Shown piece after piece: positions 1 through 64,000 of a stretch of 64,000 nt of DNA. Source of the DNA: FCB group bacterium (GTDB taxonomy: Bacteria > Fidelibacterota > Marinisomatia > Marinisomatales > J089); contig JAADFQ010000237.1 in the NCBI GenBank assembly GCA_013152835.1, positions 138 to 64,137 on the forward strand, in the 5' to 3' direction. Position 1 is the first letter of the stretch. The number at the start of each line of letters is the position of its first letter. A model generated the notes under the pieces. That model was not told where the DNA came from and did no database searches. It saw only the letters and a program-made list of their open reading frames with translations. A program made the translations under genes and the position numbers.

Positions 1-2
1 TG

Positions 3-905
3 GTCTGGCCAGCCCCTCCGGATACAGCAAAAATTCAACTAAGTCAAATACTGGTTTCTCCGTATTTGGAATCATCAACACCGGATTGGTATACCAAATT
101 TATGTCCATGATTCGTGGGAAAACGGAAAGACAATTTGTGCGACCAATGGGCCTGGATGTCCGGGAAAACCGGATTGCTGTAGCTGATCCGGGAGCGGGA
201 GGTGTCTTTGTAATTGATCGCCAAACCAAACAAACGCGATTCATGGCTAATCCTGAAAGTGAAAATGTTCCCATGGATGTAGCTTTCGGTGATCAAAATA
301 TTGCCGTAGTTCTGTCTCCTGAACCGCTAATTGCGATGTATGACCTGGAAGGAAATTGGTTACGAACAATCAACCTGAGCGGTACCGCAAAACGAATTAC
401 GGGCATTACGTTTTGGAGAAACCGGTTCATTATTGTAGACACTCAAGGACATAAAATTATCATTATTCATCCCAATGGAGATATCCTGAATACATTTGGT
501 TTCCGGGGGAAAGACAATGGTGCCTTCAACTTTCCCACCTTTGTAGCAGTTGATGAAAAAGGAACCATTTATATTACCGATACAATGAATTTCCGTGTCC
601 AGAGTCTTTCACAATCCGGTGCATGGAACCGGTCAATCGGGGCACATGGGATTGATGCCGGTCAATTTAACCGTCCCAAGGGTGTGGCGTTGGATGATCA
701 GGGTCGGATTTACATCATCGACAGCAGTTTCGATAATATTCAAATATTCAATCAAGAGGGTCGGTTCCTCATGCATTTCAGTTCCGCGGGCCATACAAAC
801 GGTGCCTTGTTAATGCCTACGGATATCGCCGTATCGGGGCGCGATATTATTGTATCCGATACTATGAACAGAAGAATCCAAATATTCCGGATGCTTTATG
901 AATAA
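3..905 (+). CDS. NHL-repeat beta-propeller protein, 5'-partial (frame open to window edge)
   Basis: There is no stop upstream of the TTG at 66 in this frame, so the gene probably starts before the window. NHL-type blades include FNFPTFVAVDEKGTIYITDTMNFRVQ, FNRPKGVALDDQGRIYIIDSSFDNIQIF and LLMPTDIAVSGRDIIVSDTMNRRIQIF. The stop overlaps the next start (ATGAATAA). Confidence 0.75.
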   Translation, partial: VWPAPPDTAKIQLSQILVSPYLESSTPDWYTKFMSMIRGKTERQFVRPMGLDVRENRIAVADPGAGGVFVIDRQTKQTRFMANPESENVPMDVAFGDQNIAVVLSPEPLIAMYDLEGNWLRTINLSGTAKRITGITFWRNRFIIVDTQGHKIIIIHPNGDILNTFGFRGKDNGAFNFPTFVAVDEKGTIYITDTMNFRVQSLSQSGAWNRSIGAHGIDAGQFNRPKGVALDDQGRIYIIDSSFDNIQIFNQEGRFLMHFSSAGHTNGALLMPTDIAVSGRDIIVSDTMNRRIQIFRMLYE

Positions 906-2559
906 ACAACAAATCATTACCCTTATCCTGACCACTTCTTTCCATCTGTGGGGACAAAGTATAATTTCAGAAACGAAACATAATTTATCGGTAAGCGGAC
1001 CGGGACAGTTAACGGCGACCGGTGAAACTGAAATTTGCATCTTTTGTCATGCAACCCATAACGGGTCCGGTGAAGCACCGCTTTGGAATCGGTCATCCGC
1101 AAGTACAACGTACACGATGTACGGTAGCCCTTCCATGACTGGGAACAGCCAGCAACCGGGAGTTTCATCCCGACTTTGTCTTAGTTGCCACGATGGGACC
1201 GTTGCTCTGGGTTTAGTGTTGAATCGGAGCGACCCCATCGCCTTCCCCCTGGGTATGGATAAAATACCGGCTGGTTACCGAACCAATCTCTCCGACAATT
1301 TAGCCGATGATCATCCTCTGAATCTGGATACTCACCCAACGGGAGAACTTTCCTGTAATGGATGTCATGACCTGCACGGGAACAATGGAATGGTATCGAA
1401 ACCATTGGAGTGTTCCTCCTGCCATGATGCTCATGACAATACGTACGGAAAATTTTTAAAGACCAATCCGATTCAGGGAGGTGTTTGCGCTTTATGTCAT
1501 GATAAGGTGAATTGGACCACGAGTACGCACTCTTCTTCGTCCGCAACCTGGAATGGGACCGGCCCCGATCCCTGGCCTTATTCCGATTGGACCACGGTAG
1601 CCGATAATGCGTGTTATAACTGTCATGTATCCCATGGGAGTGCAAGTCAGTACTGGTTATTAAAATCCAGTGCAGAGGAAGATAATTGCCTTGTATGCCA
1701 TAACGGAAATGTAGGTGTGGATATTCAGTCCGAACTACTTAAATCATCAACGCATCCGGTCGAGGATTATACCGGAATCCATGCGCCGGAAGAGGATCCT
1801 CAAACCATGGTTCCTCACGTGGAATGTACGGATTGTCATAATCCGCACCAGGTTTCAGGAGCCTCGGGAACGGCGCCCAATATTACCGGCGCCGAACAGG
1901 GTCTTCCCGGTATCAATACCTATGGCTCACCGGTAGAGCCTGCGACTAATGAGTATGAGATCTGTTTAAAATGCCATGACACCAATCTGGCAACCATACC
2001 AACCTATGTACCGCGACTGGATAATGCGGGCAGCATCCGCCTGGAATTCGCGGAAACCAATGCTTCGTTCCATCCGGTTTTTGCCCAAGGAAAAAATTCA
2101 GATGTTCCCTCATTGTTAAATCCCTGGACGGAAACGTCAATTATGTATTGTACGGATTGCCACAATAACAATTCCATTTCGGGCGGTGCGCCCAATGGTC
2201 CTCATGGATCAGCTTATGCGCCACTGTTAAAAAAACAAATGACATTTACTGACAATAATTCGGAGAACTCTTCCCTGTATGCTTCCTGTTACGATTGTCA
2301 TGACCGTTCAAAAATTCTCAACAAGACGATGGGTATGAGATTCAAAATACATGATAGACATGTTGTACGGGAGAAAACGGCTTGTACCACCTGCCATGAT
2401 CCCCATGGGTCGGTGAATAACAAACATTTAATTAATTTTAATACGGATTATGTATCGCCCAATCGTGATGGAGAATTACGCTGGGAAGACCGTGGAAACA
2501 ACCGGGGCGCCTGTTATCTGAAATGCCATGGTGAGGATCACCGTCCGAAAAGTTATTAG
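898..2559 (+). CDS. multihaem c-type cytochrome (12 CXXCH + 1 CXXXCH)
   Basis: The N-terminus is hydrophobic (IITLILTTSFHLWG). Haem motifs are CIFCH, CLSCH, CNGCH, CSSCH, CALCH, CYNCH, CLVCH, CTDCH, CLKCH, CTDCH, CYDCH and CTTCH, plus CYLKCH. Frequent CXXCHxxH spacing is typical of Geobacter-type paired-CXXCH cytochromes. Confidence 0.9.
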   Translation: MNKQQIITLILTTSFHLWGQSIISETKHNLSVSGPGQLTATGETEICIFCHATHNGSGEAPLWNRSSASTTYTMYGSPSMTGNSQQPGVSSRLCLSCHDGTVALGLVLNRSDPIAFPLGMDKIPAGYRTNLSDNLADDHPLNLDTHPTGELSCNGCHDLHGNNGMVSKPLECSSCHDAHDNTYGKFLKTNPIQGGVCALCHDKVNWTTSTHSSSSATWNGTGPDPWPYSDWTTVADNACYNCHVSHGSASQYWLLKSSAEEDNCLVCHNGNVGVDIQSELLKSSTHPVEDYTGIHAPEEDPQTMVPHVECTDCHNPHQVSGASGTAPNITGAEQGLPGINTYGSPVEPATNEYEICLKCHDTNLATIPTYVPRLDNAGSIRLEFAETNASFHPVFAQGKNSDVPSLLNPWTETSIMYCTDCHNNNSISGGAPNGPHGSAYAPLLKKQMTFTDNNSENSSLYASCYDCHDRSKILNKTMGMRFKIHDRHVVREKTACTTCHDPHGSVNNKHLINFNTDYVSPNRDGELRWEDRGNNRGACYLKCHGEDHRPKSY

Positions 2560-2568
2560 GAGTCGAAA

Positions 2569-3864
2569 ATGAAACAAACCATACTGCTTTCCATAATTAT
2601 GGCCATTATGATTGTTCCGGGATTTACCCAGGATTGTACGTCCGGCGGATGCCACAACGATATTGCGATTAAAAAGAATATCCACGTTCCGGTGGATGAA
2701 GCCGATTGTTTGACTTGTCATAAACAGAATAAACGGAACCATCCGGGTGGGCGGGGAACTGAGATCGGACTTGTCTCTAAGAATATTGAGTCTATCTGTA
2801 CCACTTGCCACGAGGTAGATACATCGGAAAAGGATCTGCATCCGCCGGTTGCCGATGGATCGTGCACGGTTTGTCATGATCCACACCAGAGCGATCAGAA
2901 CTTTTTACTCAAGGGTAACACGGCGGCCGACGTATGCAGTGACTGTCATGATACCGGTTCCAGGGATAAGGAATTTGTCCATGGCCCGGTTGCCGTCGGC
3001 GCCTGTGATATTTGTCATTCCGGTCACGGCAACCTGAAAAATACATTGTTGAAAAAAGCCGATGTGAACAGTACCTGCTATCAATGTCATGAATTAAAGT
3101 CCGAGGAAATAGCTTCCCTGAGCAATAAACACGCTCCCGTAGAAGAATCGTGTTCCAATTGTCATAATCCCCATGAATCGGATATCAAGTACCAACTGGA
3201 AGAATCGGTGCCGGATTTATGTATGGGTTGTCATAGTGAAATTGAAGAGAAAAACAGCAAGGGGAAATCACATCATCAGGCGTTGGATATGGATGATTCC
3301 TGTTTGAATTGCCATTTACCCCATGGATCGCAATTTGAAAAAAATCTTCGGGAAGAACCCTTTGACCTGTGTATGACTTGTCATAATAAACCCATGAAAT
3401 TAGGAAAAACAACCATTCCTAATATGAAATCGTTTTTGAAAAAAAATCCTGATTGGCACGGACCAATACGGGAAAAGAATTGTGCCGGTTGTCATGATCC
3501 TCATGGAACGGATAATATCCGGTTATTAAAGTTTTATTATCCGGAAAAATTTTATTCAAAGTTCAATATCGACCAATATCAACTTTGTTTTCAATGTCAT
3601 CCTTCGGAAAATGTTTTGGATCAGAATACGATTAAATTGACCAATTTTCGTGATGGTGACCGTAACCTCCATTACTTACATGTGAATCGGGAGAAGGGCC
3701 GGACCTGCCGTGCCTGTCACCAAACTCATGCATCCACCAAACCATTTCATATTCGGGAAGCGGTTCCCTTCGGTGAATGGCAATTACCTATCAATTATAC
3801 GCCGAAGGAAGACGGTGGGAGTTGTCAGCCGGGATGTCATAAACTGCAAGAGTATACCCGCTAA
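2569..3864 (+). CDS. multihaem c-type cytochrome (13 CXXCH + CX4CH + CX3CH)
   Basis: Signal peptide MKQTILLSIIMAIMIVPGFTQ. CTSGGCH is followed by CLTCH, CTTCH, CTVCH, CSDCH, CDICH, CYQCH, CSNCH, CMGCH, CLNCH, CMTCH, CAGCH, CFQCH and CRACH, with a terminal CQPGCH. Units of the form CxxCHxPHxS...LL recur (c7/c3-like repeats). Confidence 0.9.
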   Translation: MKQTILLSIIMAIMIVPGFTQDCTSGGCHNDIAIKKNIHVPVDEADCLTCHKQNKRNHPGGRGTEIGLVSKNIESICTTCHEVDTSEKDLHPPVADGSCTVCHDPHQSDQNFLLKGNTAADVCSDCHDTGSRDKEFVHGPVAVGACDICHSGHGNLKNTLLKKADVNSTCYQCHELKSEEIASLSNKHAPVEESCSNCHNPHESDIKYQLEESVPDLCMGCHSEIEEKNSKGKSHHQALDMDDSCLNCHLPHGSQFEKNLREEPFDLCMTCHNKPMKLGKTTIPNMKSFLKKNPDWHGPIREKNCAGCHDPHGTDNIRLLKFYYPEKFYSKFNIDQYQLCFQCHPSENVLDQNTIKLTNFRDGDRNLHYLHVNREKGRTCRACHQTHASTKPFHIREAVPFGEWQLPINYTPKEDGGSCQPGCHKLQEYTR

Positions 3865-3870
3865 AATGAT

Positions 3871-4947
3871 ATGATGCCCTGTCCGAAATATTTGCGGTTT
3901 ATCCAAACACCGCATCAACTGTTCGGGATGTCGTTTCCGGGCAATGGAAATCGGAACCGCAGGCCTTACCCACGGAGTTCCATCGCTGGAATCTGGATAC
4001 TCAGTTTGTTACTCACCGGATTGTGTTCAGCCCAACCGGAAACGGAACGTTCCAAGGCCGGTCGCCGATGGTTATTGGGAGACCAGCTCCCCGATTCAAC
4101 CTGGGCGGTTGTTACAGATCAACTGGATTCCACGTCGGAAGATACCTTGGTATTGGTCATTTTTACGCGGCAAAATCATCCGTATTCATTCAGCTTTATG
4201 GAGGCTCTGGGTAAATTTCTCCCCTCGCCGGTGAAAAAACGTTTATCGATAGTGGAAGTCATCACTCCGAGTCGGGGTACTGTTTTGAATTCACAATTGT
4301 CTCATGAATTTCCGTTGATTGATGATACGTCGCATATACTTTACGATCAATTCGGTGTTCGCGTTTTCCCAACTTTATTTGTGGTATCGCCGAAAGGCAA
4401 ATTATTGCATTATCTACCAGGATTTACACCGACGCTAAAAACCCATCTATCGGAAATATTGGCGCCATATTTTCCTGATGACCTTAGTCAACCTATATCT
4501 GTGCATTATACTAAAAGCGATAAAAAACGGATACGGAAAGAGGATTTGGCACGGAAACTTTATTTTTCAGCTCGCTATGATCTGGCGCGGTTTCAACTCG
4601 AGACATTGGATTCGCTTACTTCCGATGGTATCATTCTATTGGGAATGACTTATCTCAAACTCGAGTCCTGGAATCAGGCGGATTCGGTCTTTCGATCCCT
4701 GCCGGATCAGGCTCCCTACATCGGGTATCGGAATCTAGGTCGTGGATTGGTGGCTTATCGTCTGGGAGCTTTTGATCAGGCCTGGGATTTCTTATCGGCC
4801 ATCGGAAGTTTGCCGGAGATGTACCGGGTTCATTATTGGCGGGGAATTGTGGCGCAATCGCTGCACCGGGATTCAGTCGCCGTTGAAGAATATAAAAAGA
4901 GCGCCCAACAGGCTGCAGGAAAACAAGCTCAACAATTATTACCTTAA
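3871..4947 (+). CDS. secreted thioredoxin-fold-like / TPR protein (no CXXC)
   Basis: Signal-like segment IAGIWILSLLLTGLCSAQ; an alternative start is M20 at 3928. The TlpA/redoxin-like stretch VLVIFTRQNHPYSFSFMEAL...FPTLFVVSPKGKLL lacks the redox CXXC. The C-terminal half is TPR-like (LGMTYLKLESWNQADSVF..., YRNLGRGLVAYRLGAFDQAW...). Confidence 0.5.
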   Translation: MMPCPKYLRFIQTPHQLFGMSFPGNGNRNRRPYPRSSIAGIWILSLLLTGLCSAQPETERSKAGRRWLLGDQLPDSTWAVVTDQLDSTSEDTLVLVIFTRQNHPYSFSFMEALGKFLPSPVKKRLSIVEVITPSRGTVLNSQLSHEFPLIDDTSHILYDQFGVRVFPTLFVVSPKGKLLHYLPGFTPTLKTHLSEILAPYFPDDLSQPISVHYTKSDKKRIRKEDLARKLYFSARYDLARFQLETLDSLTSDGIILLGMTYLKLESWNQADSVFRSLPDQAPYIGYRNLGRGLVAYRLGAFDQAWDFLSAIGSLPEMYRVHYWRGIVAQSLHRDSVAVEEYKKSAQQAAGKQAQQLLP

Positions 4948-4958
4948 GGTGAATTAAG

Positions 4959-6452
4959 ATGAAATTTCGTTCATTTAAAAATATGACCTGGCGCAGCAGG
5001 ATGATCATTGTGGCCCTGACCATCCTTTTTATTTTTGGGAGTGTGGCCACGGTCATGATCAACCAGGTACGGGAAAAACATTTCCATCAATATATGGTTG
5101 AATTGGTTCGCCCGATGGAAACCCTGATTCATAATAATATTATTCATAACATGGAGAACCATCAACCAAACCATTTTCAAAGTATTTTGGAGGGTTTATC
5201 CACCAACGACAAAATTCGATGGGTCCGGGTTTTGGACCGGGATTTTCGCGTCGTGTTCGCTGATGATTCTTCCATGGTGGGAGAGGTCGCATCGATCCCC
5301 ACGTTATACCAACCTAAACTGGCACGTGCGAATCTGGTTGCCTATACTATCGAAGATTCAGTTCCAATTCTTAGAATCGTATCAAAGATACTGAATGAAC
5401 CATCCTGTCAACCCTGCCACGGCAGTACTGCCCCCGTAAATGGATACATCGAAATCGGTATGAATGATTCCCCTGAAGTCAAAGTCGAAACGATGATGCT
5501 GCGCTATGATTTTATATCATTCTTCCTATTTATTACCGTGTTATCGGTCATATTAGGAATAGTGCATAATCGGACCTTCCAAAAACCTCTCACGGAACTG
5601 AAGGCGAGTATCCAACAGATTGAATCAGGTGATTTTTCGACCCGGGTAAAACTGGATACACCGGGTGAATTACGCGGCCTGGCGGAAACAATATCTCGAA
5701 TGACCGAGCAGTTGGAGAAATCAAAACATGAGGTGGATAAGCTTCACCAAAACCAGATTGAACGTGCAGGTCAATTGGCCAGTGTAGGCGAACTGGCTGC
5801 CAGTGTGGCTCACGAAATTAAAAATCCAATCGCGGGAATCCGGAATGCATTAGAAATTCTTTTGGACCGGGATTACCGCCTGCGCAAAGACCCCATATAT
5901 AAGGAAATGTTATTTCAAATTAACCGGGTTACAAAAACAATCAATGATCTGATGGACTATGCGAAACCGCGCGAACCCCATTTTCAGGAAGTGGAGTTAC
6001 ATTCGATTTTGGAACAGGTGATTGCCTTGCAACGTCCCAAAATAGCCAGTGAACAAATTCAATTAACGGTAGCGTTGGCTTCCTCTCACTCCGTGGTAAA
6101 TGGCGATATTGATTTATTGAAACAAATATTTGCCAATCTGATATTGAACGCTTACCAGGCGACTGAGAAGGGGAAAGGAGATCGCATATCCATAACTACG
6201 GAATATTTACCCGGGAAAAAGCGTATCAGAATCTCCGTGAAAAATACCGGGAGCTGGATTCCTAAGGATTTGATGGATCTCATTTTTAAACCTTTTTATA
6301 CTACCAAACATAAAGGCACCGGGCTGGGGTTGTCGCTGACAAAATCCTTTGTTGAGAAACACGGCGGTACAATTACGGTGAACAGTTCTCCGGAACATTG
6401 GACCGAGTTTCTGGTTGAGTTGCCTGTTCAAACAAAAGGGGGTGTGTCATGA
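4959..6452 (+). CDS. sensor histidine kinase with periplasmic CXXCH (haem c) motif
   Basis: Two TM segments (aa ~15-35 and ~185-205) flank a ~150-aa loop containing CQPCH (nt 5406-5420). A HAMP-like linker follows, then the HisKA H-box SVAHEIKNPIAGI and an HATPase_c domain (TKHKGTGLGLSL). Confidence 0.85.
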   Translation: MKFRSFKNMTWRSRMIIVALTILFIFGSVATVMINQVREKHFHQYMVELVRPMETLIHNNIIHNMENHQPNHFQSILEGLSTNDKIRWVRVLDRDFRVVFADDSSMVGEVASIPTLYQPKLARANLVAYTIEDSVPILRIVSKILNEPSCQPCHGSTAPVNGYIEIGMNDSPEVKVETMMLRYDFISFFLFITVLSVILGIVHNRTFQKPLTELKASIQQIESGDFSTRVKLDTPGELRGLAETISRMTEQLEKSKHEVDKLHQNQIERAGQLASVGELAASVAHEIKNPIAGIRNALEILLDRDYRLRKDPIYKEMLFQINRVTKTINDLMDYAKPREPHFQEVELHSILEQVIALQRPKIASEQIQLTVALASSHSVVNGDIDLLKQIFANLILNAYQATEKGKGDRISITTEYLPGKKRIRISVKNTGSWIPKDLMDLIFKPFYTTKHKGTGLGLSLTKSFVEKHGGTITVNSSPEHWTEFLVELPVQTKGGVS

Positions 6453-7834
6453 CCAATGCAAGAGCGCTGATAATCGAAGATGAAAAACTGGTTGCCTGGT
6501 CATTATCCGAACATCTGAAAAAGATGGGATTTGTTACAACAATGTTGGAATACGGAAAACCGGGGATTGAACAGGCATTGAAGGATCCCCCGGATGTGAT
6601 CTTTATGGATTATCGTCTTCCCGATACTAATGGAATTGAGATTTTACGCCAGTTACAGCCTATTCGGGATGAATCGATCTTTTTCTTTATGACGGCCTAT
6701 GGTACGGAAGAAGTCTCCATCGAAGCGCTTAAACTGGGTGCCCGGGAATACCTGAACAAACCGGTGAATTTTGATGAAATCACGGTAATGGTCAGCCGGG
6801 CAATGAAGGAAAAAGAAAAATCCAAAGAAATATCGATCCTCAAACAACAGGAAGAACAACGCTATCAGTTGGGCAACTACATCAGTCAATCCAAGAAAAT
6901 GCGTGATGTCATGGAAACCGCCCAGAAATTGGTTCAAACGGATACGGGAACGATTCTGTTGTTAGGCGAAACCGGAACCGGAAAAGATACTCTCGCCAGG
7001 GTTCTCCATGAGCAAGGTCCCCGGAAACATAAACCGTTTATTATTGTAAATTGTGCTTCATTATCGGAAAACCTGTTGGAAAGCGAATTGTTCGGATACG
7101 AAAAAGGTGCCTTTACCGATGCGAAAACCCGAAAACAGGGACAGGTGGAATTCGCCAACGGGGGTACCATCCTGTTGGACGAAATTGGTGAAATACCGAT
7201 CGGATTCCAGGCCAAACTTTTACGATTTATCGAGACACAATCATTTTATCGTGTAGGAGGGACAAGGGAATTGAAAGTGAATGTCCGGATTATTGCCTCC
7301 ACGAACCGGGACCTGGAACAGGAAATTACCGAGGGTAATTTCAGGGAAGATCTGTATTATCGTCTGAATGTTATTACTTTGGTTTTACCTCCCCTGAGGA
7401 AACGTAAAGAGGATATTCCGCTTTTGGTGAATCGATTTATTGATTTATTCAATGCGGAGTTCGGTCGCTCTGTGAAGGGTATTTCGAAACCGGCGCTGGA
7501 TTTGATTTCCGGGTATTCCTGGCCTGGTAATGTGCGTGAATTAAAAAATGCATTGGAGCGAATATTCTTACTCGAACATGCGAATATTATCGAACCCTGG
7601 CATTTACCCGCTCATATCCAATCCTCTTCAAGAACTGACGGGATGGAGGTTCACCCGGAGGCGACCGGAGGAATGAAAACGGTTTTTGACGGAAAAAGTT
7701 GGGATGATATGGAATCCATGATTGTTCAATGGGCTTTAAAGGAAGAAAAGGGTAATCAGGTCCATGCTGCCAAGCGGCTGAAAATATCCCGGGACCAAAT
7801 CCGTTATAAAATGAAAAAGCACGGGCTCTTGTAA
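6449..7834 (+). CDS. sigma-54-dependent response regulator (NtrC family)
   Basis: The ATGA start overlaps the kinase stop. REC domain with acceptor Asp context VIFMDYRLPD. AAA+ domain with GETGTGKDTLA, a GAFTDA variant of the GAFTGA loop and ESELFGYEKGAFT. C-terminal Fis-type HTH (AAKRLKISRDQIRYKMKKHGL). Confidence 0.9.
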   Translation: MTNARALIIEDEKLVAWSLSEHLKKMGFVTTMLEYGKPGIEQALKDPPDVIFMDYRLPDTNGIEILRQLQPIRDESIFFFMTAYGTEEVSIEALKLGAREYLNKPVNFDEITVMVSRAMKEKEKSKEISILKQQEEQRYQLGNYISQSKKMRDVMETAQKLVQTDTGTILLLGETGTGKDTLARVLHEQGPRKHKPFIIVNCASLSENLLESELFGYEKGAFTDAKTRKQGQVEFANGGTILLDEIGEIPIGFQAKLLRFIETQSFYRVGGTRELKVNVRIIASTNRDLEQEITEGNFREDLYYRLNVITLVLPPLRKRKEDIPLLVNRFIDLFNAEFGRSVKGISKPALDLISGYSWPGNVRELKNALERIFLLEHANIIEPWHLPAHIQSSSRTDGMEVHPEATGGMKTVFDGKSWDDMESMIVQWALKEEKGNQVHAAKRLKISRDQIRYKMKKHGLL

Positions 7835-7866
7835 GAAAACTCACCTGGATGAGGATTATTGCGCAC

Positions 7867-7904
7867 TTCGCTGTGGAATATTCCCTTCGCTGTGGAATAT
7901 TCCC
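7867..7904. promoter_or_regulatory. tandem 2 x 19-bp direct repeat, each with a 10-bp palindrome (candidate enhancer/UAS)
   Basis: TTCGCTGTGGAATATTCCC occurs twice back to back (7867-7885 and 7886-7904). Each copy contains the perfect palindrome GGAATATTCC (7875-7884 and 7894-7903). The element lies about 130-170 bp upstream of the -24/-12 element at 8036. Confidence 0.5.
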
Positions 7905-8035
7905 CAGTTTTTCCAAATGTTTGCGGGTTGTTCTTTTTTGATTCCCCGTGGAAAAGGGAGATAAACTACCATGCCACCGTCGAAGCAGGTCTGGATTTTT
8001 GATTTAAATCACAAATGAAAGCGCAATCAGTGTTC

Positions 8036-8051
8036 TGGCACGGAGTTTGAT
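8036..8051 (+). promoter_or_regulatory. sigma-54 (-24/-12) promoter candidate
   Basis: TGGCAC-GGAGT-TTGAT matches TGGCAC-N5-TTGCW except at the final GC. It lies ~58 nt upstream of the tetrahaem cytochrome ATG and directly downstream of a sigma-54 activator gene. Confidence 0.6.
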
Positions 8052-8108
8052 CTAATAGGGGTGAATGTTTATTGAACTCAGATAGAATTGAATAGAAAGG
8101 ACAAAACA

Positions 8109-8729
8109 ATGCGTACCTTAAAAGTTATAACCACCAGCCTGATCATGTTGGGAGCTCTTTCCGCGCAGACAATTGCCGGTTCCGATCACGATTTCAGTAA
8201 CAAAAGCTGGAATAACACCGGTGAAATCTGTGCCGTTTGTCATACACCTCATAATGCTGAAACTGGAGTGAATGGTGCCCCTCTCTGGAATCACCAGGTG
8301 ACGACCAGTAATTTTACAACTTATACATCTTCAACACTAGATGCGACTACTGTTGGTCAACCGGACGGCGCTTCAAAACTTTGCTTATCCTGTCATGACG
8401 GTACAGTGGCTTTGGATAACTTCAGCGGAAAAACCAATGGTACTGAATTTTTAACAGGTAACAAGAATTTCGGAACCGATCTAAGTAATGATCATCCGAT
8501 TTCATTTACGTATGATGCGACTCTTGCCAGTACTGATGGGGAATTAAATGACCCAACAACAGAAAACAGTGGATTGGGTGGAACCATCACTGCTGACTTG
8601 CTTATCGGTGGGAAAATGGAATGCGCTTCCTGCCATGACGTCCACAATACGGTGGCTGTGAGTGGAACCAAGCTTTTGGTAATATCCAATAACAATAGTG
8701 CTCTCTGCCTGACCTGCCACGCGAAATAA
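8109..8729 (+). CDS. secreted tetrahaem c-type cytochrome
   Basis: ATG at 8109 preceded by AAGGA (the ORF track starts at the upstream TTG at 8088). Signal peptide MRTLKVITTSLIMLGALSAQTIAG. Haem motifs CAVCH, CLSCH, CASCH and CLTCH; 9 His in total. The protein ends ...CLTCHAK. Confidence 0.85.
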   Translation: MRTLKVITTSLIMLGALSAQTIAGSDHDFSNKSWNNTGEICAVCHTPHNAETGVNGAPLWNHQVTTSNFTTYTSSTLDATTVGQPDGASKLCLSCHDGTVALDNFSGKTNGTEFLTGNKNFGTDLSNDHPISFTYDATLASTDGELNDPTTENSGLGGTITADLLIGGKMECASCHDVHNTVAVSGTKLLVISNNNSALCLTCHAK

Positions 8730-8750
8730 CTGATCATTTATAGTTGTTTA

Positions 8751-8789
8751 AAGCCCTCGTTCTCATCTGGGAGCGGGGGCTTTTGTTTT
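8751..8789 (+). terminator. rho-independent terminator
   Basis: AAGCCCTCG (8751-8759) pairs with CGGGGGCTT (8774-8782) with one G-U pair, followed by TTTTGTTTT. Confidence 0.7.
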
Positions 8790-9029
8790 ATCCCGATGTG
8801 AAGACAATCCTAACGTAAGGGTCGGAACTGAAACCTTTTCATTCCGTGAACAGGATGTTACCCAAAAAGAGGTTAATTACCGGGTACTACATGATTTTCC
8901 TCCCGGTTATCCATATTATTATCTAATATTCATCAGAATATTTACCGGGGGAATTTAAATTCAGCCGATGAATTCATTAGCGTCCACGTATCCTGAATAC
9001 CCGAAACGACCCACTTTCTGAGTAGACCT

Positions 9030-12000
9030 ATGCCACGCATACTATTTATTGATGATCATCAAGAAACGCTGACTACCCTCAAAAGTATAATTCGAAAAGA
9101 ATTCCAGGATGTGAAACTGGTTTCAGCAAACAGTGGTGAGGATGGTCTTGCTTATGTATCCGAAACCATTCCGGATATTATCATCCTGAATGTCGCTCTT
9201 CCCGGGATCGATGGTTTTGAAGTTTGTCGCCGACTGCGTGCAAATCCCGCAACAACTGCGATCCCCATTATAATTCTTACCGGCGTCCATTTATCATCCC
9301 GGGATAAAATCGAGGGGTTACATGCCGGGGCAGATGTGTATTTGTCCAAGCCTGTTGAACCTGGCGAATTGGTTTCCCAGGTACGTGCCATGCTGCGAAT
9401 AAAATTGGCGGAAGATCAAATTCGTAAATATCAAAACAATATAGAAAACAAAGTCCGGGAACAATCAAAACAAGTATTAGAAAATGAATTTCGATTCCGA
9501 TTATTATATGACAATTTAAGTGTGGGATTATACCGAACGACTCTGGACGGAAAAATTTTATTAGCCAACCAGGCAATGATTGATCTTCTGGGATATTCAT
9601 CCTTTGCAGATTTTGCTAAACGGAATTTGAATACGGAAGGTTATGAACCGGGATACGATCGTTCAATATTTATTGAACGTTTAAGACAAGAAGGTCATAT
9701 TCAAGGTAATGAGGTTACTTGGACGCGTAAGAACGGGACCCGAATTTATATTCGGGAAAATGCATATTTAGTCCGTGATCAGAGCGGTGATATCGTATAC
9801 ATTGAAGGGACGATAGAAGATATAACCAGGGAAAAAGAAAGCCGGCTGGCCCTTCAGGAGGAACGACAATTGTTCCGCTCGGGTCCCATGGTCATTTTTC
9901 GCTGGCTGGCCGGCGATGAGCGCATTCCTATAAATTACGTTTCACCCAATGTAGAATCTCTCTATGGTTATTCTGTTCAGCAACTGATTCAGGGTGAACT
10001 ACATTATTCCGATATCATACATCCTGATGATCTGGAACGGGTGGTTGCGGAAGTACAAGAACATGTCCTCGCCGGAGAAACGCATTTCAGCCAGCGCTAC
10101 AGGATTCTGGATGCGCAAGGTGATTCGCGATGGGTTCATGATTTGACCACCGTTGTTCGGGATAAACAGGGACAGGTTACATCCTATATCGGGTATATCA
10201 CTGATATTACCGCCATGGTTTCTCTCAGTAAAGAACTGGAGCAGAAGGACCGAATAATCCGTAATGTGTTAAAACAGGCCTTAGAGGGGATTATGGTTAC
10301 GGATGAAACTGGCAATATCGTGGAGTGGAGCCAGGGCATGGAAGAAATAACTGGTGTTTCGGCTGATGAAGTTCTCGGTCAACCGGCCTGGGAAATACAG
10401 GCCGGATTTGCCGATCATGACCGGGTATCCAAAGATCAGGTAACAAATCTGGAAAACCTGATCACAACAATTTTGGAGACCGGAGAAGTCCCTGATATTT
10501 ACCAGTTAATCCTGATTCCGATAAAAAGAAAAAACGGTGAGAAAAGAGTTATTCAACAGGTCTTGTCCACCTACAAAACCGAATCGGGATACGGACTGAT
10601 CGGCTTTCTCCTGGATGAAACCAAGGCAGTTCAAACGGCTCGGGAGTTGGAAGAAACTCAGAAGCGATATGAAACCCTGTTTCAGGCTTCTCCGGATGGG
10701 TTTATTCTTGAAGACAGCCACGGGAACATCCTGGATTGTAATCCCGCTTCCTGCGAAATCCTGGGATATAGCCGGGATGAAATGATCGGGATGAATGTTG
10801 TTGAAATTGCCGATTCCGAAAGCAAATCGGAGGTGCGGTCCAATATTCAGACAATCCTGGAAACCGGGTATTTAAGTCATGAGGTAGAAAACCAGCGGGG
10901 GGACGGGACTTGGATTACACTGGAACTCCACGAAGTGAAAGTACCCCTGCCCAACGGTGAAGATGGTATTCTGGTGATTCACCGGGATGTCACGGAACGG
11001 AAACGTGTGGAAAAAGAATTGCGCAAGCGGGATCGGATCCTTTCCGTTATTACCAATGCGGCGGAAGAGGTCTTACGGGCACAATCCTGGTTTGATTGCG
11101 TGGAATCGATACTGGCCAATATAGGTCAGGCCGTTGGTGCCACCCGGGTTACATTATTCGAAAATCAGAAATCAGAATCCGATCTACTATTCGCTAAAGT
11201 ATGGGGTCGATGGGCTGCCCGGGGATTCGCCCGGAAACATCGTAAAACCGCCCGGTCGTTTAAGGACCTGGGTTTTGAACCGTGGAGCAGTCAGCTTAAT
11301 AACGGAGAAAAAATTACTGCCCGGATTTCGGAAACGAAAAACCAATCCTATTTTGAAATCAATAAATCAAAAAGTGTATTAATTATTCCCATCCTTGCCG
11401 GATCGGAATGGTGGGGAATCCTGAGTTTTGATGACCACCGATCCGAACGTAGGTGGTCCGAAATGGAGGTGGAATCACTGACCATTGCTGCTAACCTTTT
11501 GGGGACCTCCATCCAGAGGGATATATCCGATGCGGCGCTGAGACGCCTGGCTGAAAGTGTATCGACTACTCCCGAAGAAACATTTTTTGAGTCGTTGGTT
11601 TTGGAACTAAACGAAGTGTTGGGATGTGATTTTGCTTTTGTAGGTGAATTGAATGCTCAGGATCCGGGCCAGATACAAACTATTGCTTTTGTTCAGGACG
11701 GCGAACTGAAACCAAATTTCATCTTTAATATGAAAGAAACACCCTGCGAAAATGTCGTTGGGAAAGAATACTGCCAATGTGTGGAAGACGTTCGGCGCAA
11801 ATTTCCCAGGGATACGTTTCTTCAGGAATGGGAAATTGATAGTTTCTATGGAATGCCTCTGTTTGCCGGAGGGAATAACCAGTTGGGTATTATAGCGGTC
11901 ATGTCCCGGCAGACGATAAAAAACGAGCATCTGGTAGAATCCCTGCTGAAAGTATTTGCCGACCGGGCCGGGTCCGAACTGGAGCGACGCCGAGCCTATG

Positions 12001-14651
12001 AAAAACTGCGTGAATCGGAGGAGAAATTCCGCCTATCCTTCAAAACCAGCCCGGATGCAGTAAACATTAATCGCTTATCCGACGGATTGTACGTGGAAAT
12101 CAATGACGGATTTACTGCCTTAACCGGATATACCTGGGATGATGTTCAGGGGAAAACTTCCGTGGAACTTAAAATCTGGGCAGATTTGGAAGATCGGAAA
12201 AAGTTGGTGAGGGCATTAAGAAAGGACGGTATCGTAGAAAACCTGGAAGCTCGATTCCGTTTTCGGGACGGCTCACTGCATACGGGTCTCATGTCAGCTC
12301 GGGTGATCACGATGCATAACGAGCCTCATATCCTATCCATTACCAGAGATATCGAAGACCGCAAACAGGCGGAACTGCTGGTCATTGAAAGTGAAACACG
12401 ATACCGGAAATTGGTGGATCAGGCTCCTGTGGCCATTGGGATTCATGCGCAGGGTGTCTGGAGATTTATCAATGCGGAAGGGGTCCGGTTGATGGGATTT
12501 GAACATTATAACGAACTCATCGGGCAGCCGGTTCTGAATATTATGCATCCCGATAGTCGTGAACTTGCCCTAAAACGTATTCAACATATGATGAAAACCG
12601 GAGAACCGCTTCCGCTGATCGAGGAAAAATTATTACGAAGAGATGGTGCGACGGTTTATGCCCTGGTAACTTCAACACCAATTCAATTTAAAGGGGAACA
12701 AGCTTATCAAGTTATTGCCATGGATATCACGGCTTTAAAAGTAGCGGAAAGTGAAATCCAAATTCTGAATGAAGCCGTGGAACAGAGTCCGTCAACCGTT
12801 ATGATCACGGATCTTGAAGGGAATATCGAATATGTGAACCCGAAATTTTCGGAAGTCACGGGTTGGAGCAGTGATGAGGTAATTGGGGAAAATGCAAACT
12901 TGTTAAAATCCGGTCACACATCCGCAAAAGAATATGAGCAAATGTGGAAGACAATTACCGATGGCAAAACCTGGTATGGGGAATTTCACAATAAACGCAA
13001 GGACGGGAGTTTATATTGGGAACAGGCCAGCATATCGCCGGTCGTTGATTCCGAAGGTGTGGTGCAGCATTTCCTGGCAGTGAAGGAGGACATTACCGAA
13101 AAGAAAGAGACTCGGGCCAGGCTGGAAGAAAGCGAAGCAAAATTTCGTTCAATTTTTGAAGAATCCCTGGACACCATCTATCTCGGTACTGTCGATGGTC
13201 GGATTTTGGATATTAACCCCGCAGGTGAAGCATTATTCGGCTATACACGGAAAGAATTATTGAAAATGGATGCCCGGCGATTTTACCGGGGTTCCGGCGA
13301 CCGGGAAACTTTTGTTGGGCGGATACAAAAAGATGGTTATGTCCGTGATTATAAATTGACGCTACGGAAAAAGGACGGATCGGAAATGATTTGTCTGGTC
13401 AACGCCAAGGTGATCGGTGCCCGGGAAGATGGTACCCAGGTCATTTCCGGGTTAATTCACGATATTACGAAACAGGAAAAGGATCGGTTCCGTCTTCAGG
13501 AAGCGTTGAAAAAAGCACAGGAGGGGGAACGAGTAAAAACGCTCTTTTTAGCCAACATGTCCCATGAAATCCGCACGCCTCTGAATTCGGTGTTGGGGTT
13601 TGTAGAATTACTCCGTAAAGATGATTCCATTGAATCTCCGGAAGAGCGGAATGAAGTTATCGATATTATTCAAGCCAGCGGTCAGCGTCTGATGCGTACG
13701 GTCCATGAGATCCTGGATATTTCCCAGATTGAAGCGGGGACATTTTCCCTGAATCCGGAAGACCTGGACCTGAATGAGATTATAAATCAAGTGGTGAAGG
13801 AACATAATGCCACAATTAAAATGCGTGGCCTGGAATTGATTAATCTTTCAGAAGTCCGAAAACCGGTTATCCATGCAGACCGGGAAAGTATATTAAAGGC
13901 GATTTCAAATCTTGTGGATAACGCAATTAAATATACTCCATCCGGTACTATTCATATTCATTTAAAGTCCGAAAGAGGCCAATTTATCCTCACAATTAAA
14001 GACACCGGAATCGGAATCTCAAAGGAATACATGAAACACATGTACGACGTTTTTTCACAGGAAAGTTCCGGTTTTACGAAAAAATACCAGGGTCTGGGTC
14101 TGGGATTATCCATTACCAAGCGTTGTCTGGATATGAATTCGGTTCCTGTCACTGTAGAGAGCCAGAAAGATGTCGGCACTACTTTTACGTTGGAATTCAC
14201 ACCTGCGCAACCGGTTTCCAAACAGGGAATAGGCGTTGCGGAAGGATCCGGGAAAGAAGATCCGGCGTCTGAAGGTATATTAGGAGATGTACTGGTCGTA
14301 GAAGATGATCCATCGTCTCAATTACTGATGGAATATTTTCTTAAATCCCGTTATCAATTATACTATGCCGTTAGTGTCCAGGAAGCAAAAGAAGTATTAC
14401 GAAAAATTAAACCTCAGGTAGTACTGCTGGATCTTTCCCTGGCCGGTAACGAGGATGGTCTTAATCTGGTTCGGGTTATGCGAAAGAAAAAAAAGTGGAG
14501 TACGATTCCCGTTATTGCGTTGACGGCCCATGTTTTCGTTACCGACCGCGATCGTTGTCTCAAGGCCGGTTGTAACGATTATTTATCCAAACCGGTCAGG
14601 CAGTCCGTCCTTCTTGATAAAATACGACGATTAAATGTTGAGGAGGACTAA
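9030..14651 (+). CDS. giant hybrid sensor histidine kinase (pseudo-REC, multiple PAS/PAC and GAF, HisKA, HATPase, REC)
   Basis: The N-terminal receiver-like domain has Asn at the acceptor position (PDIIILNVALPGIDG). There are many PAS/PAC-like units (for example ...IEGTIEDITREK, ...GYITDITAMV, ...VIHRDVTERKRVE, ...SITRDIEDRKQAE, ...LAVKEDITEKKETR, ...GLIHDITKQEKDR) and GAF-like regions. H-box MSHEIRTPLNSV, an HATPase domain (QGLGLGLSI), and a C-terminal REC (VVLLDLSLAGNEDG). Confidence 0.9.
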   Translation: MPRILFIDDHQETLTTLKSIIRKEFQDVKLVSANSGEDGLAYVSETIPDIIILNVALPGIDGFEVCRRLRANPATTAIPIIILTGVHLSSRDKIEGLHAGADVYLSKPVEPGELVSQVRAMLRIKLAEDQIRKYQNNIENKVREQSKQVLENEFRFRLLYDNLSVGLYRTTLDGKILLANQAMIDLLGYSSFADFAKRNLNTEGYEPGYDRSIFIERLRQEGHIQGNEVTWTRKNGTRIYIRENAYLVRDQSGDIVYIEGTIEDITREKESRLALQEERQLFRSGPMVIFRWLAGDERIPINYVSPNVESLYGYSVQQLIQGELHYSDIIHPDDLERVVAEVQEHVLAGETHFSQRYRILDAQGDSRWVHDLTTVVRDKQGQVTSYIGYITDITAMVSLSKELEQKDRIIRNVLKQALEGIMVTDETGNIVEWSQGMEEITGVSADEVLGQPAWEIQAGFADHDRVSKDQVTNLENLITTILETGEVPDIYQLILIPIKRKNGEKRVIQQVLSTYKTESGYGLIGFLLDETKAVQTARELEETQKRYETLFQASPDGFILEDSHGNILDCNPASCEILGYSRDEMIGMNVVEIADSESKSEVRSNIQTILETGYLSHEVENQRGDGTWITLELHEVKVPLPNGEDGILVIHRDVTERKRVEKELRKRDRILSVITNAAEEVLRAQSWFDCVESILANIGQAVGATRVTLFENQKSESDLLFAKVWGRWAARGFARKHRKTARSFKDLGFEPWSSQLNNGEKITARISETKNQSYFEINKSKSVLIIPILAGSEWWGILSFDDHRSERRWSEMEVESLTIAANLLGTSIQRDISDAALRRLAESVSTTPEETFFESLVLELNEVLGCDFAFVGELNAQDPGQIQTIAFVQDGELKPNFIFNMKETPCENVVGKEYCQCVEDVRRKFPRDTFLQEWEIDSFYGMPLFAGGNNQLGIIAVMSRQTIKNEHLVESLLKVFADRAGSELERRRAYEKLRESEEKFRLSFKTSPDAVNINRLSDGLYVEINDGFTALTGYTWDDVQGKTSVELKIWADLEDRKKLVRALRKDGIVENLEARFRFRDGSLHTGLMSARVITMHNEPHILSITRDIEDRKQAELLVIESETRYRKLVDQAPVAIGIHAQGVWRFINAEGVRLMGFEHYNELIGQPVLNIMHPDSRELALKRIQHMMKTGEPLPLIEEKLLRRDGATVYALVTSTPIQFKGEQAYQVIAMDITALKVAESEIQILNEAVEQSPSTVMITDLEGNIEYVNPKFSEVTGWSSDEVIGENANLLKSGHTSAKEYEQMWKTITDGKTWYGEFHNKRKDGSLYWEQASISPVVDSEGVVQHFLAVKEDITEKKETRARLEESEAKFRSIFEESLDTIYLGTVDGRILDINPAGEALFGYTRKELLKMDARRFYRGSGDRETFVGRIQKDGYVRDYKLTLRKKDGSEMICLVNAKVIGAREDGTQVISGLIHDITKQEKDRFRLQEALKKAQEGERVKTLFLANMSHEIRTPLNSVLGFVELLRKDDSIESPEERNEVIDIIQASGQRLMRTVHEILDISQIEAGTFSLNPEDLDLNEIINQVVKEHNATIKMRGLELINLSEVRKPVIHADRESILKAISNLVDNAIKYTPSGTIHIHLKSERGQFILTIKDTGIGISKEYMKHMYDVFSQESSGFTKKYQGLGLGLSITKRCLDMNSVPVTVESQKDVGTTFTLEFTPAQPVSKQGIGVAEGSGKEDPASEGILGDVLVVEDDPSSQLLMEYFLKSRYQLYYAVSVQEAKEVLRKIKPQVVLLDLSLAGNEDGLNLVRVMRKKKKWSTIPVIALTAHVFVTDRDRCLKAGCNDYLSKPVRQSVLLDKIRRLNVEED

Positions 14652-14718
14652 TTTTCAAAAGAGTTGAATCGGATCAGGGGGAAATGAGTGTTCAGGAGAG
14701 GGAATAGAACTCCGGTCC

Positions 14719-15660
14719 ATGTCCTTACCATTTACTGATTTAAAGATTATATGGAATCCTGCCGCCGGTGGTTATCGGGGTGAATTACGCTGGCTGGCAT
14801 TAAAACAGGAATTGGACCAAAACAATATTCCCTATGAAGTTCGTCAGTCCGAATATCCCGGTCATGCAACGGAGATTGTGCGCCAATGGATGAAATCGGA
14901 TGTGGATCGACTGGGGATTGTCGGCGGTGACGGTACGTTTAATGAAGCACTGAACGGTGCTTTTGCCGATGGTGTATCCTTACAGCCGGAATGCCGTTGG
15001 CTATTCCTCGCCGCCGGGAGCAGTTGTGATTTTGAAAGAAAATTTAATACGGGTCATTCATCTCTGGAAAAAATCTACGGAACCGATGAGCGATTAATTG
15101 ATCTGGGACGAATTCATCCGGAAGGTGTTGATGATGCTCAAGAAGGAACTTATTTCGCGAATAATTCCAGTATCGGGGTCATCAGCCTGGCGAATGATAA
15201 ATTTAATGCACTTTCCGGTCCGGCCCTTTGGCTAAAGCGTATTACAGTAGATGGTGCTGCTATTCTTGCCGGTCTGAAAGCCATTCGCGAATCCATACCC
15301 AGTGAAGTTTCCATAACCCTTGACGGTAAATCCATGCCCGTTAAATCCTTTTCCAATCTTACAGTATTTAAAACACGTTTTTTCGGCGGCGGCATGGGCT
15401 ATAGCCGATCTCCCCGGCAAGATGACGGGCAGTTTGGTGTTGCCTGGATTGAGGCTTCGTCCCGGTTACGGTTGCTCCGCCTGATTCCCACTCTGTACAC
15501 CGGAACGGTACTTGATTATCCTGAAGCACACTATGCCGAAACAACAACCGTACGCATTACCACCGAAGCGCCCATGGTCATCGAAGCGGATGGTCAGATT
15601 GTCGGGACAACACCGGCTTCCTATTCGTTAATGCCGAAAGTATTACGGGTGATCGTATGA
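14719..15660 (+). CDS. diacylglycerol-kinase-family lipid kinase (YegS/BmrU-like)
   Basis: IIWNPAAGG near the N-terminus and the GGDGTFNEALNG catalytic-domain signature. Confidence 0.8.
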   Translation: MSLPFTDLKIIWNPAAGGYRGELRWLALKQELDQNNIPYEVRQSEYPGHATEIVRQWMKSDVDRLGIVGGDGTFNEALNGAFADGVSLQPECRWLFLAAGSSCDFERKFNTGHSSLEKIYGTDERLIDLGRIHPEGVDDAQEGTYFANNSSIGVISLANDKFNALSGPALWLKRITVDGAAILAGLKAIRESIPSEVSITLDGKSMPVKSFSNLTVFKTRFFGGGMGYSRSPRQDDGQFGVAWIEASSRLRLLRLIPTLYTGTVLDYPEAHYAETTTVRITTEAPMVIEADGQIVGTTPASYSLMPKVLRVIV

Positions 15661-16547
15661 CCAAATCGGTAGAACTCGAATCCTACTGTGCCCCTGGAGC
15701 CACCGTTGAAAGATTTACGATTTCACCAAATCCTGGCATTATCCTGCAAGCCTTTCGTTTTTCTCCTCCCCGTCCAAATCCGCTGACAATATTTTTTATC
15801 CCGGGATGGATTTCGAGAATGGCGGGGTGGAAGACCGTTTTACGGGAAATGACTGCGATCTGGCCGGTGATTTACCTGGAGACGCGGGAGAAAAATTCAG
15901 CAGAGACAACCGCGAATTCATCCTTTGGGACACAGGCAATTGCATCTGATCTGGTGAAAGCTGCTCACGGACTGAACCTGATTCCGGAGACTACTCTCTG
16001 GTTCGGAAGTTCCCTGGGAGCCACGGCAATTCTGGAGGCGATACACTCCCTGGATATCCCACCGCTTGCTTTAGCCCTGGTAGGACCTAATGCGGAATTC
16101 CGTATTCCGCTTTGGGGTAGGGTATTAATTGCCTGTTTTCCTCCGGCTCTTTATTCTTTGATGAAACCGTTCGTGAAATGGTATTTGCGTACTTTCCGTC
16201 TGGATGTTGCACACGATCACAAACAATATGAAAAATACTGTACCGCCCTGGATGAGGCCAACCCGGCCAGATTAAAGAGGGGTGCTCAGGAACTGGCCCG
16301 GTATACGGTTTGGGATCGTTTACCGGAGATTGAATGCCCCGTATTGATTTTCGGTGGTTCCCGGGATATTCTTCACGAACCCGAAAACCTTCGATTGATG
16401 GAAAGGCTGCTCCCAAAAGGGCGATATCTCGACATGGGGACCAATTCCGCTACTCATAGTCCGGCGATGGTTCAGCATTTGGAGAAATTTGTTAACAGAG
16501 TAATGGAAAAACCGGGTAAAATGACCGGACACCGACAATATGGGTGA
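15657..16547 (+). CDS. alpha/beta-fold hydrolase
   Basis: The ATGA start overlaps the previous stop. Nucleophile elbow GSSLGA, and LIFGGSRDILHEP near the C-terminus as in the alpha/beta hydrolase His-loop region. Confidence 0.7.
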   Translation: MTKSVELESYCAPGATVERFTISPNPGIILQAFRFSPPRPNPLTIFFIPGWISRMAGWKTVLREMTAIWPVIYLETREKNSAETTANSSFGTQAIASDLVKAAHGLNLIPETTLWFGSSLGATAILEAIHSLDIPPLALALVGPNAEFRIPLWGRVLIACFPPALYSLMKPFVKWYLRTFRLDVAHDHKQYEKYCTALDEANPARLKRGAQELARYTVWDRLPEIECPVLIFGGSRDILHEPENLRLMERLLPKGRYLDMGTNSATHSPAMVQHLEKFVNRVMEKPGKMTGHRQYG

Positions 16548-16595
16548 TAAAATAAACGTAAGTTCTTCTTTCCATTGATAAACCGGGAGCAGAAT

Positions 16596-18224
16596 ATGAA
16601 ACGACCGGAGAAATTGGCCTATATTGAGGATATTCCGGAGAAAATACCGCAACATGCCCTAATCGGGGGAGTGGACCTGGTCATTATTCGTGCAGACGAT
16701 CAATTTCGAGTTTTTTATGGCCGCTGTCTGCATCGGGGTGCCCTGTTATCCGACGGTCTGGTTCAGGGACACAATCTGATTTGTGGTTTGCATAACTGGG
16801 ATTACCGTTTGGATTCGGGAATTAGTGAGTATAATAATAACGAACGGCTAAAAAAATTCACTTCCTGGATTGAAGACGACGTGCTATGGATTGACCGGCG
16901 TGAAATTGAAGATTGGGGAGCTGCCAATCCTCAACCCTGGAATCGGGAAGATTATCAGGGCGCTTATCAGGATCATCACGGAACTGAGATAGAACCGGAA
17001 GTGAGGGCAATTCGGGAATTAGCTGGTTACGGACTTACCCGGACGGGACATCACGGACCTACGGCGGCGATGGGTGTTCCCCGGCAGGAGTTGCCTTCCT
17101 GGAATGAGATTCAATTTGTAGTAGGACAACTACACACCTTGCCGCGCCTGGATGATGAACCGGTTGCAACGGAATTGATTATCGGTCCCAATGCGAACAA
17201 ACCACTGAAACTGGATATCCCGCTTTTTGTGTCTGATATGAGTTACGGTGCCCTTTCGGAGGAAGCGAAAATTGCCCTGGCTCGGGGTGCGGAGTTGGCC
17301 GGGACGGGAATATGTTCCGGGGAAGGCGGAATGCTCCCCGAGGAACAGGCAGCGAATTCGAAATATTTCTATGAATTAGCTTCGGGACGTTTCGGTTGGA
17401 GCTGGGAAAAAATCCAACATGTCCAGGCGTTCCATTTTAAAGGCGGCCAGGGCGCCAAGACGGGCACGGGGGGACATTTGCCGGGGGACAAAGTACGTGG
17501 AAAAATAGCCACGGTTCGGGGATTACCCGAAGGACAACCGGCCATTTCTCCGGCGCGATTCCCGGATTGGAACCGGATTGAAGATTTTCGTGAATTTGCT
17601 GATGAAGTTCGCGAGCGCACAGGCGGAATTCCCATCGGATTCAAATTATCGGCACAACATATCGAAGAGGATTTGGATGCGGCGCTGGAGGTGGGCGTCG
17701 ATTACATCATTCTGGATGGACGAGGCGGCGGTACCGGAGCGGCGCCGCTGATTTTCCGGGATCATATTTCAGTTCCCACGATCCCCGCACTGGCTCGGGC
17801 TCGTCGCCATCTGAATCTCCGCAAGCGCCAAGATGTAACTTTAATCATTACGGGAGGGTTACGTACTCCCGCTGATTTGGCCAAAGCGCTGGCCTTGGGA
17901 GCCGATGGTATCGCCCTTTCCAACGCCGCCCTCCAGGCAATCGGCTGTATCGGCATGCGTGCCTGTTATACAAATAATTGCCCGGTAGGGATTGCCACCC
18001 AAAAAGAATCTCTGCGGAAGCGATTGCCGGTAACGGAAGCGGCTGAACGACTCAACCGTTTCTTTCGATCTTCGGTAGAATTGATGAAAATTCTGGCGCG
18101 GGCCTGCGGCCATGAAGCTTTGAGTCAATTTAATACAAATGATTTAACCACATTTCATCGGGCAATGACCCGTTTAACGGGAATTGCTTATGGTGGTGTG
18201 TCGCTTAATCCGGAAGGAGTTTGA
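16596..18224 (+). CDS. Rieske [2Fe-2S] domain fused to glutamate-synthase-like FMN domain
   Basis: ATG at 16596 follows GGGAG (the ORF track uses TTG at 16575). Rieske ligand motifs CLHRG...CGLHNWDY. The remainder is a GltB central-domain-like region (SDMSYGALSEEAKIALARGA, FKGGQGAKTGTGGHLPG, IILDGRGGGTGAAP, GCIGMRACYTNNCPVGIATQ). Confidence 0.8.
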   Translation: MKRPEKLAYIEDIPEKIPQHALIGGVDLVIIRADDQFRVFYGRCLHRGALLSDGLVQGHNLICGLHNWDYRLDSGISEYNNNERLKKFTSWIEDDVLWIDRREIEDWGAANPQPWNREDYQGAYQDHHGTEIEPEVRAIRELAGYGLTRTGHHGPTAAMGVPRQELPSWNEIQFVVGQLHTLPRLDDEPVATELIIGPNANKPLKLDIPLFVSDMSYGALSEEAKIALARGAELAGTGICSGEGGMLPEEQAANSKYFYELASGRFGWSWEKIQHVQAFHFKGGQGAKTGTGGHLPGDKVRGKIATVRGLPEGQPAISPARFPDWNRIEDFREFADEVRERTGGIPIGFKLSAQHIEEDLDAALEVGVDYIILDGRGGGTGAAPLIFRDHISVPTIPALARARRHLNLRKRQDVTLIITGGLRTPADLAKALALGADGIALSNAALQAIGCIGMRACYTNNCPVGIATQKESLRKRLPVTEAAERLNRFFRSSVELMKILARACGHEALSQFNTNDLTTFHRAMTRLTGIAYGGVSLNPEGV

Positions 18225-18225
18225 A

Positions 18226-19068
18226 ATGAGTGATTCAATCCTTTGGAAAACGGTTCATCCGGTCAACATTGATCGTCTGGCGGAAGCCCGGGTACAAAGT
18301 CACTGGGCAATACAGATACTATCTGCATTGGCCGATGCCTGTATCCCGGTGGAGGCAGACGATAGCCATACTAATCTGGGTTGGCGCGCTGATTTGGAGG
18401 CACTGGTGGGACGGGAAACTCCGGACGGGTTTCATCTGGCGCTTAAAATCCCCTTTCTTACCATTAGCCTTTTGGATTCTTTCGGTAAAGAGTTCGCTTC
18501 TTTGCCTTTATCCGGAAAAACCATTGAGGAAAGTTTGCAGTGGGTCGCCGGCGTCGTAGAACGATTTACCGGTCGAACCATGGAGCAGGTGCCCCGATTA
18601 CGCGATTATGAAATGCCGGACCACCTGGTGGGAAGCGGAGCTACCTTCGACCGTTCCGATCCGGAGGCATTTCAGGAATTAGCCAACTGGTTCCATAACA
18701 GTTTTTCCTTGCTGGATGACATTTTGGAGTGGGAAGAGGACGCCACACTGGCTCGTTGCTGGCCACATCACTTTGATGTAGGTGCATTGATTTCCATGGG
18801 AAAACCTTACGACTTTTCCGAATCTATCGGATTGGGAATGTCGCCGGGGGATAGCAGTTATTCCGAACCCTACTGGTATATTAACCCCTATCCCAATCCT
18901 GAGAAACAACCGGAGGAGGAACTTCCTTCTGGAGGGCATTGGCATCGGGAGGGTTGGTTCGGCGCTGTCTTAAGAGGGTCAGCCGTCTGGGGTAATCCGG
19001 AAGACCAGGCCCAACACTGCCGGCAATTTATCGATGCAGCTCTGAAAATTGAAAAAGCGCTGTATTAG
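18226..19068 (+). CDS. conserved hypothetical protein
   Basis: ATG at 18226 follows GGAAGGAG and sits 1 nt after the upstream stop. No motif that I can assign confidently (contains CWPHHFDVGA and EPYWYINPYP). Confidence 0.6.
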   Translation: MSDSILWKTVHPVNIDRLAEARVQSHWAIQILSALADACIPVEADDSHTNLGWRADLEALVGRETPDGFHLALKIPFLTISLLDSFGKEFASLPLSGKTIEESLQWVAGVVERFTGRTMEQVPRLRDYEMPDHLVGSGATFDRSDPEAFQELANWFHNSFSLLDDILEWEEDATLARCWPHHFDVGALISMGKPYDFSESIGLGMSPGDSSYSEPYWYINPYPNPEKQPEEELPSGGHWHREGWFGAVLRGSAVWGNPEDQAQHCRQFIDAALKIEKALY

Positions 19069-19079
19069 TTCAGCCTTCG

Positions 19080-20963
19080 CTAAAGCTTGTCCACTTCCTG
19101 TTCAAACTGATCTACCAATGATTCCATTTGATTGAGTACGGCCTGAATGGTGGTCGGCTGACTGAGGTCTACACCGGCGGCTTTTAACTGCTCCATAGGG
19201 TAATCGTTACCGCCTGATTTGAGCAACTTCAAATACCGTTTAACAACCTTTTTCTGTTTCCGGCCTTTGGCTGCTTTTATATCGAAAACTATCTTCGCCG
19301 ATGAGGCGAAACACGTGGCATATTGATACACATAGTAGGGTGCAAAATAGAAATGGGGAATCCGGGCCCAGGTGATGTCATAAAGATCATCATGGGCAAC
19401 GTCCTCACCATAATAATCCTGGAGTAGCTGCCGGTAGATGTCGTTCAGAACATCGGCCGTGATCGGTTTCCCTTCCTCGGCTAACTGATGGGCCTGCAAT
19501 TCGAAGTCGGCGAACATGACCTGAGTGAAAAAAGTCCCGGCGATATTATCAATGGCCAGCGAAAGAAGGGCAATCCGTTCTTTCGGATCTTTCGATTTTC
19601 CCAGCAGGTAATCCAGGAGCAGAGCTTCATTCAGGGTGGAGGCCACTTCCGCCACAAAAATAGTATAATCGGCAGTGGCATAAGGCTGCGTTTCATTAGC
19701 ATACATGGTATGCATGGAATGACCCATCTCATGGGCCACGGTGAACATGTCATCCATGGTATCACTGTAATTTAACAACATATACGGATGAACCCCGTAT
19801 ACTCCGGAAGAATAGGCACCGCCCCGCTTCCCTTCGTTTTCGTAGACGTCCACCCAACCACCGTTAAAGGCTCCTTTTAATTTTTTACCGTAATCTTTAC
19901 CCAGTAATTTGACGCCTTGTTGGATAATCTCGGCTACATCGTCATATTCATAGGTTTTGTTAAAATCCACGACGGGGATACTGCTATCGTATAAATGATA
20001 TTCCTTCAGTCCCAGGGCTTTCTTCCGCAAGCGATGGTATTTTTTTAACGATCCGGTCCCTTTTTTCACTTCCCGGATTAAATTCAGGTAAACATCCACG
20101 GGAACATTATTATTGTCCAGAGCGGCTTCCAGTGTCGAATTATAATTACGTGCCTGCGCCATCGCCCAGTCTCGTTGACAGATGCCATTATAGATAGCGG
20201 CGTAGGTGTTAATATTGGCATTGTACAGCCCGTTCCGGGTTTCAAATGCCAGTCGGCGATCATCCTGGTTGCGGTTCGTGCTCAGGATGAGACGATATTG
20301 ACCGGGAGTTATGGTAACCGAATCACCATCGGCAAGAACGACATCGGGGAAACGAATATCCGATGTCGAGAGCTCGGAATGAATGGACCGGGGCGTGGAA
20401 TTAAAACGGGAGAAATAGGATAATAGCCGTTCTCCCTCTTCGTCCAAGACGTGCGTTTGCTGGCGATATAAGTTTTCGATGGAAAAACGATATGGCGCCA
20501 GAGCAGGCGTTTCGGTTAGCCAGGCAGACATCGTTTCCCAGGGTATACTTAATAATTCAGGATCAAACCATGCCGTGGCGGTTCCAAATTGAGAAAACAG
20601 TATTTGCACCTGTTGGAGTTTGGCGGATACAGCATTATCCCGACTGTCGACATCCCTATTCAGGGAAGCGTAACTATATACTTTTTCCGCCAGAATGCCT
20701 AAAGTATCCGAAAGATAATAGGCGTCCAGCAAAGCATCCGGACCCTGGTTCAGCGTTCCTTTCAAACCCGAATACCGATCCATTAATTCCTGAAGTCGGT
20801 CATAATCCGCTGCCCATTGATCCCAGTCAGTATAAATGTCCGTAAGGTTCCATTTGTATTGATCGGGAATTTCAGAACGCTTTAATGTTTTTGGCTTTCC
20901 GATTAATACACCGGTGATGAAAATAAGGGTTAAAATCGGAAACAGGCGCTTAGTCGTTTTCAT
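19080..20963 (-). CDS. pepF: oligoendopeptidase F (M3B metallopeptidase), secreted
   Basis: Zinc motif VAHEMGHSMH with downstream FVAEVASTLNE. The likely start is M52 of the track ORF (MKTTKRLFPILTLIFITGVLIG, a signal peptide). Confidence 0.85.
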   Translation of the reverse strand: MKTTKRLFPILTLIFITGVLIGKPKTLKRSEIPDQYKWNLTDIYTDWDQWAADYDRLQELMDRYSGLKGTLNQGPDALLDAYYLSDTLGILAEKVYSYASLNRDVDSRDNAVSAKLQQVQILFSQFGTATAWFDPELLSIPWETMSAWLTETPALAPYRFSIENLYRQQTHVLDEEGERLLSYFSRFNSTPRSIHSELSTSDIRFPDVVLADGDSVTITPGQYRLILSTNRNQDDRRLAFETRNGLYNANINTYAAIYNGICQRDWAMAQARNYNSTLEAALDNNNVPVDVYLNLIREVKKGTGSLKKYHRLRKKALGLKEYHLYDSSIPVVDFNKTYEYDDVAEIIQQGVKLLGKDYGKKLKGAFNGGWVDVYENEGKRGGAYSSGVYGVHPYMLLNYSDTMDDMFTVAHEMGHSMHTMYANETQPYATADYTIFVAEVASTLNEALLLDYLLGKSKDPKERIALLSLAIDNIAGTFFTQVMFADFELQAHQLAEEGKPITADVLNDIYRQLLQDYYGEDVAHDDLYDITWARIPHFYFAPYYVYQYATCFASSAKIVFDIKAAKGRKQKKVVKRYLKLLKSGGNDYPMEQLKAAGVDLSQPTTIQAVLNQMESLVDQFEQEVDKL

Positions 20964-21199
20964 ATCTATCTCTTGTTTAGGGTGAAAAAAGTATGAGAAA
21001 ATGCTTACTATTGAGAGCATCGAACAAGGAAAAGGTTGTCTGTGAAAGGTTGTCTGTGTAATTGCACCTGTCAGTTTGACTTTTCCAGCGCCAATAATGC
21101 ACAAGGGCAATGACATCCTGGCGTTCCTTTCCAGCGGATTGTCGCAGATTGAATTCCGGTATGGTTCTGGAGTATCTTGGATGAAACAGGAGCAAAATT

Positions 21200-23302
21200 A
21201 TGAATACACAGCAACAATTCAACCCCGAGGAAGGGGTAAACCCGCTTGAAAAATACGGAATGGATCTCACCGCACTGGCGAGACAGGGGAAAATCGATCC
21301 GGTTATCGGTCGGGAAAATGAAATCCGGCGAATCATTCAAATTTTAACCCGCCGCACAAAAAATAATCCCGTGTTGATCGGAGAACCGGGAACCGGGAAA
21401 ACCACGGTGGTAGAAGGATTAGCACGCCGGATTATCGAAGGTGATGTTCCGGAAAACCTGAAACAAAAACGTTTGATTGCCATGGATCTTAGTGCCATGG
21501 TTGCTGGTGCCATGTATCGCGGTCAATTCGAGGAACGGTTGAAAAATTTTATTAAAAAGATCGTTGAAAGCGACGGCGAAATCATCCTGTTTATCGATGA
21601 ATTACACATGATTGTTGGCGCTGGTGGTGGTGAGGGTCAGATGGATGTATCCAATATGATTAAACCGGAGCTGGCCCGCGGACGGATGAAGGTCATTGGT
21701 GCAACCACTCTGAATGAATATCAGAAATATATTGAAAAGGATGCTGCCCTGGAACGTCGTTTTCAGCAAGTCTTTATTGCCGAACCAGGTGTTGAGGATA
21801 CGATTACGATTCTGCGGGGTATTAAAGATAAATATGAAATCCATCACGGATTGCATATTAAAGATTCGGCATTGATAGCTGCGGCCAGTTTATCTGATCG
21901 CTATATCTCTGATCGATTTTTACCGGATAAGGCCGTGGATCTGGTGGATGAAGCCGCTGCCAAACTAAAAATCGAAATGAATTCGGCTCCGGTTGAAATC
22001 GACGATAAACGTCGTAAACTTCTACAGTTGGAAGTTGAACGGGAAGCGTTAAAAAAAGAAAAAGATGCGAAGTCGCGGAATCGGTTGGTTCAGGTAAAGG
22101 ATGAAATAAAAGCGTTAAAATCAGAGTTGGATGAGTTGACCCAAATTTGGGAACGGGAAAAGGAGACGATGAATCAAATACAATCGCTGAAAACCCGGTT
22201 GGAAGAACTTCAGCACCAGAGTGATCGGGCTCAGCGCGAAGGCGATTACCAGACATCTGCCAAAATATTGTATGACGAAATACCCAAATTGGAACAAAAT
22301 ATTGAACGATTAACAGATCGGATTACGCAGGAACATCATTTCCTCAAAATGGAAGTGGATGAAGAGGATATTGCTGAAATCGTTTCCAAATGGACTGGAA
22401 TACCGACGACTAAAATGTTAAGTGGGGAGCAGGAAAAATTACTCCACCTGGAAGATCAACTTCGGAACCGGGTCGTTGGGCAGGATCAGGCCCTGGAGAA
22501 AGTTGCCGATGTGATTCGAATGTCGAAAATGGGCGTACTGGATCAACACCGGCCACTGGGTACATTTTTATTCACCGGAAACACAGGCGTGGGAAAAACC
22601 GAATGTGCTAAAGCCTTGGCAGAATTACTGTTCGATGATGAACGAGCTTTGATTCGGATTGATATGAGCGAATATATGGAATTGCATTCGGTTTCCAAAC
22701 TGATTGGAGCACCACCCGGATATGTGGGGTATGACGAGGGTGGTCAATTGACGGAAAAGATCCGGCGGCGTCCCTATGCTGTCATTCTGTTCGATGAGAT
22801 TGAAAAGGCGCACCCCAATGTATTGAACATTTTGCTCCAGATCTTAGACGAGGGTCGTCTGACCGATACCAAAGGTCGTACGGTCAATTTTAAAAATACA
22901 CTCATTATCATGACGTCTAATCTGGCACAGGATGAAATTAAACGGGCACTACGTCCTGAATTCCTGAACCGGATTGATGAAATCATCCGATTCAATGATC
23001 TCGAGGAGTCGGTGATTCAGGGTATTGTGGATATTCAGCTAAAACGGATGCTGAAACAAATTAAAGAGTCCAATATCCGGGTGGATATTGATGAAGAAGT
23101 ACGGGATTACTTAGTGCGTCACGGCTATGAACCGGAATATGGCGCTCGTCCGGTGAAACGCCTGATAAAACGGGAAATTCTGGCTACGTTGTCCCGGGTA
23201 ATGCTGGAAAACCCCGCAGCGGAAAGATTACGTGTTGGGCTGGAAAGCGGAAAGATTACCGTGTATCCGGAACAAGAGGGAAGGGAGCGAAAAGCGTCTT
23301 AA
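21200..23302 (+). CDS. clpB: ClpB-type disaggregase lacking the N-terminal domain
   Basis: AGGAG precedes the ATG. The protein begins at the region equivalent to the NBD1 linker ([29 protein letters not shown]). Walker A motifs GEPGTGKT and GNTGVGKT. A long coiled-coil middle domain is present. Only 236 nt lie upstream before pepF. Confidence 0.9.
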
Positions 23303-24201
23303 TTTCCCGGAGTACCAATTTCGACACGGCAGCGACCGGATTCTTTTGCTTTGTAAAGTCCCCGGTCTGCCGTGTCGATCAGTACTTGTGGGTCTTCCCC
23401 GTGGAGCGGGAACTGAGCGATACCGGCGCTGAAGGTAAAACTGATTTCTTCATCATTCCACTTTACCTTCACTTGCTCCTGGAGATTATTCAGGAGACCT
23501 TCTACGGTTTTAATGGCGCCTTCAATTTCGGACCGTTCCATAATCAGGAAAAATTCTTCGCCACCCCACCGGGATAAAATATCTGTAGTACGAATATTAT
23601 TCTGGATAAAGCGCGTAAAGGCAATCAGTACCTGATCACCACAGGAATGGCCATAAGTGTCGTTGACGGTCTTAAAATGATCCAGGTCCATCATGACTAA
23701 GGTAAACCCATCGCCGTGACGATGATGAAGTTTAATCTGGCGCATTAATTCCTTCTGAAAATATCGCCGATTATAAATCTGGGTCAGAGGATCCAGGTAG
23801 ATTGCATGTTCCAGATCATCCTGTCGTTTCATAATGGAGGATATCTTTGCCAGCATCTCATCCCGGTTAATGGGTTTAATAATAAAATCATCCACTCCGC
23901 CGAGATAGGCTCGAATCCGCTCCGGCAGTGATTCAATTCCGGTCATGAAAATGAATGGAATCAGGCGTAATTGAGAATGACTTTTTATCGTCCGAAGAAT
24001 TTCAAAACCGTTTGGACGCATTTGAATATCACAAAGAATGATATTTGGCGAATGCTGGAAAACCAGTTCCTGAGCCGATTCAGCATTCTCCAAAATATCC
24101 AGAACAAAGACGATATATCCGGCTTTTTCCAAATGATATTTTATAGGTGCAATAAAATAATGGTCGTCTTCAAGTATAAGAATTTTAACCTGATTTTGCA
24201 T
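23299..24201 (-). CDS. response regulator - diguanylate cyclase (REC-GGDEF)
   Basis: REC domain (ILILEDD..., IILCDIQMRPNG). GGDEF domain with an RWGGEEFFLIM active site and DHFKTVNDTYGH. Confidence 0.9.
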   Translation of the reverse strand: MQNQVKILILEDDHYFIAPIKYHLEKAGYIVFVLDILENAESAQELVFQHSPNIILCDIQMRPNGFEILRTIKSHSQLRLIPFIFMTGIESLPERIRAYLGGVDDFIIKPINRDEMLAKISSIMKRQDDLEHAIYLDPLTQIYNRRYFQKELMRQIKLHHRHGDGFTLVMMDLDHFKTVNDTYGHSCGDQVLIAFTRFIQNNIRTTDILSRWGGEEFFLIMERSEIEGAIKTVEGLLNNLQEQVKVKWNDEEISFTFSAGIAQFPLHGEDPQVLIDTADRGLYKAKESGRCRVEIGTPGN

Positions 24202-24240
24202 AAGACGATTGTTCCCTTGTTGAATTTTTTTACTTCGGGA

Positions 24241-24543
24241 TTATTTAACGGCGAAACGGTTAACTGTTTCAGCCAATTTTTTATCGAATGTTACGATCAG
24301 GTTTTCCAAAGCCAATTCATCCTGAACCATGGCTGCTTTTTCAATTTGGGACCCGAATTCTGAAAATTCATCCAGGCCATAACCGCCCCCGCTTCCTTTC
24401 ATGTTGTGACCGAATTTCTGGACTTCCAAAAAATTCTTATCACTGAGATTTGCTTTCACATCCGGGAGTGCATTTACTAAAAAATCAAGATATTGTCTGA
24501 TCAGTTCCTGAAATTCCGGATCATTGAGATAGTCATTTTCCAC
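24241..24543 (-). CDS. Hpt phosphotransfer protein
   Basis: A 100-aa helical protein with an HxxKG signature (FGHNMKGSGGGYGL). Confidence 0.75.
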   Translation of the reverse strand: MENDYLNDPEFQELIRQYLDFLVNALPDVKANLSDKNFLEVQKFGHNMKGSGGGYGLDEFSEFGSQIEKAAMVQDELALENLIVTFDKKLAETVNRFAVK

Positions 24544-24717
24544 GGCACACCTCTGAGATTATACGGGTTGTTTTTCTCCTGGGGTCCGTACACGGCCCCT
24601 CTGATATTACTCAATAATAAAATCACTTTCAATGTATGCCTCGACGGAAGATAAACCTTTTATCATTGAAAATTAGTTATTACAATTTTATACCAGAACT
24701 AAATAAGGAGGACAATA

Positions 24718-24843
24718 ATGACACAGAATAATCCCAAAACATCTTGGAAGGAAATCTTTTTCGAGAAAAAATATCCGCTCTGGGTATTACTCCTGATTAC
24801 GGTTGTTTATGCATTTCTGTTTTATTTTGCGATTAATGTGTAA
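24718..24843 (+). CDS. possible 41-aa membrane peptide (below ORF-track cutoff)
   Basis: AAGGAGGA sits 6 nt upstream of the ATG. Sequence MTQNNPKTSWKEIFFEKKYPLWVLLLITVVYAFLFYFAINV has one clear TM segment. Confidence 0.35.
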   Translation: MTQNNPKTSWKEIFFEKKYPLWVLLLITVVYAFLFYFAINV

Positions 24844-24880
24844 ATATCTTTATCTCCGAGTCGGGATGCTGCCTATGAAC

Positions 24881-24920
24881 GAAAGAAAAATGTACTACGG
24901 ATTTTCTCCATGCCCGTACA
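24881..24920 (-). terminator. possible rho-independent terminator of the 24994-26610 pilin gene
   Basis: On the minus strand, TGTACGG-(13-nt loop)-CCGTAGTACA is followed by TTTTTCTTTC. The stem has one bulge. Confidence 0.4.
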
Positions 24921-24993
24921 TCGAAGTGTGTTTGCCGCCAGCGCTTTGCTACGGTGGACAAGTGGTACGCAGGCGTGCACCATTGGTGGAAAT

Positions 24994-26610
24994 CTAGGGG
25001 ATTGGGATCGATGTTGTCTGGGAAGTTCCGCAGGCGTAATTAAAGGTGAGATCGAAAACAGTTCCGGAGAATCCGCCGGTGACAGCGGCAGTTCCACTGG
25101 TATTTTTATAGATTCGCATTCTTAATGTACGTGATTGATTCACGTTCCAGGTCGGATTTGTATAACTGCAACTGGAAAAAGAGGCCGTTGCCTGAATATT
25201 GCTGTCAATCCGCTGGCGGGGGACTGAACCGCAGGTGGTATTATCCGCCTGCCAAACTATAGTACCGCTGGGGACATCTATCCGTTCCAGATAGGCTGTT
25301 GAAGCGGAAAAATCAGTAGAGACAACGATACTGGTCAGTTCAACAGGAATATAACCCGAATTTTTCAATGGAAAATAAACATTTCGGGCGTTACTGGTTA
25401 CCGTCCCGTTTAACGATAAAGTGGGGTCACTACAAACGCCCGTCGTTGAGAAGGTTACGGTTTGTGTCGGAGCAGTTTGGGACTGAAATTTTATTGTAAA
25501 ACTGGTTCCCCGCATGTCCACTGTGGCTCCGGTACCGTCGGCTGCATCCTTAAATACCAACGGTCCGATCGTCATGTCCCCGGCATAAATCTGAATTTTA
25601 TTCCCCAGGATAATCTGAGCGTCAGTAGGAGATAAAGCGGTACTGTTCACATTCCAGGTCCAATGCGCATTTCCCGCTACCGAAACCGACTCCAGATATG
25701 GTGTGGCGCAATTCCAACAACTTTGGGTAGCAGCAGACCAGCTCAGTGTCATTTTATTGATCGGCATAGTGGTGCTTCCGGAATTACTGATATCAAAATA
25801 GACCTCATTCTGCGTAGCGGTTTCAACCGTAGCTGAACCAGAGACATACGTCACATTTCCATAGGTGGCATATATTGTCATTTCAATATTATCGGATGTC
25901 GTACGATTTCCCGGTGACACGGACATGGATTTTAATACCGTATCACCGGCGGATACGGCGCGAACTTTATGAATGCCAATCGGAACCGAGCCGAGATAAT
26001 AACCGTTGGAAGAATTATAGCTTAACGAATGATAACTGCCGCCATATTGGATTTCTACTTTGCCGCTGGAGCCGTCCACTTCCACATTTTTAGAAGTTAA
26101 TAACCTGACTTTTATCGTATTGCCCAGTAATTCATTTACACTGTTTCCAATTTTTTGAGTAATTGTATCGCCGTCATCAGGAGTATAAATAACGGGCGGT
26201 TGCGTATGATCGGAGGGAACCGAATAGACATAACTGTTGCCCCAGGCATCGGTGAGATAATAATCCGGATCGTCCGCAAAACCGATATCAATATATGGAC
26301 CATCCCATCCGGGAATACCGGATACGTTGGATACTAAATCCCGAAGGGTTGGGGGTAACTGCCCGGTATCGCCGATGTATCCGTAATTGGTACGGATATT
26401 ATTTTCCATGATATTAGGATTTCCAACGATACCTTCGGCTAATATTCGCATTTCGGCAATTGTACCATTCACATTCGCATTGTTAAATACACGAATTAGC
26501 GATCGGGCACCGATACCGCTTAAAATAGCAATGATGATCATCACCATTACGAGTTCAATTAGAGTGAATCCTCGATATTGACCGGGATGGGATTTCATTG
26601 TAGTATCCAT
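24994..26610 (-). CDS. giant modular GspG-like pseudopilin (P1)
   Basis: Class III signal ...MKSHPGQYRG|FTLIELVMVMIIIAILSG (start at 26610 or 26598; the track ORF begins at GTG 26658). GspG-like region GDTGQLPPTLRDLV...GWDGPYI...DAWGNSYVY, followed by ~400 aa of Ser/Thr/Asn-rich beta-modules. Confidence 0.8.
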   Translation of the reverse strand: MDTTMKSHPGQYRGFTLIELVMVMIIIAILSGIGARSLIRVFNNANVNGTIAEMRILAEGIVGNPNIMENNIRTNYGYIGDTGQLPPTLRDLVSNVSGIPGWDGPYIDIGFADDPDYYLTDAWGNSYVYSVPSDHTQPPVIYTPDDGDTITQKIGNSVNELLGNTIKVRLLTSKNVEVDGSSGKVEIQYGGSYHSLSYNSSNGYYLGSVPIGIHKVRAVSAGDTVLKSMSVSPGNRTTSDNIEMTIYATYGNVTYVSGSATVETATQNEVYFDISNSGSTTMPINKMTLSWSAATQSCWNCATPYLESVSVAGNAHWTWNVNSTALSPTDAQIILGNKIQIYAGDMTIGPLVFKDAADGTGATVDMRGTSFTIKFQSQTAPTQTVTFSTTGVCSDPTLSLNGTVTSNARNVYFPLKNSGYIPVELTSIVVSTDFSASTAYLERIDVPSGTIVWQADNTTCGSVPRQRIDSNIQATASFSSCSYTNPTWNVNQSRTLRMRIYKNTSGTAAVTGGFSGTVFDLTFNYACGTSQTTSIPIP

Positions 26611-26852
26611 GGAATTAAGATAGAAACTAAAGCACTCTTTATTTAATCGCAACCCCACAGGTCACATGAAAATCAAATCAACACAAGGGCTGAAAGAAGG
26701 TAAGCGTCGAAGATCAAAAGGAAAAATTCATAAGTTATGATTTACTGTTTTACCCACTCGCTATTTTATCGGAACTTGTTTTAATTCGGTTTTCCACCTC
26801 CCCGTTGATGAATTGTTATGAACGGCGCTAAAAATGAAACCACCATTACGTC

Positions 26853-28499
26853 TTGAATAATGGCTCCCCAATCATGAGTGAGCTAAACGTGTTCAGGGAT
26901 CATCGATTTGTATTCAAAGGAATTGCATTGGCCCTGCTTACGTTTATCATCTATTTTCTGTTTCCCGTACCAGGTTTTCGTCGCTGGGACAGTCTTATGT
27001 CGGCTACTATTGTTCATGATTGGGATTCCATGCCCGGATCGGTAATATTTTTCTTTGCCCACACGCTTGTTCTTCCTATCAGTCGACTGATCAGTCTTCT
27101 CCTTCCGGATCTGGACCCGAATGTTGTCGTAAGTTTACGGGAAATTCTGTTTGCTTCCATGAATACCGTTCTCCTTTTTTGGGGATTAAATTGGGTTTTA
27201 GGAAATTCCCGCACGGCTTTCTGGCTGGCAGCAATAACAATCTTCTTTCATGGTCGATGGATGTTTGCCACTCATGGAGAAGAAAAGGAAATTCTCCTGT
27301 TTTTTCAGCAGATTTCTGTGCTTTATACCTTTCATTATTTGCATTGGACAAAATACGCCTCGCAAGTTTTTAATATCTCAACTCCATATATCGCGGAAAT
27401 TATTCTGGGTTTTCTATTGGCAATATCGGTCATGGCACATCTGGAGAATGGGATAATCGTAGTAACCATCGCTATTGTTCTGGGAATTTCCGCAGGAAAA
27501 AAGCAGATAGGCTGGGCACAATTCTGGTTGATCGGAGTCTCGGCTGTCTCCCTGGGTTTGATTTGGTTTGGGATTATTATTGTGAGCGTAAATGGAATTC
27601 GAACTCTTTCCGGTGCCTTGCAATGGTTATTTGAATATCACGTCACCGGGGAGTTTTTTACGATCACTCCGCACTTTTTTAATCAGATGGTAGAAGCCTG
27701 GACCGGGTTCCGACGCTTACTTATCGGGGAGACCGGAGAGGGTCCCTGGATGACCGTAGAAATGGTTGTGGGATTCGGAATGCTCGTTATTACTATCCGG
27801 AAAGCGTGGACTAGGAATAAACGGATTACCGCTTTTTTCCTAATTTTTCTGGGATTGATGACCGTACATTTTTTCTATTGGCTTCCATGGGATCCGGAAC
27901 AATGGGTACCGACCATTATGGCCGGAATGTTCTTAGTCAGCTTAGCGTGGTTTCATGAATACGATAAACCAAGATTACCGATTTTGATCATAATCCTGGT
28001 TGTCTTAATCGCAGCGAATGGTTATCGGTATATCCGCGATGGCGAATCGGTAAAACCATACCGGTCGTTCAGGATCAACGCAGGTCAGCATATTGGAAAA
28101 GTAAGCGATTGGGTTTTACGCAGTTCCCCCTATCCGAATTTGATAGCGGGATTACGACCATATTTACTACAAGATACAATTGTTTTAGTGGATCAACGGC
28201 ATTTGGCTAACCATTTGATAATCTATTCATCAGCCGTTCCTATAGTTACTGCTTATCTGGATAAAACCGACGATGTTTTACATAAAAAGTATCTGTTAAG
28301 CCAATTAAGTCTTGCCGTTTATCGTCCGGAGTTTTCTACGGTTGAACTGAAGGATAAAATAAGGTCGGGAGAATTGGTGTATTATTTAACGGAAGGACCA
28401 ATACCCGGATTGGTTACGGAGCTGAATGCCAGGGCAATACCATTTCCCGGAACGCGCTGTCTTGATTTTCAATTATGGCGGTTGGAGTCTTTGGAATAG
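26853..28499 (+). CDS. polytopic membrane protein (GT-C-like candidate, unassigned)
   Basis: More than 10 hydrophobic segments followed by a ~170-aa soluble C-terminus. TTG start at 26853 or ATG at 26874. Divergent from P1 and convergent with (31-nt overlap) the next gene. Confidence 0.55.
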   Translation: MNNGSPIMSELNVFRDHRFVFKGIALALLTFIIYFLFPVPGFRRWDSLMSATIVHDWDSMPGSVIFFFAHTLVLPISRLISLLLPDLDPNVVVSLREILFASMNTVLLFWGLNWVLGNSRTAFWLAAITIFFHGRWMFATHGEEKEILLFFQQISVLYTFHYLHWTKYASQVFNISTPYIAEIILGFLLAISVMAHLENGIIVVTIAIVLGISAGKKQIGWAQFWLIGVSAVSLGLIWFGIIIVSVNGIRTLSGALQWLFEYHVTGEFFTITPHFFNQMVEAWTGFRRLLIGETGEGPWMTVEMVVGFGMLVITIRKAWTRNKRITAFFLIFLGLMTVHFFYWLPWDPEQWVPTIMAGMFLVSLAWFHEYDKPRLPILIIILVVLIAANGYRYIRDGESVKPYRSFRINAGQHIGKVSDWVLRSSPYPNLIAGLRPYLLQDTIVLVDQRHLANHLIIYSSAVPIVTAYLDKTDDVLHKKYLLSQLSLAVYRPEFSTVELKDKIRSGELVYYLTEGPIPGLVTELNARAIPFPGTRCLDFQLWRLESLE

Positions 28500-30940
28500 A
28501 TTGACCAACCGAAGGAAACCACAAGACCGCCAAACCATACCCAAATCCAGACGGTACGGAATATATCCCGGATGATTTGGGGGAATCGGAGATGCAGCGA
28601 TTCAAGTTTTATCCATCTCCTGCGCATCCAATCCAAATCAATCAGTGTTCGGTCCAGTCCGAGTCGGCTCGAAAGTCGCCAATAATTTCCTGAAAGCAGT
28701 GTTTCCATGTGGGTATAGGAAAAAGGTGTGATCTGAGACCAATCAAGATTCGCTCTCCAATCCGGTTCAACATTTACACCGGAACGGCGATCTGCTCTGG
28801 TCAATAGTGAATCAATCAGATGAACATCCAGGGTTGAATCAAGGGATGCGTAAACAAATCCATGATTTCCATAGTTGTTTCCTGTATTTAAGACCATGGT
28901 TTGGGGATATTCACTGATAATACCGGCCAGAATTTTCATCGCTTGACTGTCGGGATAATCAGGATCGGCCGATCCCTGAGTGGATTCAGCGAATAGTCCT
29001 CCAGGTGCAAGACGCGATTTTAGTAAATTAAAGAAATCCTGATTGTGTAAGAGCATTGTTCCCAGCGTATAAGGTGCGGAAATATCCATCACAATCAAGT
29101 CGTATGTTTTATTGTCAGTGCGTATAAAATGCTTGGCATCATCGATGATGATTTGAGTATTTGTCCAGCGATTAAATTGATTCAAATCTCCCCAGCACTT
29201 TTTAGCAGATTGAACCACATCCGGATCAATTTCCACGAGTGTGGTGGCTTTGGCAAAAGGACCCACCCGTCCCACGGAATACATGGAACCGCACCCCAAT
29301 ATCAGGATATTCAGTTTCTTTTTTTTCTTACTATACTGGTATTGAGCAGGAAGTTCAGCCAGGAAATAGGTGAATTCGGACAAGCCGGTTTCTTGAATCC
29401 ATTCACCCTCCGAATTTGCCTGATATCCGAAATACAGGACACCATTAATGAAGGACCATCGGCCATCGGAGGGAAGACCGGGAAGGGAATGAGTATCCAG
29501 TATCTCAATCGTGTGGTACATGCTGTTCGCCTGATAACATAGCGAGGGGTTACTGTATCCACGCATTGCATAATAATCCTGAGTGACGGCCAGCTTTATC
29601 CCGGGTCCACGACTCAGAAGAAACACCAGAATTCCGATCGCGGCAATCAACTGAAATGTCCATAACTGATGAGGCGCCGATAGCATCCAGAGAATCAGGA
29701 AGAAAATGGCAAAATAAACCGGTTGAATCCACTGCGGGAACCAGAGCGTGAATAAAATCAGTAATCCTGTTCCTGCAACGGCACCGGCTAATTCTCGGGA
29801 ATAGGAGCGAACCAGTTTTAAGGAAGGCGATGTGAATTCGGTGAACCGGGGTAGAAAAAGAGAATAAAAACTTGAAGTAACAAAAGCCGAGAAAAACAGA
29901 ATTCCGATCAAAGCCCACCATCCGGCTCCGAGATAAATTGCCATCGAAGCAAAATATTTAAGAAATAAAAAAATATCCAGATGCAGGAAGAGAGTGACCC
30001 ATCCCAAAGGAAGAAAAAAACGGTTAGGGATTCGTGGTGCGGCCAGATAACCAACGGAATACCCAATAAAGTAGGCCGTGGCTACAATCAGAACGGATAA
30101 TTCTGAAGCAGCCAGTAAAGTTGAGAATTCCCGTGTGATAAAGAACTGAAGCAGAATCAGGTTTACGCCCGATAGGAAGAGAATATTTTTTTTCTTCTTA
30201 ACGGATATCCGGTTTTTGTCAATTGAAAAACCTGTCTTATGAAATGAAATAGCTTCGGATCGTGATAAGCAAAGGGTGACGACCAATACCGATAGTAATG
30301 CTGCCAGACCATAGAATTTAAAGGACAGCATCCCCAAAATTCCCAAAAGTAAAATTGGCAACCAAACCGGATAAGTAAAATAAACCAGCATAATCAAAGC
30401 GAGGGAAATAAAAGGCAGAATAAAGGGAGCACGAACCCCCCATTGTACAAAACCAAGGAGGCTGGTAACAAAACCCAGAATAAAACCATTATTTTCGTGG
30501 AAAAAAAGTTGTGCCGTGGATTGCGATTCAGCCCGGGTTCTGAATAATGCTCCGGCCGGAGCAGCCGTTGCCAGGATCAGAATTCCATAAATGGGTAAAA
30601 AAACGATGGTGGGAATAAATGTGACTAATCCCAGAGCGAGCAATCCGTAGGCAATTGTTGACAATAATAAACTGGTGCGGAATGATTTTGGTTTTGCAAA
30701 TCGGAGATTCAAAACGACACCCGCAATCCAAATTACCGAAATAAAAAAATAGCCCATATACGTGGCTGTATAATAACATTGGAATAAAAAATAACTGGAA
30801 ACCTGGAGCAATCCGAAATGAAAACCGGCCAAGACCGGTAATACTTTCTCTCTCGGATGAAGCAGGGGAAAAGAGATGGGTATTGAATCTCCTTCGGGCA
30901 TTGTTTTTCCCGAAGCGGTTATCTTATGGCCAACTGACAA
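28469..30940 (-). CDS. polytopic membrane domain fused to spermidine-synthase-like (PABS/class I MTase fold) domain
   Basis: The N-terminal ~480 aa are highly hydrophobic. The C-terminal part has LNILILGCGSMYSVGR...LVEIDPDVVQSAKK...YDLIVMDISAPYT...APGGLFAES, a PABS-like layout in which GGGDG is replaced by GCGSMY. Confidence 0.7.
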   Translation of the reverse strand: MSVGHKITASGKTMPEGDSIPISFPLLHPREKVLPVLAGFHFGLLQVSSYFLFQCYYTATYMGYFFISVIWIAGVVLNLRFAKPKSFRTSLLLSTIAYGLLALGLVTFIPTIVFLPIYGILILATAAPAGALFRTRAESQSTAQLFFHENNGFILGFVTSLLGFVQWGVRAPFILPFISLALIMLVYFTYPVWLPILLLGILGMLSFKFYGLAALLSVLVVTLCLSRSEAISFHKTGFSIDKNRISVKKKKNILFLSGVNLILLQFFITREFSTLLAASELSVLIVATAYFIGYSVGYLAAPRIPNRFFLPLGWVTLFLHLDIFLFLKYFASMAIYLGAGWWALIGILFFSAFVTSSFYSLFLPRFTEFTSPSLKLVRSYSRELAGAVAGTGLLILFTLWFPQWIQPVYFAIFFLILWMLSAPHQLWTFQLIAAIGILVFLLSRGPGIKLAVTQDYYAMRGYSNPSLCYQANSMYHTIEILDTHSLPGLPSDGRWSFINGVLYFGYQANSEGEWIQETGLSEFTYFLAELPAQYQYSKKKKKLNILILGCGSMYSVGRVGPFAKATTLVEIDPDVVQSAKKCWGDLNQFNRWTNTQIIIDDAKHFIRTDNKTYDLIVMDISAPYTLGTMLLHNQDFFNLLKSRLAPGGLFAESTQGSADPDYPDSQAMKILAGIISEYPQTMVLNTGNNYGNHGFVYASLDSTLDVHLIDSLLTRADRRSGVNVEPDWRANLDWSQITPFSYTHMETLLSGNYWRLSSRLGLDRTLIDLDWMRRRWIKLESLHLRFPQIIRDIFRTVWIWVWFGGLVVSFGWSIYSKDSNRHN

Positions 30941-31133
30941 TAATAAGAGTCAAACTCAATATAACCAAAATCGCACCGGTGATATAGCGATGGGCCAGAG
31001 CACCTTCGTCCGTTGTAATGATTCGATTCCCCAGTTCGTTTAATCTTTTTACAAATTCCGGATTAAACATAAGCAGCAGTCCGAACACCAGAGCGATAGC
31101 GGCGATAATTGGTATGAAAGGTATGATACTCAT
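30924..31133 (-). CDS. 69-aa two-TM protein (paralog of 37802-38011)
   Basis: Two hydrophobic helices flank FNPEFVKRLNELGNRIITTDEGALAHRYITGA. It is alignable to the other 69-aa ORF (FFPRLLLQLSQWANQIIFRDDIFIKKNRATGA). Confidence 0.55.
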   Translation of the reverse strand: MSIIPFIPIIAAIALVFGLLLMFNPEFVKRLNELGNRIITTDEGALAHRYITGAILVILSLTLIIVSWP

Positions 31134-31186
31134 TTGGAAATATTCTGTAGATCCATATTACACATAATCCTCCAAAATCGAAAAAA

Positions 31187-32782
31187 TTAAGGCATGGTAA
31201 ATGATATTGTTTGATCCGATCCGCATTTGAAATGGAGCGTCAGCGTAAAATTTGCTCCGGTAACATCTGCTTTGGTGCTGCCGGTAGCGTTAAGATAGAA
31301 GTCCATCCGGTTCAACAGGATATATCCACCGCCGGAAATAAAGGCTGGGGGCTGCGTTTTACAAAAAGTGATATCCACGCCATTCACATTATCCACCAAC
31401 TGCCGTGATTGATTACCGCACCAGGATTGGTTGGCCTGCCAGTAAATCGTGGAAGCGTTAATAAAGGATATGATATTAAGATACGGACTTGGACTCACAT
31501 CACATTTAATTTGCATACCGGTAATAGTAGTGGCTGCACTCCCTGTATTATGGATTCGAAGGCGAACACGATATAGTTGTGGTTTGGTTAGATTCGAATA
31601 AGAAATTACTGCCGGTGAACAGGTCCCACTGGTTGAAAAACTCACCGTTTGGTTTGGTGTCAGACTGGAAAAGAAAGATATTCGGAAGGTAACGTCATTC
31701 ATGGGTTGAACGGTTCCGTTTCCGTCCACCTGGTCCTGGAAAGCAATGGGTCCGATAGTGGTATTGCCGGAGGGTAGTGAAAGGGTATTATCCAACACCA
31801 ACCGGGCTCCGGTAGAGGCCAGAGCACTTCGATTTATCGTATTCCATTTCCAGTAGTCGGTTCCGTTAACGGTAATATTGGCCATATAGGCGTAATCGCA
31901 CTCCCAACAAAGGGAATTGGACCAGCTCACACTGATCTGAGAAATATCCATGATAGTATTACCGGAATTGTTCACGGTAAACGTGAGCTCGGAATTATTT
32001 GTACCTCCGAGGGAAGCTGTTCCGGCCACATAAGTGAGTGTCCCAAAGGTAGGATTAACCGTGTATTCCAACCCTTCCGTCGGACTCGTCGTAGAATTAT
32101 TCGGTCCTACGCTGAGATGTCGTAAAGAAGTATCACCGGAAACAATAAACCGGAGCGTTGCAATGCCTATTGGTACGGAGGAAATATTATATCCCAGAGT
32201 TTTTGAGTAAGTCATTGTTTGCCAGGGGTCACCGCCGTATTGGATCTGAACGGTGGCATCGCTGTCACGGAGAGGATAACCATCGCCGTTTCGTACTCGC
32301 AAAGCGACAGTGTTATTTAATATTTCGGATTTATCATTGGCAATCTTTAACACAATAGGATCACCATCACCGGGACTGGTTAATGTTACCGGGCCGGAAG
32401 TCGGTACGGAATAAGTTATGGTTGTATTCCAGCCATCCCGAAAGAGAGCGGTAGGATCTTCTTTAATTCCCGTGTAATCACCATAAGGACCATCCCAGCC
32501 GGCAACTCCCGGGTCTGTAAGCAAATCGTTTAAACTGGTTGGAAATTGACCGGTGTCGCCTACATAACCATAATCAATACGTACACCGTTTTCCACGATT
32601 TTCGGATTTCCCACGATGGCGTATTTGATTTTGTTCATATTTGCAATGGTCAGATTAAAATTTCGGTTCGTGCTGATACGGGCCAGGGATCGGAATCCTA
32701 CAGCGCTGAGAATACCGATAATAACAATTACCATGACTAACTCAATGAGTGTGAAACCGAGATATGATTTAGATTGCTTCAC
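31187..32782 (-). CDS. giant modular GspG-like pseudopilin (P2)
   Basis: A GTG at 32782 gives the leader MKQSKSYLG|FTLIELVMVIVIIGILSA and removes the 37-nt overlap implied by ATG 32827. GspG-like GDTGQFPTSLNDLL...GWDGPYG...DGWNTTITY, followed by beta-modules. Confidence 0.8.
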   Translation of the reverse strand: MKQSKSYLGFTLIELVMVIVIIGILSAVGFRSLARISTNRNFNLTIANMNKIKYAIVGNPKIVENGVRIDYGYVGDTGQFPTSLNDLLTDPGVAGWDGPYGDYTGIKEDPTALFRDGWNTTITYSVPTSGPVTLTSPGDGDPIVLKIANDKSEILNNTVALRVRNGDGYPLRDSDATVQIQYGGDPWQTMTYSKTLGYNISSVPIGIATLRFIVSGDTSLRHLSVGPNNSTTSPTEGLEYTVNPTFGTLTYVAGTASLGGTNNSELTFTVNNSGNTIMDISQISVSWSNSLCWECDYAYMANITVNGTDYWKWNTINRSALASTGARLVLDNTLSLPSGNTTIGPIAFQDQVDGNGTVQPMNDVTFRISFFSSLTPNQTVSFSTSGTCSPAVISYSNLTKPQLYRVRLRIHNTGSAATTITGMQIKCDVSPSPYLNIISFINASTIYWQANQSWCGNQSRQLVDNVNGVDITFCKTQPPAFISGGGYILLNRMDFYLNATGSTKADVTGANFTLTLHFKCGSDQTISFTMP

Positions 32783-32790
32783 AGTATAGT

Positions 32791-34407
32791 TTAAAGCGTG
32801 AAAGCGATCGTTTGGGTATTTCCGCATTGAAGAATGAACTGGAGGGTATAGGATTGTCCAACTTTTACGGGAACATTGGTGGTTCCGCTCAGATTTTTCC
32901 GGATACGAATATCCACTGTTGCCGTTCCACCGGCATTGATTGTGGGTAAGGCATAGGTACAGATTGAAAAATCGGCAGTACCTACAGCGTTATTGGCAAT
33001 TGTTGGGCGGGCTACGCTGCTGCAAGCGGCTACATCAGCTCGCCAGACATTTGTGGCGTTGAATTGAATTCGTTCCAGATAAGCGGTAGAGGTCGTGATA
33101 TCAGAAGAAACGGTCATGGAAGTAACTGTGACCGGTAGGACTCCCGGATTCTGGATCGTTAGATGGAAGCGGGCGTTATTTACTCGTGAAGCGGCTACAC
33201 TCACTACCAAACTGGGAGCCGGGCAGGTTGTTGTATTATCAAAAGTTATCGTTTGGGAAGGGGCGGTCGAGGATTCGAATTTGATTGTAAACCGGGTAGC
33301 ATTCATATTGATCGTATTGGCTGTAGATCCGTCAGTCCCGTCCAGAAATATTAACGGTCCGATTGAATTTACTCCGGTATAGAGCGACATGCTGGCATCT
33401 AAAATCACTTGGGCACCGCTGGGTACCAGGGACGAACGTCCGTAGGTATTCCATTTCCAATAAGTCAATGTCTTTTTGACTTCGGAAAGGTAGGCGGATT
33501 GACAATTCCAGCAGTCATTGGGCAGTTTGTCCCAGGTAATGGTCATTTTACTAATCTTGAATGTAGGTGTCCCCGTATTCGTAACAGTAAACGAAACCTG
33601 ATTATTTCCTGCCCCGGAAACAGATGCTGAACCGGAAACATAGGTTAAATTACCATAATCGGGATAGACCGTCATTTTAATCGTTCCGCCGGTCGTACCA
33701 TTCGCTTCTTCCACCGATAGTGTTTTATAAACCGTATCGCCTGCGGAAATGGCCCTTAACTGTCTAAGTCCAATAGGAACGGTAGAAATTTTAAAACCGT
33801 TTGCTGAAGAGTAAGTCAGAGGAGTCCATGCATTGCTATAGTAGACGGCCACGGTTCCGTTCGTTCCGTTTATCTCAACACCGTTTTCCCGGTAAAGGCG
33901 GACTTTGACCGTATTGTTCAGGATGGCATTCAAACTTTCCGCGATTTTCACCGTGATTGTATCGCCATCGGCAGGAGTCCAGATTTTGGGAGTCTTGGTC
34001 CCGACGGTAGGTAGTACATACCGGTAGGATTGACCAAAGGCATCCCGTTTGAAAAAGTTGGGATCACCGGTATAACCGGCTTCCACATAAGGACCGGCCC
34101 ATCCTGGTTTACCGGAAGAGTTCTCGAGTAAATCATCCAGGGTGGGAGGCATGACACCTGTATCACCCACATAACCAAAACTGGTTCTCACATTATTCTG
34201 GATAATGTTGGGATCGCCAACGATGGATTTTTTTAAGTTCTGCATCTCCTCATACGTTTCATTAAATTTGGCATTGAGGGTGATGCGAGTGGTTGTTCTG
34301 ACGGCGACTCCGGCCAGAATTCCCATAATCACAATGACGATGATTAATTCAATGAGGGTGAATCCGCCCCTGGAATCGGTGATCGTCATGCTTGCGAATC
34401 TTGGCAT
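32791..34407 (-). CDS. giant modular GspG-like pseudopilin (P3)
   Basis: ...MTITDSRGG|FTLIELIIVIVIMGILAG (alternative start 34389). GDTGVMPPTLDDLL...GWAGPYV...DAFGQSYRY, followed by two ~120-aa modules. At least 10 N-x-S/T sequons. Confidence 0.8.
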   Translation of the reverse strand: MPRFASMTITDSRGGFTLIELIIVIVIMGILAGVAVRTTTRITLNAKFNETYEEMQNLKKSIVGDPNIIQNNVRTSFGYVGDTGVMPPTLDDLLENSSGKPGWAGPYVEAGYTGDPNFFKRDAFGQSYRYVLPTVGTKTPKIWTPADGDTITVKIAESLNAILNNTVKVRLYRENGVEINGTNGTVAVYYSNAWTPLTYSSANGFKISTVPIGLRQLRAISAGDTVYKTLSVEEANGTTGGTIKMTVYPDYGNLTYVSGSASVSGAGNNQVSFTVTNTGTPTFKISKMTITWDKLPNDCWNCQSAYLSEVKKTLTYWKWNTYGRSSLVPSGAQVILDASMSLYTGVNSIGPLIFLDGTDGSTANTINMNATRFTIKFESSTAPSQTITFDNTTTCPAPSLVVSVAASRVNNARFHLTIQNPGVLPVTVTSMTVSSDITTSTAYLERIQFNATNVWRADVAACSSVARPTIANNAVGTADFSICTYALPTINAGGTATVDIRIRKNLSGTTNVPVKVGQSYTLQFILQCGNTQTIAFTL

Positions 34408-34463
34408 ACAAAGGACCTGGCTGGGGGGATCTCAGCCAGGTTGGCCTATTGCTGATTCAAAGA

Positions 34464-37232
34464 TTAGTGACCATGATCATGGTGTCCGCCGCCACCGTGG
34501 TCGTTATGGTTATTTCCACCTGTACCCGGTGTTGTGAAGGTCAACGTATAATCACAGTTATCCCCCACACCAGTAAGTTCCACCGAGAAATCAACACCGC
34601 GCATATCCACGTAACTACCACCGGTAAGTGCATCCTTGAATTTGTAAAATACCAAGGTAACCCGGTCATTCACATCCAGGAAGATGTAATTATTCAAGTC
34701 AAGAACGCCGCCACTGGATAAGCGATCATCACTACCGGCATCCCAGTATGTTGCACTTCCTACCTTGAATTTGGATGCGTAGGCGTCGGATTCATTCCAG
34801 AAACCAGTGATCTGTTTGATCTGGATCGGACTGTCCCCTGTGTTTTTCACGTCAAATTCGACGGTGTAATGCCGTGAGCCGGACACGTCGACATTATTGT
34901 TGTAAATGCCTAATGAGGGACCCGAACGACTATCCGTATCAAATTCGAAGGGATATTGCGTACCGTCGGTAGCGATAAAGGTGACCTTAATGTGGTGACC
35001 GCGCATATCCAGTCGATCGCCGTTGCCATTCACATGATCCTGTTCAACGGAGCACTCAAAACTGTCTTCCTGGTTTGGTGTGCCGCACTCATCGCCGTGA
35101 GCCTTGTGAGCTTCCCAGGCATCAGTGATAATACAGAGAACCTGGGGATTTTCGGTGTCGCCATCCGGATAATGAGTAATTGTAATTTTACCGTCTCCAT
35201 CGCTGTCCGGACAATCCGGTGGAGAATAATGGGATCCGGAATTACCACCGCCATGATTCCCATGATCATTATGGCTTCCATGGCCGTTATGGTTTCCATG
35301 ACCGTGATCATTGTGGTTGTTGCATCCACTGCCCTGGTTTGTACAACTATATCGATGGATATATCCCGAACTTGAATTGGATTCATCATCTAAATAATAG
35401 CCATGACCGTTTTCGGTGATAACCGCATTGGTTGCCGTAATGCTGATCCACCATTGTCCCAGGGCCAGACCGCCGGAACGGTTATCATTGTAGAGATTGA
35501 CCGTCATGTTGTTAGAAGAAATATCATATTGCTTTCCATTATCCATTAAATATGATGATCCATTCACCGTGAGACCGTTCTGATTTCCATTCCCTTTTGG
35601 CTTTACATGAACCCAAACCGCCGAACCCTGATAATCGGATGCGGATTGTGTGAGGTCTTCGCGAGTGATGAGACTGCCGTCGGTCTTCACCAGATAAAAC
35701 TGGTGATTACTGTTATTATTAGGATTAAGGTTGATAGAACCACCGATCGTCGATGTGGTAGTGGGGTCAGAATAATGGTCTCCCCAATCCGATCCGCGGG
35801 AAGTCGTAAAGCCTTTCAGCTCTACGGTTTTCGTAGCATCGCAGATGGAGAATAAATCATCAAGGGCCAGGTATTGACCGGAAGCTACCCGGCAGTCTGT
35901 ATTTTTCCAGTAGGATGTACCGCCCAGTTTTATTTCTTCAAGATAAGGAATAGTGCAGGTTGTATCCCATTCAACGATCATTCCACTGATCGTGATACAG
36001 CAATCCCCGGGATTGGTGATATCAAAGGATATGTCCTGACGATCATGTCCGGATGTTTGCAGTGTTCCACTGGCATAGATTAATGATCCCACCGTCGGAG
36101 GCGTTCCCGGAGCGGTGAAGGAAATAAGTTGGGTAGGGGCAAGGTCAGAGTAGAGATAGAACTGGAAAGTTGTTCCATCCAATTGAATAGGGTCGGCCGC
36201 ACCGGTACGAGCATCGGCGTACTTGACTTCCGTTACATTGAGTGGCGTGCCGGGAGTAACCAATAAGGTGCTTCGCAGGACCAATTCCTGGCCGGACACT
36301 GCCCGTACGCCGTTATTATCGACCAGATAATCCCAGTATGTGCTACCGCCGACTTTAAAGGTTTCCAGATAAGGTGTTTGATTACACCAATTGGAGCCGG
36401 ACCATCCAAAGGATAAACTTTTAATGTTAAATTGACAATCTCCGGTTGCATCGGCCTGAAAAGAAACAATGTCATTCAGGGTTCCGCTGAGCGCGGCGGA
36501 ACTGGAATATTGAATGGTGCCATAATCACAGGTAATGGGCGCCGGGTCGCAAGGCGGGTCGGGACATGCCGGTGGATGAAGCGTGTCAGCCCCACCATTA
36601 GCAACAACAGTGACCTCCAGTCCGCAGGCCGGAAAACCATCGCCGTAGAAGCCGAGGGATGAACTATAGTCCAGTTTAATATCTCCACAACCGTAATTGA
36701 CATAAACATCGATAGATGATGAATCCAAAGGAAGACCGTTATCGTCGGTAAACTGATATTGAACGGAATTGTTGAGTGCATCGGTAATTTCGTTAGACAT
36801 ATCCAAGGTAATGGGGTCAGCACCATTTCCCCCTGCCGTTGAAGTTAACGTCAAATTCTGTGTATCCCAGATGTACGGGTTACCCCAGGGATCATAAAGA
36901 TAATCCAGGGGGTTATTTACAAACGTAACATCAAGGTAGGGTCCCAGCCAACTGCAATACTGATTCCCGCCGGGGTCTTGCAATAAGTCCTGAAGTGTAG
37001 TCGGAATTGAACCATTATCGCCGATAAAACCGCAATCACCCTCAGTACAGCCGACAATTCCACATCGGATTTGTTCCATTTCCGATAATGCCTCCGCTTC
37101 CCAACTGGACGGTGTCAGAACAACGATGACTTGTATGGCTGTCGCTGCCAGGATACCCAAAACAACGATTAAAGCGACCAGTTGAAACAGTGTAAAACCT
37201 TTAGTGTTCTTGGTTGTGCGAATTCTTTGCAT
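34464..37232 (-). CDS. 922-aa modular pseudopilin with Gln5 and His-rich tracts (P4)
   Basis: MQRIRTTKNTKG|FTLFQLVALIVVLGILAA, then a GspG-like region GDNGSIPTTLQDLL...WLGPYL...DPWGNPYIW. At least three of the shared modules. Internal tract CNNHNDHGHGNHNGHGSHNDHGNHGGGNSGSH and C-terminal tract GGNNHNDHGGGGHHDHGH. Confidence 0.8.
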   Translation of the reverse strand: MQRIRTTKNTKGFTLFQLVALIVVLGILAATAIQVIVVLTPSSWEAEALSEMEQIRCGIVGCTEGDCGFIGDNGSIPTTLQDLLQDPGGNQYCSWLGPYLDVTFVNNPLDYLYDPWGNPYIWDTQNLTLTSTAGGNGADPITLDMSNEITDALNNSVQYQFTDDNGLPLDSSSIDVYVNYGCGDIKLDYSSSLGFYGDGFPACGLEVTVVANGGADTLHPPACPDPPCDPAPITCDYGTIQYSSSAALSGTLNDIVSFQADATGDCQFNIKSLSFGWSGSNWCNQTPYLETFKVGGSTYWDYLVDNNGVRAVSGQELVLRSTLLVTPGTPLNVTEVKYADARTGAADPIQLDGTTFQFYLYSDLAPTQLISFTAPGTPPTVGSLIYASGTLQTSGHDRQDISFDITNPGDCCITISGMIVEWDTTCTIPYLEEIKLGGTSYWKNTDCRVASGQYLALDDLFSICDATKTVELKGFTTSRGSDWGDHYSDPTTTSTIGGSINLNPNNNSNHQFYLVKTDGSLITREDLTQSASDYQGSAVWVHVKPKGNGNQNGLTVNGSSYLMDNGKQYDISSNNMTVNLYNDNRSGGLALGQWWISITATNAVITENGHGYYLDDESNSSSGYIHRYSCTNQGSGCNNHNDHGHGNHNGHGSHNDHGNHGGGNSGSHYSPPDCPDSDGDGKITITHYPDGDTENPQVLCIITDAWEAHKAHGDECGTPNQEDSFECSVEQDHVNGNGDRLDMRGHHIKVTFIATDGTQYPFEFDTDSRSGPSLGIYNNNVDVSGSRHYTVEFDVKNTGDSPIQIKQITGFWNESDAYASKFKVGSATYWDAGSDDRLSSGGVLDLNNYIFLDVNDRVTLVFYKFKDALTGGSYVDMRGVDFSVELTGVGDNCDYTLTFTTPGTGGNNHNDHGGGGHHDHGH

Positions 37233-37244
37233 AGTCTAACCCCT

Positions 37245-37772
37245 TTATTTGAGATGAAGACTCAGATCATCACTGGTACTTTTGACACCGTCAGGTCCCC
37301 AACTTAACAGACTGGTATCTCCGGCAGTGGGACTGTATATCTCATAGGTATTGCCCCAGGCATCCGTCTTCCATTCATTGTCAGAGGCAAAATCTTTGGA
37401 GATATAAGGTCCGTTCCATCCGGTTTGTGTGAACCGATTCCAATTGGGATAAGAACCCTGAGTAACGAGATCGTCCATGGAAGACGGCAGATGGCCGATG
37501 TCGCCGTTAAACCCTTTATCGATCAGGACACCGCCGGCCACGGAGGAAGGATCACCCATCAGCGCTTTTTTGAGTTCTGTCATCTCTCCCTTGGTGGCTT
37601 TCAGGCGCGAAGTCTCAATAACGTTGGTGACTTTAGGTATGGCAATCGCCGATAAGATTCCTATTAATACAATGACCATGACCAACTCGATCAGGGTAAA
37701 CCCTTTTGTGAATGTTCTCATTTGTTCTTGATGACTCTTTTTATTCATCCTAATCCTAATCCGGTTATGCAT
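37245..37772 (-). CDS. GspG-like pseudopilin, normal size (P5)
   Basis: ...MRTFTKG|FTLIELVMVIVLIGILSAIAIPK (internal ATGs at 37748 and 37721 are likelier starts). GspG signature GWNGPYI...DAWGNTYEIY...SWGPDG. Confidence 0.85.
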   Translation of the reverse strand: MHNRIRIRMNKKSHQEQMRTFTKGFTLIELVMVIVLIGILSAIAIPKVTNVIETSRLKATKGEMTELKKALMGDPSSVAGGVLIDKGFNGDIGHLPSSMDDLVTQGSYPNWNRFTQTGWNGPYISKDFASDNEWKTDAWGNTYEIYSPTAGDTSLLSWGPDGVKSTSDDLSLHLK

Positions 37773-37801
37773 GACATGTCGTGACAGTTATCACAGAATT
37801 G

Positions 37802-38011
37802 TTATGTGAATCGATGGAAATAAATCCATAACAACCAGAGTCCCGCGATGATTAAGCCGGCGCCGGTGGCCCGGTTTTTTTTGATGAAAATATCATCCCT
37901 GAAAATAATCTGGTTGGCCCATTGGGAAAGTTGAAGAAGCAATCGGGGAAAAAACAGGTAGGCGATACCAATACCCAAAACCAAAATGCCGACGATAATA
38001 ACAGAAATCAT
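37802..38011 (-). CDS. 69-aa two-TM protein (paralog of 30924-31133)
   Basis: Same length and topology as 30924-31133, with the shared pattern F-P-x5-L-x4-N-x-I-I-x2-D-x6-R-x2-G-A. Confidence 0.55.
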   Translation of the reverse strand: MISVIIVGILVLGIGIAYLFFPRLLLQLSQWANQIIFRDDIFIKKNRATGAGLIIAGLWLLWIYFHRFT

Positions 38012-38013
38012 GA

Positions 38014-39132
38014 TTAATCATCACGAAAGGTTATGGCTTCACTCATAGCGTCACGACTGGCTTCAACTTCCGCGCCCTCCATTTTCATATGGAGTTTTAA
38101 ATCGTTGGCGCTGTCGGCGGCGGTAAGGGCATCATCCATGGATATCACGCCTTGTTTGTATAGATCGAACAAATGTTGATCAAAGGTTTGCATTCCCGAT
38201 TCGCGGGAGGCGGCAATCGTTGATTTCACCTCATCGATGAGACCTTTATACATCAGATCGCTGATCCGGGACGAATTCACCAGTATTTCCAGAGCAGCCA
38301 CCATTCCCGTACCATCCATTTTTGTTATCAGACGCTGAGAGATAATAGCCTTCAGATTAAGCGATAAATGCTGGCGGATCATGGGATGATTATCAACGGG
38401 GAAGAAGTTCATGATTCGTTCCAATGTTTGGGAAGCGTTGACCGAATGAAGTGTACTGAATACCAAATGACCGGTTTCGGCAAAAGTCAGGGCAGCCTTC
38501 ATTGTTTCCTGATCACGAATTTCACCAATTAAAAGGACATCAGGTGTTTGGCGCAGGGCGCTTTTCAGGGCCACTGCATAGGATTCCGTATCCATACCTA
38601 CTTCCCGTTGGGTTACGATACACTTTTTATGGTAGTGTAAAAATTCCATAGGATCTTCGATCGTAACAATGTGACCGGTACGGGTTGAATTGATATGGTC
38701 AATCATGGCGGCCAGTGTTGTGGATTTTCCACTCCCGGTGGTTCCGGTAATCAGCACCAGTCCGCGAGGCGTTTCACATATTTTGCTAAGTGCGGGAGGC
38801 ATGCCCAAATCTTCCAGAGTCCTGATTTCGGATTTAATATGCCGTAACACCAAGCCCACGGAACCCCGTTGACGGAAAATATTAATTCGTACCCGACCTA
38901 CTCCAGGAACAGAATAAGCAATATCAATTTCATGGTGCTCCTGAAATTCCTTGGCTTGTTTATCATCCAGAAAAGAATAGGCAATTTTTTCCGTCATGGA
39001 AGGATTCAATTTGGTTGAACTAACCGGATAAATTTCATGCCCGATCCGGTACATAGGAGGGTTACCAACGGATATATAAAGGTCGGTGGCATCTTTTTCC
39101 ACCATGAGTTTCATTAAATCGCTAAAATTCAT
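38014..39132 (-). CDS. PilT-family hexameric ATPase, PilU-like
   Basis: GGGAGG precedes the ATG. Walker A GTTGSGKST, Asp box and Walker B IGEIRD, His box FSTLHS. The PilT AIRNLIRE motif is replaced by SRISDLMYKG, as in PilU-type paralogs. Confidence 0.85.
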   Translation of the reverse strand: MNFSDLMKLMVEKDATDLYISVGNPPMYRIGHEIYPVSSTKLNPSMTEKIAYSFLDDKQAKEFQEHHEIDIAYSVPGVGRVRINIFRQRGSVGLVLRHIKSEIRTLEDLGMPPALSKICETPRGLVLITGTTGSGKSTTLAAMIDHINSTRTGHIVTIEDPMEFLHYHKKCIVTQREVGMDTESYAVALKSALRQTPDVLLIGEIRDQETMKAALTFAETGHLVFSTLHSVNASQTLERIMNFFPVDNHPMIRQHLSLNLKAIISQRLITKMDGTGMVAALEILVNSSRISDLMYKGLIDEVKSTIAASRESGMQTFDQHLFDLYKQGVISMDDALTAADSANDLKLHMKMEGAEVEASRDAMSEAITFRDD

Positions 39133-39149
39133 GGATACCTCCCGTTAAT

Positions 39150-40190
39150 TTATTTCAGATCCATTTTGGGTAATATTTCCTGAGCCGCCTCTTTTGTGAT
39201 AGCTCCCTCTTGGAGAAGTTTCCTCAGGGCTTGTTCCATGGTGCACATTCCCAACGATGATCCCGTCTGTAGCGCGGACTGAACCTGATAGGTTTTATTC
39301 TCCCTGATTAAACTCCGGATGGCATTGGTACCAACCAATATTTCCAGAGCAGCAACGCGGCCTTTTTCTCCTTTCCGCCGTAATAACATTTGGGAAACTA
39401 TCCCTTCAATCGAATCGGCAAACATGGAACGAATCTGTTCCTGTTGATTAGTCGGAAAAACATCCACGATTCGATCCACTGTTTTGGCGACGCTATTGGT
39501 ATGGAGGGTTCCGAAAACAAGGTGACCTGTTTCCGCAGCGCTGATGGCCAGGGAGATAGTTTCCAGATCGCGCATCTCACCAACCAGAATAACATCCGGA
39601 TCTTCCCGGAGCGCGGAACGAAGCGCGTTGGTAAACGATTTGGTATCACGACCAACCTCACGCTGACTAATCAGACAGGACCGGCTTTTGTGAACAAATT
39701 CGATGGGATCTTCAATTGTAATAATATGAGATTTTCGGTTAGAGTTGATATGGTCAACCATGGCGGCTAATGTCGTTGATTTTCCACTACCGGTGGGACC
39801 GGTAACCAGAACCAGTCCTTTTTCGAGATAGCATAATTTCCGTATTACCTCCGGCAAATGGAGATCTTCCATAGTGAGTATTTTCGAAGGAATTGTCCGG
39901 AATACAGCTGCTTTGCCATCGTTCTGATAGTAGACGTTGACACGGAAACGTCCGATGGACCCGATTTCCCGTGAAAAATCCAACTCCCAGGTTTCTTCAA
40001 ATCGTTTCCGTTCCTGGTCTGTCATGATATCATATATCAAGCGATGAATGTCCTCAGGGAGTAAGTTAGGAACATCAATTTTTTTCATCACTCCGTCGAC
40101 CCTGACCATCGGTGGAGCACCGGCGTTCAGGTGGAGATCAGAGGCACCGGAAGAATTGGTAAATTTCAGAAGTTCAAGGATATCAACCAC
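39150..40190 (-). CDS. pilT: PilT retraction ATPase
   Basis: GTG start. GPTGSGKST, VGEMRD, FGTLHTNS and the PilT signature NAIRSLIRENK. Confidence 0.9.
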   Translation of the reverse strand: MVDILELLKFTNSSGASDLHLNAGAPPMVRVDGVMKKIDVPNLLPEDIHRLIYDIMTDQERKRFEETWELDFSREIGSIGRFRVNVYYQNDGKAAVFRTIPSKILTMEDLHLPEVIRKLCYLEKGLVLVTGPTGSGKSTTLAAMVDHINSNRKSHIITIEDPIEFVHKSRSCLISQREVGRDTKSFTNALRSALREDPDVILVGEMRDLETISLAISAAETGHLVFGTLHTNSVAKTVDRIVDVFPTNQQEQIRSMFADSIEGIVSQMLLRRKGEKGRVAALEILVGTNAIRSLIRENKTYQVQSALQTGSSLGMCTMEQALRKLLQEGAITKEAAQEILPKMDLK

Positions 40191-40312
40191 GATGCAGACC
40201 TCGCAAGTTTAAAATAGTGGTTTGTTTGGATAGAAATTGGCGTTTGAAGCACTGATTCATAAGAATAAATATAGAATGGAATCGGGAATATTTCTATTCC
40301 CCATTTTGGAGA

Positions 40313-41314
40313 TTAGTAGATCAGCGATAAATAAACTACAACAGCCCCAATACCTAGAAGGCCCAGGAGAAAGCGCTTTTCCAAACTTAATATTTGTTCC
40401 GCCATGTCGTCGATTTCCGCACTGATGAACTGGGAATAATTCAGGATGGTGTTGTACTTGGTTTTCTCCTGTTCAAAGAGGATGATTTCCCGGGCCAGAG
40501 TATCCGGTAAAACAGTGAAATACTTTGGCAGTCGGTCCGGGTCCGGTTTTGATTTAATTAGATTCGCAAGTTTTTGAATGTCCTGAACAAGATAGGAATC
40601 TCCAAGGTAGTTTATTAAAAGACCATTGATTTGTGGAATTGGTACACCGGAACGTTGAAAAACGTTGTATAAAAAACAATAAGTGCTGATTTTGGAGAAA
40701 TGATGAATTTTTCCAGCCAGGGGAATCAGGTTTAATATTTTTTCTTTCCGCATCTCACTTGATATAATATAACGATAAACCCAACCCGCAAGCAGGATAA
40801 TGAAGGCGACCCCACTGGTAGTATATAGCATGTTTTCCAAGGAGAAGGTAAAGAGTTCTAAACGGACCAGTGTGTAGATTGCCCCGCCCAATAAAGCATA
40901 GATTATCATTCGAAGGTAAAACAAGGATACATTGTAATAATCAAACATTTTATTTTCATTTCTTAGATGTAACCGGATCGCTTCCAATCCAACGACCATT
41001 TTCCCACTGCGTTCAGTTGCCATAATCATTGCGATGTAAAAGTTAGGAAATACGTCTTTAAAGGTTAGCATAGCCTGGGAAAGAGGCGTCCCGGATTTTA
41101 CGGCGTTAGCAACGCTGAATAATACCATGCGCTGCACACGATTTCCGGTTGTTTCGAACACGGCGTCCAATGCATCCGGCAGCGTTTGTCCGGCCTGAAT
41201 CTGGGCCAGTAGTTTTTCCGTGAATAACAGGAGCTGTTTATAGGAAAAAGAGGAAGATCCGTATCCCAAATTAGAACTTAGATAGCGCTCAAATCGATTT
41301 AATTTCTCTGCCAA
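40313..41314 (-). CDS. divergent GspF/PilC-family platform protein (333 aa)
   Basis: T2SSF-like repeat QAGQTLPDALDAVFETTGN...VKSGTPLSQAM...MIMATERSGKM, followed by TM segments and a second degenerate repeat (IPLAGKIHHFSKISTYCFLYNVFQRSGVPIPQ). Confidence 0.65.
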   Translation of the reverse strand: MAEKLNRFERYLSSNLGYGSSSFSYKQLLLFTEKLLAQIQAGQTLPDALDAVFETTGNRVQRMVLFSVANAVKSGTPLSQAMLTFKDVFPNFYIAMIMATERSGKMVVGLEAIRLHLRNENKMFDYYNVSLFYLRMIIYALLGGAIYTLVRLELFTFSLENMLYTTSGVAFIILLAGWVYRYIISSEMRKEKILNLIPLAGKIHHFSKISTYCFLYNVFQRSGVPIPQINGLLINYLGDSYLVQDIQKLANLIKSKPDPDRLPKYFTVLPDTLAREIILFEQEKTKYNTILNYSQFISAEIDDMAEQILSLEKRFLLGLLGIGAVVVYLSLIY

Positions 41315-41326
41315 ATATTGTTTCTC

Positions 41327-43435
41327 CTATTCGTCGTCTGAATAGTTCACAGAATCTATCCATGAATCAATGGATGTGATCTCAGGATTTATTCTTTTTG
41401 CCAACTGTAAGCTTAAGAAAGCTGAGTCTTGGTTCCCAAGATAATAATAATTCCGGCCCATGAGATACCAGGCATACCCGTAGGTTGAGTCTGTTTTTAT
41501 CACTGATTTCAAATTTCCGAGGGATTGCTTGTACTGTCCTAATTGTTGGAGCGCATCGCCAAAAGCAACTTTTGCGGATAAATCTCTGGGATCCCACTTG
41601 ATAAATTTTTTAAACCATACCAATGATGATTCCGGTTCTTCAAATTGCAGCCAGGTTTCGGCGCGATTGATCCATAAATCCGGATTATTTGGATAGAGTT
41701 CCAGCGCCCGGTTAAAAAATCGGTTCATTTTCGGAACGGTAAGCCACATATCCCGCCAGCCGGGCATGGTGGTATCCAGGACCGTTAGTTTATCCAAAGA
41801 AAACCCTGATGACACCAACTGCAAAAGATGGCGTTTATAAAATTCTCCCCGTACCTGCCAGTAATTCCATGTTAGGGGGCCCAGTTCGGTACTTCTCTCA
41901 AATTCTTTCTCCGCTGAATTCAATAAAATCCATTTCTTCAAATGATCCTTTTCCCGAATTGCCTGGTTACTATATACTGATCCAAGATGCATATAATTTT
42001 CACCCCTCCGGGATTCCAAAACCGTAGCAATCTGATAATTTTTCAGGGCGGAATAATAATCTTCTGCATCAACGGCTCTATCCCCTTGCTGAGTAAAATA
42101 CTGAGCCAGAGGTTGAATAACACTGAATACGACCAGCGTTATTAAAACGATTATCTGAAAAAGCCGTTGCGTAGGGACTGCGATTACTTTTCCCGTAATA
42201 GGTATTTGTTGAATAGAAGCATTTGGATGATGGCGGAGAAAAATAGCGATAAATAAAAGAAAGAGGGTCAAAATACCCGGGATGTATAAATGATAATCCA
42301 CAAAAGTATGGATTAGCACAGCCAGTGCACCCACACCCATACCGGTAACCGGTGCGGATATTTTATCCAATTGTTTATGTAAACGGAACCAGGAGAAACC
42401 TTTCCCCGCCAGAAAAATCAGAAAAATAAGAAATAAACCCAGACCAATGATTCCCAGTTCCTCAAAATATTGAAGATAATCATTATGGGCAAAATCAAAG
42501 CGAATTCCAGGAGGTAGCCATTGTGTATTCGTGATATGAAATGTTCTGAAGCCGTATCCGATCCAGGGATGATCTTTGGCGAGATGAAAAGTCTGAGCCC
42601 AGATTCGTTGTCTGCCGAAGGTATCGGGATCGGTCAGGCTTCCCATCCGGGAAATAATTTGACTGCCGGGTATGGCGCTCAGCCCAACAATAACCAGAAT
42701 CATACTCAGGGCCACTCTTTTTAATTTTAGTGCGAATGTCTGAATTAATTGGTAGCGATGAAGAATGTATAGATTTAACACTACCGATGTTAAGAAAAAG
42801 GCCAGCCAACCAGCACGGGAATAGGTAGTACCCAGTACCCATTCACCAATAAATAATAGCAAAAACAAGATTCGTTCATACTTTCGTTTCGGGGAATAAA
42901 GATACTTCCAGAAAATCATAGGCCAGATCAGAATTATGTATCCGGCGAAGGTGTTTGGCCAGACAAAAAAACCATGGGAACGGGCGAAAAAACTACCCTG
43001 AATTGTATTTGCATTGATTTCAGTGAAAAATTGCCAGATTCCTATAAGCATTTCGATTCCGAACAATACAAGAATGAACTTGACGATGAAGGATTCATCC
43101 AGCCGATCTGGATAATTCACTGTTGCAAAAAAGAGAATAAAAGCTGCCAGATATGTTAACGATTTATAATCGGTAGCAAACGCGTCGATGGTCCAGATAT
43201 TTGAAAGTAATATCCAGAAAATGAATGCGGCAAAAATAATAATAAGGATATTGTTACGGATTGTGTACTCTTTATTTTTATTGCATAAATAATAATAAAT
43301 CCCCAATAATCCCGATGCGCTACATAGCAGAATGGTGTTATACAAAGGCGTTTCCGGACCGCGGTCAAAAGGAATGAAAAGAAAAACCAAACCCCAGAAA
43401 AGAAGGAAGAGATTGTTAATCATCCGTTTCCCCAA
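41327..43435 (-). CDS. O-antigen-ligase-like (Wzy_C) membrane protein with C-terminal TPR domain
   Basis: Polytopic, with SRAGWLAFFL and the ligase hallmark FAHNDYLQYFEELGIIG. The C-terminal ~250 aa are TPR-like (ALELYPNNPDLWINRAETWLQ..., AFGDALQQLGQYKQS..., AWYLMGRNYYYLGNQDSA...). Confidence 0.8.
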   Translation of the reverse strand: MGKRMINNLFLLFWGLVFLFIPFDRGPETPLYNTILLCSASGLLGIYYYLCNKNKEYTIRNNILIIIFAAFIFWILLSNIWTIDAFATDYKSLTYLAAFILFFATVNYPDRLDESFIVKFILVLFGIEMLIGIWQFFTEINANTIQGSFFARSHGFFVWPNTFAGYIILIWPMIFWKYLYSPKRKYERILFLLLFIGEWVLGTTYSRAGWLAFFLTSVVLNLYILHRYQLIQTFALKLKRVALSMILVIVGLSAIPGSQIISRMGSLTDPDTFGRQRIWAQTFHLAKDHPWIGYGFRTFHITNTQWLPPGIRFDFAHNDYLQYFEELGIIGLGLFLIFLIFLAGKGFSWFRLHKQLDKISAPVTGMGVGALAVLIHTFVDYHLYIPGILTLFLLFIAIFLRHHPNASIQQIPITGKVIAVPTQRLFQIIVLITLVVFSVIQPLAQYFTQQGDRAVDAEDYYSALKNYQIATVLESRRGENYMHLGSVYSNQAIREKDHLKKWILLNSAEKEFERSTELGPLTWNYWQVRGEFYKRHLLQLVSSGFSLDKLTVLDTTMPGWRDMWLTVPKMNRFFNRALELYPNNPDLWINRAETWLQFEEPESSLVWFKKFIKWDPRDLSAKVAFGDALQQLGQYKQSLGNLKSVIKTDSTYGYAWYLMGRNYYYLGNQDSAFLSLQLAKRINPEITSIDSWIDSVNYSDDE

Positions 43436-45095
43436 GGTATTTTAATAAATATTTATCTATAGGGTCCGGCGCCCATCGATTATGACGTTTAATCTCTTTT
43501 ATTGCCAGGAGTGAATCTTCATTAGTATGGAGGAGCGGTATTAATCCCATTGGTGTGTATGGTCGGTTATAAAGTTTATATTCAAATTTATCGATATAGG
43601 CTTGATTTGATTCATTGCGTTTGATATAAATAAAGTGCCGATAGCTGTTCCAGAATACAAGGGCCCATTTGTTTTGATCAAGCGGACTCGAATCTATCCA
43701 ATGAAACGAAAAGGGATTAATGATAATTAATGTTTGAAAATTATAGAGGCTGTCAGCCGTTAGAAAATCAGGTCTGTTCCAAGACATTTGATTATATTGA
43801 TGAACAAATTCCGAAGGGTAGGAAGGTATTCGTCCATCAATAAACGTTCTCCTTTCAGGGTAAAAGTTCCAGATCAGGTACCCGCCCCAGAAAAAATCAT
43901 TGAAGAGGGGTTCGGGAACTGGATTTTTGTTAATAAACCGCGTAGCATGTACCGGTAGTACCGTCGGATCAATTCCAATCCCAAAATTGTAGGAGGGCAT
44001 GAGACGGTTATCGCCACTGATAATATTGAAAGGCTCAATGGTCAGTCCATAAATAAAGAGTAAATACAATATCCATCGGTATCGGAAATTCTTCCATACA
44101 TTGATTATCTTAACAGGAAATGTAGCGACCATGCATACAAGTGCACTAATCTCAAAATAAGGTATTATACGATTGTATTTAATAGACAATAACAGGAAAA
44201 AAAGTGCTGGAAGGAAAAACCGGGGCAACTTTTTTTCTCTTCCCAGGTATATAAGGACTACAAGAAAAAAAATCGGAATAGTTAACCAGTAATACATCAT
44301 TTTATCAAACCCGAAATAACTAGTCGGCATATATTCGGAAATGACAATTAAATCGTTTACATTCAGATGTGCATAGGGATATACGATGAATTGAGTAAAG
44401 TGTGGATTAATTAAGGCTCCCAGAAAACCAGTTATCAATAACAAGATTCCGGATTTTATTATCCGGATGGTTTTGAAGAAGTTTATCTGATTAGCCATTA
44501 GTATATGAATGAATTTTTCTAATGTGTCTAGGGCAAGAAACACAATTCCGAATAAAACACCTGCATGAATGTTGCTCCAAACAATGAACAGGAGAAAAAT
44601 AGCAAAATAATTGTATTTTTTCGGTGGACGAGACGCAATTAATACAGTTAGGGCAAAAAATACTATGGAAAATAAATGCGCACGGAGCAGGAGACGAAAA
44701 TTAATGGAAAAAAGAATCCAGATAATTCCTATACAATTAATAAAAACAGATTTGTTTACAGTCCAAAACAGATTAAGCAATATTAAGATTAACAGTTCAA
44801 CCATAATAACTCTAAAAACAATTAGTCCTGTGATTCCTGCCCCTTGGTGGACAAAAAATGCCAGAGTTGAAAACAGCCATTGGGGTGTTTCCCACGGATA
44901 ATCAGGATTTGAGTAAGAAAAATAATTCGTAGTAGGTAATTGACCATGTTCCACAATATATCGACCTTCAGCAAGGCTCCACCAGATGTCGCCGGTCTGA
45001 AGGCGATGGTAGCTGATTATAAAACCAAAGACAAAAAGACTAAAAATTAACAGTCTTTCGGTTGTTCGATTAATTTGCAGATGGAACGATTCCAT
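43416..45095 (-). CDS. polytopic membrane protein (GT-C-like candidate, unassigned)
   Basis: First gene of the long minus-strand operon. Roughly 12 hydrophobic segments. A loop GDIWWSLAEGRYIVEHGQLPTTNYFSY near the N-terminus and NDFFWGGYLIWNFYPERRTFIDGR before a soluble C-terminus. Confidence 0.55.
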   Translation of the reverse strand: MESFHLQINRTTERLLIFSLFVFGFIISYHRLQTGDIWWSLAEGRYIVEHGQLPTTNYFSYSNPDYPWETPQWLFSTLAFFVHQGAGITGLIVFRVIMVELLILILLNLFWTVNKSVFINCIGIIWILFSINFRLLLRAHLFSIVFFALTVLIASRPPKKYNYFAIFLLFIVWSNIHAGVLFGIVFLALDTLEKFIHILMANQINFFKTIRIIKSGILLLITGFLGALINPHFTQFIVYPYAHLNVNDLIVISEYMPTSYFGFDKMMYYWLTIPIFFLVVLIYLGREKKLPRFFLPALFFLLLSIKYNRIIPYFEISALVCMVATFPVKIINVWKNFRYRWILYLLFIYGLTIEPFNIISGDNRLMPSYNFGIGIDPTVLPVHATRFINKNPVPEPLFNDFFWGGYLIWNFYPERRTFIDGRIPSYPSEFVHQYNQMSWNRPDFLTADSLYNFQTLIIINPFSFHWIDSSPLDQNKWALVFWNSYRHFIYIKRNESNQAYIDKFEYKLYNRPYTPMGLIPLLHTNEDSLLAIKEIKRHNRWAPDPIDKYLLKYLGETDD

Positions 45096-45304
45096 GATTT
45101 TCCTTTAGGTCTAAATAAATATTAGATCTTCTCAATACTCAAATTAAAGGTAAAATCAATAAAAACCACTTTATACTTCTTTCCAATGATATAGAATTCC
45201 ACTGAAATTTAACAGCAGTTTCACTACCGGATAATGTGCTGAATGATAGCTTCAACGGTAAGAAAAATCAATTCGAAAACCCAGCAATAGAGCTATAGGG
45301 AATT

Positions 45305-46147
45305 ATGGCAACACGATATAGGACATTGCCTCAACTGGCAGCGATATTCTTATTACTATCCTTGGTAATCCTTTATATGAAGCGCGACGAATACAAAATG
45401 AAGTTGGAAGACTGGATGACGGAAGCTTCGAAGAGTGTAGCCAGTGATTCACTGACAGGAATCAAAGATACAGCTTCTGTAAAAGTCCAGATCGAACCGA
45501 AGGATTTAGCCGGTGGTTTGGTGGCCTATTATCCTTTTATGCAAAATGCCAAAGACGCGTCTAAAAATAAAAACGATGGAAAACTCATAGATGTTACGCT
45601 CGCTATCGATCGATATGGAAATCCTGATAATGCGTTTAGGTTCAATCGGAATCAGTTTATTGAAATTAAAGACAGTCCCAGCTTCAAAAGTATTAAAACA
45701 GGTGTTTCCGCTTTTGCCTGGATAAACCTTTCCCAATATGGTGGGTTTCGGAGTGGAATTGTTTCCCAGGACGGGAAATGGGTTTTGGGTGTTTATCGCG
45801 GTGTTCTGGTCGGTAAGGTCTATTTAGATAATGGTCATTCCATTTATTTGGAAAGCTCTCAGGGAGTATCCTTGAACCATTGGAATCATGTTGCAATGAC
45901 ATTTAACGGACAGACCTTGGCCCTGTATATCAACGGTCGGAAAGTAGCGACAAAACCAGCACCGGGGCGATACCAGATTAAAAGACCGAAAAATTTTCGT
46001 TTATATGGTCAACCATCTATTGGAAGAGCTTTTGGTGTCGGTGGTAAAAGTTTCATTGGTTCCATTGATGATGTTTTTATTTATAATCGTGTTTTAAATG
46101 AAACGGAATTGGCAGCGATTTTTAATGGAGAATTACCTGAATTATAA
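45305..46147 (+). CDS. membrane-anchored LamG/concanavalin-like lectin-fold protein
   Basis: N-terminal TM segment (LPQLAAIFLLLSLVILY). LamG_3-like hallmarks LVAYYPFMQNAKDASKNKNDG...DRYGNPDNAFRFN...WNHVAMTFNGQTLALYINGRKV...IGSIDDVFIYNRVLNETEL. Confidence 0.7.
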   Translation: MATRYRTLPQLAAIFLLLSLVILYMKRDEYKMKLEDWMTEASKSVASDSLTGIKDTASVKVQIEPKDLAGGLVAYYPFMQNAKDASKNKNDGKLIDVTLAIDRYGNPDNAFRFNRNQFIEIKDSPSFKSIKTGVSAFAWINLSQYGGFRSGIVSQDGKWVLGVYRGVLVGKVYLDNGHSIYLESSQGVSLNHWNHVAMTFNGQTLALYINGRKVATKPAPGRYQIKRPKNFRLYGQPSIGRAFGVGGKSFIGSIDDVFIYNRVLNETELAAIFNGELPEL

Positions 46148-46220
46148 GTTCCGGACCTTGTTTGGATACAAGGAACGAAAACCTATTATTAGGTAAAATT
46201 TTTTCGTAATTCCGGCAATA

Positions 46221-46256
46221 AAGAAAAAAGCCCGCATAGTGCGGGCCTTTCTCTTT
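46221..46256. terminator. bidirectional rho-independent terminator
   Basis: GCCCGC (46230-46235) and GCGGGC (46241-46246) form a stem with an ATAGT loop. An A-run lies upstream and a T-rich run downstream. It sits between convergent genes. Confidence 0.65.
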
Positions 46257-46275
46257 ATAAATGAAATGAAGCTAC

Positions 46276-46686
46276 TTATGGAGCCGAAGTTGAGCGGGTA
46301 CCGATTGTTCCGGTACTGGACGAATAAGACCAATAATATTTACTCGCGTCGCTTCGCTGGTGATAAACATAATTATTTGTGGAGTTAAATCCCCATGTAT
46401 CATTTCCGGCCGGCGTGGGTGCGGTGGAGGTGTATCCTGTGGGTGTTTGATCCAAACCGTCAAAAGGATCGGTAGGATAAACCTGACCGTTTCCGGAGGC
46501 CATCTCATTAACACTATAGGTGTAAACACCGGATCGTAAGCCACCAATTACGCCATCTTCAGCCGATATATGGGCTTGATTTGTTAGATTTGCAAACTTA
46601 GGTATAGCGACAGCTGCCAGAATACCTAAGATGACAATTACCATGACCAATTCGATCAGGGTAAATCCTTCCTGGTTACGTTTCAT
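46276..46686 (-). CDS. type IV pilin / pseudopilin (136 aa), probable major subunit
   Basis: AGGAG precedes the ATG. MKRNQEG|FTLIELVMVIVILGILAAVAIPKF is a classical class III signal. The C-terminal part is Ser/Thr/Tyr-rich and has no Cys. Confidence 0.9.
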   Translation of the reverse strand: MKRNQEGFTLIELVMVIVILGILAAVAIPKFANLTNQAHISAEDGVIGGLRSGVYTYSVNEMASGNGQVYPTDPFDGLDQTPTGYTSTAPTPAGNDTWGFNSTNNYVYHQRSDASKYYWSYSSSTGTIGTRSTSAP

Positions 46687-46753
46687 TTGTTATCTCCTGT
46701 CTTATTCTTATTCTAATTAGTGAAATTTTTCTTTTTTCTTACTGTTAATTTCT

Positions 46754-46768
46754 TCAATAACCATGCCA
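46754..46768 (-). promoter_or_regulatory. sigma-54 (-24/-12) promoter candidate for the small pilin gene
   Basis: The minus strand reads TGGCAT-GGTTA-TTGA, the same layout as the 8036 element. It lies ~70 nt upstream of the pilin ATG, and a sigma-54 activator gene is two genes upstream. Confidence 0.6.
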
Positions 46769-46810
46769 AATATTATTACCGAGGGAAAATTCTTAGCACC
46801 CGGAGGATAG

Positions 46811-46827
46811 TGTTTCATATTGAAACA
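46811..46827. promoter_or_regulatory. perfect inverted repeat TGTTTCA-N3-TGAAACA (candidate activator site)
   Basis: Perfect 7-bp arms with a 3-bp spacer, located ~45-60 bp upstream of the -24 element and 17 nt after the pilC stop. Confidence 0.4.
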
Positions 46828-46843
46828 GTGTTGCAACGTCGAA

Positions 46844-48073
46844 TTATCCCCCCGGTCCCCCCTGAAAGGCTTCAATCATACCCCACATGGGCATAAACAT
46901 ACCTGCCGCGAGGAGGGCCACAAGACCTCCGATAATAATTGTCATGACAGGCTCAATGGCGGCCATTAATCCATCAACTGCATCATCCACTAAACTATCG
47001 TAATGTTCCGAAACATTCACCAGCATTTCATCCAGGGATCCTGATTCTTCTCCGACGGATATCATTTGGATAACCAGGGGAGGGAACATTTTACTTTTGC
47101 GGAAAGGGATGGTTAATCCTTGGCCCTGTTTAACGCCGATGGCAATTTCATTAATAGCTTTTTCCACAACCTTATTTCCGGTGGATTTGGCCCCGATTTC
47201 CAGGGATTGAAGAATGGGTAAGCCACTTCTATTCAGTGTTTGCAGGGTAGAAGTAAAGCGGGCGATGGATACCATGTGAAATAATTTACCAAAAACGATG
47301 ACATGGAGTTTAAATCGGTCCCAATTAAAACGACCCTGCTCAGTATGAATATAATAATTGAATAGAAATCCGATGGCCAGAATTCCACCAAAAATCATGT
47401 ACCAGTAATTTTGAAACGCATTACTGATACCAATCAGAATGCGTGTTGGCAGGGGTAGTTCCGCCTGTCCACCCATGGCAAACATTTTGATGAAATTGGG
47501 AAGGACAAAAGTGATAATGATAACAAATGCAATAACAATTGCCGTCATAACCATCATTGGATAACGAAGTGCTTTCTTGATCCGTCGTTGAATGTCCGAT
47601 TGACGGCCAAGCTGATCATTTAACTTGAGTAACACTTCTTCCATGGCACCGGCTTCTTCACCGGCTTTCGTGCTATGAATGAAAAATTCAGGGAAAACAT
47701 CCGGGTGTTTTGATAGGGCTTCCGAAAAACTCAAGCCACCCTCCAGATCACGATAAACCGAATCCAAAACCGCTTTAAAGGCGGCGGTTTCGGCCTGTTC
47801 TTTAAGCGCACTGATGGAGGTTAACACCGGTACACCGGCATGTTCCAAAGTATGGAGCTGTTTCGTGAAATTCATCACTTCCTGGATAGGTACTTTTTGA
47901 AATCGCTGCAGGAATACACTGATCGCGGATTCTTTCTTTTCTTTTACTTTGATCGGTGTGTATTCAAGACTGTTTTGTAAATAATCCAGGGCCTCTCCGT
48001 AATTGGAGGCTTCAAAATCTCCAGTAACTAAAAGTCCGGAACCATCGATAGCTTTGTAAGAATAAGTTGCCAT
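46844..48073 (-). CDS. pilC: PilC/GspF platform protein
   Basis: Two T2SSF repeats (LHTLEHAGVPVLTSISAL...; LQTLNRSGLPILQSLEIG...), three TM regions, and the typical C-terminus GMFMPMWGMIEA. Confidence 0.9.
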   Translation of the reverse strand: MATYSYKAIDGSGLLVTGDFEASNYGEALDYLQNSLEYTPIKVKEKKESAISVFLQRFQKVPIQEVMNFTKQLHTLEHAGVPVLTSISALKEQAETAAFKAVLDSVYRDLEGGLSFSEALSKHPDVFPEFFIHSTKAGEEAGAMEEVLLKLNDQLGRQSDIQRRIKKALRYPMMVMTAIVIAFVIIITFVLPNFIKMFAMGGQAELPLPTRILIGISNAFQNYWYMIFGGILAIGFLFNYYIHTEQGRFNWDRFKLHVIVFGKLFHMVSIARFTSTLQTLNRSGLPILQSLEIGAKSTGNKVVEKAINEIAIGVKQGQGLTIPFRKSKMFPPLVIQMISVGEESGSLDEMLVNVSEHYDSLVDDAVDGLMAAIEPVMTIIIGGLVALLAAGMFMPMWGMIEAFQGGPGG

Positions 48074-48075
48074 AG

Positions 48076-49293
48076 TTATGCCCGTGGTCCTTCGTATTTA
48101 ATCTTGTAACGTTCCATTTTACGCCAAACCGTGACGCGACTTAACCCCAATTTCTTTGCGGCGGCGGTAATATTACCGCCAACTTCTGTCAGAGCATTCA
48201 GGATTGCTTTTCGTTCCATATCTTCGATGGAAGATATTTTACGTGGTTTTGATGATGATCCATCTGAAAATGTATCCATTTTTTGCAAAGGTTCCATTAA
48301 TGCGGCTACGGTCTTGGCTTCCAAATGGGAGCCTTCGGAGAATAAGGCGGCGCGGGTTAAGAAACTTTCAAATTGACGAATATTCCCAGGCCATGAATAG
48401 GAATGGAGAATAGACAGGATTTCCAGGTCAAAAGATTGAATATTACGTCTGTTTTTTCTATTGGTACGGTGTAGGAAATACACCATCAGGGGGAGAAAAT
48501 CACCATAGCGTTCCCGCAGAGGAGGAACCAGAATAGTAAAATTATTTATTCGATAATATAAATCTAATCGGAAGCGATTAATTTTTATAGCCTGATCAAG
48601 ATCCTTATTGGAAGCAGAGATAATTCGGACATCTGCTTTTCGTGGTTCATTGCTGCCGATTCGCTCGAATTCCTGGAGTTCTACTACCCGCAGGATTTTG
48701 CTTTGCATTAACAGATCCATGTCTGCAATCTCATCCAAAAAGAGGGTTCCCTTATGGGCGTATTCGAATTTCCCCTTTTTGTGTATATTTGCTCCGGTAA
48801 AGGCGCCTTTTTCATACCCGAATAATTCGCTTTCCATCAGCTTTTCCGGTACAGCGGCGCAATTCAGGCTAACCATTTTTTCATTGGCCCTGAGACTTGT
48901 AAGGTGGACCAACCGGGCTACAAGTTCTTTTCCGGAACCGCTTTCCCCCTGGATTAAAACGGAAATATCCGTGTTTATTGTTCGCTCTAATGTATAGTAT
49001 AAATTCATCATGGCTGTGGAGGCACCGATTAGATTATTAATGCCGAATTTTTTACGTAGCTGAAACCGTTTCTGATCAATAATCGGGAATCCACCAAATT
49101 GCTCCAGAGCGCTTTGGATCAACTTATACAATATCTTCGGCGATGAAGATGACAGCAACCAGCGGTCACATCCGGAAAGTAAACAATCGTTTAGTATTTT
49201 AATATCGGGTTGAGAAACCCAGAGCCAGATCGGAATCCGATGAGGATGAGCCAAAAGACGTTTTATTGTATCTACGGGAGAAATTAAATCCAA
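48076..49293 (-). CDS. sigma-54-dependent activator (PilR-like) with degenerate receiver
   Basis: GESGSGKELVA, ESELFGYEKGAFTGA, and a C-terminal HTH AAKKLGLSRVTVWRKMERYKI. The track start is a TTG. The frame stays open for a further 68 codons (to 49497) that encode receiver-like sequence (see finding). Confidence 0.85.
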   Translation of the reverse strand: MDLISPVDTIKRLLAHPHRIPIWLWVSQPDIKILNDCLLSGCDRWLLSSSSPKILYKLIQSALEQFGGFPIIDQKRFQLRKKFGINNLIGASTAMMNLYYTLERTINTDISVLIQGESGSGKELVARLVHLTSLRANEKMVSLNCAAVPEKLMESELFGYEKGAFTGANIHKKGKFEYAHKGTLFLDEIADMDLLMQSKILRVVELQEFERIGSNEPRKADVRIISASNKDLDQAIKINRFRLDLYYRINNFTILVPPLRERYGDFLPLMVYFLHRTNRKNRRNIQSFDLEILSILHSYSWPGNIRQFESFLTRAALFSEGSHLEAKTVAALMEPLQKMDTFSDGSSSKPRKISSIEDMERKAILNALTEVGGNITAAAKKLGLSRVTVWRKMERYKIKYEGPRA

Positions 49294-49493
49294 CTGATCG
49301 CTGACGATTACTCCATCGATCGGATTAAGTTGTAAATAATTTAATGAATCATATCCACTGTCGACCGAATGAGTCTGGATTGATGGGTTTTCCAGGGTTT
49401 CTAATAGGGCATGAATCGCCCTTGTTCTTTTTCCGACGACAAGGATATGCTTTATGCCGGAAAGCTCATCCTTTGATTTATATGAATCCGCCG

Positions 49494-51146
49494 TCAGGAT
49501 GATACCCTAAATACTTCGTCCAACGATGTAACGCCCTGAATCACCTTTCGAATTCCATCGAACTTTAATTGAATCAATCCTTCTTCCAGGGCTTTATCCA
49601 GAAGGGTGTCGTATCCGGCTTTGGCGACAATCAGCCTCCGGATTTCTTCAGTGAAGACCAATATTTCATATAAACCCACACGACCTTTATAGCCGGTTTG
49701 ACGACAATGTTTACATCCCTGTCCCTTATAGAATTTTATTTTTTGCTTAATATTAGCCAGATTGAGTTCTTCCAATACTGCTTGATCCGGTTCATAAGCT
49801 ATTTTACACTGATCACATATTTTTCGTACTAATCGCTGGGCAACAATTGCTTTTGTCGAACTGGCGACAAGAAAATGCTCAACACCCATTTCGATCAATC
49901 GGGTGGCCGAACTCACGGTATCATTCGTATGCAAGGTGCTGAGTACCAGGTGTCCGGTCATGGCAGCCTGCACGGCAACCGTGGCGGTCTCACCATCCCG
50001 GATTTCTCCCACCATGATAATGTCCGGGTCCTGTCGCAAAATAGAGCGTAGACCGGCGGCGAATGTTAGTCCGATTTTATGATTTACGTTAGACTGACGA
50101 ACCAGCGGTAAGCGATATTCAACCGGGTCTTCAATAGTAATAATATTCTTATCCGGTGTATTGATTGTATTGAGAGCCGCATACAGAGTAGTGGATTTTC
50201 CCGATCCGGTAGGACCCGTAACCAGAATGATCCCATTGGGTTCAAAGAGAACACGGTTAAATGTCTTTAACATTTCGGGGGCCATTCCCAGGTCAGCCAG
50301 TTTCATATGAATACTGCTTTGATCCAGGATACGAATAACCACATTTTCGCCGTATACGGTGGGTAAGGTCGATACACGGAAATCGAAACGATTTTCTCCG
50401 ATTGTCATATTGAAACGCCCATCCTGCGGGACTCGTTTCTCGGTAATATTCAGGTTTGACATGACTTTTACCCGAGATATGATTTCATCCTGCAGGTCTG
50501 CCGGATGATGGTAAATATTTTGCATAACACCATCAACCCGGTACCGTACACGGAGCTCGGTTTCTTCAGGTTCAATATGGATATCACTGGCCTTCATTTT
50601 CACGGCCTGATGGAACATAAGCTCCACCAGTTTAATCATCGGTGATTCTTCTCCGGATGTTGGTTTCTTATCCCGATCCAGAATCCGGATTTTCTCCATT
50701 ACGGTATCCATATCCCGTGATGTACCATAAATTTCATCCAGGGATTCCATGATTTCGCTCTCGGCGCAGAGAGTAGGTTCAATTTCCATTTTCGTCATCC
50801 GGGATAACTCATCGAAAATGTCAATATTGGATGGATCGGGAATACCAATCATCAGCGTGGAATCAATTTTGAACAATGGAATGATTTTATTATGGCGGGC
50901 ATAATCTTCCGGAATCAATGTTTTGACTTCCGGATCAAAATTGTAATTATTCAGAAAAAGATAAGGGAGATTAAGTTGTTGACTGAGGGCAATAATAAAA
51001 TCATGTTCGGATAAAAAACCAAGTCGGGTAATTACTTTCCCAAGCGGTTCTCCGGTTTCTTTTTGTTTTTTCAGTCCTTCATGCAATTGCTCCGGTGTGA
51101 TAGCACCGGCATCAATGAGCATTTCACCAATTCGTTTTTTTGCCAT
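49494..51146 (-). CDS. pilB: PilB/MshE-type assembly ATPase with MshEN-like N-terminal domain
   Basis: GPTGSGKSTT, VGEIRD and STLHTND, with a tetracysteine cluster CDQC...CKHC. The N-terminus RIGEMLIDAGAITPEQLHEGLKKQ...PLGKVITRLGFLSEHDFIIALSQQ resembles the MshEN motif. Confidence 0.9.
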   Translation of the reverse strand: MAKKRIGEMLIDAGAITPEQLHEGLKKQKETGEPLGKVITRLGFLSEHDFIIALSQQLNLPYLFLNNYNFDPEVKTLIPEDYARHNKIIPLFKIDSTLMIGIPDPSNIDIFDELSRMTKMEIEPTLCAESEIMESLDEIYGTSRDMDTVMEKIRILDRDKKPTSGEESPMIKLVELMFHQAVKMKASDIHIEPEETELRVRYRVDGVMQNIYHHPADLQDEIISRVKVMSNLNITEKRVPQDGRFNMTIGENRFDFRVSTLPTVYGENVVIRILDQSSIHMKLADLGMAPEMLKTFNRVLFEPNGIILVTGPTGSGKSTTLYAALNTINTPDKNIITIEDPVEYRLPLVRQSNVNHKIGLTFAAGLRSILRQDPDIIMVGEIRDGETATVAVQAAMTGHLVLSTLHTNDTVSSATRLIEMGVEHFLVASSTKAIVAQRLVRKICDQCKIAYEPDQAVLEELNLANIKQKIKFYKGQGCKHCRQTGYKGRVGLYEILVFTEEIRRLIVAKAGYDTLLDKALEEGLIQLKFDGIRKVIQGVTSLDEVFRVSS

Positions 51147-51154
51147 AATCAGAT

Positions 51155-51946
51155 TTACGAACTCAAGTGCAGGAAATTTAGATATATTTCCATGAGTTTG
51201 TTACCCCAAAATAGCATTCCGATGGCTGCCCATGAAAAATAGAATCCAAAGGGGTAACGTTCATCAGGTCGGGGATGAAACCGGATGACCGCTTTGATTG
51301 CATAAACCAGGACAATTAACACGGCGCCGAAAAAAAAACTAAGCAAGGTTAATTGCCATCCTAAAAATACGCCGATCAATCCGGCCAGCTTAATATCGCC
51401 TAAACCCATGGATTCCTTGCGGAAGAGAATATTCCCCAATCCGCGTATGACCAGCAGACTTCCGGCTCCTACTATGCCACCGATAATGGCTGATATCAGT
51501 ATTGAAAAATTCATGGATACAGCCGATAATAAAAGTCCCGCGACAATTCCGGAATAGGATAGTACGTCAAAAATCAGGAATTCGTCATAATCGATAAAAG
51601 CGATAGGAATCAGGAATCCAATCAACACAATTGCAATTGCTGAATTCAAAGAAATACCGAAAAGTAGAACTGAATACCCAAACAACAACCCGGTAAGTCC
51701 TTCCACCAGCGGATACCGCCAGGAAATGGATTTACGGCATTCCGAGCAACGTCCTCTGAGCAGGATAAAACTGAGGATAGGGATATTTTGCCACCAACGA
51801 ATCGGTGTTTCACAATAGGGACAATGGGAAGATGGAAAAATGATCGATTTGCCCTGGGGGATACGAACAATAACAACGTTCAAAAACGAACCGACTATAA
51901 GTCCAAAAACAACAGCAACAAAAATAGATATGGACTCAGGCCACAA
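51155..51946 (-). CDS. pilD: prepilin peptidase (A24 family)
   Basis: Cys motifs CPYC...CSEC, the catalytic Asp context MGLGDIKLAGLIG, and a polytopic topology. Confidence 0.9.
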   Translation of the reverse strand: MWPESISIFVAVVFGLIVGSFLNVVIVRIPQGKSIIFPSSHCPYCETPIRWWQNIPILSFILLRGRCSECRKSISWRYPLVEGLTGLLFGYSVLLFGISLNSAIAIVLIGFLIPIAFIDYDEFLIFDVLSYSGIVAGLLLSAVSMNFSILISAIIGGIVGAGSLLVIRGLGNILFRKESMGLGDIKLAGLIGVFLGWQLTLLSFFFGAVLIVLVYAIKAVIRFHPRPDERYPFGFYFSWAAIGMLFWGNKLMEIYLNFLHLSS

Positions 51947-52301
51947 GCGCTTTAACCTGATCGATCAACTGCTGATTTTTAAATGGTTTTGTAAGATAGG
52001 CATCAGCACCCATAGCTTTTCCGGTTTTTTCATCTTTCTCATCGGTTTTCGCCGTAAGCATCAGGATCGGAGTATTTTGGAAGGATTCATCAAATTTCAA
52101 TAGACGGCTGAGTTTAAATCCGTCCAGTTTGGGAAGCATTACATCAAGAATAATGAGATCGGGTTTTTCCGTCCGCGCTTTTTGAAGACCGTCAAGTCCA
52201 TCATTGGCTTCCAGGATTTCGAAACCTATTTTGGTTAGAAAAGCCCGGATTAAATTGACGATATTAGGATCGTCATCCACAACCAGGATACGTTTTTGCA
52301 T
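51936..52301 (-). CDS. single-domain CheY-like response regulator
   Basis: GGAGGT lies 4 nt upstream of the ATG at 52301 (MQKRILVVDDDPNIV...). Acceptor context LIILDVMLPKLDG, then LTAKTD and KPF. Confidence 0.85.
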   Translation of the reverse strand: MQKRILVVDDDPNIVNLIRAFLTKIGFEILEANDGLDGLQKARTEKPDLIILDVMLPKLDGFKLSRLLKFDESFQNTPILMLTAKTDEKDEKTGKAMGADAYLTKPFKNQQLIDQVKALVA

Positions 52302-52317
52302 AGTTACCTCCGTCTGA

Positions 52318-52593
52318 TTAGAATCCTGCTTTTTCCAGGAGTTCAACCCATAAATTCTTTGGATAATAATGTTTGCAGATACTTTTTTTGATCACGGTAT
52401 GTTTCCAGACTCTGCAATAACCGTCAAAGAAAGATTGAGTAGATTGGAATTTAGAACAATTGGAGCATTTCCGAACATGACTTCGGTAAACGCCATTTCC
52501 TGTAGTAAAAAAAAAGCGCCAGCTTAAGAAAAACACCATGAACATGATAAACATGACGGCGGCCCAGAAGAGCATTTCTTTCGTAAGGATCAT
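52318..52593 (-). CDS. small membrane-anchored Cys-rich protein
   Basis: TM helix FWAAVMFIMFMVFFLSW, then CSNC...C...C (RKCSNCSKFQSTQSFFDGYCRVWKHTVIKKSICKHY). The start overlaps the upstream stop. Confidence 0.45.
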   Translation of the reverse strand: MILTKEMLFWAAVMFIMFMVFFLSWRFFFTTGNGVYRSHVRKCSNCSKFQSTQSFFDGYCRVWKHTVIKKSICKHYYPKNLWVELLEKAGF

Positions 52594-53825
52594 GGCTGCT
52601 CGATGTTGAAAATCTGTTTTCGTATGGGAATTTTAATAATTTGTCCGGGATAAATAGAATCAGGATTGGCAATCTGGTCTTTATTTGCCAGGTACAGAAT
52701 CCGCCAGCTATAGGGATTCCTGAATTCCGGAGCATTGGTGGCAATGCTCCACAGATGATCGCCCGGAACAACAAGATGATAGCGGTAAGCATTATATCCG
52801 GCCAGGACATCAAAGACCAGACTGTCCTGGGTATCGAGAATGGAATTTCGCTGCGCGGTTAATTTTTGATAAATATCTTGCTGTAATTCACCAAATGATT
52901 CCGTATTCAGTAGAAGCGATTGTTTCATGAGCACCGTATCCCGGCGTACAATCCAATCTTTATAGGTTACTATATTGGTGTCCTTTTGACCTACATTTTT
53001 TGCAAATAAATCCAGTCGGAAGAAAAAGAAATCTCGTTGCTTCAGCGTCATATCAAGATCAGGCGTTTGATTGTGTAAAATAGCTACGCTGTCATCCAGG
53101 GCGGCCAGCAGAGAATCACGGACCTGAATTAAATCCAGATATTCATTAAGATAAAAATTATCCCAGAGTCGTTTGGGGATCTTTTGTTTTTCCAGGTCTG
53201 TTTTGATGCGATCCAATTCGACTTCAAAATCAGAATTTCTCTGCTCCAATTCTTCAATCCGGGCATAATAGTCCGTATTCTTGTCTTCCAATCCTTTTAA
53301 TCGATTGAGATAATCATCATTGCGTTTTTTCAGAACATTCAGTTTCAGTTGCATTTGATCGAGGTCTTTCATGAGACCTTGTTTTTCCGCATACAAAGCT
53401 TTGAGTGAATCTTCAAGAAGGTCCCAAATAGTCCATTGTCGTGGGCGGATATTTTGAGCGATCAAATAAATATTTCCCAGATCATAAATAGAATCCTTAA
53501 CGGCACGAGGATTGACGCTACGCATTGCCTGGGCAAGAATGGTGGGTGTGATACGGCGGGAAAAATCAAATTGGAACTTCAGTTTATAGGCTTGAAAATC
53601 GCGGGTTATTTCTATTGGAATGGCAAATCGCCCTTCATCGTCAGTATAGTCCAAAATGACTTCCTCCGGACCGTTGACCCGAACAGTGCATTGTTTAACA
53701 ACATAGGCTTTTCCATTGGATTCGTAGAACACACGTCCGATAACAGTTGCATCTCTGGCCTCCGGAATGCCGGAGGTTGCGGCAAGCAGCCAGGACAAAC
53801 AGAATACCGGGACAAGTACCTTCAA
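52590..53825 (-). CDS. secreted coiled-coil protein with C-terminal LysM domain (TsaP/FimV-like role?)
   Basis: A TTG at 53825 overlaps the pilT stop (TTGA) and yields the signal peptide MKVLVPVFCLSWLLAATSG. A CarboxypepD_reg-like segment VIGRVFYESNGKAY...DDEGRFAIPI, then coiled coil (LNVLKKRNDDYLNRLKGLEDKN...). LysM-like YHLVVPGDHLWSIA...YPGQIIKIP. Confidence 0.7.
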   Translation of the reverse strand: MKVLVPVFCLSWLLAATSGIPEARDATVIGRVFYESNGKAYVVKQCTVRVNGPEEVILDYTDDEGRFAIPIEITRDFQAYKLKFQFDFSRRITPTILAQAMRSVNPRAVKDSIYDLGNIYLIAQNIRPRQWTIWDLLEDSLKALYAEKQGLMKDLDQMQLKLNVLKKRNDDYLNRLKGLEDKNTDYYARIEELEQRNSDFEVELDRIKTDLEKQKIPKRLWDNFYLNEYLDLIQVRDSLLAALDDSVAILHNQTPDLDMTLKQRDFFFFRLDLFAKNVGQKDTNIVTYKDWIVRRDTVLMKQSLLLNTESFGELQQDIYQKLTAQRNSILDTQDSLVFDVLAGYNAYRYHLVVPGDHLWSIATNAPEFRNPYSWRILYLANKDQIANPDSIYPGQIIKIPIRKQIFNIEQP

Positions 53826-54928
53826 GAGGATGATCTGACCTTTCGCTTTGAATGCAGGACGTTGCGAATGGACCCGGCCCATTCTTCAAAGGGACGCATT
53901 TCTTCAGCATACACCTGTGCTTCTTCCAGGGTAATTACGTCATCATCCAGCAGTTTAATCAGCGCCTGATCACTGGTCTGCATTCCTTCTTCTGTTGAAG
54001 TCTGAATTGCGGAACGAAGTTGATGTGATTTCCGCTCACGGATAAGATTGCGGATACTATTCGTACCCAGCATGATTTCCATGGCAGCTATCCGACCATC
54101 CCCATGCTTAGTCTTAACCAGTTTTTGGGCGACGACACCTTCCAGAGTGCTGGAAAAAATAGCTCGAATCTGGTTATGCTGACCTGAAGGAAATACGTCA
54201 ATTACCCTGTCGGCAGCTTCCGGAGCGCTGCCCGTGTGCAGAGTTCCTAAAACCAGATGACCGGTTTCCGCCGCGGTCAATGCCAGGGAAATGGTTTCCA
54301 GATCGCGCATTTCTCCTACCAAAATGACATCCGGGTCCTCGCGGAGGGCGGCACGAAGCGCATTGGAAAAAGAATTACTGTGGGTCCCAATTTCCCGCTG
54401 GGTAATTAAACATTTCTTACTTTTATGCACGAATTCAATGGGGTCTTCAATCGTTAGAATATGACCCCGCCGGGTGCTGTTTATATAGTCCACAATCGCG
54501 GCCAAGGTGGTTGATTTACCGCTGCCGGTAGCACCGGTTACCAAGATAAGTCCTTTGCGGGTTTTGGCTAATTTTTGTAATGCAGGAGGAGCGTTAATAT
54601 CGTCCAGGGTCCAAATTTTATCAGGAATCACCCGAAAAGCAGCGCCAATTCCATTGGCAAAACTAAAAACATTGATTCGAAATCGCCCAACGCCCTTAAT
54701 ATGCCAGCCCAGGTCCACTTCATGGAATTCCTCATAAATCGCGATTTGGCGTTCAGTGAGAATACCATAAATTGTATCATGTGCTTCCTGGGGCGATAGG
54801 GGCGGCTGGTCCAACCAGCGTGTTTCACCATTTTTTCTGATGATCGGCGGGTATCCAGAACTGAGATGGAAATCAGAAGCTCCGCTCCGTGAGACAGCCG
54901 TAAGGAGTTTGATCAGATTCAAAGCCAT
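53822..54928 (-). CDS. pilT: PilT retraction ATPase (second canonical copy)
   Basis: GATGSGKST, VGEMRD, LGTLHTGS and the signature NSIRNLIRERK, with a ~25-aa basic C-terminal extension. Confidence 0.9.
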   Translation of the reverse strand: MALNLIKLLTAVSRSGASDFHLSSGYPPIIRKNGETRWLDQPPLSPQEAHDTIYGILTERQIAIYEEFHEVDLGWHIKGVGRFRINVFSFANGIGAAFRVIPDKIWTLDDINAPPALQKLAKTRKGLILVTGATGSGKSTTLAAIVDYINSTRRGHILTIEDPIEFVHKSKKCLITQREIGTHSNSFSNALRAALREDPDVILVGEMRDLETISLALTAAETGHLVLGTLHTGSAPEAADRVIDVFPSGQHNQIRAIFSSTLEGVVAQKLVKTKHGDGRIAAMEIMLGTNSIRNLIRERKSHQLRSAIQTSTEEGMQTSDQALIKLLDDDVITLEEAQVYAEEMRPFEEWAGSIRNVLHSKRKVRSSS

Positions 54929-54934
54929 GAGTAA

Positions 54935-56308
54935 CTATTCCGTCTTATTATCCGAATAAATCAGGTGTGGTGTAATGAAAATTAAAAGATCGCTCTTTTG
55001 TTTTTCACTGGAATGATAGGTAAAGAGTTTTCCGATCAGAGGGATATCACCGAGAAAAGGTACTTTTTTCTCCAGTTCCCGAACGTCTTCTTTGATCAAC
55101 CCACCCATGGCGATTGTTTCGCCGTTATTGACCCGCACCTGGGTCTGGGCATTCCGTCGGGAAATTATCGGCTGATCCAGGTTGGGTCCCGAATAGCCGG
55201 TGATCCCTTCCACAGTGGGTTCCACAACCATCGTAATCTGACCGTTCTTATGGACGTGAGGGAGGACCACTAACTCAATTTTTATGGTGTATTTTTCGGC
55301 TGTTTCGGTAGCCAATGCTCCCGTGGCCCCTTGTGAAACAGTGGGTACGATGACGGTTAATTCAGTCTCAGTTGTGAAGGTAGCCCGATGATTATCCAGC
55401 GTTGCAATTCGTGGATCGGACAGGATTTTCGAATTCCCGGAAGAGCGTAGATAATCCAGGACAACCTGAAATTCCTGGAGCGTTAAAATCGCTAAATTGA
55501 GTTGTTTGAATTTTCCGATACCCAGTCCGGAGGCGCTACTACCACCACCACCGGTTCCACCTGTTGTTCCTCCCGTCCCACCGGTAGCACCACCACCACC
55601 GGCAGATACTAATCCGGTTGACGTGGCGATGGCCGGACCTCCCTGGAGGGTCGCCTTCGCCGTCCAGTCAATCCCCATATTTTCATTATTTGATAGAATG
55701 GTTTCAATGAACTTTACACTGATCATCACCTGTGGAATGGGAATATCCAACTGTTCAATCAGGGATTCGATTGATTCAAAATTGGAGGGGACATCGGTGA
55801 CTACCAGCTCGTCCGCGCGGGTTCCAGTTTCCTGATCCGTATTTTGAGAAAGTTCCGAAGATCGCTGAAATATCTGGATAGTCCCTTTTGGGGTTAATAT
55901 ATCTTCCAGAGGGCCGATTACGTCGGTGGCCGAGATATAATCCAATTGAAAAACTCGCGTAATGGTTTCGCCGGCCATTTCCGTATCCACGGGTTTTACA
56001 ATAAGAATGTTATCCTGGATCATGTAATCGAATCCGTTAGACTTCAGGATGGCATCCAATGCACCTTTCAGAGTCACATTGACGAAATGGACAGTAACCG
56101 TCCCGCTGATGTCCTCATTAACCACCAGATTAATATTGTTCTGTTCTGCTAAAAGTCGGAGGACGCTCTGTAAATCCGCATTGACAAAATCCATGGTCAG
56201 CAATTCTTTTGACCGACCCGAAGTAGGTTGCGGGTTTACCGTGCTGAGACCCTGACTAAAGCCGAAGCAGACTAGGAGGAGGAGAGGGAGTAAAAGTCGT
56301 GATTTCAT
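54935..56308 (-). CDS. pilQ: secretin (PilQ/MshL/GspD family, short form)
   Basis: Signal peptide. Secretin C-domain ...ISRRNAQTQVRVNNGETIAMGGLI...KVPFLGDIPLIGKLF...LLIFITPHLI. Gly/Thr-rich insert at aa 236-262. Confidence 0.9.
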   Translation of the reverse strand: MKSRLLLPLLLLVCFGFSQGLSTVNPQPTSGRSKELLTMDFVNADLQSVLRLLAEQNNINLVVNEDISGTVTVHFVNVTLKGALDAILKSNGFDYMIQDNILIVKPVDTEMAGETITRVFQLDYISATDVIGPLEDILTPKGTIQIFQRSSELSQNTDQETGTRADELVVTDVPSNFESIESLIEQLDIPIPQVMISVKFIETILSNNENMGIDWTAKATLQGGPAIATSTGLVSAGGGGATGGTGGTTGGTGGGGSSASGLGIGKFKQLNLAILTLQEFQVVLDYLRSSGNSKILSDPRIATLDNHRATFTTETELTVIVPTVSQGATGALATETAEKYTIKIELVVLPHVHKNGQITMVVEPTVEGITGYSGPNLDQPIISRRNAQTQVRVNNGETIAMGGLIKEDVRELEKKVPFLGDIPLIGKLFTYHSSEKQKSDLLIFITPHLIYSDNKTE

Positions 56309-56835
56309 TCTTCGGTGGTTGTTTGAAGGTTCAGAATATATTCCTTACCACCGGGAGATACCAACACCACTGAATTAGGCCGGACTTCTTTTAATTGAAG
56401 TCCATCGATTCGGTCTCCCACTTTCAAAATCGATTCATTAATCAGAACCACCGGTCGGTCTCCTCTGAATGAGATTGCCGACAGGATATAATCTTCAATA
56501 TAGACCGGATCTTCTTCAATAATGTTTTCTTCAGATTTTACCTTCACAATACCTACCGTACTCATAAACGGATCCCGTCCCCAGACGGTAGCGTAGGCGG
56601 GAATTTTTTCTGCTTTGGTTGCCTGAATGGTTTTGGGCTGGATAACCGGTGTTGATCCGCCGGAAGATGAAGAAGTCTTTCGGTTAGGAGTTGATTTTTT
56701 TGCTACCGATTCAATTTTTTTAACAAGTTCTTTGGTAGAGGGTGTTTTATTGAACATCATATCGTAACCCAGATAACTCAGTGAAACAACGAGGACGATC
56801 AATAGGATTTTCTGGGATTTGGAACCTTCGGCCAC
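56305..56835 (-). CDS. PilP/MshK/GspC-like inner-membrane-anchored protein
   Basis: N-terminal TM segment, a Ser/Thr/Pro linker, and a C-terminal beta-domain (ISFRGDRPVVLINESILKVGDRIDGLQLKEV). Its position between pilO and the secretin supports the call. Confidence 0.5.
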   Translation of the reverse strand: MAEGSKSQKILLIVLVVSLSYLGYDMMFNKTPSTKELVKKIESVAKKSTPNRKTSSSSGGSTPVIQPKTIQATKAEKIPAYATVWGRDPFMSTVGIVKVKSEENIIEEDPVYIEDYILSAISFRGDRPVVLINESILKVGDRIDGLQLKEVRPNSVVLVSPGGKEYILNLQTTTEE

Positions 56836-56837
56836 TG

Positions 56838-57392
56838 CTAAATTTTTCCCCCGGGGTTAATAACATAAAAATAAGCGCTCATTTTGGCAATAACGGTCAC
56901 ATGGTCATCGCTGCGATTCAGAGATAAATTCGAGATGTAAATATGAAACGGTAACTGATACAAAGATTCGATGAACATACCAAAATTAAGATAACTACCA
57001 TTAATCTCAATTTCTATCGGTACTTTAACAAAATAATTTGGAGATTCCAACATGGCTTGAATGGCCGGTGATATTTTGTCAATAGTCAAATCTCTGGTGA
57101 GAGCAGCCTCAACAATGTCATTAACCATTGTGGAAACCTGATCTTTTGTGGGCAGCTTCATGGAAAGGGAATCAAATTCTTCCACCATTGAACTTACGGA
57201 TGCTTTGAGACTCGGGAGACTGTTGATGGATACATTGCTCCGGCTTAATTGTCCGTTCAATTGGCTGATTTCAGTCTGAATAGTATAGATTTTGTTTACC
57301 TGAGCCTGATACATGAAAAAATACCAGGCGACAATACTGGCGATTACAGCCAGAAAGCCAAGAGCCAGGATTTGACGCGCGTTAACCTTCAT
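56838..57392 (-). CDS. pilO: PilO/MshJ-like protein
   Basis: One TM segment (ILALGFLAVIASIVAWYFF), then coiled coil and a ferredoxin-like C-terminal part. Operon position supports the call. Confidence 0.6.
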   Translation of the reverse strand: MKVNARQILALGFLAVIASIVAWYFFMYQAQVNKIYTIQTEISQLNGQLSRSNVSINSLPSLKASVSSMVEEFDSLSMKLPTKDQVSTMVNDIVEAALTRDLTIDKISPAIQAMLESPNYFVKVPIEIEINGSYLNFGMFIESLYQLPFHIYISNLSLNRSDDHVTVIAKMSAYFYVINPGGKI

Positions 57393-60300
57393 AGTCAGTG
57401 ATTTGACATTGAATGTCGAAGCGCAAACCGACGAACGAATCGGAATCCACTGGTTGGGAATCTTTCAGAATTACATTTTTCATATAACCGGAATTTTCAA
57501 GACGCATAACCAATTCCGCCAAACGTACATTGGCATCATATTTCGTTGTCTCGATATAACCGATTATGCGAACGGTAGCTTGTTTCGATGAAGTGATTTC
57601 CCCTGTATTTTCGAATGATTCCAGGGAAACGCTTTCCGGGAAAATATTGCTGATAATGCGTAAAAATTGGACATTAAAGGTGGGCTCGTTGAACATTTTT
57701 TTCAGAAGGTCCACTTTTTTTCTCGTATCTTTTTTGGTATCCTGCAAACGGATAACTTCTTTTTCCATGGGACTCATCTGATTGACGCGTTGTTTCAACG
57801 ACACCAGTTCGGAATTCACGGTTTTACCCTGCATGGAAATGGTCGTGGATAAACTGATGATGGATACAACGGCGGTAAGAAGAAACAGTCTGAAAACTGT
57901 TTTTAACGTTTTTGTTTGTGTTTCCTGAACATATTTTTCAGGGAGAAGATTCAACTCGGGTGATGTATCAATGGATATACCGGCCGGCGTAGCCAGGGCC
58001 GTCGCATTTTCTTCGAGAACATCCACATTGGCCAGTGATTTCCCAATAGACCAGAGATGTAGCGGGTTACTGACCTGCACGTCCATGTTGAGATAATCTG
58101 CCAGGAAATCGGTGATATTCAACATTCCGGCTGTGCCGCCACAGAGATAAATTTTATCAATCGGACCGAATGAAAATTCATTGGCATAATATTGTATTGA
58201 TCGCTGGATTTCCTTGGCCAGTTTTTCCATGGGAGACCGGAGACGGGAGGACAGCTGAATTAACGGTATATCTTCATCTGAAGTACGATTTTCATTTTCT
58301 TTCAAGGGAAATCCGTACTTGAATTTGAATAATTCCGCCAGATCCTCTTCCACGTTGATACGTTCCCCCCGGGAGGTTGTCATCGAACCGATCAAAGCTT
58401 CCGTGAAATCTTTCCCGGAGACGCCGATTTCACGGGCAAAACGTAAATCCTGGTCATGAATGACATTAATCATGGTGGTCTCATGTCCGATATCGATAAC
58501 CATAACATTTTGAAGGTTTTCTATGGGATAGTGACCAACATAATAGCGCCACATGGCCAGCGGTGTAGGAAGAATTTTGGTTGGGATTTTTAGACCGGAT
58601 AAAGTGCTTATTTTTCTCTCAACCATCGCTTCAAGGGCAGCAACTACCAGAATATCAAGTTTTGGTACACCATCAACAACGGTTTCTTTAATAACCTTGA
58701 AATCCAGGACCGATTCGTCTGCCGAAAAGGATAAATGTTTTTTAGTGGACCATTTGACGGCTTCCTGAAGTTCTTTTTTGCCCACTTTTGGCATTTGAAT
58801 ATTTTTAATACCAATGTCGGAGCCGCTGATCAACAAGTTAAGTTTTAATTTTTTTAAATCACTATCCGTTAATATGGATTGAACCGTCTTTTTAATAAAA
58901 GAGGCGGTCTCCTTTTCATTCCCGCGTATATTGCTGGGTATTTTGTAATATCCAAAATCCTGGATGGAAATTTCACCGCTGATATCATCCGCCAGGATAT
59001 ATTTAATGGCATAGCTGCCGATATCCAAACCGATTCTCGACCGGCTGGGATGAAATTTCTTTAGCAAATATTTTAATGAGAATTTTTTTTCTTTCTGATA
59101 TACAAAAGTGACGGTACCGGAGTCTTCCAGTTCGTCTTCAAAATCGGAAAAATCATCTTCATCGTCGGTTTTATCTGTCTTGAGTTCATCGTCCTCGTCT
59201 TCGGATTTCACATCTTCAGGAACTTCTTTATCTATATTGGCATGTTCCTGTTCGGGAGATTCAGGTTTTGGTCCTAATTCAGGTTTATGGGCACCAAAGT
59301 CAATATCTGCAAAAAGATCTTCATTTTCGTCTTGCGGAGATTCTTCCGTCTCTTTTGGTGTTGTATCTCCCGGTTCGGGATCCGGTGTTGATTTTTCATC
59401 CGCCGTTTCCTTTTGCGCTGATTCTATGGATTCTTCCTTTGCGGGTATTTCAGAATCTTTTTCCGTTAGTTTATCAGGTTCCAGGGGATCGAAATCGAAA
59501 TCCGTTGAACCTTCGGGCTGGTCCTTTTGTTTATTGTCGTCCAGTGATTGTGTTAATGCATCAAGATCAAATTTTATATCATCCGCCGCAGATTCTGATT
59601 TAACGGATGTTGTATCCAATTCTGCGGGCTCTTTATCGGAACTTGATTCCCCGGCTTTACTCGTTTCAATCGGAACGGGTTTGGTGGGTGATACAGAGGG
59701 TTGCGTTGAATCTGTCTCGATATCCGGAGCATGTTTATCCGGTTTGGTCTTCTGTTCCGGAAGTGCGGACACTTTTTCTTCCTGGCCGGATTCATCCTCA
59801 TCTTTTTTAAACATGAGTGAAAAATCTTCGCCGGAATCATCAGCGATTGAAGATTCTTCTGCCGATTCCGGTGTTTTGTCAGCAACGGATCCCGATTCCG
59901 CAGCATCAAGAGCGAATTGCAATTCTGGCAGTTCTTCACCAGAATCTTCTGAGGATATAGATTCCGAAGAATCACCATCTTCTTCTTTGGAATCGGGTTT
60001 AAAAATCAGTTCTAAATCGCGGTCTGACTCCGGTTGATCCTGAATAGTGACCTGTGATTCTGATTGGCCCAGTTCAGATTCGGATAGCGTTTGACTTTCA
60101 GGAGTCTGCGTGGTTTCCAGGCTATCTTCATCGACGGTTTCTACATCAAGATCGCCGAGCAGAAAGTCCATCACATGGCCCTTGGATTTGGAGGGCTTTG
60201 AGGCGGAGGGTTTCGGAGCTTTGGTTGGCTCTGGTTTTTTCGCAGGTTTCGGTTTCGGAACGGTACTTTTTTTTGTTTTTCGTTCCTTGGAGCCCCGATC

Positions 60301-60405
60301 TCTCAGGATATCCAGCAGTCGATTGGTGGCATTTTCCTGAAGATCAGACAAGGGCGTTCCACTTTTCCTTTTGCTTGATAATACCACGCACCATGGGACC
60401 ATCAA
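57382..60405 (-). CDS. PilM-PilN fusion (MshI/GspL-like) with ~390-aa disordered N-terminal extension
   Basis: aa ~455-830 form an actin-like PilM domain (RIGLDIGSYAIKYIL...DIGHETTMINVI...LCGGTAGM). Next come the PilN signature LNLLPEKY plus a TM segment and a PilN-like C-terminus. The N-terminal part is Lys/Pro-rich, then strongly acidic. The start is uncertain (62-nt overlap with the upstream gene; the next ATG is at 60171). Confidence 0.8.
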   Translation of the reverse strand: MMVPWCVVLSSKRKSGTPLSDLQENATNRLLDILRDRGSKERKTKKSTVPKPKPAKKPEPTKAPKPSASKPSKSKGHVMDFLLGDLDVETVDEDSLETTQTPESQTLSESELGQSESQVTIQDQPESDRDLELIFKPDSKEEDGDSSESISSEDSGEELPELQFALDAAESGSVADKTPESAEESSIADDSGEDFSLMFKKDEDESGQEEKVSALPEQKTKPDKHAPDIETDSTQPSVSPTKPVPIETSKAGESSSDKEPAELDTTSVKSESAADDIKFDLDALTQSLDDNKQKDQPEGSTDFDFDPLEPDKLTEKDSEIPAKEESIESAQKETADEKSTPDPEPGDTTPKETEESPQDENEDLFADIDFGAHKPELGPKPESPEQEHANIDKEVPEDVKSEDEDDELKTDKTDDEDDFSDFEDELEDSGTVTFVYQKEKKFSLKYLLKKFHPSRSRIGLDIGSYAIKYILADDISGEISIQDFGYYKIPSNIRGNEKETASFIKKTVQSILTDSDLKKLKLNLLISGSDIGIKNIQMPKVGKKELQEAVKWSTKKHLSFSADESVLDFKVIKETVVDGVPKLDILVVAALEAMVERKISTLSGLKIPTKILPTPLAMWRYYVGHYPIENLQNVMVIDIGHETTMINVIHDQDLRFAREIGVSGKDFTEALIGSMTTSRGERINVEEDLAELFKFKYGFPLKENENRTSDEDIPLIQLSSRLRSPMEKLAKEIQRSIQYYANEFSFGPIDKIYLCGGTAGMLNITDFLADYLNMDVQVSNPLHLWSIGKSLANVDVLEENATALATPAGISIDTSPELNLLPEKYVQETQTKTLKTVFRLFLLTAVVSIISLSTTISMQGKTVNSELVSLKQRVNQMSPMEKEVIRLQDTKKDTRKKVDLLKKMFNEPTFNVQFLRIISNIFPESVSLESFENTGEITSSKQATVRIIGYIETTKYDANVRLAELVMRLENSGYMKNVILKDSQPVDSDSFVGLRFDIQCQITDYEG

Positions 60406-61174
60406 TAACTTCCTGGTCGCTCCGAATCATGGTAATGAGTGATTCATGACACATATTAATAATTTTCCGGGGGGATCCATTCGTGACATGGTAGATCTGT
60501 TCAATGGCTTCATCGGTAAATAGTTCTCTAGAATTCGCTCCGGCTCGGGCAAGGCGAAACCGAATCAATTCTCCCGTTTCTTCCTCATTTAACGGATTAA
60601 TGGAATATCCCAGAGCGACCCGATCGTTAAAATTCGGTTTCTTTTTCAGTTTAATTAGAAATTCCGGTTGAGCAAAAATAACCACCTGGAGTAGTTTTTG
60701 TTTATTGGTTTCATAATTAAGCAGATTTCGCAGTACTTCCATAAAAGTGGGCGTCAGCATTTGTCCTTCGTCCAGTATCAATACCGGATTGCGCTCTTCG
60801 ATTAAGGAAATTTTATACAGGTGATTTTGAAGAGCATTCTTGCATTCGATAGTCGAGTTAGGGATTGATCGAACTTCAAAGACTTCCATAATCGCTTTAA
60901 TAAATTCAAACTCCGACTGAAAATTGGGATCCAATATCATCCGGAAAACGAATTTATCCGTGTCCGGTTCAAACTGTTGCAGAAGAATTCGGGACAAGGT
61001 GGTTTTTCCGGTTCCCACTGCTCCCAGAACTACGCTGAGACCACGACGCATACGGATGGCAATTTCCAATCGGTATAAGGCTTCCTGGTGTTCCCGGGAA
61101 TGATAGAAAAATTCTGGATCAGGTGTGCTGGAAAACGGTTCCTTGGTAAGTCCCAATTGTTTATAGTATTCCAT
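60344..61174 (-). CDS. ExeA/MshM-like AAA ATPase
   Basis: Walker A GAVGTGKTT and Walker B VLILDEGQ. General layout matches ExeA/GspA/MshM. Confidence 0.8.
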   Translation of the reverse strand: MEYYKQLGLTKEPFSSTPDPEFFYHSREHQEALYRLEIAIRMRRGLSVVLGAVGTGKTTLSRILLQQFEPDTDKFVFRMILDPNFQSEFEFIKAIMEVFEVRSIPNSTIECKNALQNHLYKISLIEERNPVLILDEGQMLTPTFMEVLRNLLNYETNKQKLLQVVIFAQPEFLIKLKKKPNFNDRVALGYSINPLNEEETGELIRFRLARAGANSRELFTDEAIEQIYHVTNGSPRKIINMCHESLITMIRSDQEVIDGPMVRGIIKQKEKWNALV

Positions 61175-61397
61175 TTTCTTTCCTCCATTTTATCTCACTG
61201 AGAGGGACGTGCTTGAGGCGCAGGTCAATAATCCGTTTTAATTCTTTTACCGTCTGATCATTGAAATAGCGGTAATTGCTACTTTCGCTTCGCCCTACTT
61301 CCTTAACCAGTCCGATTCGCAGGTAGTAGTTTAGCGTGTGGAGTGATAAACCGGTTTTCACGGCCAGATCGCCGATCAGATACGTATTGGAACTCAT
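61161..61397 (-). CDS. MerR-family HTH protein (78 aa)
   Basis: YLIGDLAVKTGLSLHTLNYYLRIGLV is an N-terminal MerR-type wHTH. It is the first gene of the assembly operon. Confidence 0.7.
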   Translation of the reverse strand: MSSNTYLIGDLAVKTGLSLHTLNYYLRIGLVKEVGRSESSNYRYFNDQTVKELKRIIDLRLKHVPLSEIKWRKENGIL

Positions 61398-61418
61398 ATG
61401 GATGTTGGGGGTGGGAGG

Positions 61419-61458
61419 TACTCAATGGTTATGGAGTCAGGTGTGCAACCATTGAGTA
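61419..61458. promoter_or_regulatory. 12-bp perfect inverted repeat upstream of the MerR-like gene
   Basis: TACTCAATGGTT (61419-61430) and AACCATTGAGTA (61447-61458) are separated by 16 nt. The element lies 22-61 nt upstream of the ATG at 61397. Confidence 0.45.
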
Positions 61459-61661
61459 ATTGAAAACGGACGGACTCCCATCTTGGATATTTTTTATTAT
61501 TCAAACCTTACCTCGTGGCGATATTATACGTTAATACTCAGTATAAGTACAAATATTTTTTATTTTAAAAAAATGAGGTGGCAATTTCAATCTCTGGTAT
61601 TCAATTTCTATCATGATTTTGCCCAAATACATCCCTGTTGAATTCGCGAAAGGAGTCTCTT

Positions 61662-62444
61662 TTGAGCGTGTTTGATATCGTCGCTGTTGCAGTAATCGGT
61701 TTCTTTGCTTTTAACGGACTACGAAAAGGCCTCATATCCGAACTGTTTAAAATCATCGGAGTTATCGCAGGATTGATCATAGGACTCCAGACTATTTCAA
61801 CTTCCGCTGCTTTGGTCCATCGAACTTTTTCAATGGGAACCAACGGAGAGAAAGCGTTGGGATTCATTATCGTTTTCATAGGGGTCATGGTGATTTCTCT
61901 ACTTGTTGCTCATTTTGTAAAGAATATTTTCAAATGGGTAATGTTAGGCTGGTTGGATCGTTCGGGGGGCTTGATTCTGGGCGGAGTGAAGGGAGCACTC
62001 ATTATTAGTTCCGTGATCCCATTAATTTCCCTCATGCCGGATTCAATTCCCCAGGTGAAAAATATTCGCCGTCATTCCATGGCCTATCAGTATTTAAATG
62101 GGTTTGCTCCGAAAGTATATAATACTGTAGGAACATTTATTCCAGGCTCAAAATCTTTTGCCGCCAAGCTCAAAGAGAGTTTTCCTTCTATGGATTCTTT
62201 TACGAAAATCAGTGGAGCCGGCGGTGCTGGTATCCAGGAGGAATCGTTGAAACAAATCCAGGGACTTATGGGTGGCAACGAAAATCCAACGATGGACGTT
62301 CTGAAAAAACAGCTCAAGGATATTGGCGGAATGGATAACCTCGAGGAGGTTGACCTGAAAAGTCTTAATCTGCAAAAAGCGCAGGAATTCATCGATCAAA
62401 ATGGATCATCCGGTAAATCCGGGAAAGGTCGCAGGCGGCGGTAG
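61662..62444 (+). CDS. cvpA: CvpA-family membrane protein
   Basis: AGGAG lies 6 nt before the TTG at 61662, giving MSVFDIVAVAVIGFFAFNGLRKGLI... (typical CvpA N-terminus). Four TM segments and a soluble basic tail. Confidence 0.7.
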   Translation: MSVFDIVAVAVIGFFAFNGLRKGLISELFKIIGVIAGLIIGLQTISTSAALVHRTFSMGTNGEKALGFIIVFIGVMVISLLVAHFVKNIFKWVMLGWLDRSGGLILGGVKGALIISSVIPLISLMPDSIPQVKNIRRHSMAYQYLNGFAPKVYNTVGTFIPGSKSFAAKLKESFPSMDSFTKISGAGGAGIQEESLKQIQGLMGGNENPTMDVLKKQLKDIGGMDNLEEVDLKSLNLQKAQEFIDQNGSSGKSGKGRRRR

Positions 62445-62645
62445 TTTAATTCTGTTAAATAATACTTAATTATATTTCGTTCGGTTATACTTTCTTTTTA
62501 AACTTTATCGTCGAACTGGATAGTAGCGGAAAGAAATATATTCTTTCCTCGGAATGCAGACAGGTAACTCACAACGAAATATTTCAATAAAAAATGATAA
62601 ATACTGATTGATAATGTTAAATAATGTTATATTGAATTACCGGTA

Positions 62646-62846
62646 ATGAAAAAGACCAATGAAATGCGGGTTCATTCTGTACGGCTACCGCTACGGATTT
62701 GGACGATTATGCGCAAGTTGGCTAATCAGAATTATCGGTCGTTGAACAATCAGTTCTTAAAAATTGTTGAAGACTGGATGGTAGATCGAGGGTATCTGGA
62801 AGATTCGGAACGAACGACCTTTGACGATGCCAATTCCGGTTCCTGA
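62646..62846 (+). CDS. Arc/MetJ-type ribbon-helix-helix DNA-binding protein
   Basis: VRLPLRIWTIMRKLANQNYRSLNNQFLKIVEDWM matches the Arc-like pattern (RLP..L...L...A....RS.N..I). Confidence 0.6.
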   Translation: MKKTNEMRVHSVRLPLRIWTIMRKLANQNYRSLNNQFLKIVEDWMVDRGYLEDSERTTFDDANSGS

Positions 62847-62880
62847 TTCACAGTTTATACATAATAGCATGGAGGGCGTT

Positions 62881-63654
62881 ATGTATTCTAAAACCCGTAG
62901 AATCGCTAGGCGATTTTCATTCGCAGTTGTGTCTCTGGTTTTAATCATCAGTGGTACGGTTTGGGCGGAAACAGAAGAAGCCATGGTCCAGGTGACACCG
63001 TTTTCTGGATTAAAATCCTTAATGAGCCATGTTACAACTGATGGACTCATCGGAACTTTGTTTGTAATTGTAATGGCTTTGGTTTCGGCCCATTTTTACA
63101 ATCACAAGGACAATCGATATGCTCAGGGGAAATCGGAGCATATTTCATCACCTGGCAGCTTTCGTTATGTATATCGGTATATCCAGTTAACCACGATCGG
63201 AGCCGCCGCCGGAACATATCTGACACACAGTTCCATATTCCTGTTAGTCCATCAGAGCATTTTGCTGTTCTATTCAGGATTGGCCATTGCGGCTATTGCC
63301 ATGGCTTTATTCGTGACGGCAAAGCTGAATCTGGGTGAACATTATAGCCCCTGTTTTGACAGTTATGTTCCCAAGGACATTATACAGGATGGCTTGTATC
63401 GTTACGTCCGACATCCTATTTACATGTCGAATATTTTGCTCCTCTCAGGAATGGGGCTTTCCACAGGGTCATTATGGATTCTGCTGAACTTAGTGTTATT
63501 GACGGTCTATTATATCCGTTCGGCTCAGGAAGAAGAAGCTGTCCTTGAACTTCGGTTTCCGGCCTATCGCGAGTATCGGGCGAAGACTAATATGCTTTTT
63601 CCCAGTTTCCGGATTTGGCTTCAAAACGGATTTCGCAAACAGGTGAGTCATTAA
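62881..63654 (+). CDS. isoprenylcysteine carboxyl / phospholipid methyltransferase-family membrane protein
   Basis: GGAGGG precedes the ATG at 62881. Polytopic, with the family signature GLYRYVRHPIYMSNILLLSG and EEEAVLELRFPAYREY. Confidence 0.75.
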   Translation: MYSKTRRIARRFSFAVVSLVLIISGTVWAETEEAMVQVTPFSGLKSLMSHVTTDGLIGTLFVIVMALVSAHFYNHKDNRYAQGKSEHISSPGSFRYVYRYIQLTTIGAAAGTYLTHSSIFLLVHQSILLFYSGLAIAAIAMALFVTAKLNLGEHYSPCFDSYVPKDIIQDGLYRYVRHPIYMSNILLLSGMGLSTGSLWILLNLVLLTVYYIRSAQEEEAVLELRFPAYREYRAKTNMLFPSFRIWLQNGFRKQVSH

Positions 63655-63663
63655 TATATGGAT

Positions 63664-63694
63664 TTGAGTCCGGGAACGGGGACTCAATATTCTT
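63664..63694 (+). terminator. possible rho-independent terminator
   Basis: TTGAGTCC (63664-63671) and GGACTCAA (63680-63687) form a perfect 8-bp stem. It is followed by TATTCTTG, a weak U-tract. Confidence 0.4.
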
Positions 63695-63714
63695 GTAAAC
63701 TATTGGAAGAGACA

Positions 63715-64000
63715 ATGGAAACACAACAATTGCGTACGGCCCAGCCCGGGTTGTATCCTAATAAAAATCTGTATCATTACCAACAACCGGGATCAGTATT
63801 ATCAGGTAGTGATGGGTTAATTATTGAAGATAATGTTGAAAATAAAATCTCCTTTAATGTGATGCCCAACCGACCCGTTGAGGAACGTTTAATTATGCGG
63901 CGCTATCGAGTTTGGGATGATGCCATCGAAGCCGAATTTGACCGCGAATATTTCAGTAGTATGGAAAAAAGTCCGGACCATTTAATTTTTGTTACCGTCC
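63715..64000 (+). CDS. hypothetical protein, 3'-partial (runs off window end)
   Basis: Starting at ATG 63715 the frame is open for 95 codons with no stop (METQQLRTAQPGLYPNKNLYHYQQPGSVLSG...). No motif recognised. Absent from the ORF track because it has no stop. Confidence 0.4.
   Translation, partial: METQQLRTAQPGLYPNKNLYHYQQPGSVLSGSDGLIIEDNVENKISFNVMPNRPVEERLIMRRYRVWDDAIEAEFDREYFSSMEKSPDHLIFVTV

What the first reader, a model, noticed from the sequence alone, without database searches (positions are those of the whole stretch)
34467..35324. Two His/Gly/Asn-rich tracts in the 922-aa pilin, one internal and one at the extreme C-terminus
aa 637-668 read CNNHNDHGHGNHNGHGSHNDHGNHGGGNSGSH (nt 35229-35324). 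The protein ends GGNNHNDHGGGGHHDHGH (nt 34467-34517). Both tracts start with the same NNHNDHG core, and each follows a module ending in a ...T/S-x-x-G-x-G linker, so they look like duplicated module tails. A DSDGDGKITITHYPDGD segment (Ca-binding-like DxDxDG) and a Cys-rich PACPDPPCDPAPITC segment are also present. A natural His-tag-like tract on a surface-exposed filament subunit suggests divalent metal, mineral or haem/cytochrome docking. That is intriguing given the multihaem cytochromes in the same window, but the functional link is speculation.
Basis: partly seen in the sequence, partly recalled or inferred. Interest (0 to 1): 0.65.

Follow-up and report, generated by a model that had tools for sequence, protein, structure and literature searches.

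The report
Asp/His-repeat linkers in giant tip pilin
Two floppy, histidine-rich stretches really exist in a 922-residue pilus protein of an uncultured marine bacterium; relatives keep their position and Asp-His make-up, which suggests metal binding, but nothing links them to the cytochromes in the window.

Summary
ORF 34464-37232(-) encodes 922 aa with His-rich tracts at aa 637-668 and aa 905-922. Nine His in 32 aa was reached in 4 of 100,000 shuffles.

The protein is not the bulk filament subunit. It is a modular, Glu5-less (Gln5) pilin-like protein in a conserved operon of Candidatus Neomarinimicrobiota, beside a complete type IV pilus machine. A 136-aa pilin next to PilC is the likely major subunit.

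In 12 orthologues and one distant homologue both tracts sit at the same domain boundaries. Length (4-55 aa) and His count (0-13) vary, and one orthologue has no His. What is kept is composition: G 30%, D 25%, H 19.5%, no K or R, one Y. 69 of 99 His follow Asp, spaced every 3-4 residues, and synonymous codons are scrambled. That argues for peptide-level constraint, not fresh slippage.

Tract 1 precedes an invariant DxDxDG loop and a 39-aa His3-Asp-Cys2 mini-module that is widespread and uncharacterised. In a sister clade tract 2 links to DUF7467.

Best reading (inferred, untested): disordered, multivalent, low-affinity metal-binding spacers on a tip adhesin. "Duplicated module tails" and cytochrome docking are not supported.

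The parts
34464..37232 (-). Gene for the 922-aa modular, Glu5-less pilin-like protein.
   Evidence: ORF list. There are 7 close homologues of 50-87% identity. Six further genomic copies lie in Neomarinimicrobiota MAGs.
37197..37232 (-). Leader peptide MQRIRTTKNTKG (aa 1-12), ending in the Gly of a class III (prepilin) signal.
   Evidence: Read directly from the sequence. G12-F13-T14-L15-F16-Q17 are invariant in 8 orthologues. A prepilin peptidase gene lies at 51155-51946.
36843..37196 (-). Pilin module (aa 13-130) of GspG-like type, with Gln at mature position 5 instead of Glu.
   Evidence: BLASTP to the adjacent 175-aa GspG-like pilin gives E=5e-16. NCBIfam TIGR01710 gives E=5.8e-5, below its cut-off. 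PDB phmmer hits pilin N-termini at E about 1e-3. Pfam N_methyl does not hit.
36528..36572 (-). Cys/Pro-rich segment PACPDPPCDPAPITC (aa 221-235).
   Evidence: It is conserved in most orthologues and replaced in P0006 and L011.
35808..36515 (-). Two beta-sandwich modules, A (aa 240-375) and B (aa 376-475), shared with the paralogues p538 and p546.
   Evidence: BLAST to the paralogues. AF2 pLDDT is 70-89 and the region is all-beta. Foldseek returns generic Ig-like or adhesin hits.
35403..35765 (-). A 115-aa beta domain (aa 490-610) that is widespread in PilX_N and GspK-like proteins. It has no Pfam family.
   Evidence: Hundreds of hits at 40-60% identity. P0024 carries PilX_N and P0008 carries T2SSK. 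In 19 of the 28 domain-bearing proteins whose sequences had been fetched the N-terminus is pilin-like or a hydrophobic helix. pLDDT is 61-77 in the sub-model.
35229..35324 (-). His tract 1 (aa 637-668), an H/G/N/D short-period repeat linker.
   Evidence: An 18-nt period repeated 2.6 times lies at 35260-35305. pLDDT is 22-28.
35190..35207 (-). DSDGDG (aa 676-681), a DxDxDG calcium-loop-like motif.
   Evidence: D676, D678, G679, D680 and G681 are invariant in 8 orthologues.
35082..35192 (-). One copy (aa 681-717) of a 39-aa module with consensus xKITICHxPPGNxxNPQTIxIPxxAWxxHxAHGDxxGxC.
   Evidence: Other proteins carry up to 19 copies. In alignment A2, H7, H29, H32, G33, D34 and G37 are invariant and C6 is in at least 90% of units; the closing Cys ends every unit taken from other proteins but is absent from the three units of this family. 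There is no Pfam family, no PDB relative and no literature match. The predicted topology is beta-beta-alpha at low confidence.
34521..34925 (-). Beta-sandwich module C (aa 770-904).
   Evidence: BLAST to the paralogues' modules. pLDDT is 63-84.
34467..34520 (-). His tract 2 (aa 905-922), the C-terminal tail.
   Evidence: pLDDT is 27-35. In P0003-6, L009 and L011 the equivalent tract links module C to a DUF7467 domain.
31187..37772 (-). Operon of four GspG-headed pilin-like genes (175, 922, 538 and 546 aa). The intergenic spacings are a 12-nt gap, a 56-nt gap and a 37-nt overlap.
   Evidence: The same gene order is found in L001, L007, L008, L009 and L010. No minus-strand terminator-like site lies between the genes.

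Best explanation
The two tracts are intrinsically disordered repeat linkers with short periods of 3-6 residues. They are built from His with Asp or Asn and Gly or Ser, in a core of the form (D/N)-H-G.

They sit at two fixed domain boundaries of a conserved, modular, Glu5-less pilin-like protein of Candidatus Neomarinimicrobiota. That protein is most likely processed by the prepilin peptidase and placed in low copy at or near the tip of a type IV pilus.

Selection acts on composition (imidazole plus carboxylate, no basic, aromatic or hydrophobic residues), not on sequence or length.

The most likely mechanism is multivalent, low-affinity chelation of divalent transition-metal ions of the Zn, Ni, Cu, Co or Fe(II) type by a flexible tether. 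Tract 1 lies just in front of a DxDxDG loop and a 39-aa His3-Asp(-Cys2) mini-module that is itself a candidate metal site. The tract could therefore collect or hand over metal to that site, as proposed for the His-rich loops of zinc-binding proteins. Alternatively it could let the pilus tip stick to metal-bearing surfaces.

Shown: the anatomy, the conservation pattern and the codon pattern.
Inferred: tip location, disorder, and all metal binding.
For: **Real and non-random.**

**Position kept.** Tract 1 lies between the invariant Cys630 and Tyr669-Ser-Pro. Tract 2 comes right after the invariant Thr-Pro-Gly. This holds in the orthologues at 48-87% identity.

**His kept.** His is present in 10 of 11 readable copies of tract 1 and 11 of 12 copies of tract 2.

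**Composition.** A census of 21 tracts (508 aa) gives G 30%, D 25%, H 19.5%, S 11%, N 7%, with K 0, R 0 and Y 1. 69 of 99 His are preceded by Asp. His-His spacing is 3 in 45 of 80 cases and 4 in 18 of 80.

**Codons.** Repeat units differ between clades (HGxHNx, DHx, DDHS, DHxG), yet all carry DH. Codons inside the repeats mix CAT/CAC, GAT/GAC and GGN. For example, the (DDHS)n run of L009 shows synonymous differences only. The peptide pattern is therefore older than the DNA repeats and is kept.

**Specificity.** The paralogues p538 and p546 contain 1 and 4 His in total. Other proteins that share the flanking domains use G/D or N/G linkers without His. In about 200 kb from these genomes, no real ORF outside this family has such a tract.

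**Distant homologue.** L012 (34% identity, also Gln5) again has a His/Gly repeat (GHGHGHGHG), this time next to the 39-aa module on its other side.

**Disorder.** pLDDT is 22-35 over both tracts in two models.

**Tip reading.** Gln5 is invariant. Tip complexes are capped by a subunit lacking Glu5 (PMC10191384). Modular pilins are expected at the tip (PMC8179133). The 115-aa domain is shared with PilX_N and GspK-like proteins.

**Precedent for the chemistry.** The unstructured His-rich loop of ZrgA binds 4-5 zinc ions, mostly at low affinity (PMC9820375).
Against: - No metal-binding measurement exists for this protein or any relative.
- Length varies from 4 to 55 aa and His count from 0 to 13.
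- The most divergent orthologue (P0007/L010) has no His in either tract yet keeps the rest of the protein and the operon, so His is dispensable in at least one lineage.
- His, Asp and Asn all use NAY codons one substitution apart. An 18-nt tandem repeat is visible in the window. Mutational processes therefore contribute to the composition.
- The correlation between the His counts of the two tracts (Spearman 0.81, n=10) is not corrected for phylogeny.
- The models are poor overall (mean pLDDT 52-53 from 8 sequences). Low confidence over the tracts is therefore weak evidence of disorder, and the neighbouring mini-module is also below 50.
- The precedent cuts both ways, because the His-rich loop of ZrgA is not essential in vivo.
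Confidence: 0.45

Rival explanations
1. The tracts are plain flexible spacers. Only length and flexibility matter. The His/Asp/Asn/Gly make-up is a by-product of slippage of GAY-CAY-GGN-type units and of drift among NAY codons.
For: Length and sequence vary strongly, and P0007 has none of the His. A tandem 18-nt repeat lies in tract 1. H, D and N codons differ by one base. The His-rich loop of ZrgA is dispensable in vivo.
Against: Synonymous positions inside the repeats are scrambled while the peptide repeat is intact. Tyr, the transition neighbour of His, occurs once in 508 residues and Lys and Arg never. His persists at both sites across three clades that use different repeat units. Linkers of related proteins lack His. 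A distant homologue gained a His/Gly tract at a different side of the same module.
Confidence: 0.33
2. The tracts act as a pH- or charge-responsive hinge. Asp/His tracts change net charge around pH 6-7 and so alter the reach or stiffness of the distal modules.
For: The composition is almost only Asp, His and Gly, with regular 3-4 residue spacing. The tracts lie at domain boundaries.
Against: There is no evidence on the habitat's pH range. The window's own tracts are Asn-rich and poor in Asp (2 Asp in each), which weakens a charge-switch role.
Confidence: 0.1
3. The tracts dock haem or multihaem cytochromes, tying the pilus to extracellular electron transfer.
For: Three multihaem c-type cytochrome genes lie in the window, with 12, 13 and 4 CxxCH motifs, and one has an MtrC/MtrF-like domain. 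His can ligate haem iron (general chemistry).
Against: The cytochrome genes lie at 898-8729 on the plus strand, at least 25.7 kb from the pilin gene. Unrelated genes lie between them: PAS sensor kinase, oligopeptidase F, ClpB and a response regulator. No ORF with 3 or more CxxCH lies within 10 kb of the gene in any of the related loci held at that point (L001-L010, seven distinct contigs). The Asp-His pattern resembles metal-ion loops more than known haem-binding motifs.
Confidence: 0.04

Closest known systems
Modular type IV (minor) pilins, e.g. Streptococcus sanguinis PilB, ETEC CofB, V. cholerae TcpB (PMC8179133)
   Same: There is an N-terminal pilin module followed by grafted beta-rich modules. 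The size and bulk imply tip display. PilB adhesion is metal-ion dependent through its MIDAS site.
   Different: The grafted modules here are not vWA or lectin domains. They are unnamed beta-sandwiches, a 115-aa PilX/GspK-associated domain and a 39-aa His3-Asp module. Asp/His repeat linkers are not described in the modular pilins covered by that paper, and a full-text search for 'histidine-rich' with 'pilin' found nothing relevant.
GspK / PilK(PilX)-type capping minor pilins, which lack Glu5 (PMC10191384)
   Same: Position 5 is not Glu (Gln is invariant). It is the largest of a set of four adjacent pilin-like genes. It shares a 115-aa domain with proteins that carry PilX_N or T2SSK signatures.
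   Different: It has no T2SSK or PilX_N signature of its own. Its pilin head is GspG-like and paralogous to its three neighbours. Tip location is inferred, not shown.
Unstructured His-rich loops of periplasmic zinc-binding proteins (ZnuA, AdcA, ZrgA, PA4063; PMC9820375, PMC8561739)
   Same: The tracts are rich in His plus acidic residues, disordered, variable in length between orthologues, and placed next to a candidate structured metal site.
   Different: The loops in those proteins lie inside solute-binding or ferredoxin-like folds of uptake systems. Here the tracts are inter-module linkers and a tail in a pilus protein, and metal binding is untested.
DxDxDG calcium loops of pilus tip proteins (PilY1/PilC family). 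This comparison rests on my own knowledge and was not retrieved here.
   Same: An invariant D-x-D-x-D-G lies in a pilus-associated protein.
   Different: There is no homology to PilY1 or PilC. The motif sits in front of the 39-aa module, not in a beta-propeller.

Membership tests
Type IV pilin / pseudopilin (class III signal peptide proteins) | Short positively charged leader ending in Gly, then Phe+1 and a hydrophobic alpha-1N segment of about 20 residues. | tested here: met
   The sequence reads MQRIRTTKNTKG|FTLFQLVALIVVLGILAATAIQVIVVL. It is invariant in orthologues and is predicted as a helix over aa 15-31.
Type IV pilin / pseudopilin (class III signal peptide proteins) | Glu at mature position 5. 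| tested here: not met
   Position 5 is Gln in all orthologues and in the distant L012. The three neighbouring paralogues have Glu. Lack of Glu5 is the known mark of the capping subunit (PMC10191384).
Type IV pilin / pseudopilin (class III signal peptide proteins) | Match to curated pilin models (Pfam N_methyl PF07963, T2SSG PF08334, TIGR01710). | tested here: inconclusive
   There is no Pfam hit. TIGR01710 scores 23 bits against a cut-off of 88.9. However, BLASTP to the adjacent bona fide GspG-like pilin gives E=5e-16 over aa 10-120.
Type IV pilin / pseudopilin (class III signal peptide proteins) | Prepilin peptidase and assembly machine encoded in the genome. | tested here: met
   Genes for Peptidase_A24, PilB, PilC, PilT (three copies), PilM, PilO and a secretin lie at 38-60 kb in the window.
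Modular pilins (Raynaud et al. 2021) | An N-terminal pilin module fused to one or more extra, non-pilin modules. | tested here: met
   Aa 1-130 form the pilin head. At least five further modules follow.
GspK / T2SSK family | T2SSK (PF03934) or PilX_N (PF14341) signature. | tested here: not met
   Neither is found in the 922-aa protein. Only the shared 115-aa domain links it to such proteins.
His-rich metal-binding loops (ZnuA/ZrgA type) | A disordered stretch enriched in His plus acidic residues, with variable length. | tested here: met
   The census is. pLDDT is below 35. Lengths range from 4 to 55 aa.
His-rich metal-binding loops (ZnuA/ZrgA type) | Measured binding of Zn(II) or other divalent metals. 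| not testable with these tools
   This needs ITC, ICP-MS or native MS on recombinant fragments.
DxDxDG calcium-binding loop | The D-x-D-x-D-G sequence. | tested here: met
   D676-S-D678-G-D680-G681 is invariant in 8 orthologues. Calcium binding itself cannot be tested here.
Cytochrome-associated or conductive pili | Genetic linkage or co-conservation with multihaem cytochromes. | tested here: not met
   The distance in the window is at least 25.7 kb on the opposite strand. None lies within 10 kb in the related loci L001-L010, seven distinct contigs. Genome-wide co-occurrence was not tested.

The most novel reading that the evidence does not exclude
The Asp-His repeat linkers, the DxDxDG loop and the 39-aa His3-Asp mini-module together form a metal-handling head on the tip of a Neomarinimicrobiota type IV pilus. 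Such a retractable device would capture trace metals or grip metal-bearing mineral particles. This would be a new function for type IV pili, and it would give the widespread, unnamed 39-aa module a role as a new extracellular metal-binding fold.
Probability: 0.15. Interest if true: 0.7.

Novelty: new variant of a known kind. Interest (0 to 1): 0.4.

Why it matters
If the tracts bind metal, this would be the first pilus subunit with built-in poly-His/Asp chelating tethers. It would point to metal-dependent attachment or trace-metal capture by an abundant, uncultured marine phylum.

Two by-products may be more useful. The 39-aa His3-Asp-Cys2 module and the 115-aa domain associated with PilX and GspK-like proteins are both widespread and have no family name or solved structure.

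If the tracts turn out to be plain spacers, the finding is a tidy example of composition-constrained low-complexity linkers and little more.

Tried and rejected
1. **Second homologue search.** I ran a word-index search with the mini-domain segment (aa 669-732). No candidate was found, so the search was wasted.
2. **Structure of the mini-module.** A profile of the 39-aa module against PDB sequences gave only chance hits at E=6.3. The motif string is not in the paper library.
3. **Fold searches.** Both models returned only generic Ig-like or adhesin beta-sandwiches with TM about 0.1-0.2. Neither gives a functional lead.
4. **AF2 models.** The full-length model and the model of aa 476-922, each built from 8 sequences, reached mean pLDDT 52-53. 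They are too weak to show the mini-module fold or the relative placement of domains.
5. **Habitat.** I searched the literature for the sample and assembly accessions to learn the habitat and found nothing.
6. **Promoter and terminator scan.** The scan of the operon gave counts at the chance level.
7. **'Duplicated module tails'.** Rejected, because the upstream modules are unrelated and the shared NNHNDHG differs at 4 of 7 codons.
8. **Cytochrome link.** Rejected as unsupported.
9. **Metagenome scan for more orthologues.** It added only two informative loci.
Full report
**1. The observation**

The minus-strand ORF 34464..37232 encodes 922 aa.

- Tract 1 (CNNHNDHGHGNHNGHGSHNDHGNHGGGNSGSH) is aa 637-668, nt 35229-35324.
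- Tract 2 (GGNNHNDHGGGGHHDHGH) is aa 905-922, nt 34467-34520. A TAA stop follows it.

Fifteen of the 29 His lie in the two tracts. Nine His in a 32-aa window was reached in only 4 of 100,000 shuffles of the protein. A weak 18-nt tandem repeat (2.6 copies, 35260-35305) underlies the hexapeptide rhythm HG-x-HN-x of tract 1.

**2. What the protein is**

It begins MQRIRTTKNTKG|FTLFQLVALIVVLGILAATAI. That is a class III (prepilin) signal, but with Gln instead of Glu at mature position 5.

- Pfam finds nothing in it. NCBIfam gives only a sub-threshold GspG match.
- Its first 120 residues are clearly paralogous to the adjacent 175-aa GspG-like pilin (E=5e-16). Its first 440-460 residues are paralogous to the two downstream pilin-like proteins of 538 and 546 aa (E=1e-44 to 1e-48). 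Those three all have the canonical GFTLIEL.
- The four genes are tightly packed. No terminator-like site on their strand lies between them.

Upstream on the same strand lie two PilT-family ATPases, a half-size PilC-like protein and a Wzy_C/TPR protein. Further along are PilC, a sigma-54 activator, PilB, the prepilin peptidase, a third PilT, a secretin, PilO and a PilM fusion.

A 136-aa pilin (46276-46686) next to PilC is the likely major subunit. The 922-aa protein is therefore not the bulk filament subunit.

Tip complexes of type 4 filaments are capped by a subunit lacking Glu5 (PMC10191384). Bulky modular pilins are expected at the tip (PMC8179133). I infer that this is a low-copy, tip-type modular pilin. 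This is not shown.

**3. Anatomy**

An exhaustive HMMER search found 811 related proteins. Only one cluster at 50% identity matches along the whole length. All the others match single modules. The order of parts is:

1. Pilin head, aa 1-130.
2. A beta region with the Cys/Pro segment.
3. Beta-sandwich modules A and B, aa 240-475, pLDDT 70-89.
4. A 115-aa beta domain, aa 490-610. It recurs at 40-60% identity in hundreds of proteins. Many carry PilX_N, T2SSK-like or pseudopilin-like N-termini.
5. Tract 1.
6. An invariant CPDxDGDG.
7. One copy of a 39-aa module, xKITICHxPPGNxxNPQTIxIPxxAWxxHxAHGDxxGxC. Other proteins carry up to 19 tandem copies.
8. A Cys-rich stretch.
9. Beta-sandwich module C, aa 770-904.
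10. Tract 2.

In the 39-aa module three His, the Gly-Asp after the third His and one further Gly are invariant, and the first Cys is nearly invariant. The closing Cys ends every copy taken from other proteins, but the copies in this pilin family end at the Gly before it. The module has no Pfam family, no PDB relative and no literature trace. A low-confidence model gives it a beta-beta-alpha topology.

Both models leave the two tracts unstructured, at pLDDT 22-35. Fold searches return only generic Ig-like adhesin folds.

**4. Do relatives keep the tracts?**

Seven proteins and six further genomic copies were found. Every named record is Candidatus Neomarinimicrobiota. The operon order is the same in all contigs long enough to show it.

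Both tracts sit at fixed boundaries. Tract 1 lies between the invariant Cys630 and Tyr669-Ser-Pro. Tract 2 comes directly after the invariant Thr-Pro-Gly.

Length and sequence are not conserved.

- Tract 1 (measured from Cys630 to Tyr669) spans 18-55 aa with 0-13 His.
- Tract 2 spans 4-48 aa with 0-9 His.
- One orthologue (P0007/L010) has no His at either site.
- In the 50%-identity clade (P0003-6, L009, L011) tract 2 is not a tail. It is a linker to an extra C-terminal DUF7467 domain.

Composition is conserved. Over 21 tracts (508 aa) it is G 30%, D 25%, H 19.5%, S 11% and N 7%. There is no Lys or Arg and a single Tyr. 69 of 99 His follow Asp. His recurs every 3 residues (45 of 80 intervals) or every 4 (18 of 80).

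Different clades use different units: HGxHNx in the window, DHx in L001 and L008, DDHS in L009, and DHxG in L007. Inside these repeats the synonymous positions are mixed, with CAT/CAC, GAT/GAC and all four GGN codons. The (DDHS)n run of L009 differs between units only synonymously. The peptide pattern is therefore maintained, not freshly generated by slippage.

The trait is specific to this protein.

- The paralogues have 1 and 4 His in total.
- Proteins sharing the flanking domains use Gly/Asp or Asn/Gly linkers.
- No real ORF outside this family in about 200 kb from these genomes has such a tract.
- A distant Gln5 homologue (L012, 34% identity) carries a GHGHGHGHG tract on the other side of the same 39-aa module.

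The His counts of the two tracts rise and fall together across genomes (Spearman 0.81, n=10). This is not corrected for shared ancestry.

**5.

- 'Duplicated module tails' is not supported. The upstream modules belong to different families. The shared NNHNDHG differs at 4 of 7 codons. What the two tracts share is a repeat style, H-[NSD]-D-H-G in the window's clade.
- The DxDxDG motif is real and invariant. It is better conserved than the tracts themselves.
- The cytochrome idea finds no support. The three multihaem genes (898-2559, 2569-3864, 8088-8729) are on the other strand and at least 25.7 kb away. A PAS sensor kinase, oligopeptidase F, ClpB and other genes lie between. No multihaem ORF lies within 10 kb of the gene in the related loci L001-L010, seven distinct contigs. 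Longer-range or genome-wide co-occurrence could not be tested.

**6. Mechanism**

Best-supported reading, at confidence about 0.45: the tracts are flexible, multivalent, low-affinity chelators of divalent metal ions, set as tethers between modules of a tip adhesin. Tract 1 is placed to feed or cooperate with the adjacent DxDxDG loop and the His3-Asp mini-module.

The chemistry has a direct precedent in the unstructured His-rich loops of zinc-binding proteins. The loop of ZrgA binds 4-5 Zn, mostly at low affinity. That loop is dispensable in vivo, which is a warning (PMC9820375).

The main rival, at about 0.33, is a plain spacer whose composition reflects slippage and drift among NAY codons. 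The variability and the His-free orthologue favour it. The codon scrambling, the near-absence of Tyr, Lys and Arg, the specificity to this protein and the independent tract in L012 count against it.

A pH-responsive hinge (about 0.1) and haem or cytochrome docking (about 0.04) remain possible but have no specific support.

**7. Novelty and verdict**

Modular minor pilins and His-rich metal loops are both known. Their combination is not described in the literature I could search. Nor is this Neomarinimicrobiota operon of four GspG-headed giant pilins.

I rate the finding a new variant of a known kind, with moderate interest (0.4). The function is untested. The two unnamed, widespread modules flanking tract 1 may be the more valuable leads.

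Noticed in passing
window 35082-35192 (aa 681-717); also P0021, P0026, P0028, P0034, P0036, P0052, P0087, P0109, P0126: This is a 39-aa module, xKITICHxPPGNxxNPQTIxIPxxAWxxHxAHGDxxGxC. Three His, the Gly-Asp after the third His and one further Gly are invariant, the first Cys is nearly so, and a closing Cys ends every copy found outside this pilin family. Large secreted proteins carry up to 19 tandem copies. It has no Pfam family, no PDB relative and no literature trace, so it is a candidate new extracellular metal-binding or disulfide mini-domain.
   Followed up: partly
window 35403-35765 (aa 490-610): This 115-aa beta domain (INxNPNNS...FYL...DGSxITRDDL...VHVKPKGNGNQN...YNDN...WWI) is found at 40-60% identity in hundreds of proteins. 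Many of them have PilX_N, T2SSK-like or pseudopilin-like N-termini. It has no Pfam family.
   Followed up: partly
window 898-3864 and 8088-8729 (+): Three multihaem c-type cytochromes carry 12, 13 and 4 CxxCH motifs, and the second has an MtrC/MtrF-like domain. They are followed by a 358-aa ORF with no Pfam hit and by a HAMP histidine kinase plus sigma-54 response regulator pair. This could be an extracellular electron-transfer module in a Neomarinimicrobiota genome.
   Followed up: partly
window 40313-43435 (-): A half-length PilC-like protein (333 aa, a single T2SSF domain) lies next to a 702-aa Wzy_C (O-antigen ligase-like) plus TPR protein. The arrangement is conserved upstream of the pilin operon in all orthologous contigs. 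It may be a pilin O-glycosylation enzyme of the TfpO/PglL type.
   Followed up: no
window 28469-30940 (-): An 823-aa protein with a spermidine-synthase-like domain is conserved at the downstream end of the pilin operon in L001, L007, L008 and L009. Its role there is unexplained.
   Followed up: no
P0003-P0006, L009, L011 (C-termini): Sister-clade orthologues carry an extra C-terminal DUF7467 domain (PF24269, E=5.5e-11) after the Asp/His linker and a CC/C-DGQV motif. The window's clade and P0007 lack it.
   Followed up: partly
L012 3522-5825: This distant Gln5 homologue (34% identity) has a different module order. A GHGHGHGHG tract follows the 39-aa module, and the protein ends in a (GK)n-HG tail.
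   Followed up: no
window 34521-34925 (module C); P0007 aa 774-851: Module C shows a weak resemblance to archaeal flagellin or archaeal type IV pilin globular domains. Pfam Arch_flagellin hits P0007 at E=4e-4, below its cut-off. Foldseek hits the Pyrobaculum pilus chain 8fk7_A at TM 0.45.
   Followed up: no
window 24994-26658 (-): A fifth large pilin-like gene (554 aa, GFTLIEL, weak T2SSG match) lies about 5 kb beyond the operon. It is 44-48% identical to pilin-like ORFs in the orthologous loci.
   Followed up: no
window 57382-60405 (-): The PilM homologue is a 1007-aa fusion. The PilM_2 domain covers aa 459-812, and about 450 N-terminal residues are unassigned.
   Followed up: no
L008 about 11650-11750: A run of masked bases (N) in this public contig falls across part of the 115-aa domain, tract 1 and most of the 39-aa module. 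Tract 1 therefore could not be read in this orthologue.
   Followed up: yes

Follow-up and report, generated by a model that had tools for sequence, protein, structure and literature searches.

A candidate periplasmic pilin O-glycosylation module, probably encoded by two overlapping genes, in a type IV pilus cluster of an uncultured Fidelibacterota-like bacterium

The window, a 64,000-nucleotide stretch of DNA, carries a type IV pilus cluster in which two genes for large membrane proteins overlap (Table 1). The 559-aa and 702-aa reading frames share 20 nt (43416-43435) when the latter begins at TTG, as in the list of open reading frames and as the initial annotation had described. The NCBI record of the 702-aa gene places its start at an ATG 12 nt further downstream, giving 698 aa and an 8-nt overlap, ATGATTAA, and the overlap holds under both starts. 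Conserved homologues of both exist in further assemblies, which marks them as real genes rather than chance reading frames. Beyond the 702-aa gene the same strand continues, with small gaps, through a half-size PilC, two PilT-type ATPases, a GspG-like pilin and pilins of 922, 538 and 546 aa. This same-strand run, a putative operon, begins with the 559-aa gene, since the LamG gene (45305-46147) is oriented the other way. The surroundings are conserved in related loci (numbered with L): Pfam places the half-size PilC directly after the Wzy_C-TPR gene in the window, L001, L009, L010 and L172, and in L015 a reading frame of corresponding length (337 aa) stands there. The divergent LamG gene, which in the window lies between small pilin and GT-C gene, occupies the same place in L009, L010, L015, L172 and L173.

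Table 1. Genes and sequence features at the pilus locus (positions in the window)
Feature	Position	Strand	Basis or remark
Polytopic orphan, 548 aa	26853..28499	+	ORF present
GspG-like pilin (175 aa) and giant pilins (922, 538, 546 aa); possible further acceptors	31187..37772	-	Prepilin motifs, GspG-like N-termini
Half-size PilC/GspF-like platform protein, 333 aa, one T2SSF domain	40313..41314	-	PF00482
Wzy_C/O-antigen-ligase-family enzyme, 702 aa, with 13th TM helix and C-terminal TPR; candidate pilin O-oligosaccharyltransferase	41327..43435	-	TTG start
TPR solenoid, aa 460-701; candidate acceptor-protein docking domain	41333..42058	-	Pfam TPR families
Extra (13th) TM helix, aa 420-456	42068..42178	-	AF2 helix after 12-helix core
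Ligase motif H317-N-DYLQYFEEL-G328-II-G331	42443..42487	-	Regex match H[NSQ]X9GXX[GTY]
Polytopic GT-C-fold glycosyltransferase, 559 aa (fold from model)	43416..45095	-	ATG start; ORF list
V-I-S-E, aa 251-254, long periplasmic loop (predicted)	44334..44345	-	I252 in 21/29, E254 in 27/29 sequences
W173-x-N175-x-H177 motif	44565..44579	-	Invariant, 29/29 family sequences
Asp36 codon; candidate catalytic or metal-binding Asp, start of first periplasmic loop (predicted)	44988..44990	-	Conservation
LamG/ConA-like (Laminin_G_3) protein, 280 aa, N-terminal TM	45305..46147	+	PF13385, E 1.7e-22
Type IV pilin, 136 aa; probable major pilin, likeliest acceptor	46276..46686	-	N_methyl and GspG-like matches
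Sigma-54-like -24/-12 element, TGGCATGGTTATTGAA	46753..46768	-	Two mismatches to TGGCAC-N5-TTGCW

The 702-aa protein combines a Wzy_C domain (PF04932, aa 195-336, E 2.8e-19; 69.8 bits with a cut-off of 31.7) with TPR families over aa ~570-690, and its catalytic motif is intact, confirming an earlier assignment as an O-antigen-ligase-type enzyme fused to TPRs; the WaaL/PglL-type signature FAHNDYLQYFEELGIIG noted at that time lies at aa 315-331. A profile of the N-terminal 460 aa has WaaL (7TPG) as its sole match (E 1e-22), and the SRGG, RxxIW and AHND motifs all line up. In the family alignment H317, N318 and G328 of the ligase motif are invariant and G331 nearly so, and R207, R263, R275, H317, N318 and Y320 are unchanged across 22 relatives. 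A conserved histidine of the Wzy_C domain is needed for the activity of these enzymes (PMC9829042), and H317 is a candidate for its counterpart. The WaaL-like core is complete, and the match to WaaL (413 aa) stops at about residue 405, where an R/H/K-rich loop (401-424) precedes the additional transmembrane helix. In the AF2 model (pLDDT 88.3) this helix is predicted to carry the TPR solenoid across the membrane, which would place the solenoid in the periplasm. Searches of the PDB with the TPR domain return consensus TPR proteins and OGT by sequence and CTPR, OGT, SPINDLY and APC subunits by Foldseek; OGT and SPINDLY are protein glycosyltransferases whose own TPRs are thus resembled by those of the 702-aa protein. 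For the O-oligosaccharyltransferases WsfB and PglL, too, a TPR motif at the C-terminus has been described (PMC2943079).

The 559-aa protein has no Pfam or NCBIfam match and no PDB match by sequence, a family profile included. Its AF2 model (pLDDT 89.8, pTM 0.90) was compared with the PDB using Foldseek, the check that had been proposed for it, and matches 1-29 are all GT-C glycosyltransferases, with STT3 (6ezn_F) at the top (E 1e-6, TMq 0.57) and AglB, PglB, DPY19, ArnT, AftA, ALG9 and Pmt4 among the others. Eleven of the 12 matches at E<=1e-3 are chains of STT3, AglB, PglB or DPY19 and the remaining one is STT3A of the human OST-A complex; the significant matches are thus all glycosyltransferases that use lipid-linked sugars. 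STT3, AglB and PglB are N-oligosaccharyltransferases and DPY19 is a C-mannosyltransferase, all of them enzymes that modify proteins. On the strength of its modelled structure the 559-aa protein is a GT-C-fold glycosyltransferase, belonging to a large nameless family of 44,973 clusters at 50% identity (E<=1e-3). D36 is conserved in 28 of 29 family members; at position 34, 18 of the 29 have Asp, which makes a DxD motif of the family that reads T-G-D in this protein. In the model D36 directly follows TM1 (helix 2-28), where an amphipathic helix (36-50) begins, and is a candidate for the catalytic position of GT-C enzymes. The W-x-N-x-H motif is predicted to lie at the periplasmic end of the fifth transmembrane helix, and all invariant residues of the family fall at predicted periplasmic positions. 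The VISE segment recalls, by its sequence, the TIXE/SVSE loop motif of oligosaccharyltransferases. C-terminal TPRs are carried by many members of the family, and elsewhere a 232-253-aa GT2 gene often lies within 500 nt, which suggests the usual pairing of polyprenyl-phosphate-sugar synthase and GT-C enzyme.

Genes for pilin-specific O-oligosaccharyltransferases typically adjoin those of their substrates (PMC12645811, PMC9829042). Among the 80 best species-genome relatives of the 702-aa protein, a prepilin gene lies within ~3-4 kb of seven of 11 long proteins (at least 250 aa after the AHNDY motif; Wzy_C+TPR) and of none of 66 short, WaaL-sized proteins (Fisher p = 1.4e-7). Pfam was run on nine of the 11 long proteins, L015 and L090 being left out, and all nine are Wzy_C+TPR (eight plus L014, which lies on the same contig as L001). 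The prepilin pattern gave zero matches in 78 unrelated loci (638 kb in total). According to their labels, the positive loci belong to MAGs of Clostridia, Planctomycetota, Proteobacteria/Pseudomonadota and Gammaproteobacteria and to two unclassified MAGs of the clade of the window, and follow gene orders of the type pilB-pilC-(pilA)-OTase-(pilA)-pilD; in the metagenome relatives L008, L010 and L011 small pilins stand directly alongside. The Wzy_C+TPR architecture is therefore statistically tied to prepilin genes across phyla. The association of the GT-C gene is narrower. Overlapping or abutting GT-C and Wzy_C-TPR pairs occur in the window, L001, L009, L172 and L173, with GT-C identities of 54-71%, and in L015 the GT-C slot is filled by a non-orthologous PMT_2+TPR GT-C protein, built like TfpW, a proven pilin glycosyltransferase (bioRxiv 10.1101/2020.04.19.049825). 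The family at large has a prepilin or Wzy_C neighbour in 0 of 78 loci and three other relatives stand in unrelated gene contexts, so the pilus case for the GT-C enzyme rests on one clade and the L015 analogue.

The 136-aa pilin, whose C-terminal tail reads ...GTIGTRSTSAP, is found ahead of the module in L001, L009, L010, L015, L172 and L173; in the window the LamG and GT-C genes stand between it and the oligosaccharyltransferase gene. TfpO and TfpM act on substrate pilins that end in Ser/Thr, whereas the small pilins here have no terminal Ser/Thr. The pilins were correctly described as rich in these residues, with 18-22% S+T, where the LamG protein and both membrane proteins have 10-11%. The giant pilins had been named as the target of glycosylation; this is an extrapolation, because the partner that the Wzy_C-TPR gene keeps across phyla is a directly adjoining small pilin of ordinary type (130-175 aa).

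We consider it probable, at roughly 60%, that the overlapping pair is a periplasmic pilin-glycosylation module of the type IV pilus cluster. The enzyme families, their motifs and the pilin association speak for the initial annotation; the sequon counts, the absence of donor genes from the window and the choice of the giant pilins as target do not. The 702-aa enzyme would be a functional counterpart of TfpO, TfpM and PglS, which are pilin O-oligosaccharyltransferases: its Wzy_C core would accept a glycan pre-assembled on undecaprenyl-pyrophosphate and already flipped to the periplasm, and pass it in one piece to the hydroxyl group of a Ser or Thr in a pilin that is still anchored in the membrane and not yet assembled. 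The 13th transmembrane helix would place the TPR solenoid in the periplasm as a docking site for the acceptor protein. The likeliest acceptor would be the 136-aa pilin, through its Ser/Thr-rich C-terminal tail (RSTSAP), and the downstream Ser/Thr-rich giant pilins may be acceptors too. The 559-aa enzyme, presumably coupled to its partner in translation and possibly in complex with it, would use a polyprenyl-phosphate-linked sugar in the periplasm, either to glycosylate pilin Ser/Thr directly, as TfpW and PMT do, or to decorate the transferred glycan. The window contains no phosphoglycosyltransferase, flippase, sugar-nucleotide or GT2 gene for glycan synthesis or donor supply, and the donor glycans would be supplied by pathways whose genes lie in other parts of the genome.

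Other functions have to be weighed against pilin-directed O-glycosylation. Wzy_C sequence by itself does not separate O-oligosaccharyltransferases from WaaL ligases or some polymerases (PMC12645811), and the pair might make or ligate a surface polysaccharide instead of a protein glycan, with the Wzy_C-TPR protein as O-antigen ligase or Wzy-like polymerase and the GT-C enzyme decorating a lipid- or wall-linked glycan. Both would be expressed together with the pili, perhaps to supply exopolysaccharide for pilus-dependent motility or adhesion. WaaL, the sole solved homologue, is an LPS ligase, the nearest relative is named 'O-antigen ligase family protein' by NCBI, TPRs also occur on polysaccharide-export scaffolds (PelB is a weak match), the GT-C fold matches include ArnT, AftA and Emb, which have lipid or glycan acceptors, and GT-C relatives in non-pilus contexts lie beside GT2, polysaccharide deacetylase and epimerase genes. 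We nevertheless find this improbable, as the window is otherwise free of LPS, O-antigen and EPS genes (no Wzx, Wzz, Wza or core glycosyltransferases), the pilin linkage is seen in seven of 11 TPR-fused relatives and in none of the 66 TPR-less, WaaL-sized ones, and several loci have the gene flanked by pilin genes with no other glycan-related gene near. It is also unlikely, in our judgement, that the Wzy_C-TPR protein is a PglL-like general O-oligosaccharyltransferase with broad periplasmic or surface targets, pilins being one class among them or the LamG protein the true target, in which case its position would reflect co-regulation rather than specificity. The architecture also occurs away from pilins: four of the 11 Wzy_C+TPR relatives have no nearby pilin, and the metagenome relative L012 is surrounded by He_PIG/Big_2/cadherin-like surface proteins. 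TPR domains bind proteins generically, and five related loci share the LamG gene as a neighbour. Set against this, Pfam detects in the 702-aa protein neither PglL_A nor Wzy_C_2, the marker domains of PglL and PglS, and prepilin linkage recurs in MAGs of several labelled lineages with pilin genes immediately flanking. PglL-type enzymes modify pilins and many other proteins, and the SAP ending of the pilin tail is comparable to the Neisseria PglL glycotag WPAAASAP, but genes for such general enzymes are usually unlinked to their targets (PMC12645811).

A dual locus, in which the Wzy_C-TPR protein carries out O-glycosylation and the GT-C protein is a divergent STT3-like N-oligosaccharyltransferase acting on pilin N-x-S/T sites, appears very unlikely. 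The best Foldseek matches are catalytic subunits of oligosaccharyltransferases (STT3 at 1e-6, AglB and PglB at ~3e-5, compared with 1e-3 for ArnT), and the [T/V]-I-x-E loop motif and first-loop DxD family motif recall those enzymes; however, TM-scores of 0.50-0.57 fail to split them from ArnT, Pfam STT3 is not matched, and the WWDYG motif of N-oligosaccharyltransferases is replaced by FWGGY, which lacks the Asp. The small GT2 partners of the family elsewhere suggest monosaccharide-phosphate-lipid donors rather than PP-linked oligosaccharides. Sequon counts in the pilins, offered earlier as an argument for glycosylation, are correct, but four of the five sequon-bearing pilins do not exceed what composition-matched shuffles give, among them the 538-aa pilin previously called P3 (11 against 8.2 expected, P = 0.19). 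The sole exception is the 546-aa pilin (31187-32827), with 21 sequons against 8.7 expected and 0 of 2000 shuffles reaching 21. The 175-aa pilin has zero sequons, and the extended bacterial sequon D/E-x-N-x-S/T is not enriched.

Two further features lie outside the pair. Matches to the sigma-54 pattern across the window are not above chance (15 against 22.7 expected), and the element 67-82 nt upstream of the small-pilin start codon is plausible only through its location and a neighbouring gene for a sigma-54 activator (48076-49293). The third polytopic protein, which had been drawn into the glycosylation proposal, is present as a reading frame but has no Pfam, PDB or profile match by which to assign it to a family or fold. 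It has only seven relatives, those with a named source being Fidelibacterota/Neomarinimicrobiota MAGs, and its gene is conserved beside a spermidine-synthase-like fusion and the giant pilins.

Between ~25 kb and 61 kb the minus strand is largely taken up by a type IV pilus cluster, within which two adjacent genes (locus tags GXO90_11075 and GXO90_11070 in the public record) encode membrane proteins of 559 and 702 aa. The source labels of their nearest relatives are Fidelibacterota or Candidatus Neomarinimicrobiota. The initial annotation had read this pair as the head of a giant-pilin operon with a part in pilin glycosylation. Both reading frames exist and have 20 nt in common in the ORF listing; the public record starts the 702-aa gene at an ATG 12 nt further in, giving 698 aa and an overlap of 8 nt (ATGATTAA), and with either start the overlap implies translational coupling. 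The two genes probably encode a pilus-dedicated periplasmic glycosylation module, made up of a TPR-fused Wzy_C O-oligosaccharyltransferase (O-OTase) and a coupled GT-C enzyme, a reading to which we assign a probability of about 0.6. The Wzy_C-TPR enzyme would work like TfpO, TfpM or PglS, and the GT-C enzyme would work like TfpW or PMT, or would decorate a glycan already transferred.

Pilus cluster and other features of the window, the cluster genes in their order along the minus strand
Feature	Position	Strand	Remarks
AAA protein		-	
PilM-PilN fusion	57382-60405	-	1007 aa; N-terminal extension of ~450 aa without Pfam match
PilO		-	
Small protein		-	Weak CdsD_C match
Secretin		-	
T2SSE ATPase		-	
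LysM protein		-	
Response regulator		-	
Prepilin peptidase		-	
PilB-like ATPase		-	
Sigma-54 activator		-	
PilC	46844-48073	-	Second PilC of the window, full-length
Small pilin	46276-46686	-	136 aa
LamG/ConA-like protein	45305-46147	+	N-terminal TM helix
GT-C protein (predicted)	43416-45095	-	559 aa
Wzy_C-TPR protein	41327-43435	-	702 aa
Half-size PilC	40313-41314	-	333 aa; single T2SSF domain
Two PilT-type ATPases		-	
GspG-like pilin		-	175 aa
Giant pilin	34464-37232	-	922 aa
Giant pilin		-	538 aa
Giant pilin	31187-32827	-	546 aa
Membrane/spermidine-synthase-like fusion		-	823 aa; NF037959
Polytopic protein	26853-28499	+	548 aa
Pilin		-	554 aa
Three multihaem cytochromes	898-8729	+	Doubled CXXCH motifs; one with MtrC/MtrF-like domain

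The 702-aa protein is, as judged from its sequence, a member of the Wzy_C superfamily. Pfam places Wzy_C (PF04932) at aa 195-336 (E 2.8e-19; 69.8 bits, cut-off 31.7) and assigns aa ~570-690 to TPR families, which bears out the earlier description of a WaaL-type domain fused to TPRs, and the WaaL/PglL-type signature quoted with it is present at aa 315-331. This stretch holds an exact match to H[NSQ]X9GXX[GTY], which we take to be the ligase periplasmic-loop motif containing the conserved His (HNDYLQYFEELGIIG, aa 317-331, H317-N-DYLQYFEEL-G-II-G), and it aligns to the AHND of WaaL 7TPG. A profile of the first 460 residues with ten relatives matched a single PDB sequence, WaaL of Cupriavidus metallidurans (7TPG/7TPJ; E 1e-22), over residues 148-401 of its 413-aa chain, with the SRGG, RxxIW and AHND stretches aligned; a search with the N-terminal 460 aa as a single sequence found nothing. 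Activity of Wzy_C-domain enzymes requires a conserved His (PMC9829042), and the residues invariant among 22 relatives of the 702-aa protein are R207, R263, R275, H317, N318, Y320 and G328.

The AF2 model of the protein (pLDDT 88.3) has a 12-helix core, a long 13th helix (420-456) and an all-helical solenoid that runs to residue 701. The match to WaaL stops at about residue 405, where an R/H/K-rich loop leads into the 13th helix. The C-terminus of WaaL is cytoplasmic, and if the core ends in the same way the 13th helix should carry the TPR domain across to the periplasmic face, where the active site is; the domain is accordingly predicted to be periplasmic. Its sequence and fold are like those of consensus TPRs and of the TPR domains in OGT and SPINDLY, both protein glycosyltransferases. 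With the full model as query, the top 50 Foldseek hits are all TPR proteins, the membrane core being identified by the N-terminal profile instead. PglL_A (PF15864) and Wzy_C_2 (PF11846) are not among the Pfam hits of the protein (E<=0.01); Wzy_C_2 is present in one distant pilin-linked relative, L035.

The Wzy_C-TPR protein is tied to pili. In loci of relatives from other assemblies (L001, L009 and L172) the order small pilin, LamG(-), GT-C, Wzy_C-TPR, half PilC, PilT, PilT, pilins is kept, L001 having no called LamG gene, and the short contig L173 keeps it as far as the contig reaches. At 33% identity, L010 has the same order with the GT-C gene missing, and at ~22-27% identity L008 and L011 carry the Wzy_C-TPR gene directly between small pilin genes of other pilus clusters. 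The gene adjoins a pilin directly in L008, L011, L064, L069 and L079; in the window 2.8 kb separate it from the small pilin upstream, and the LamG and GT-C genes occupy the interval. For a wider scan, 80 relatives of the 702-aa protein, one genome per species, were grouped by tail length beyond the AHNDY motif, and prepilin signal motifs were searched on both strands. A prepilin gene lies within ~3-4 kb in 7 of the 11 relatives with a tail of at least 250 aa and in none of the 66 WaaL-sized ones (Fisher p = 1.4e-7); nine of the 11 were checked against Pfam, and each proved to be Wzy_C+TPR. False positives are rare, since no prepilin motif turned up when 78 unrelated loci (638 kb in total) were searched in this way. 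Of the seven positive loci, five belong to clades other than that of the window, in MAGs labelled Clostridia, Planctomycetota, Proteobacteria, Pseudomonadota and Gammaproteobacteria, with arrangements such as pilB-pilC-OTase-pilA-pilD or pilC-pilA-OTase. Substrate-linked gene placement is the genomic signature of the O-OTases TfpO, TfpM and PglS (PMC12645811, PMC9829042), and the Wzy_C-TPR loci match it.

Around the pair, the gene directly after Wzy_C-TPR encodes the half-size PilC in the window, L001, L009, L010, L015 and L172. The LamG/ConA-like gene stands as a divergent gene between the small pilin and the pair in six related loci, and its product could serve as a lectin-like partner or as an alternative acceptor. 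G+C content is 0.37-0.40 over positions 42000-46000, which take in the LamG gene and both genes of the pair, against 0.41-0.47 in the flanking pilus genes; this could come from membrane-protein codon content or from separate acquisition. The 64-kb window contains no phosphoglycosyltransferase, flippase, sugar-nucleotide or GT2 gene, so donors would have to come from other pathways of the cell, in the way that TfpO draws on O-antigen units.

The conserved partner of the module is the small pilin, which makes it the candidate acceptor. Its start codon is preceded, at 67-82 nt, by a sigma-54-like element that lies beside a sigma-54 activator gene, although by itself this element is not above chance; no sigma-54 promoter was found upstream of the GT-C gene, and the window-wide count of sigma-54-like sites is below chance expectation. 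Pilins beside Wzy_C-TPR genes end in Pro, Gln, Leu, Asp, Gly, Arg or Cys (...RSTSAP, ...RTTTAP, ...VGDQ, ...YSSGL), and since none ends in Ser/Thr the C-terminal acceptor rule of TfpO/TfpM fails. Ser/Thr does occur within their final 2-6 residues, and [ST]-x0-2-P is a frequent ending (TSAP, TTAP, ATTP, KSP, TVP, THP), several of these tails being from close relatives. The Neisseria glycotag WPAAASAP (PMC12645811) ends in SAP, as does the tail of the window pilin, and such [ST]-x0-2-P tails are a lead as putative acceptor sites. The giant pilins, with 18-22% S+T, may also be targets of the module, though nothing was found that points to them in particular.

For the 559-aa protein, Pfam, NCBIfam and PDB searches were empty both as a single sequence and as a 29-sequence profile (with the PDB profile giving nothing at E<1), so its assignment comes from structure prediction only. 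The AF2 model from the 29-sequence alignment (pLDDT 89.8, pTM 0.90) has a predicted polytopic GT-C fold: in the Foldseek comparison with GT-C structures that had been proposed for it, PDB hits 1-29 are all GT-C glycosyltransferases, and non-GT-C folds appear only at E > 0.3. The best match is yeast STT3 (E 1e-6, TMq 0.57; TMq 0.49-0.57 among the best), and AglB, PglB, human STT3A, DPY19, ArnT, AftA, ALG9, Pmt4, AftB and Emb are also matched. D36, directly after TM1 at the start of the first external loop, is found in 28 of 29 family members; D34 occurs in 18 of 29, which gives a family DxD motif where the window protein has T34 (T-G-D). Further family-invariant residues are W173-x-N175-x-H177, P231, I252-x-E254, R309, G404-G-Y406 and D420-x-R422, and all the invariant residues fall at predicted periplasmic positions, as would be expected of a GT-C active site. 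The family is very large, with 44,973 clusters at 50% identity (E<=1e-3) or 22,538 (E<=1e-30); among 39 members there was no Pfam match, STT3 included, save C-terminal TPRs on the longer ones, and source names, where given, are "hypothetical protein". The 516-aa GT-C gene calls in L001 (~9850-10000) and L009 (~8300-8446) are shortened by a run of N, and the reading frame continues upstream to encode TM1 and the GD motif, so these proteins are full-length like that of the window.

The GT-C family has no general pilus linkage: a prepilin or Wzy_C neighbour was found in 0 of 78 metagenome loci of relatives with 21-29% identity, which rejects the idea, and the contexts of three further relatives are unrelated. 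Taken together, these results indicate that recruitment of the GT-C gene to the pilus locus was confined to a single clade. A setting that recurs in the family, in at least 20 metagenome loci (within L094-L171; e.g. L094 518-6714), is a tight operon of PorV-like, NHL, GT-C and PLD-fn3 protein genes, in which the PLD-fn3 product bears a C-terminal T9SS sorting domain. Another 9 loci have a GT2 gene of 232-253 aa no more than 500 nt from the GT-C, which probably reflects the way in which a polyprenyl-phosphate-sugar synthase is commonly paired with a GT-C. Several of loci L094-L171 contain tandem GT-C duplicates. Within the clade, recruitment looks functional, because the GT-C and Wzy_C-TPR frames overlap or abut in every member and because L015, with the same locus plan, holds a 548-aa PMT_2+TPR GT-C (4149-5795, minus strand) in the slot of the 559-aa protein. 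This looks like a non-orthologous replacement, and PMT_2+TPR is the architecture of TfpW, a proven GT-C pilin glycosyltransferase encoded beside pilA (bioRxiv 10.1101/2020.04.19.049825).

Among known systems, TfpO/PilO (P. aeruginosa group I, Acinetobacter) and TfpM (Moraxellaceae) are, like the 702-aa protein, Wzy_C-domain enzymes with a conserved His motif, encoded in a pilus locus near a small pilin gene and free of PglL_A and Wzy_C_2 (PMC12645811). They differ in having 420-470 aa and no large C-terminal domain (PMC9829042, Table 2), against 702 aa with a 13th TM and a 240-aa, predicted periplasmic TPR domain here, and in using the pilin's C-terminal Ser/Thr, where the cognate pilins here end ...TSAP, ...TTAP and similar. 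TfpW, the D-arabinofuranosyltransferase of P. aeruginosa group IV pilin, resembles the 559-aa protein in its GT-C fold and its encoding in a pilin locus, and both it and the gene-pair module include a periplasmic TPR (predicted periplasmic here). TfpW acts on pilin Ser/Thr and combines a GT-C core and C-terminal periplasmic TPR with DDX in loop 1, YX6PFX7P in loop 4 and D-Araf synthesis genes (bioRxiv 10.1101/2020.04.19.049825). In the window, by contrast, the TPR is on the Wzy_C partner, the 559-aa GT-C has none by Pfam, and no D-Araf (DprE1/DprE2) genes occur; DDX in loop 1 and YX6PFX7P are absent from the 559-aa protein, which probably belongs to a different, unnamed GT-C family. With GT-C_A enzymes (STT3/PglB/AglB, DPY19, ArnT, PMT) it shares the overall fold, the first-loop Asp and a soluble C-terminal periplasmic domain, and TPR fusions are frequent in its family, as in TMTC and TfpW; it differs from them in lacking sequence-level similarity and WWDYG, and in its own invariant motifs WxNxH, GGYLIW and FIDGR.

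The Wzy_C-TPR protein might instead be a general O-OTase, which we regard as unlikely. PglL (Neisseria), PglS (Acinetobacter) and WsfB (Paenibacillus S-layer) are, as it is, large Wzy_C enzymes with a C-terminal extension that is periplasmic (by prediction in the 702-aa protein); a C-terminal TPR motif has been noted in PglL and WsfB (PMC2943079), and the three enzymes target internal Ser/Thr (Tyr for WsfB) in low-complexity Ser/Ala/Pro-rich segments, to which the SAP-ending pilin tail may be compared. However, the TPR domain of the 702-aa protein is a full multi-repeat solenoid, the PglL/PglS marker domains PglL_A and Wzy_C_2 (PMC12645811) are missing from its Pfam hits, and pglL is unlinked to pilE whereas the 702-aa gene is embedded in a pilus cluster. 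It is about equally improbable that the pair forms a polysaccharide ligase or polymerase co-expressed with pili. O-OTases are not separable from WaaL by sequence (PMC12645811), and WaaL (C. metallidurans, 7TPG), the only solved homologue of the 702-aa protein, shares with it the 12-TM core along with Arg and His motifs in the periplasmic loop. At ~400-420 aa, WaaL has no 13th TM or TPR; its acceptor is lipid A-core and its gene is found with LPS genes, unlike the window, which has pilus genes and no LPS genes, and WaaL-sized relatives are without pilin linkage. In size, C-terminal acceptor residue and marker domains, the Wzy_C-TPR protein departs from defining features of each named O-OTase class.

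The initial annotation had also pointed to the many N-x-S/T sequons of the pilins, and with them the 559-aa GT-C might be an OST-like N-glycosylating enzyme. Its best structural neighbours are OST subunits, and it has the conserved [T/V]-I-x-E loop motif, as VISE at aa 251-254 (I252 in 21/29, E254 in 27/29), which may correspond to the TIXE/SVSE motif in the long external loop of the N-oligosaccharyltransferases STT3/PglB/AglB. Yet WWDYG (WWD[YWF]G) is missing, the conserved stretch being F-W-G-G-Y-L-I-W without Asp, and the sequon argument survives for one pilin only. Against composition-preserving shuffles the 136-, 538-, 554- and 922-aa pilins are at chance level, including the 538-aa pilin singled out earlier (11 sequons, 8.2 expected) and the 554-aa pilin, both paralogues of the 546-aa pilin, which is enriched (21 against 8.7 expected; 0 of 2000 shuffles reach 21). 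The 175-aa pilin has zero sequons, and the extended bacterial sequon is not enriched in the pilins. Sequon counts and the missing WWDYG thus make N-glycosylation a distinctly low-probability reading. The Bacteroidota-type O-glycosylation motif D[ST][AILVMT] is enriched in no pilin. A bolder proposal, which we hold to be very improbable, is that the 559-aa protein belongs to a very large, STT3-like branch of GT-C enzymes that lacks annotation (~45,000 clusters at 50% identity), and that in this locus it is a non-canonical protein oligosaccharyltransferase without WWDYG, modifying type IV pilins beside the TPR-fused Wzy_C O-OTase; bacterial pili would then bear dual N- and O-glycosylation, with the 546-aa pilin as prime N-linked target. 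Such a dual system would have a parallel in archaeal pilins and archaellins, whose N-glycosylation depends on AglB.

The set of pilin-specific O-oligosaccharyltransferases is small, comprising TfpO, TfpM and PglS. Each new O-OTase class has been adopted for bioconjugate-vaccine engineering, since acceptor and glycan tolerance varies by class (PMC9829042, PMC12800693). If the reading as a pilus-dedicated module is true, the TPR-fused Wzy_C enzymes that neighbour pilin genes (in Fidelibacterota-like, Clostridia, Planctomycetota and Proteobacteria MAGs) would add a fourth class to the pilin-linked O-OTases, with a different acceptor-recognition device (the TPR) and a sequon other than the C-terminal residue. 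Our literature search found no paper joining O-antigen ligase, TPR and type IV pilin, or on TPR-fused Wzy_C enzymes linked to pilins, nor any describing the GT-C family of the 559-aa protein, for which a fold, motifs and a first functional context across ~45,000 clusters with no Pfam/NCBIfam model are useful to annotation. For the organism, glycosylated pili could change adhesion, filament solubility or phage resistance.

The 922-aa pilin contains His/Asp/Gly/Asn-rich low-complexity runs (HNDHGHGNHNGHGSHNDHGNHGG) and has the C-terminus GGNNHNDHGGGGHHDHGH, and a relative's pilin fragment (L001 19794-20333) ends in GGDDHGDHGDHGDHGDH; this conserved tail looks like a metal-binding one. The 548-aa polytopic protein, which the initial annotation had set beside the pair as a third candidate, belongs to no detectable family, with no Pfam or PDB match, and has just seven relatives, always beside a spermidine-synthase-like fusion and giant pilins. 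This orphan and the 823-aa fusion are conserved side by side (window 26853-30940; L013 10001-14682), neither has an evident pilus role, and by hhalign neither shows a relation to the 559-aa GT-C (probability below 2%). At the other end of the window, the multihaem cytochrome genes are accompanied by an NHL-repeat protein and a histidine kinase/sigma-54 response-regulator pair, and they may form an extracellular electron-transfer module ~15-20 kb from the giant pilins.
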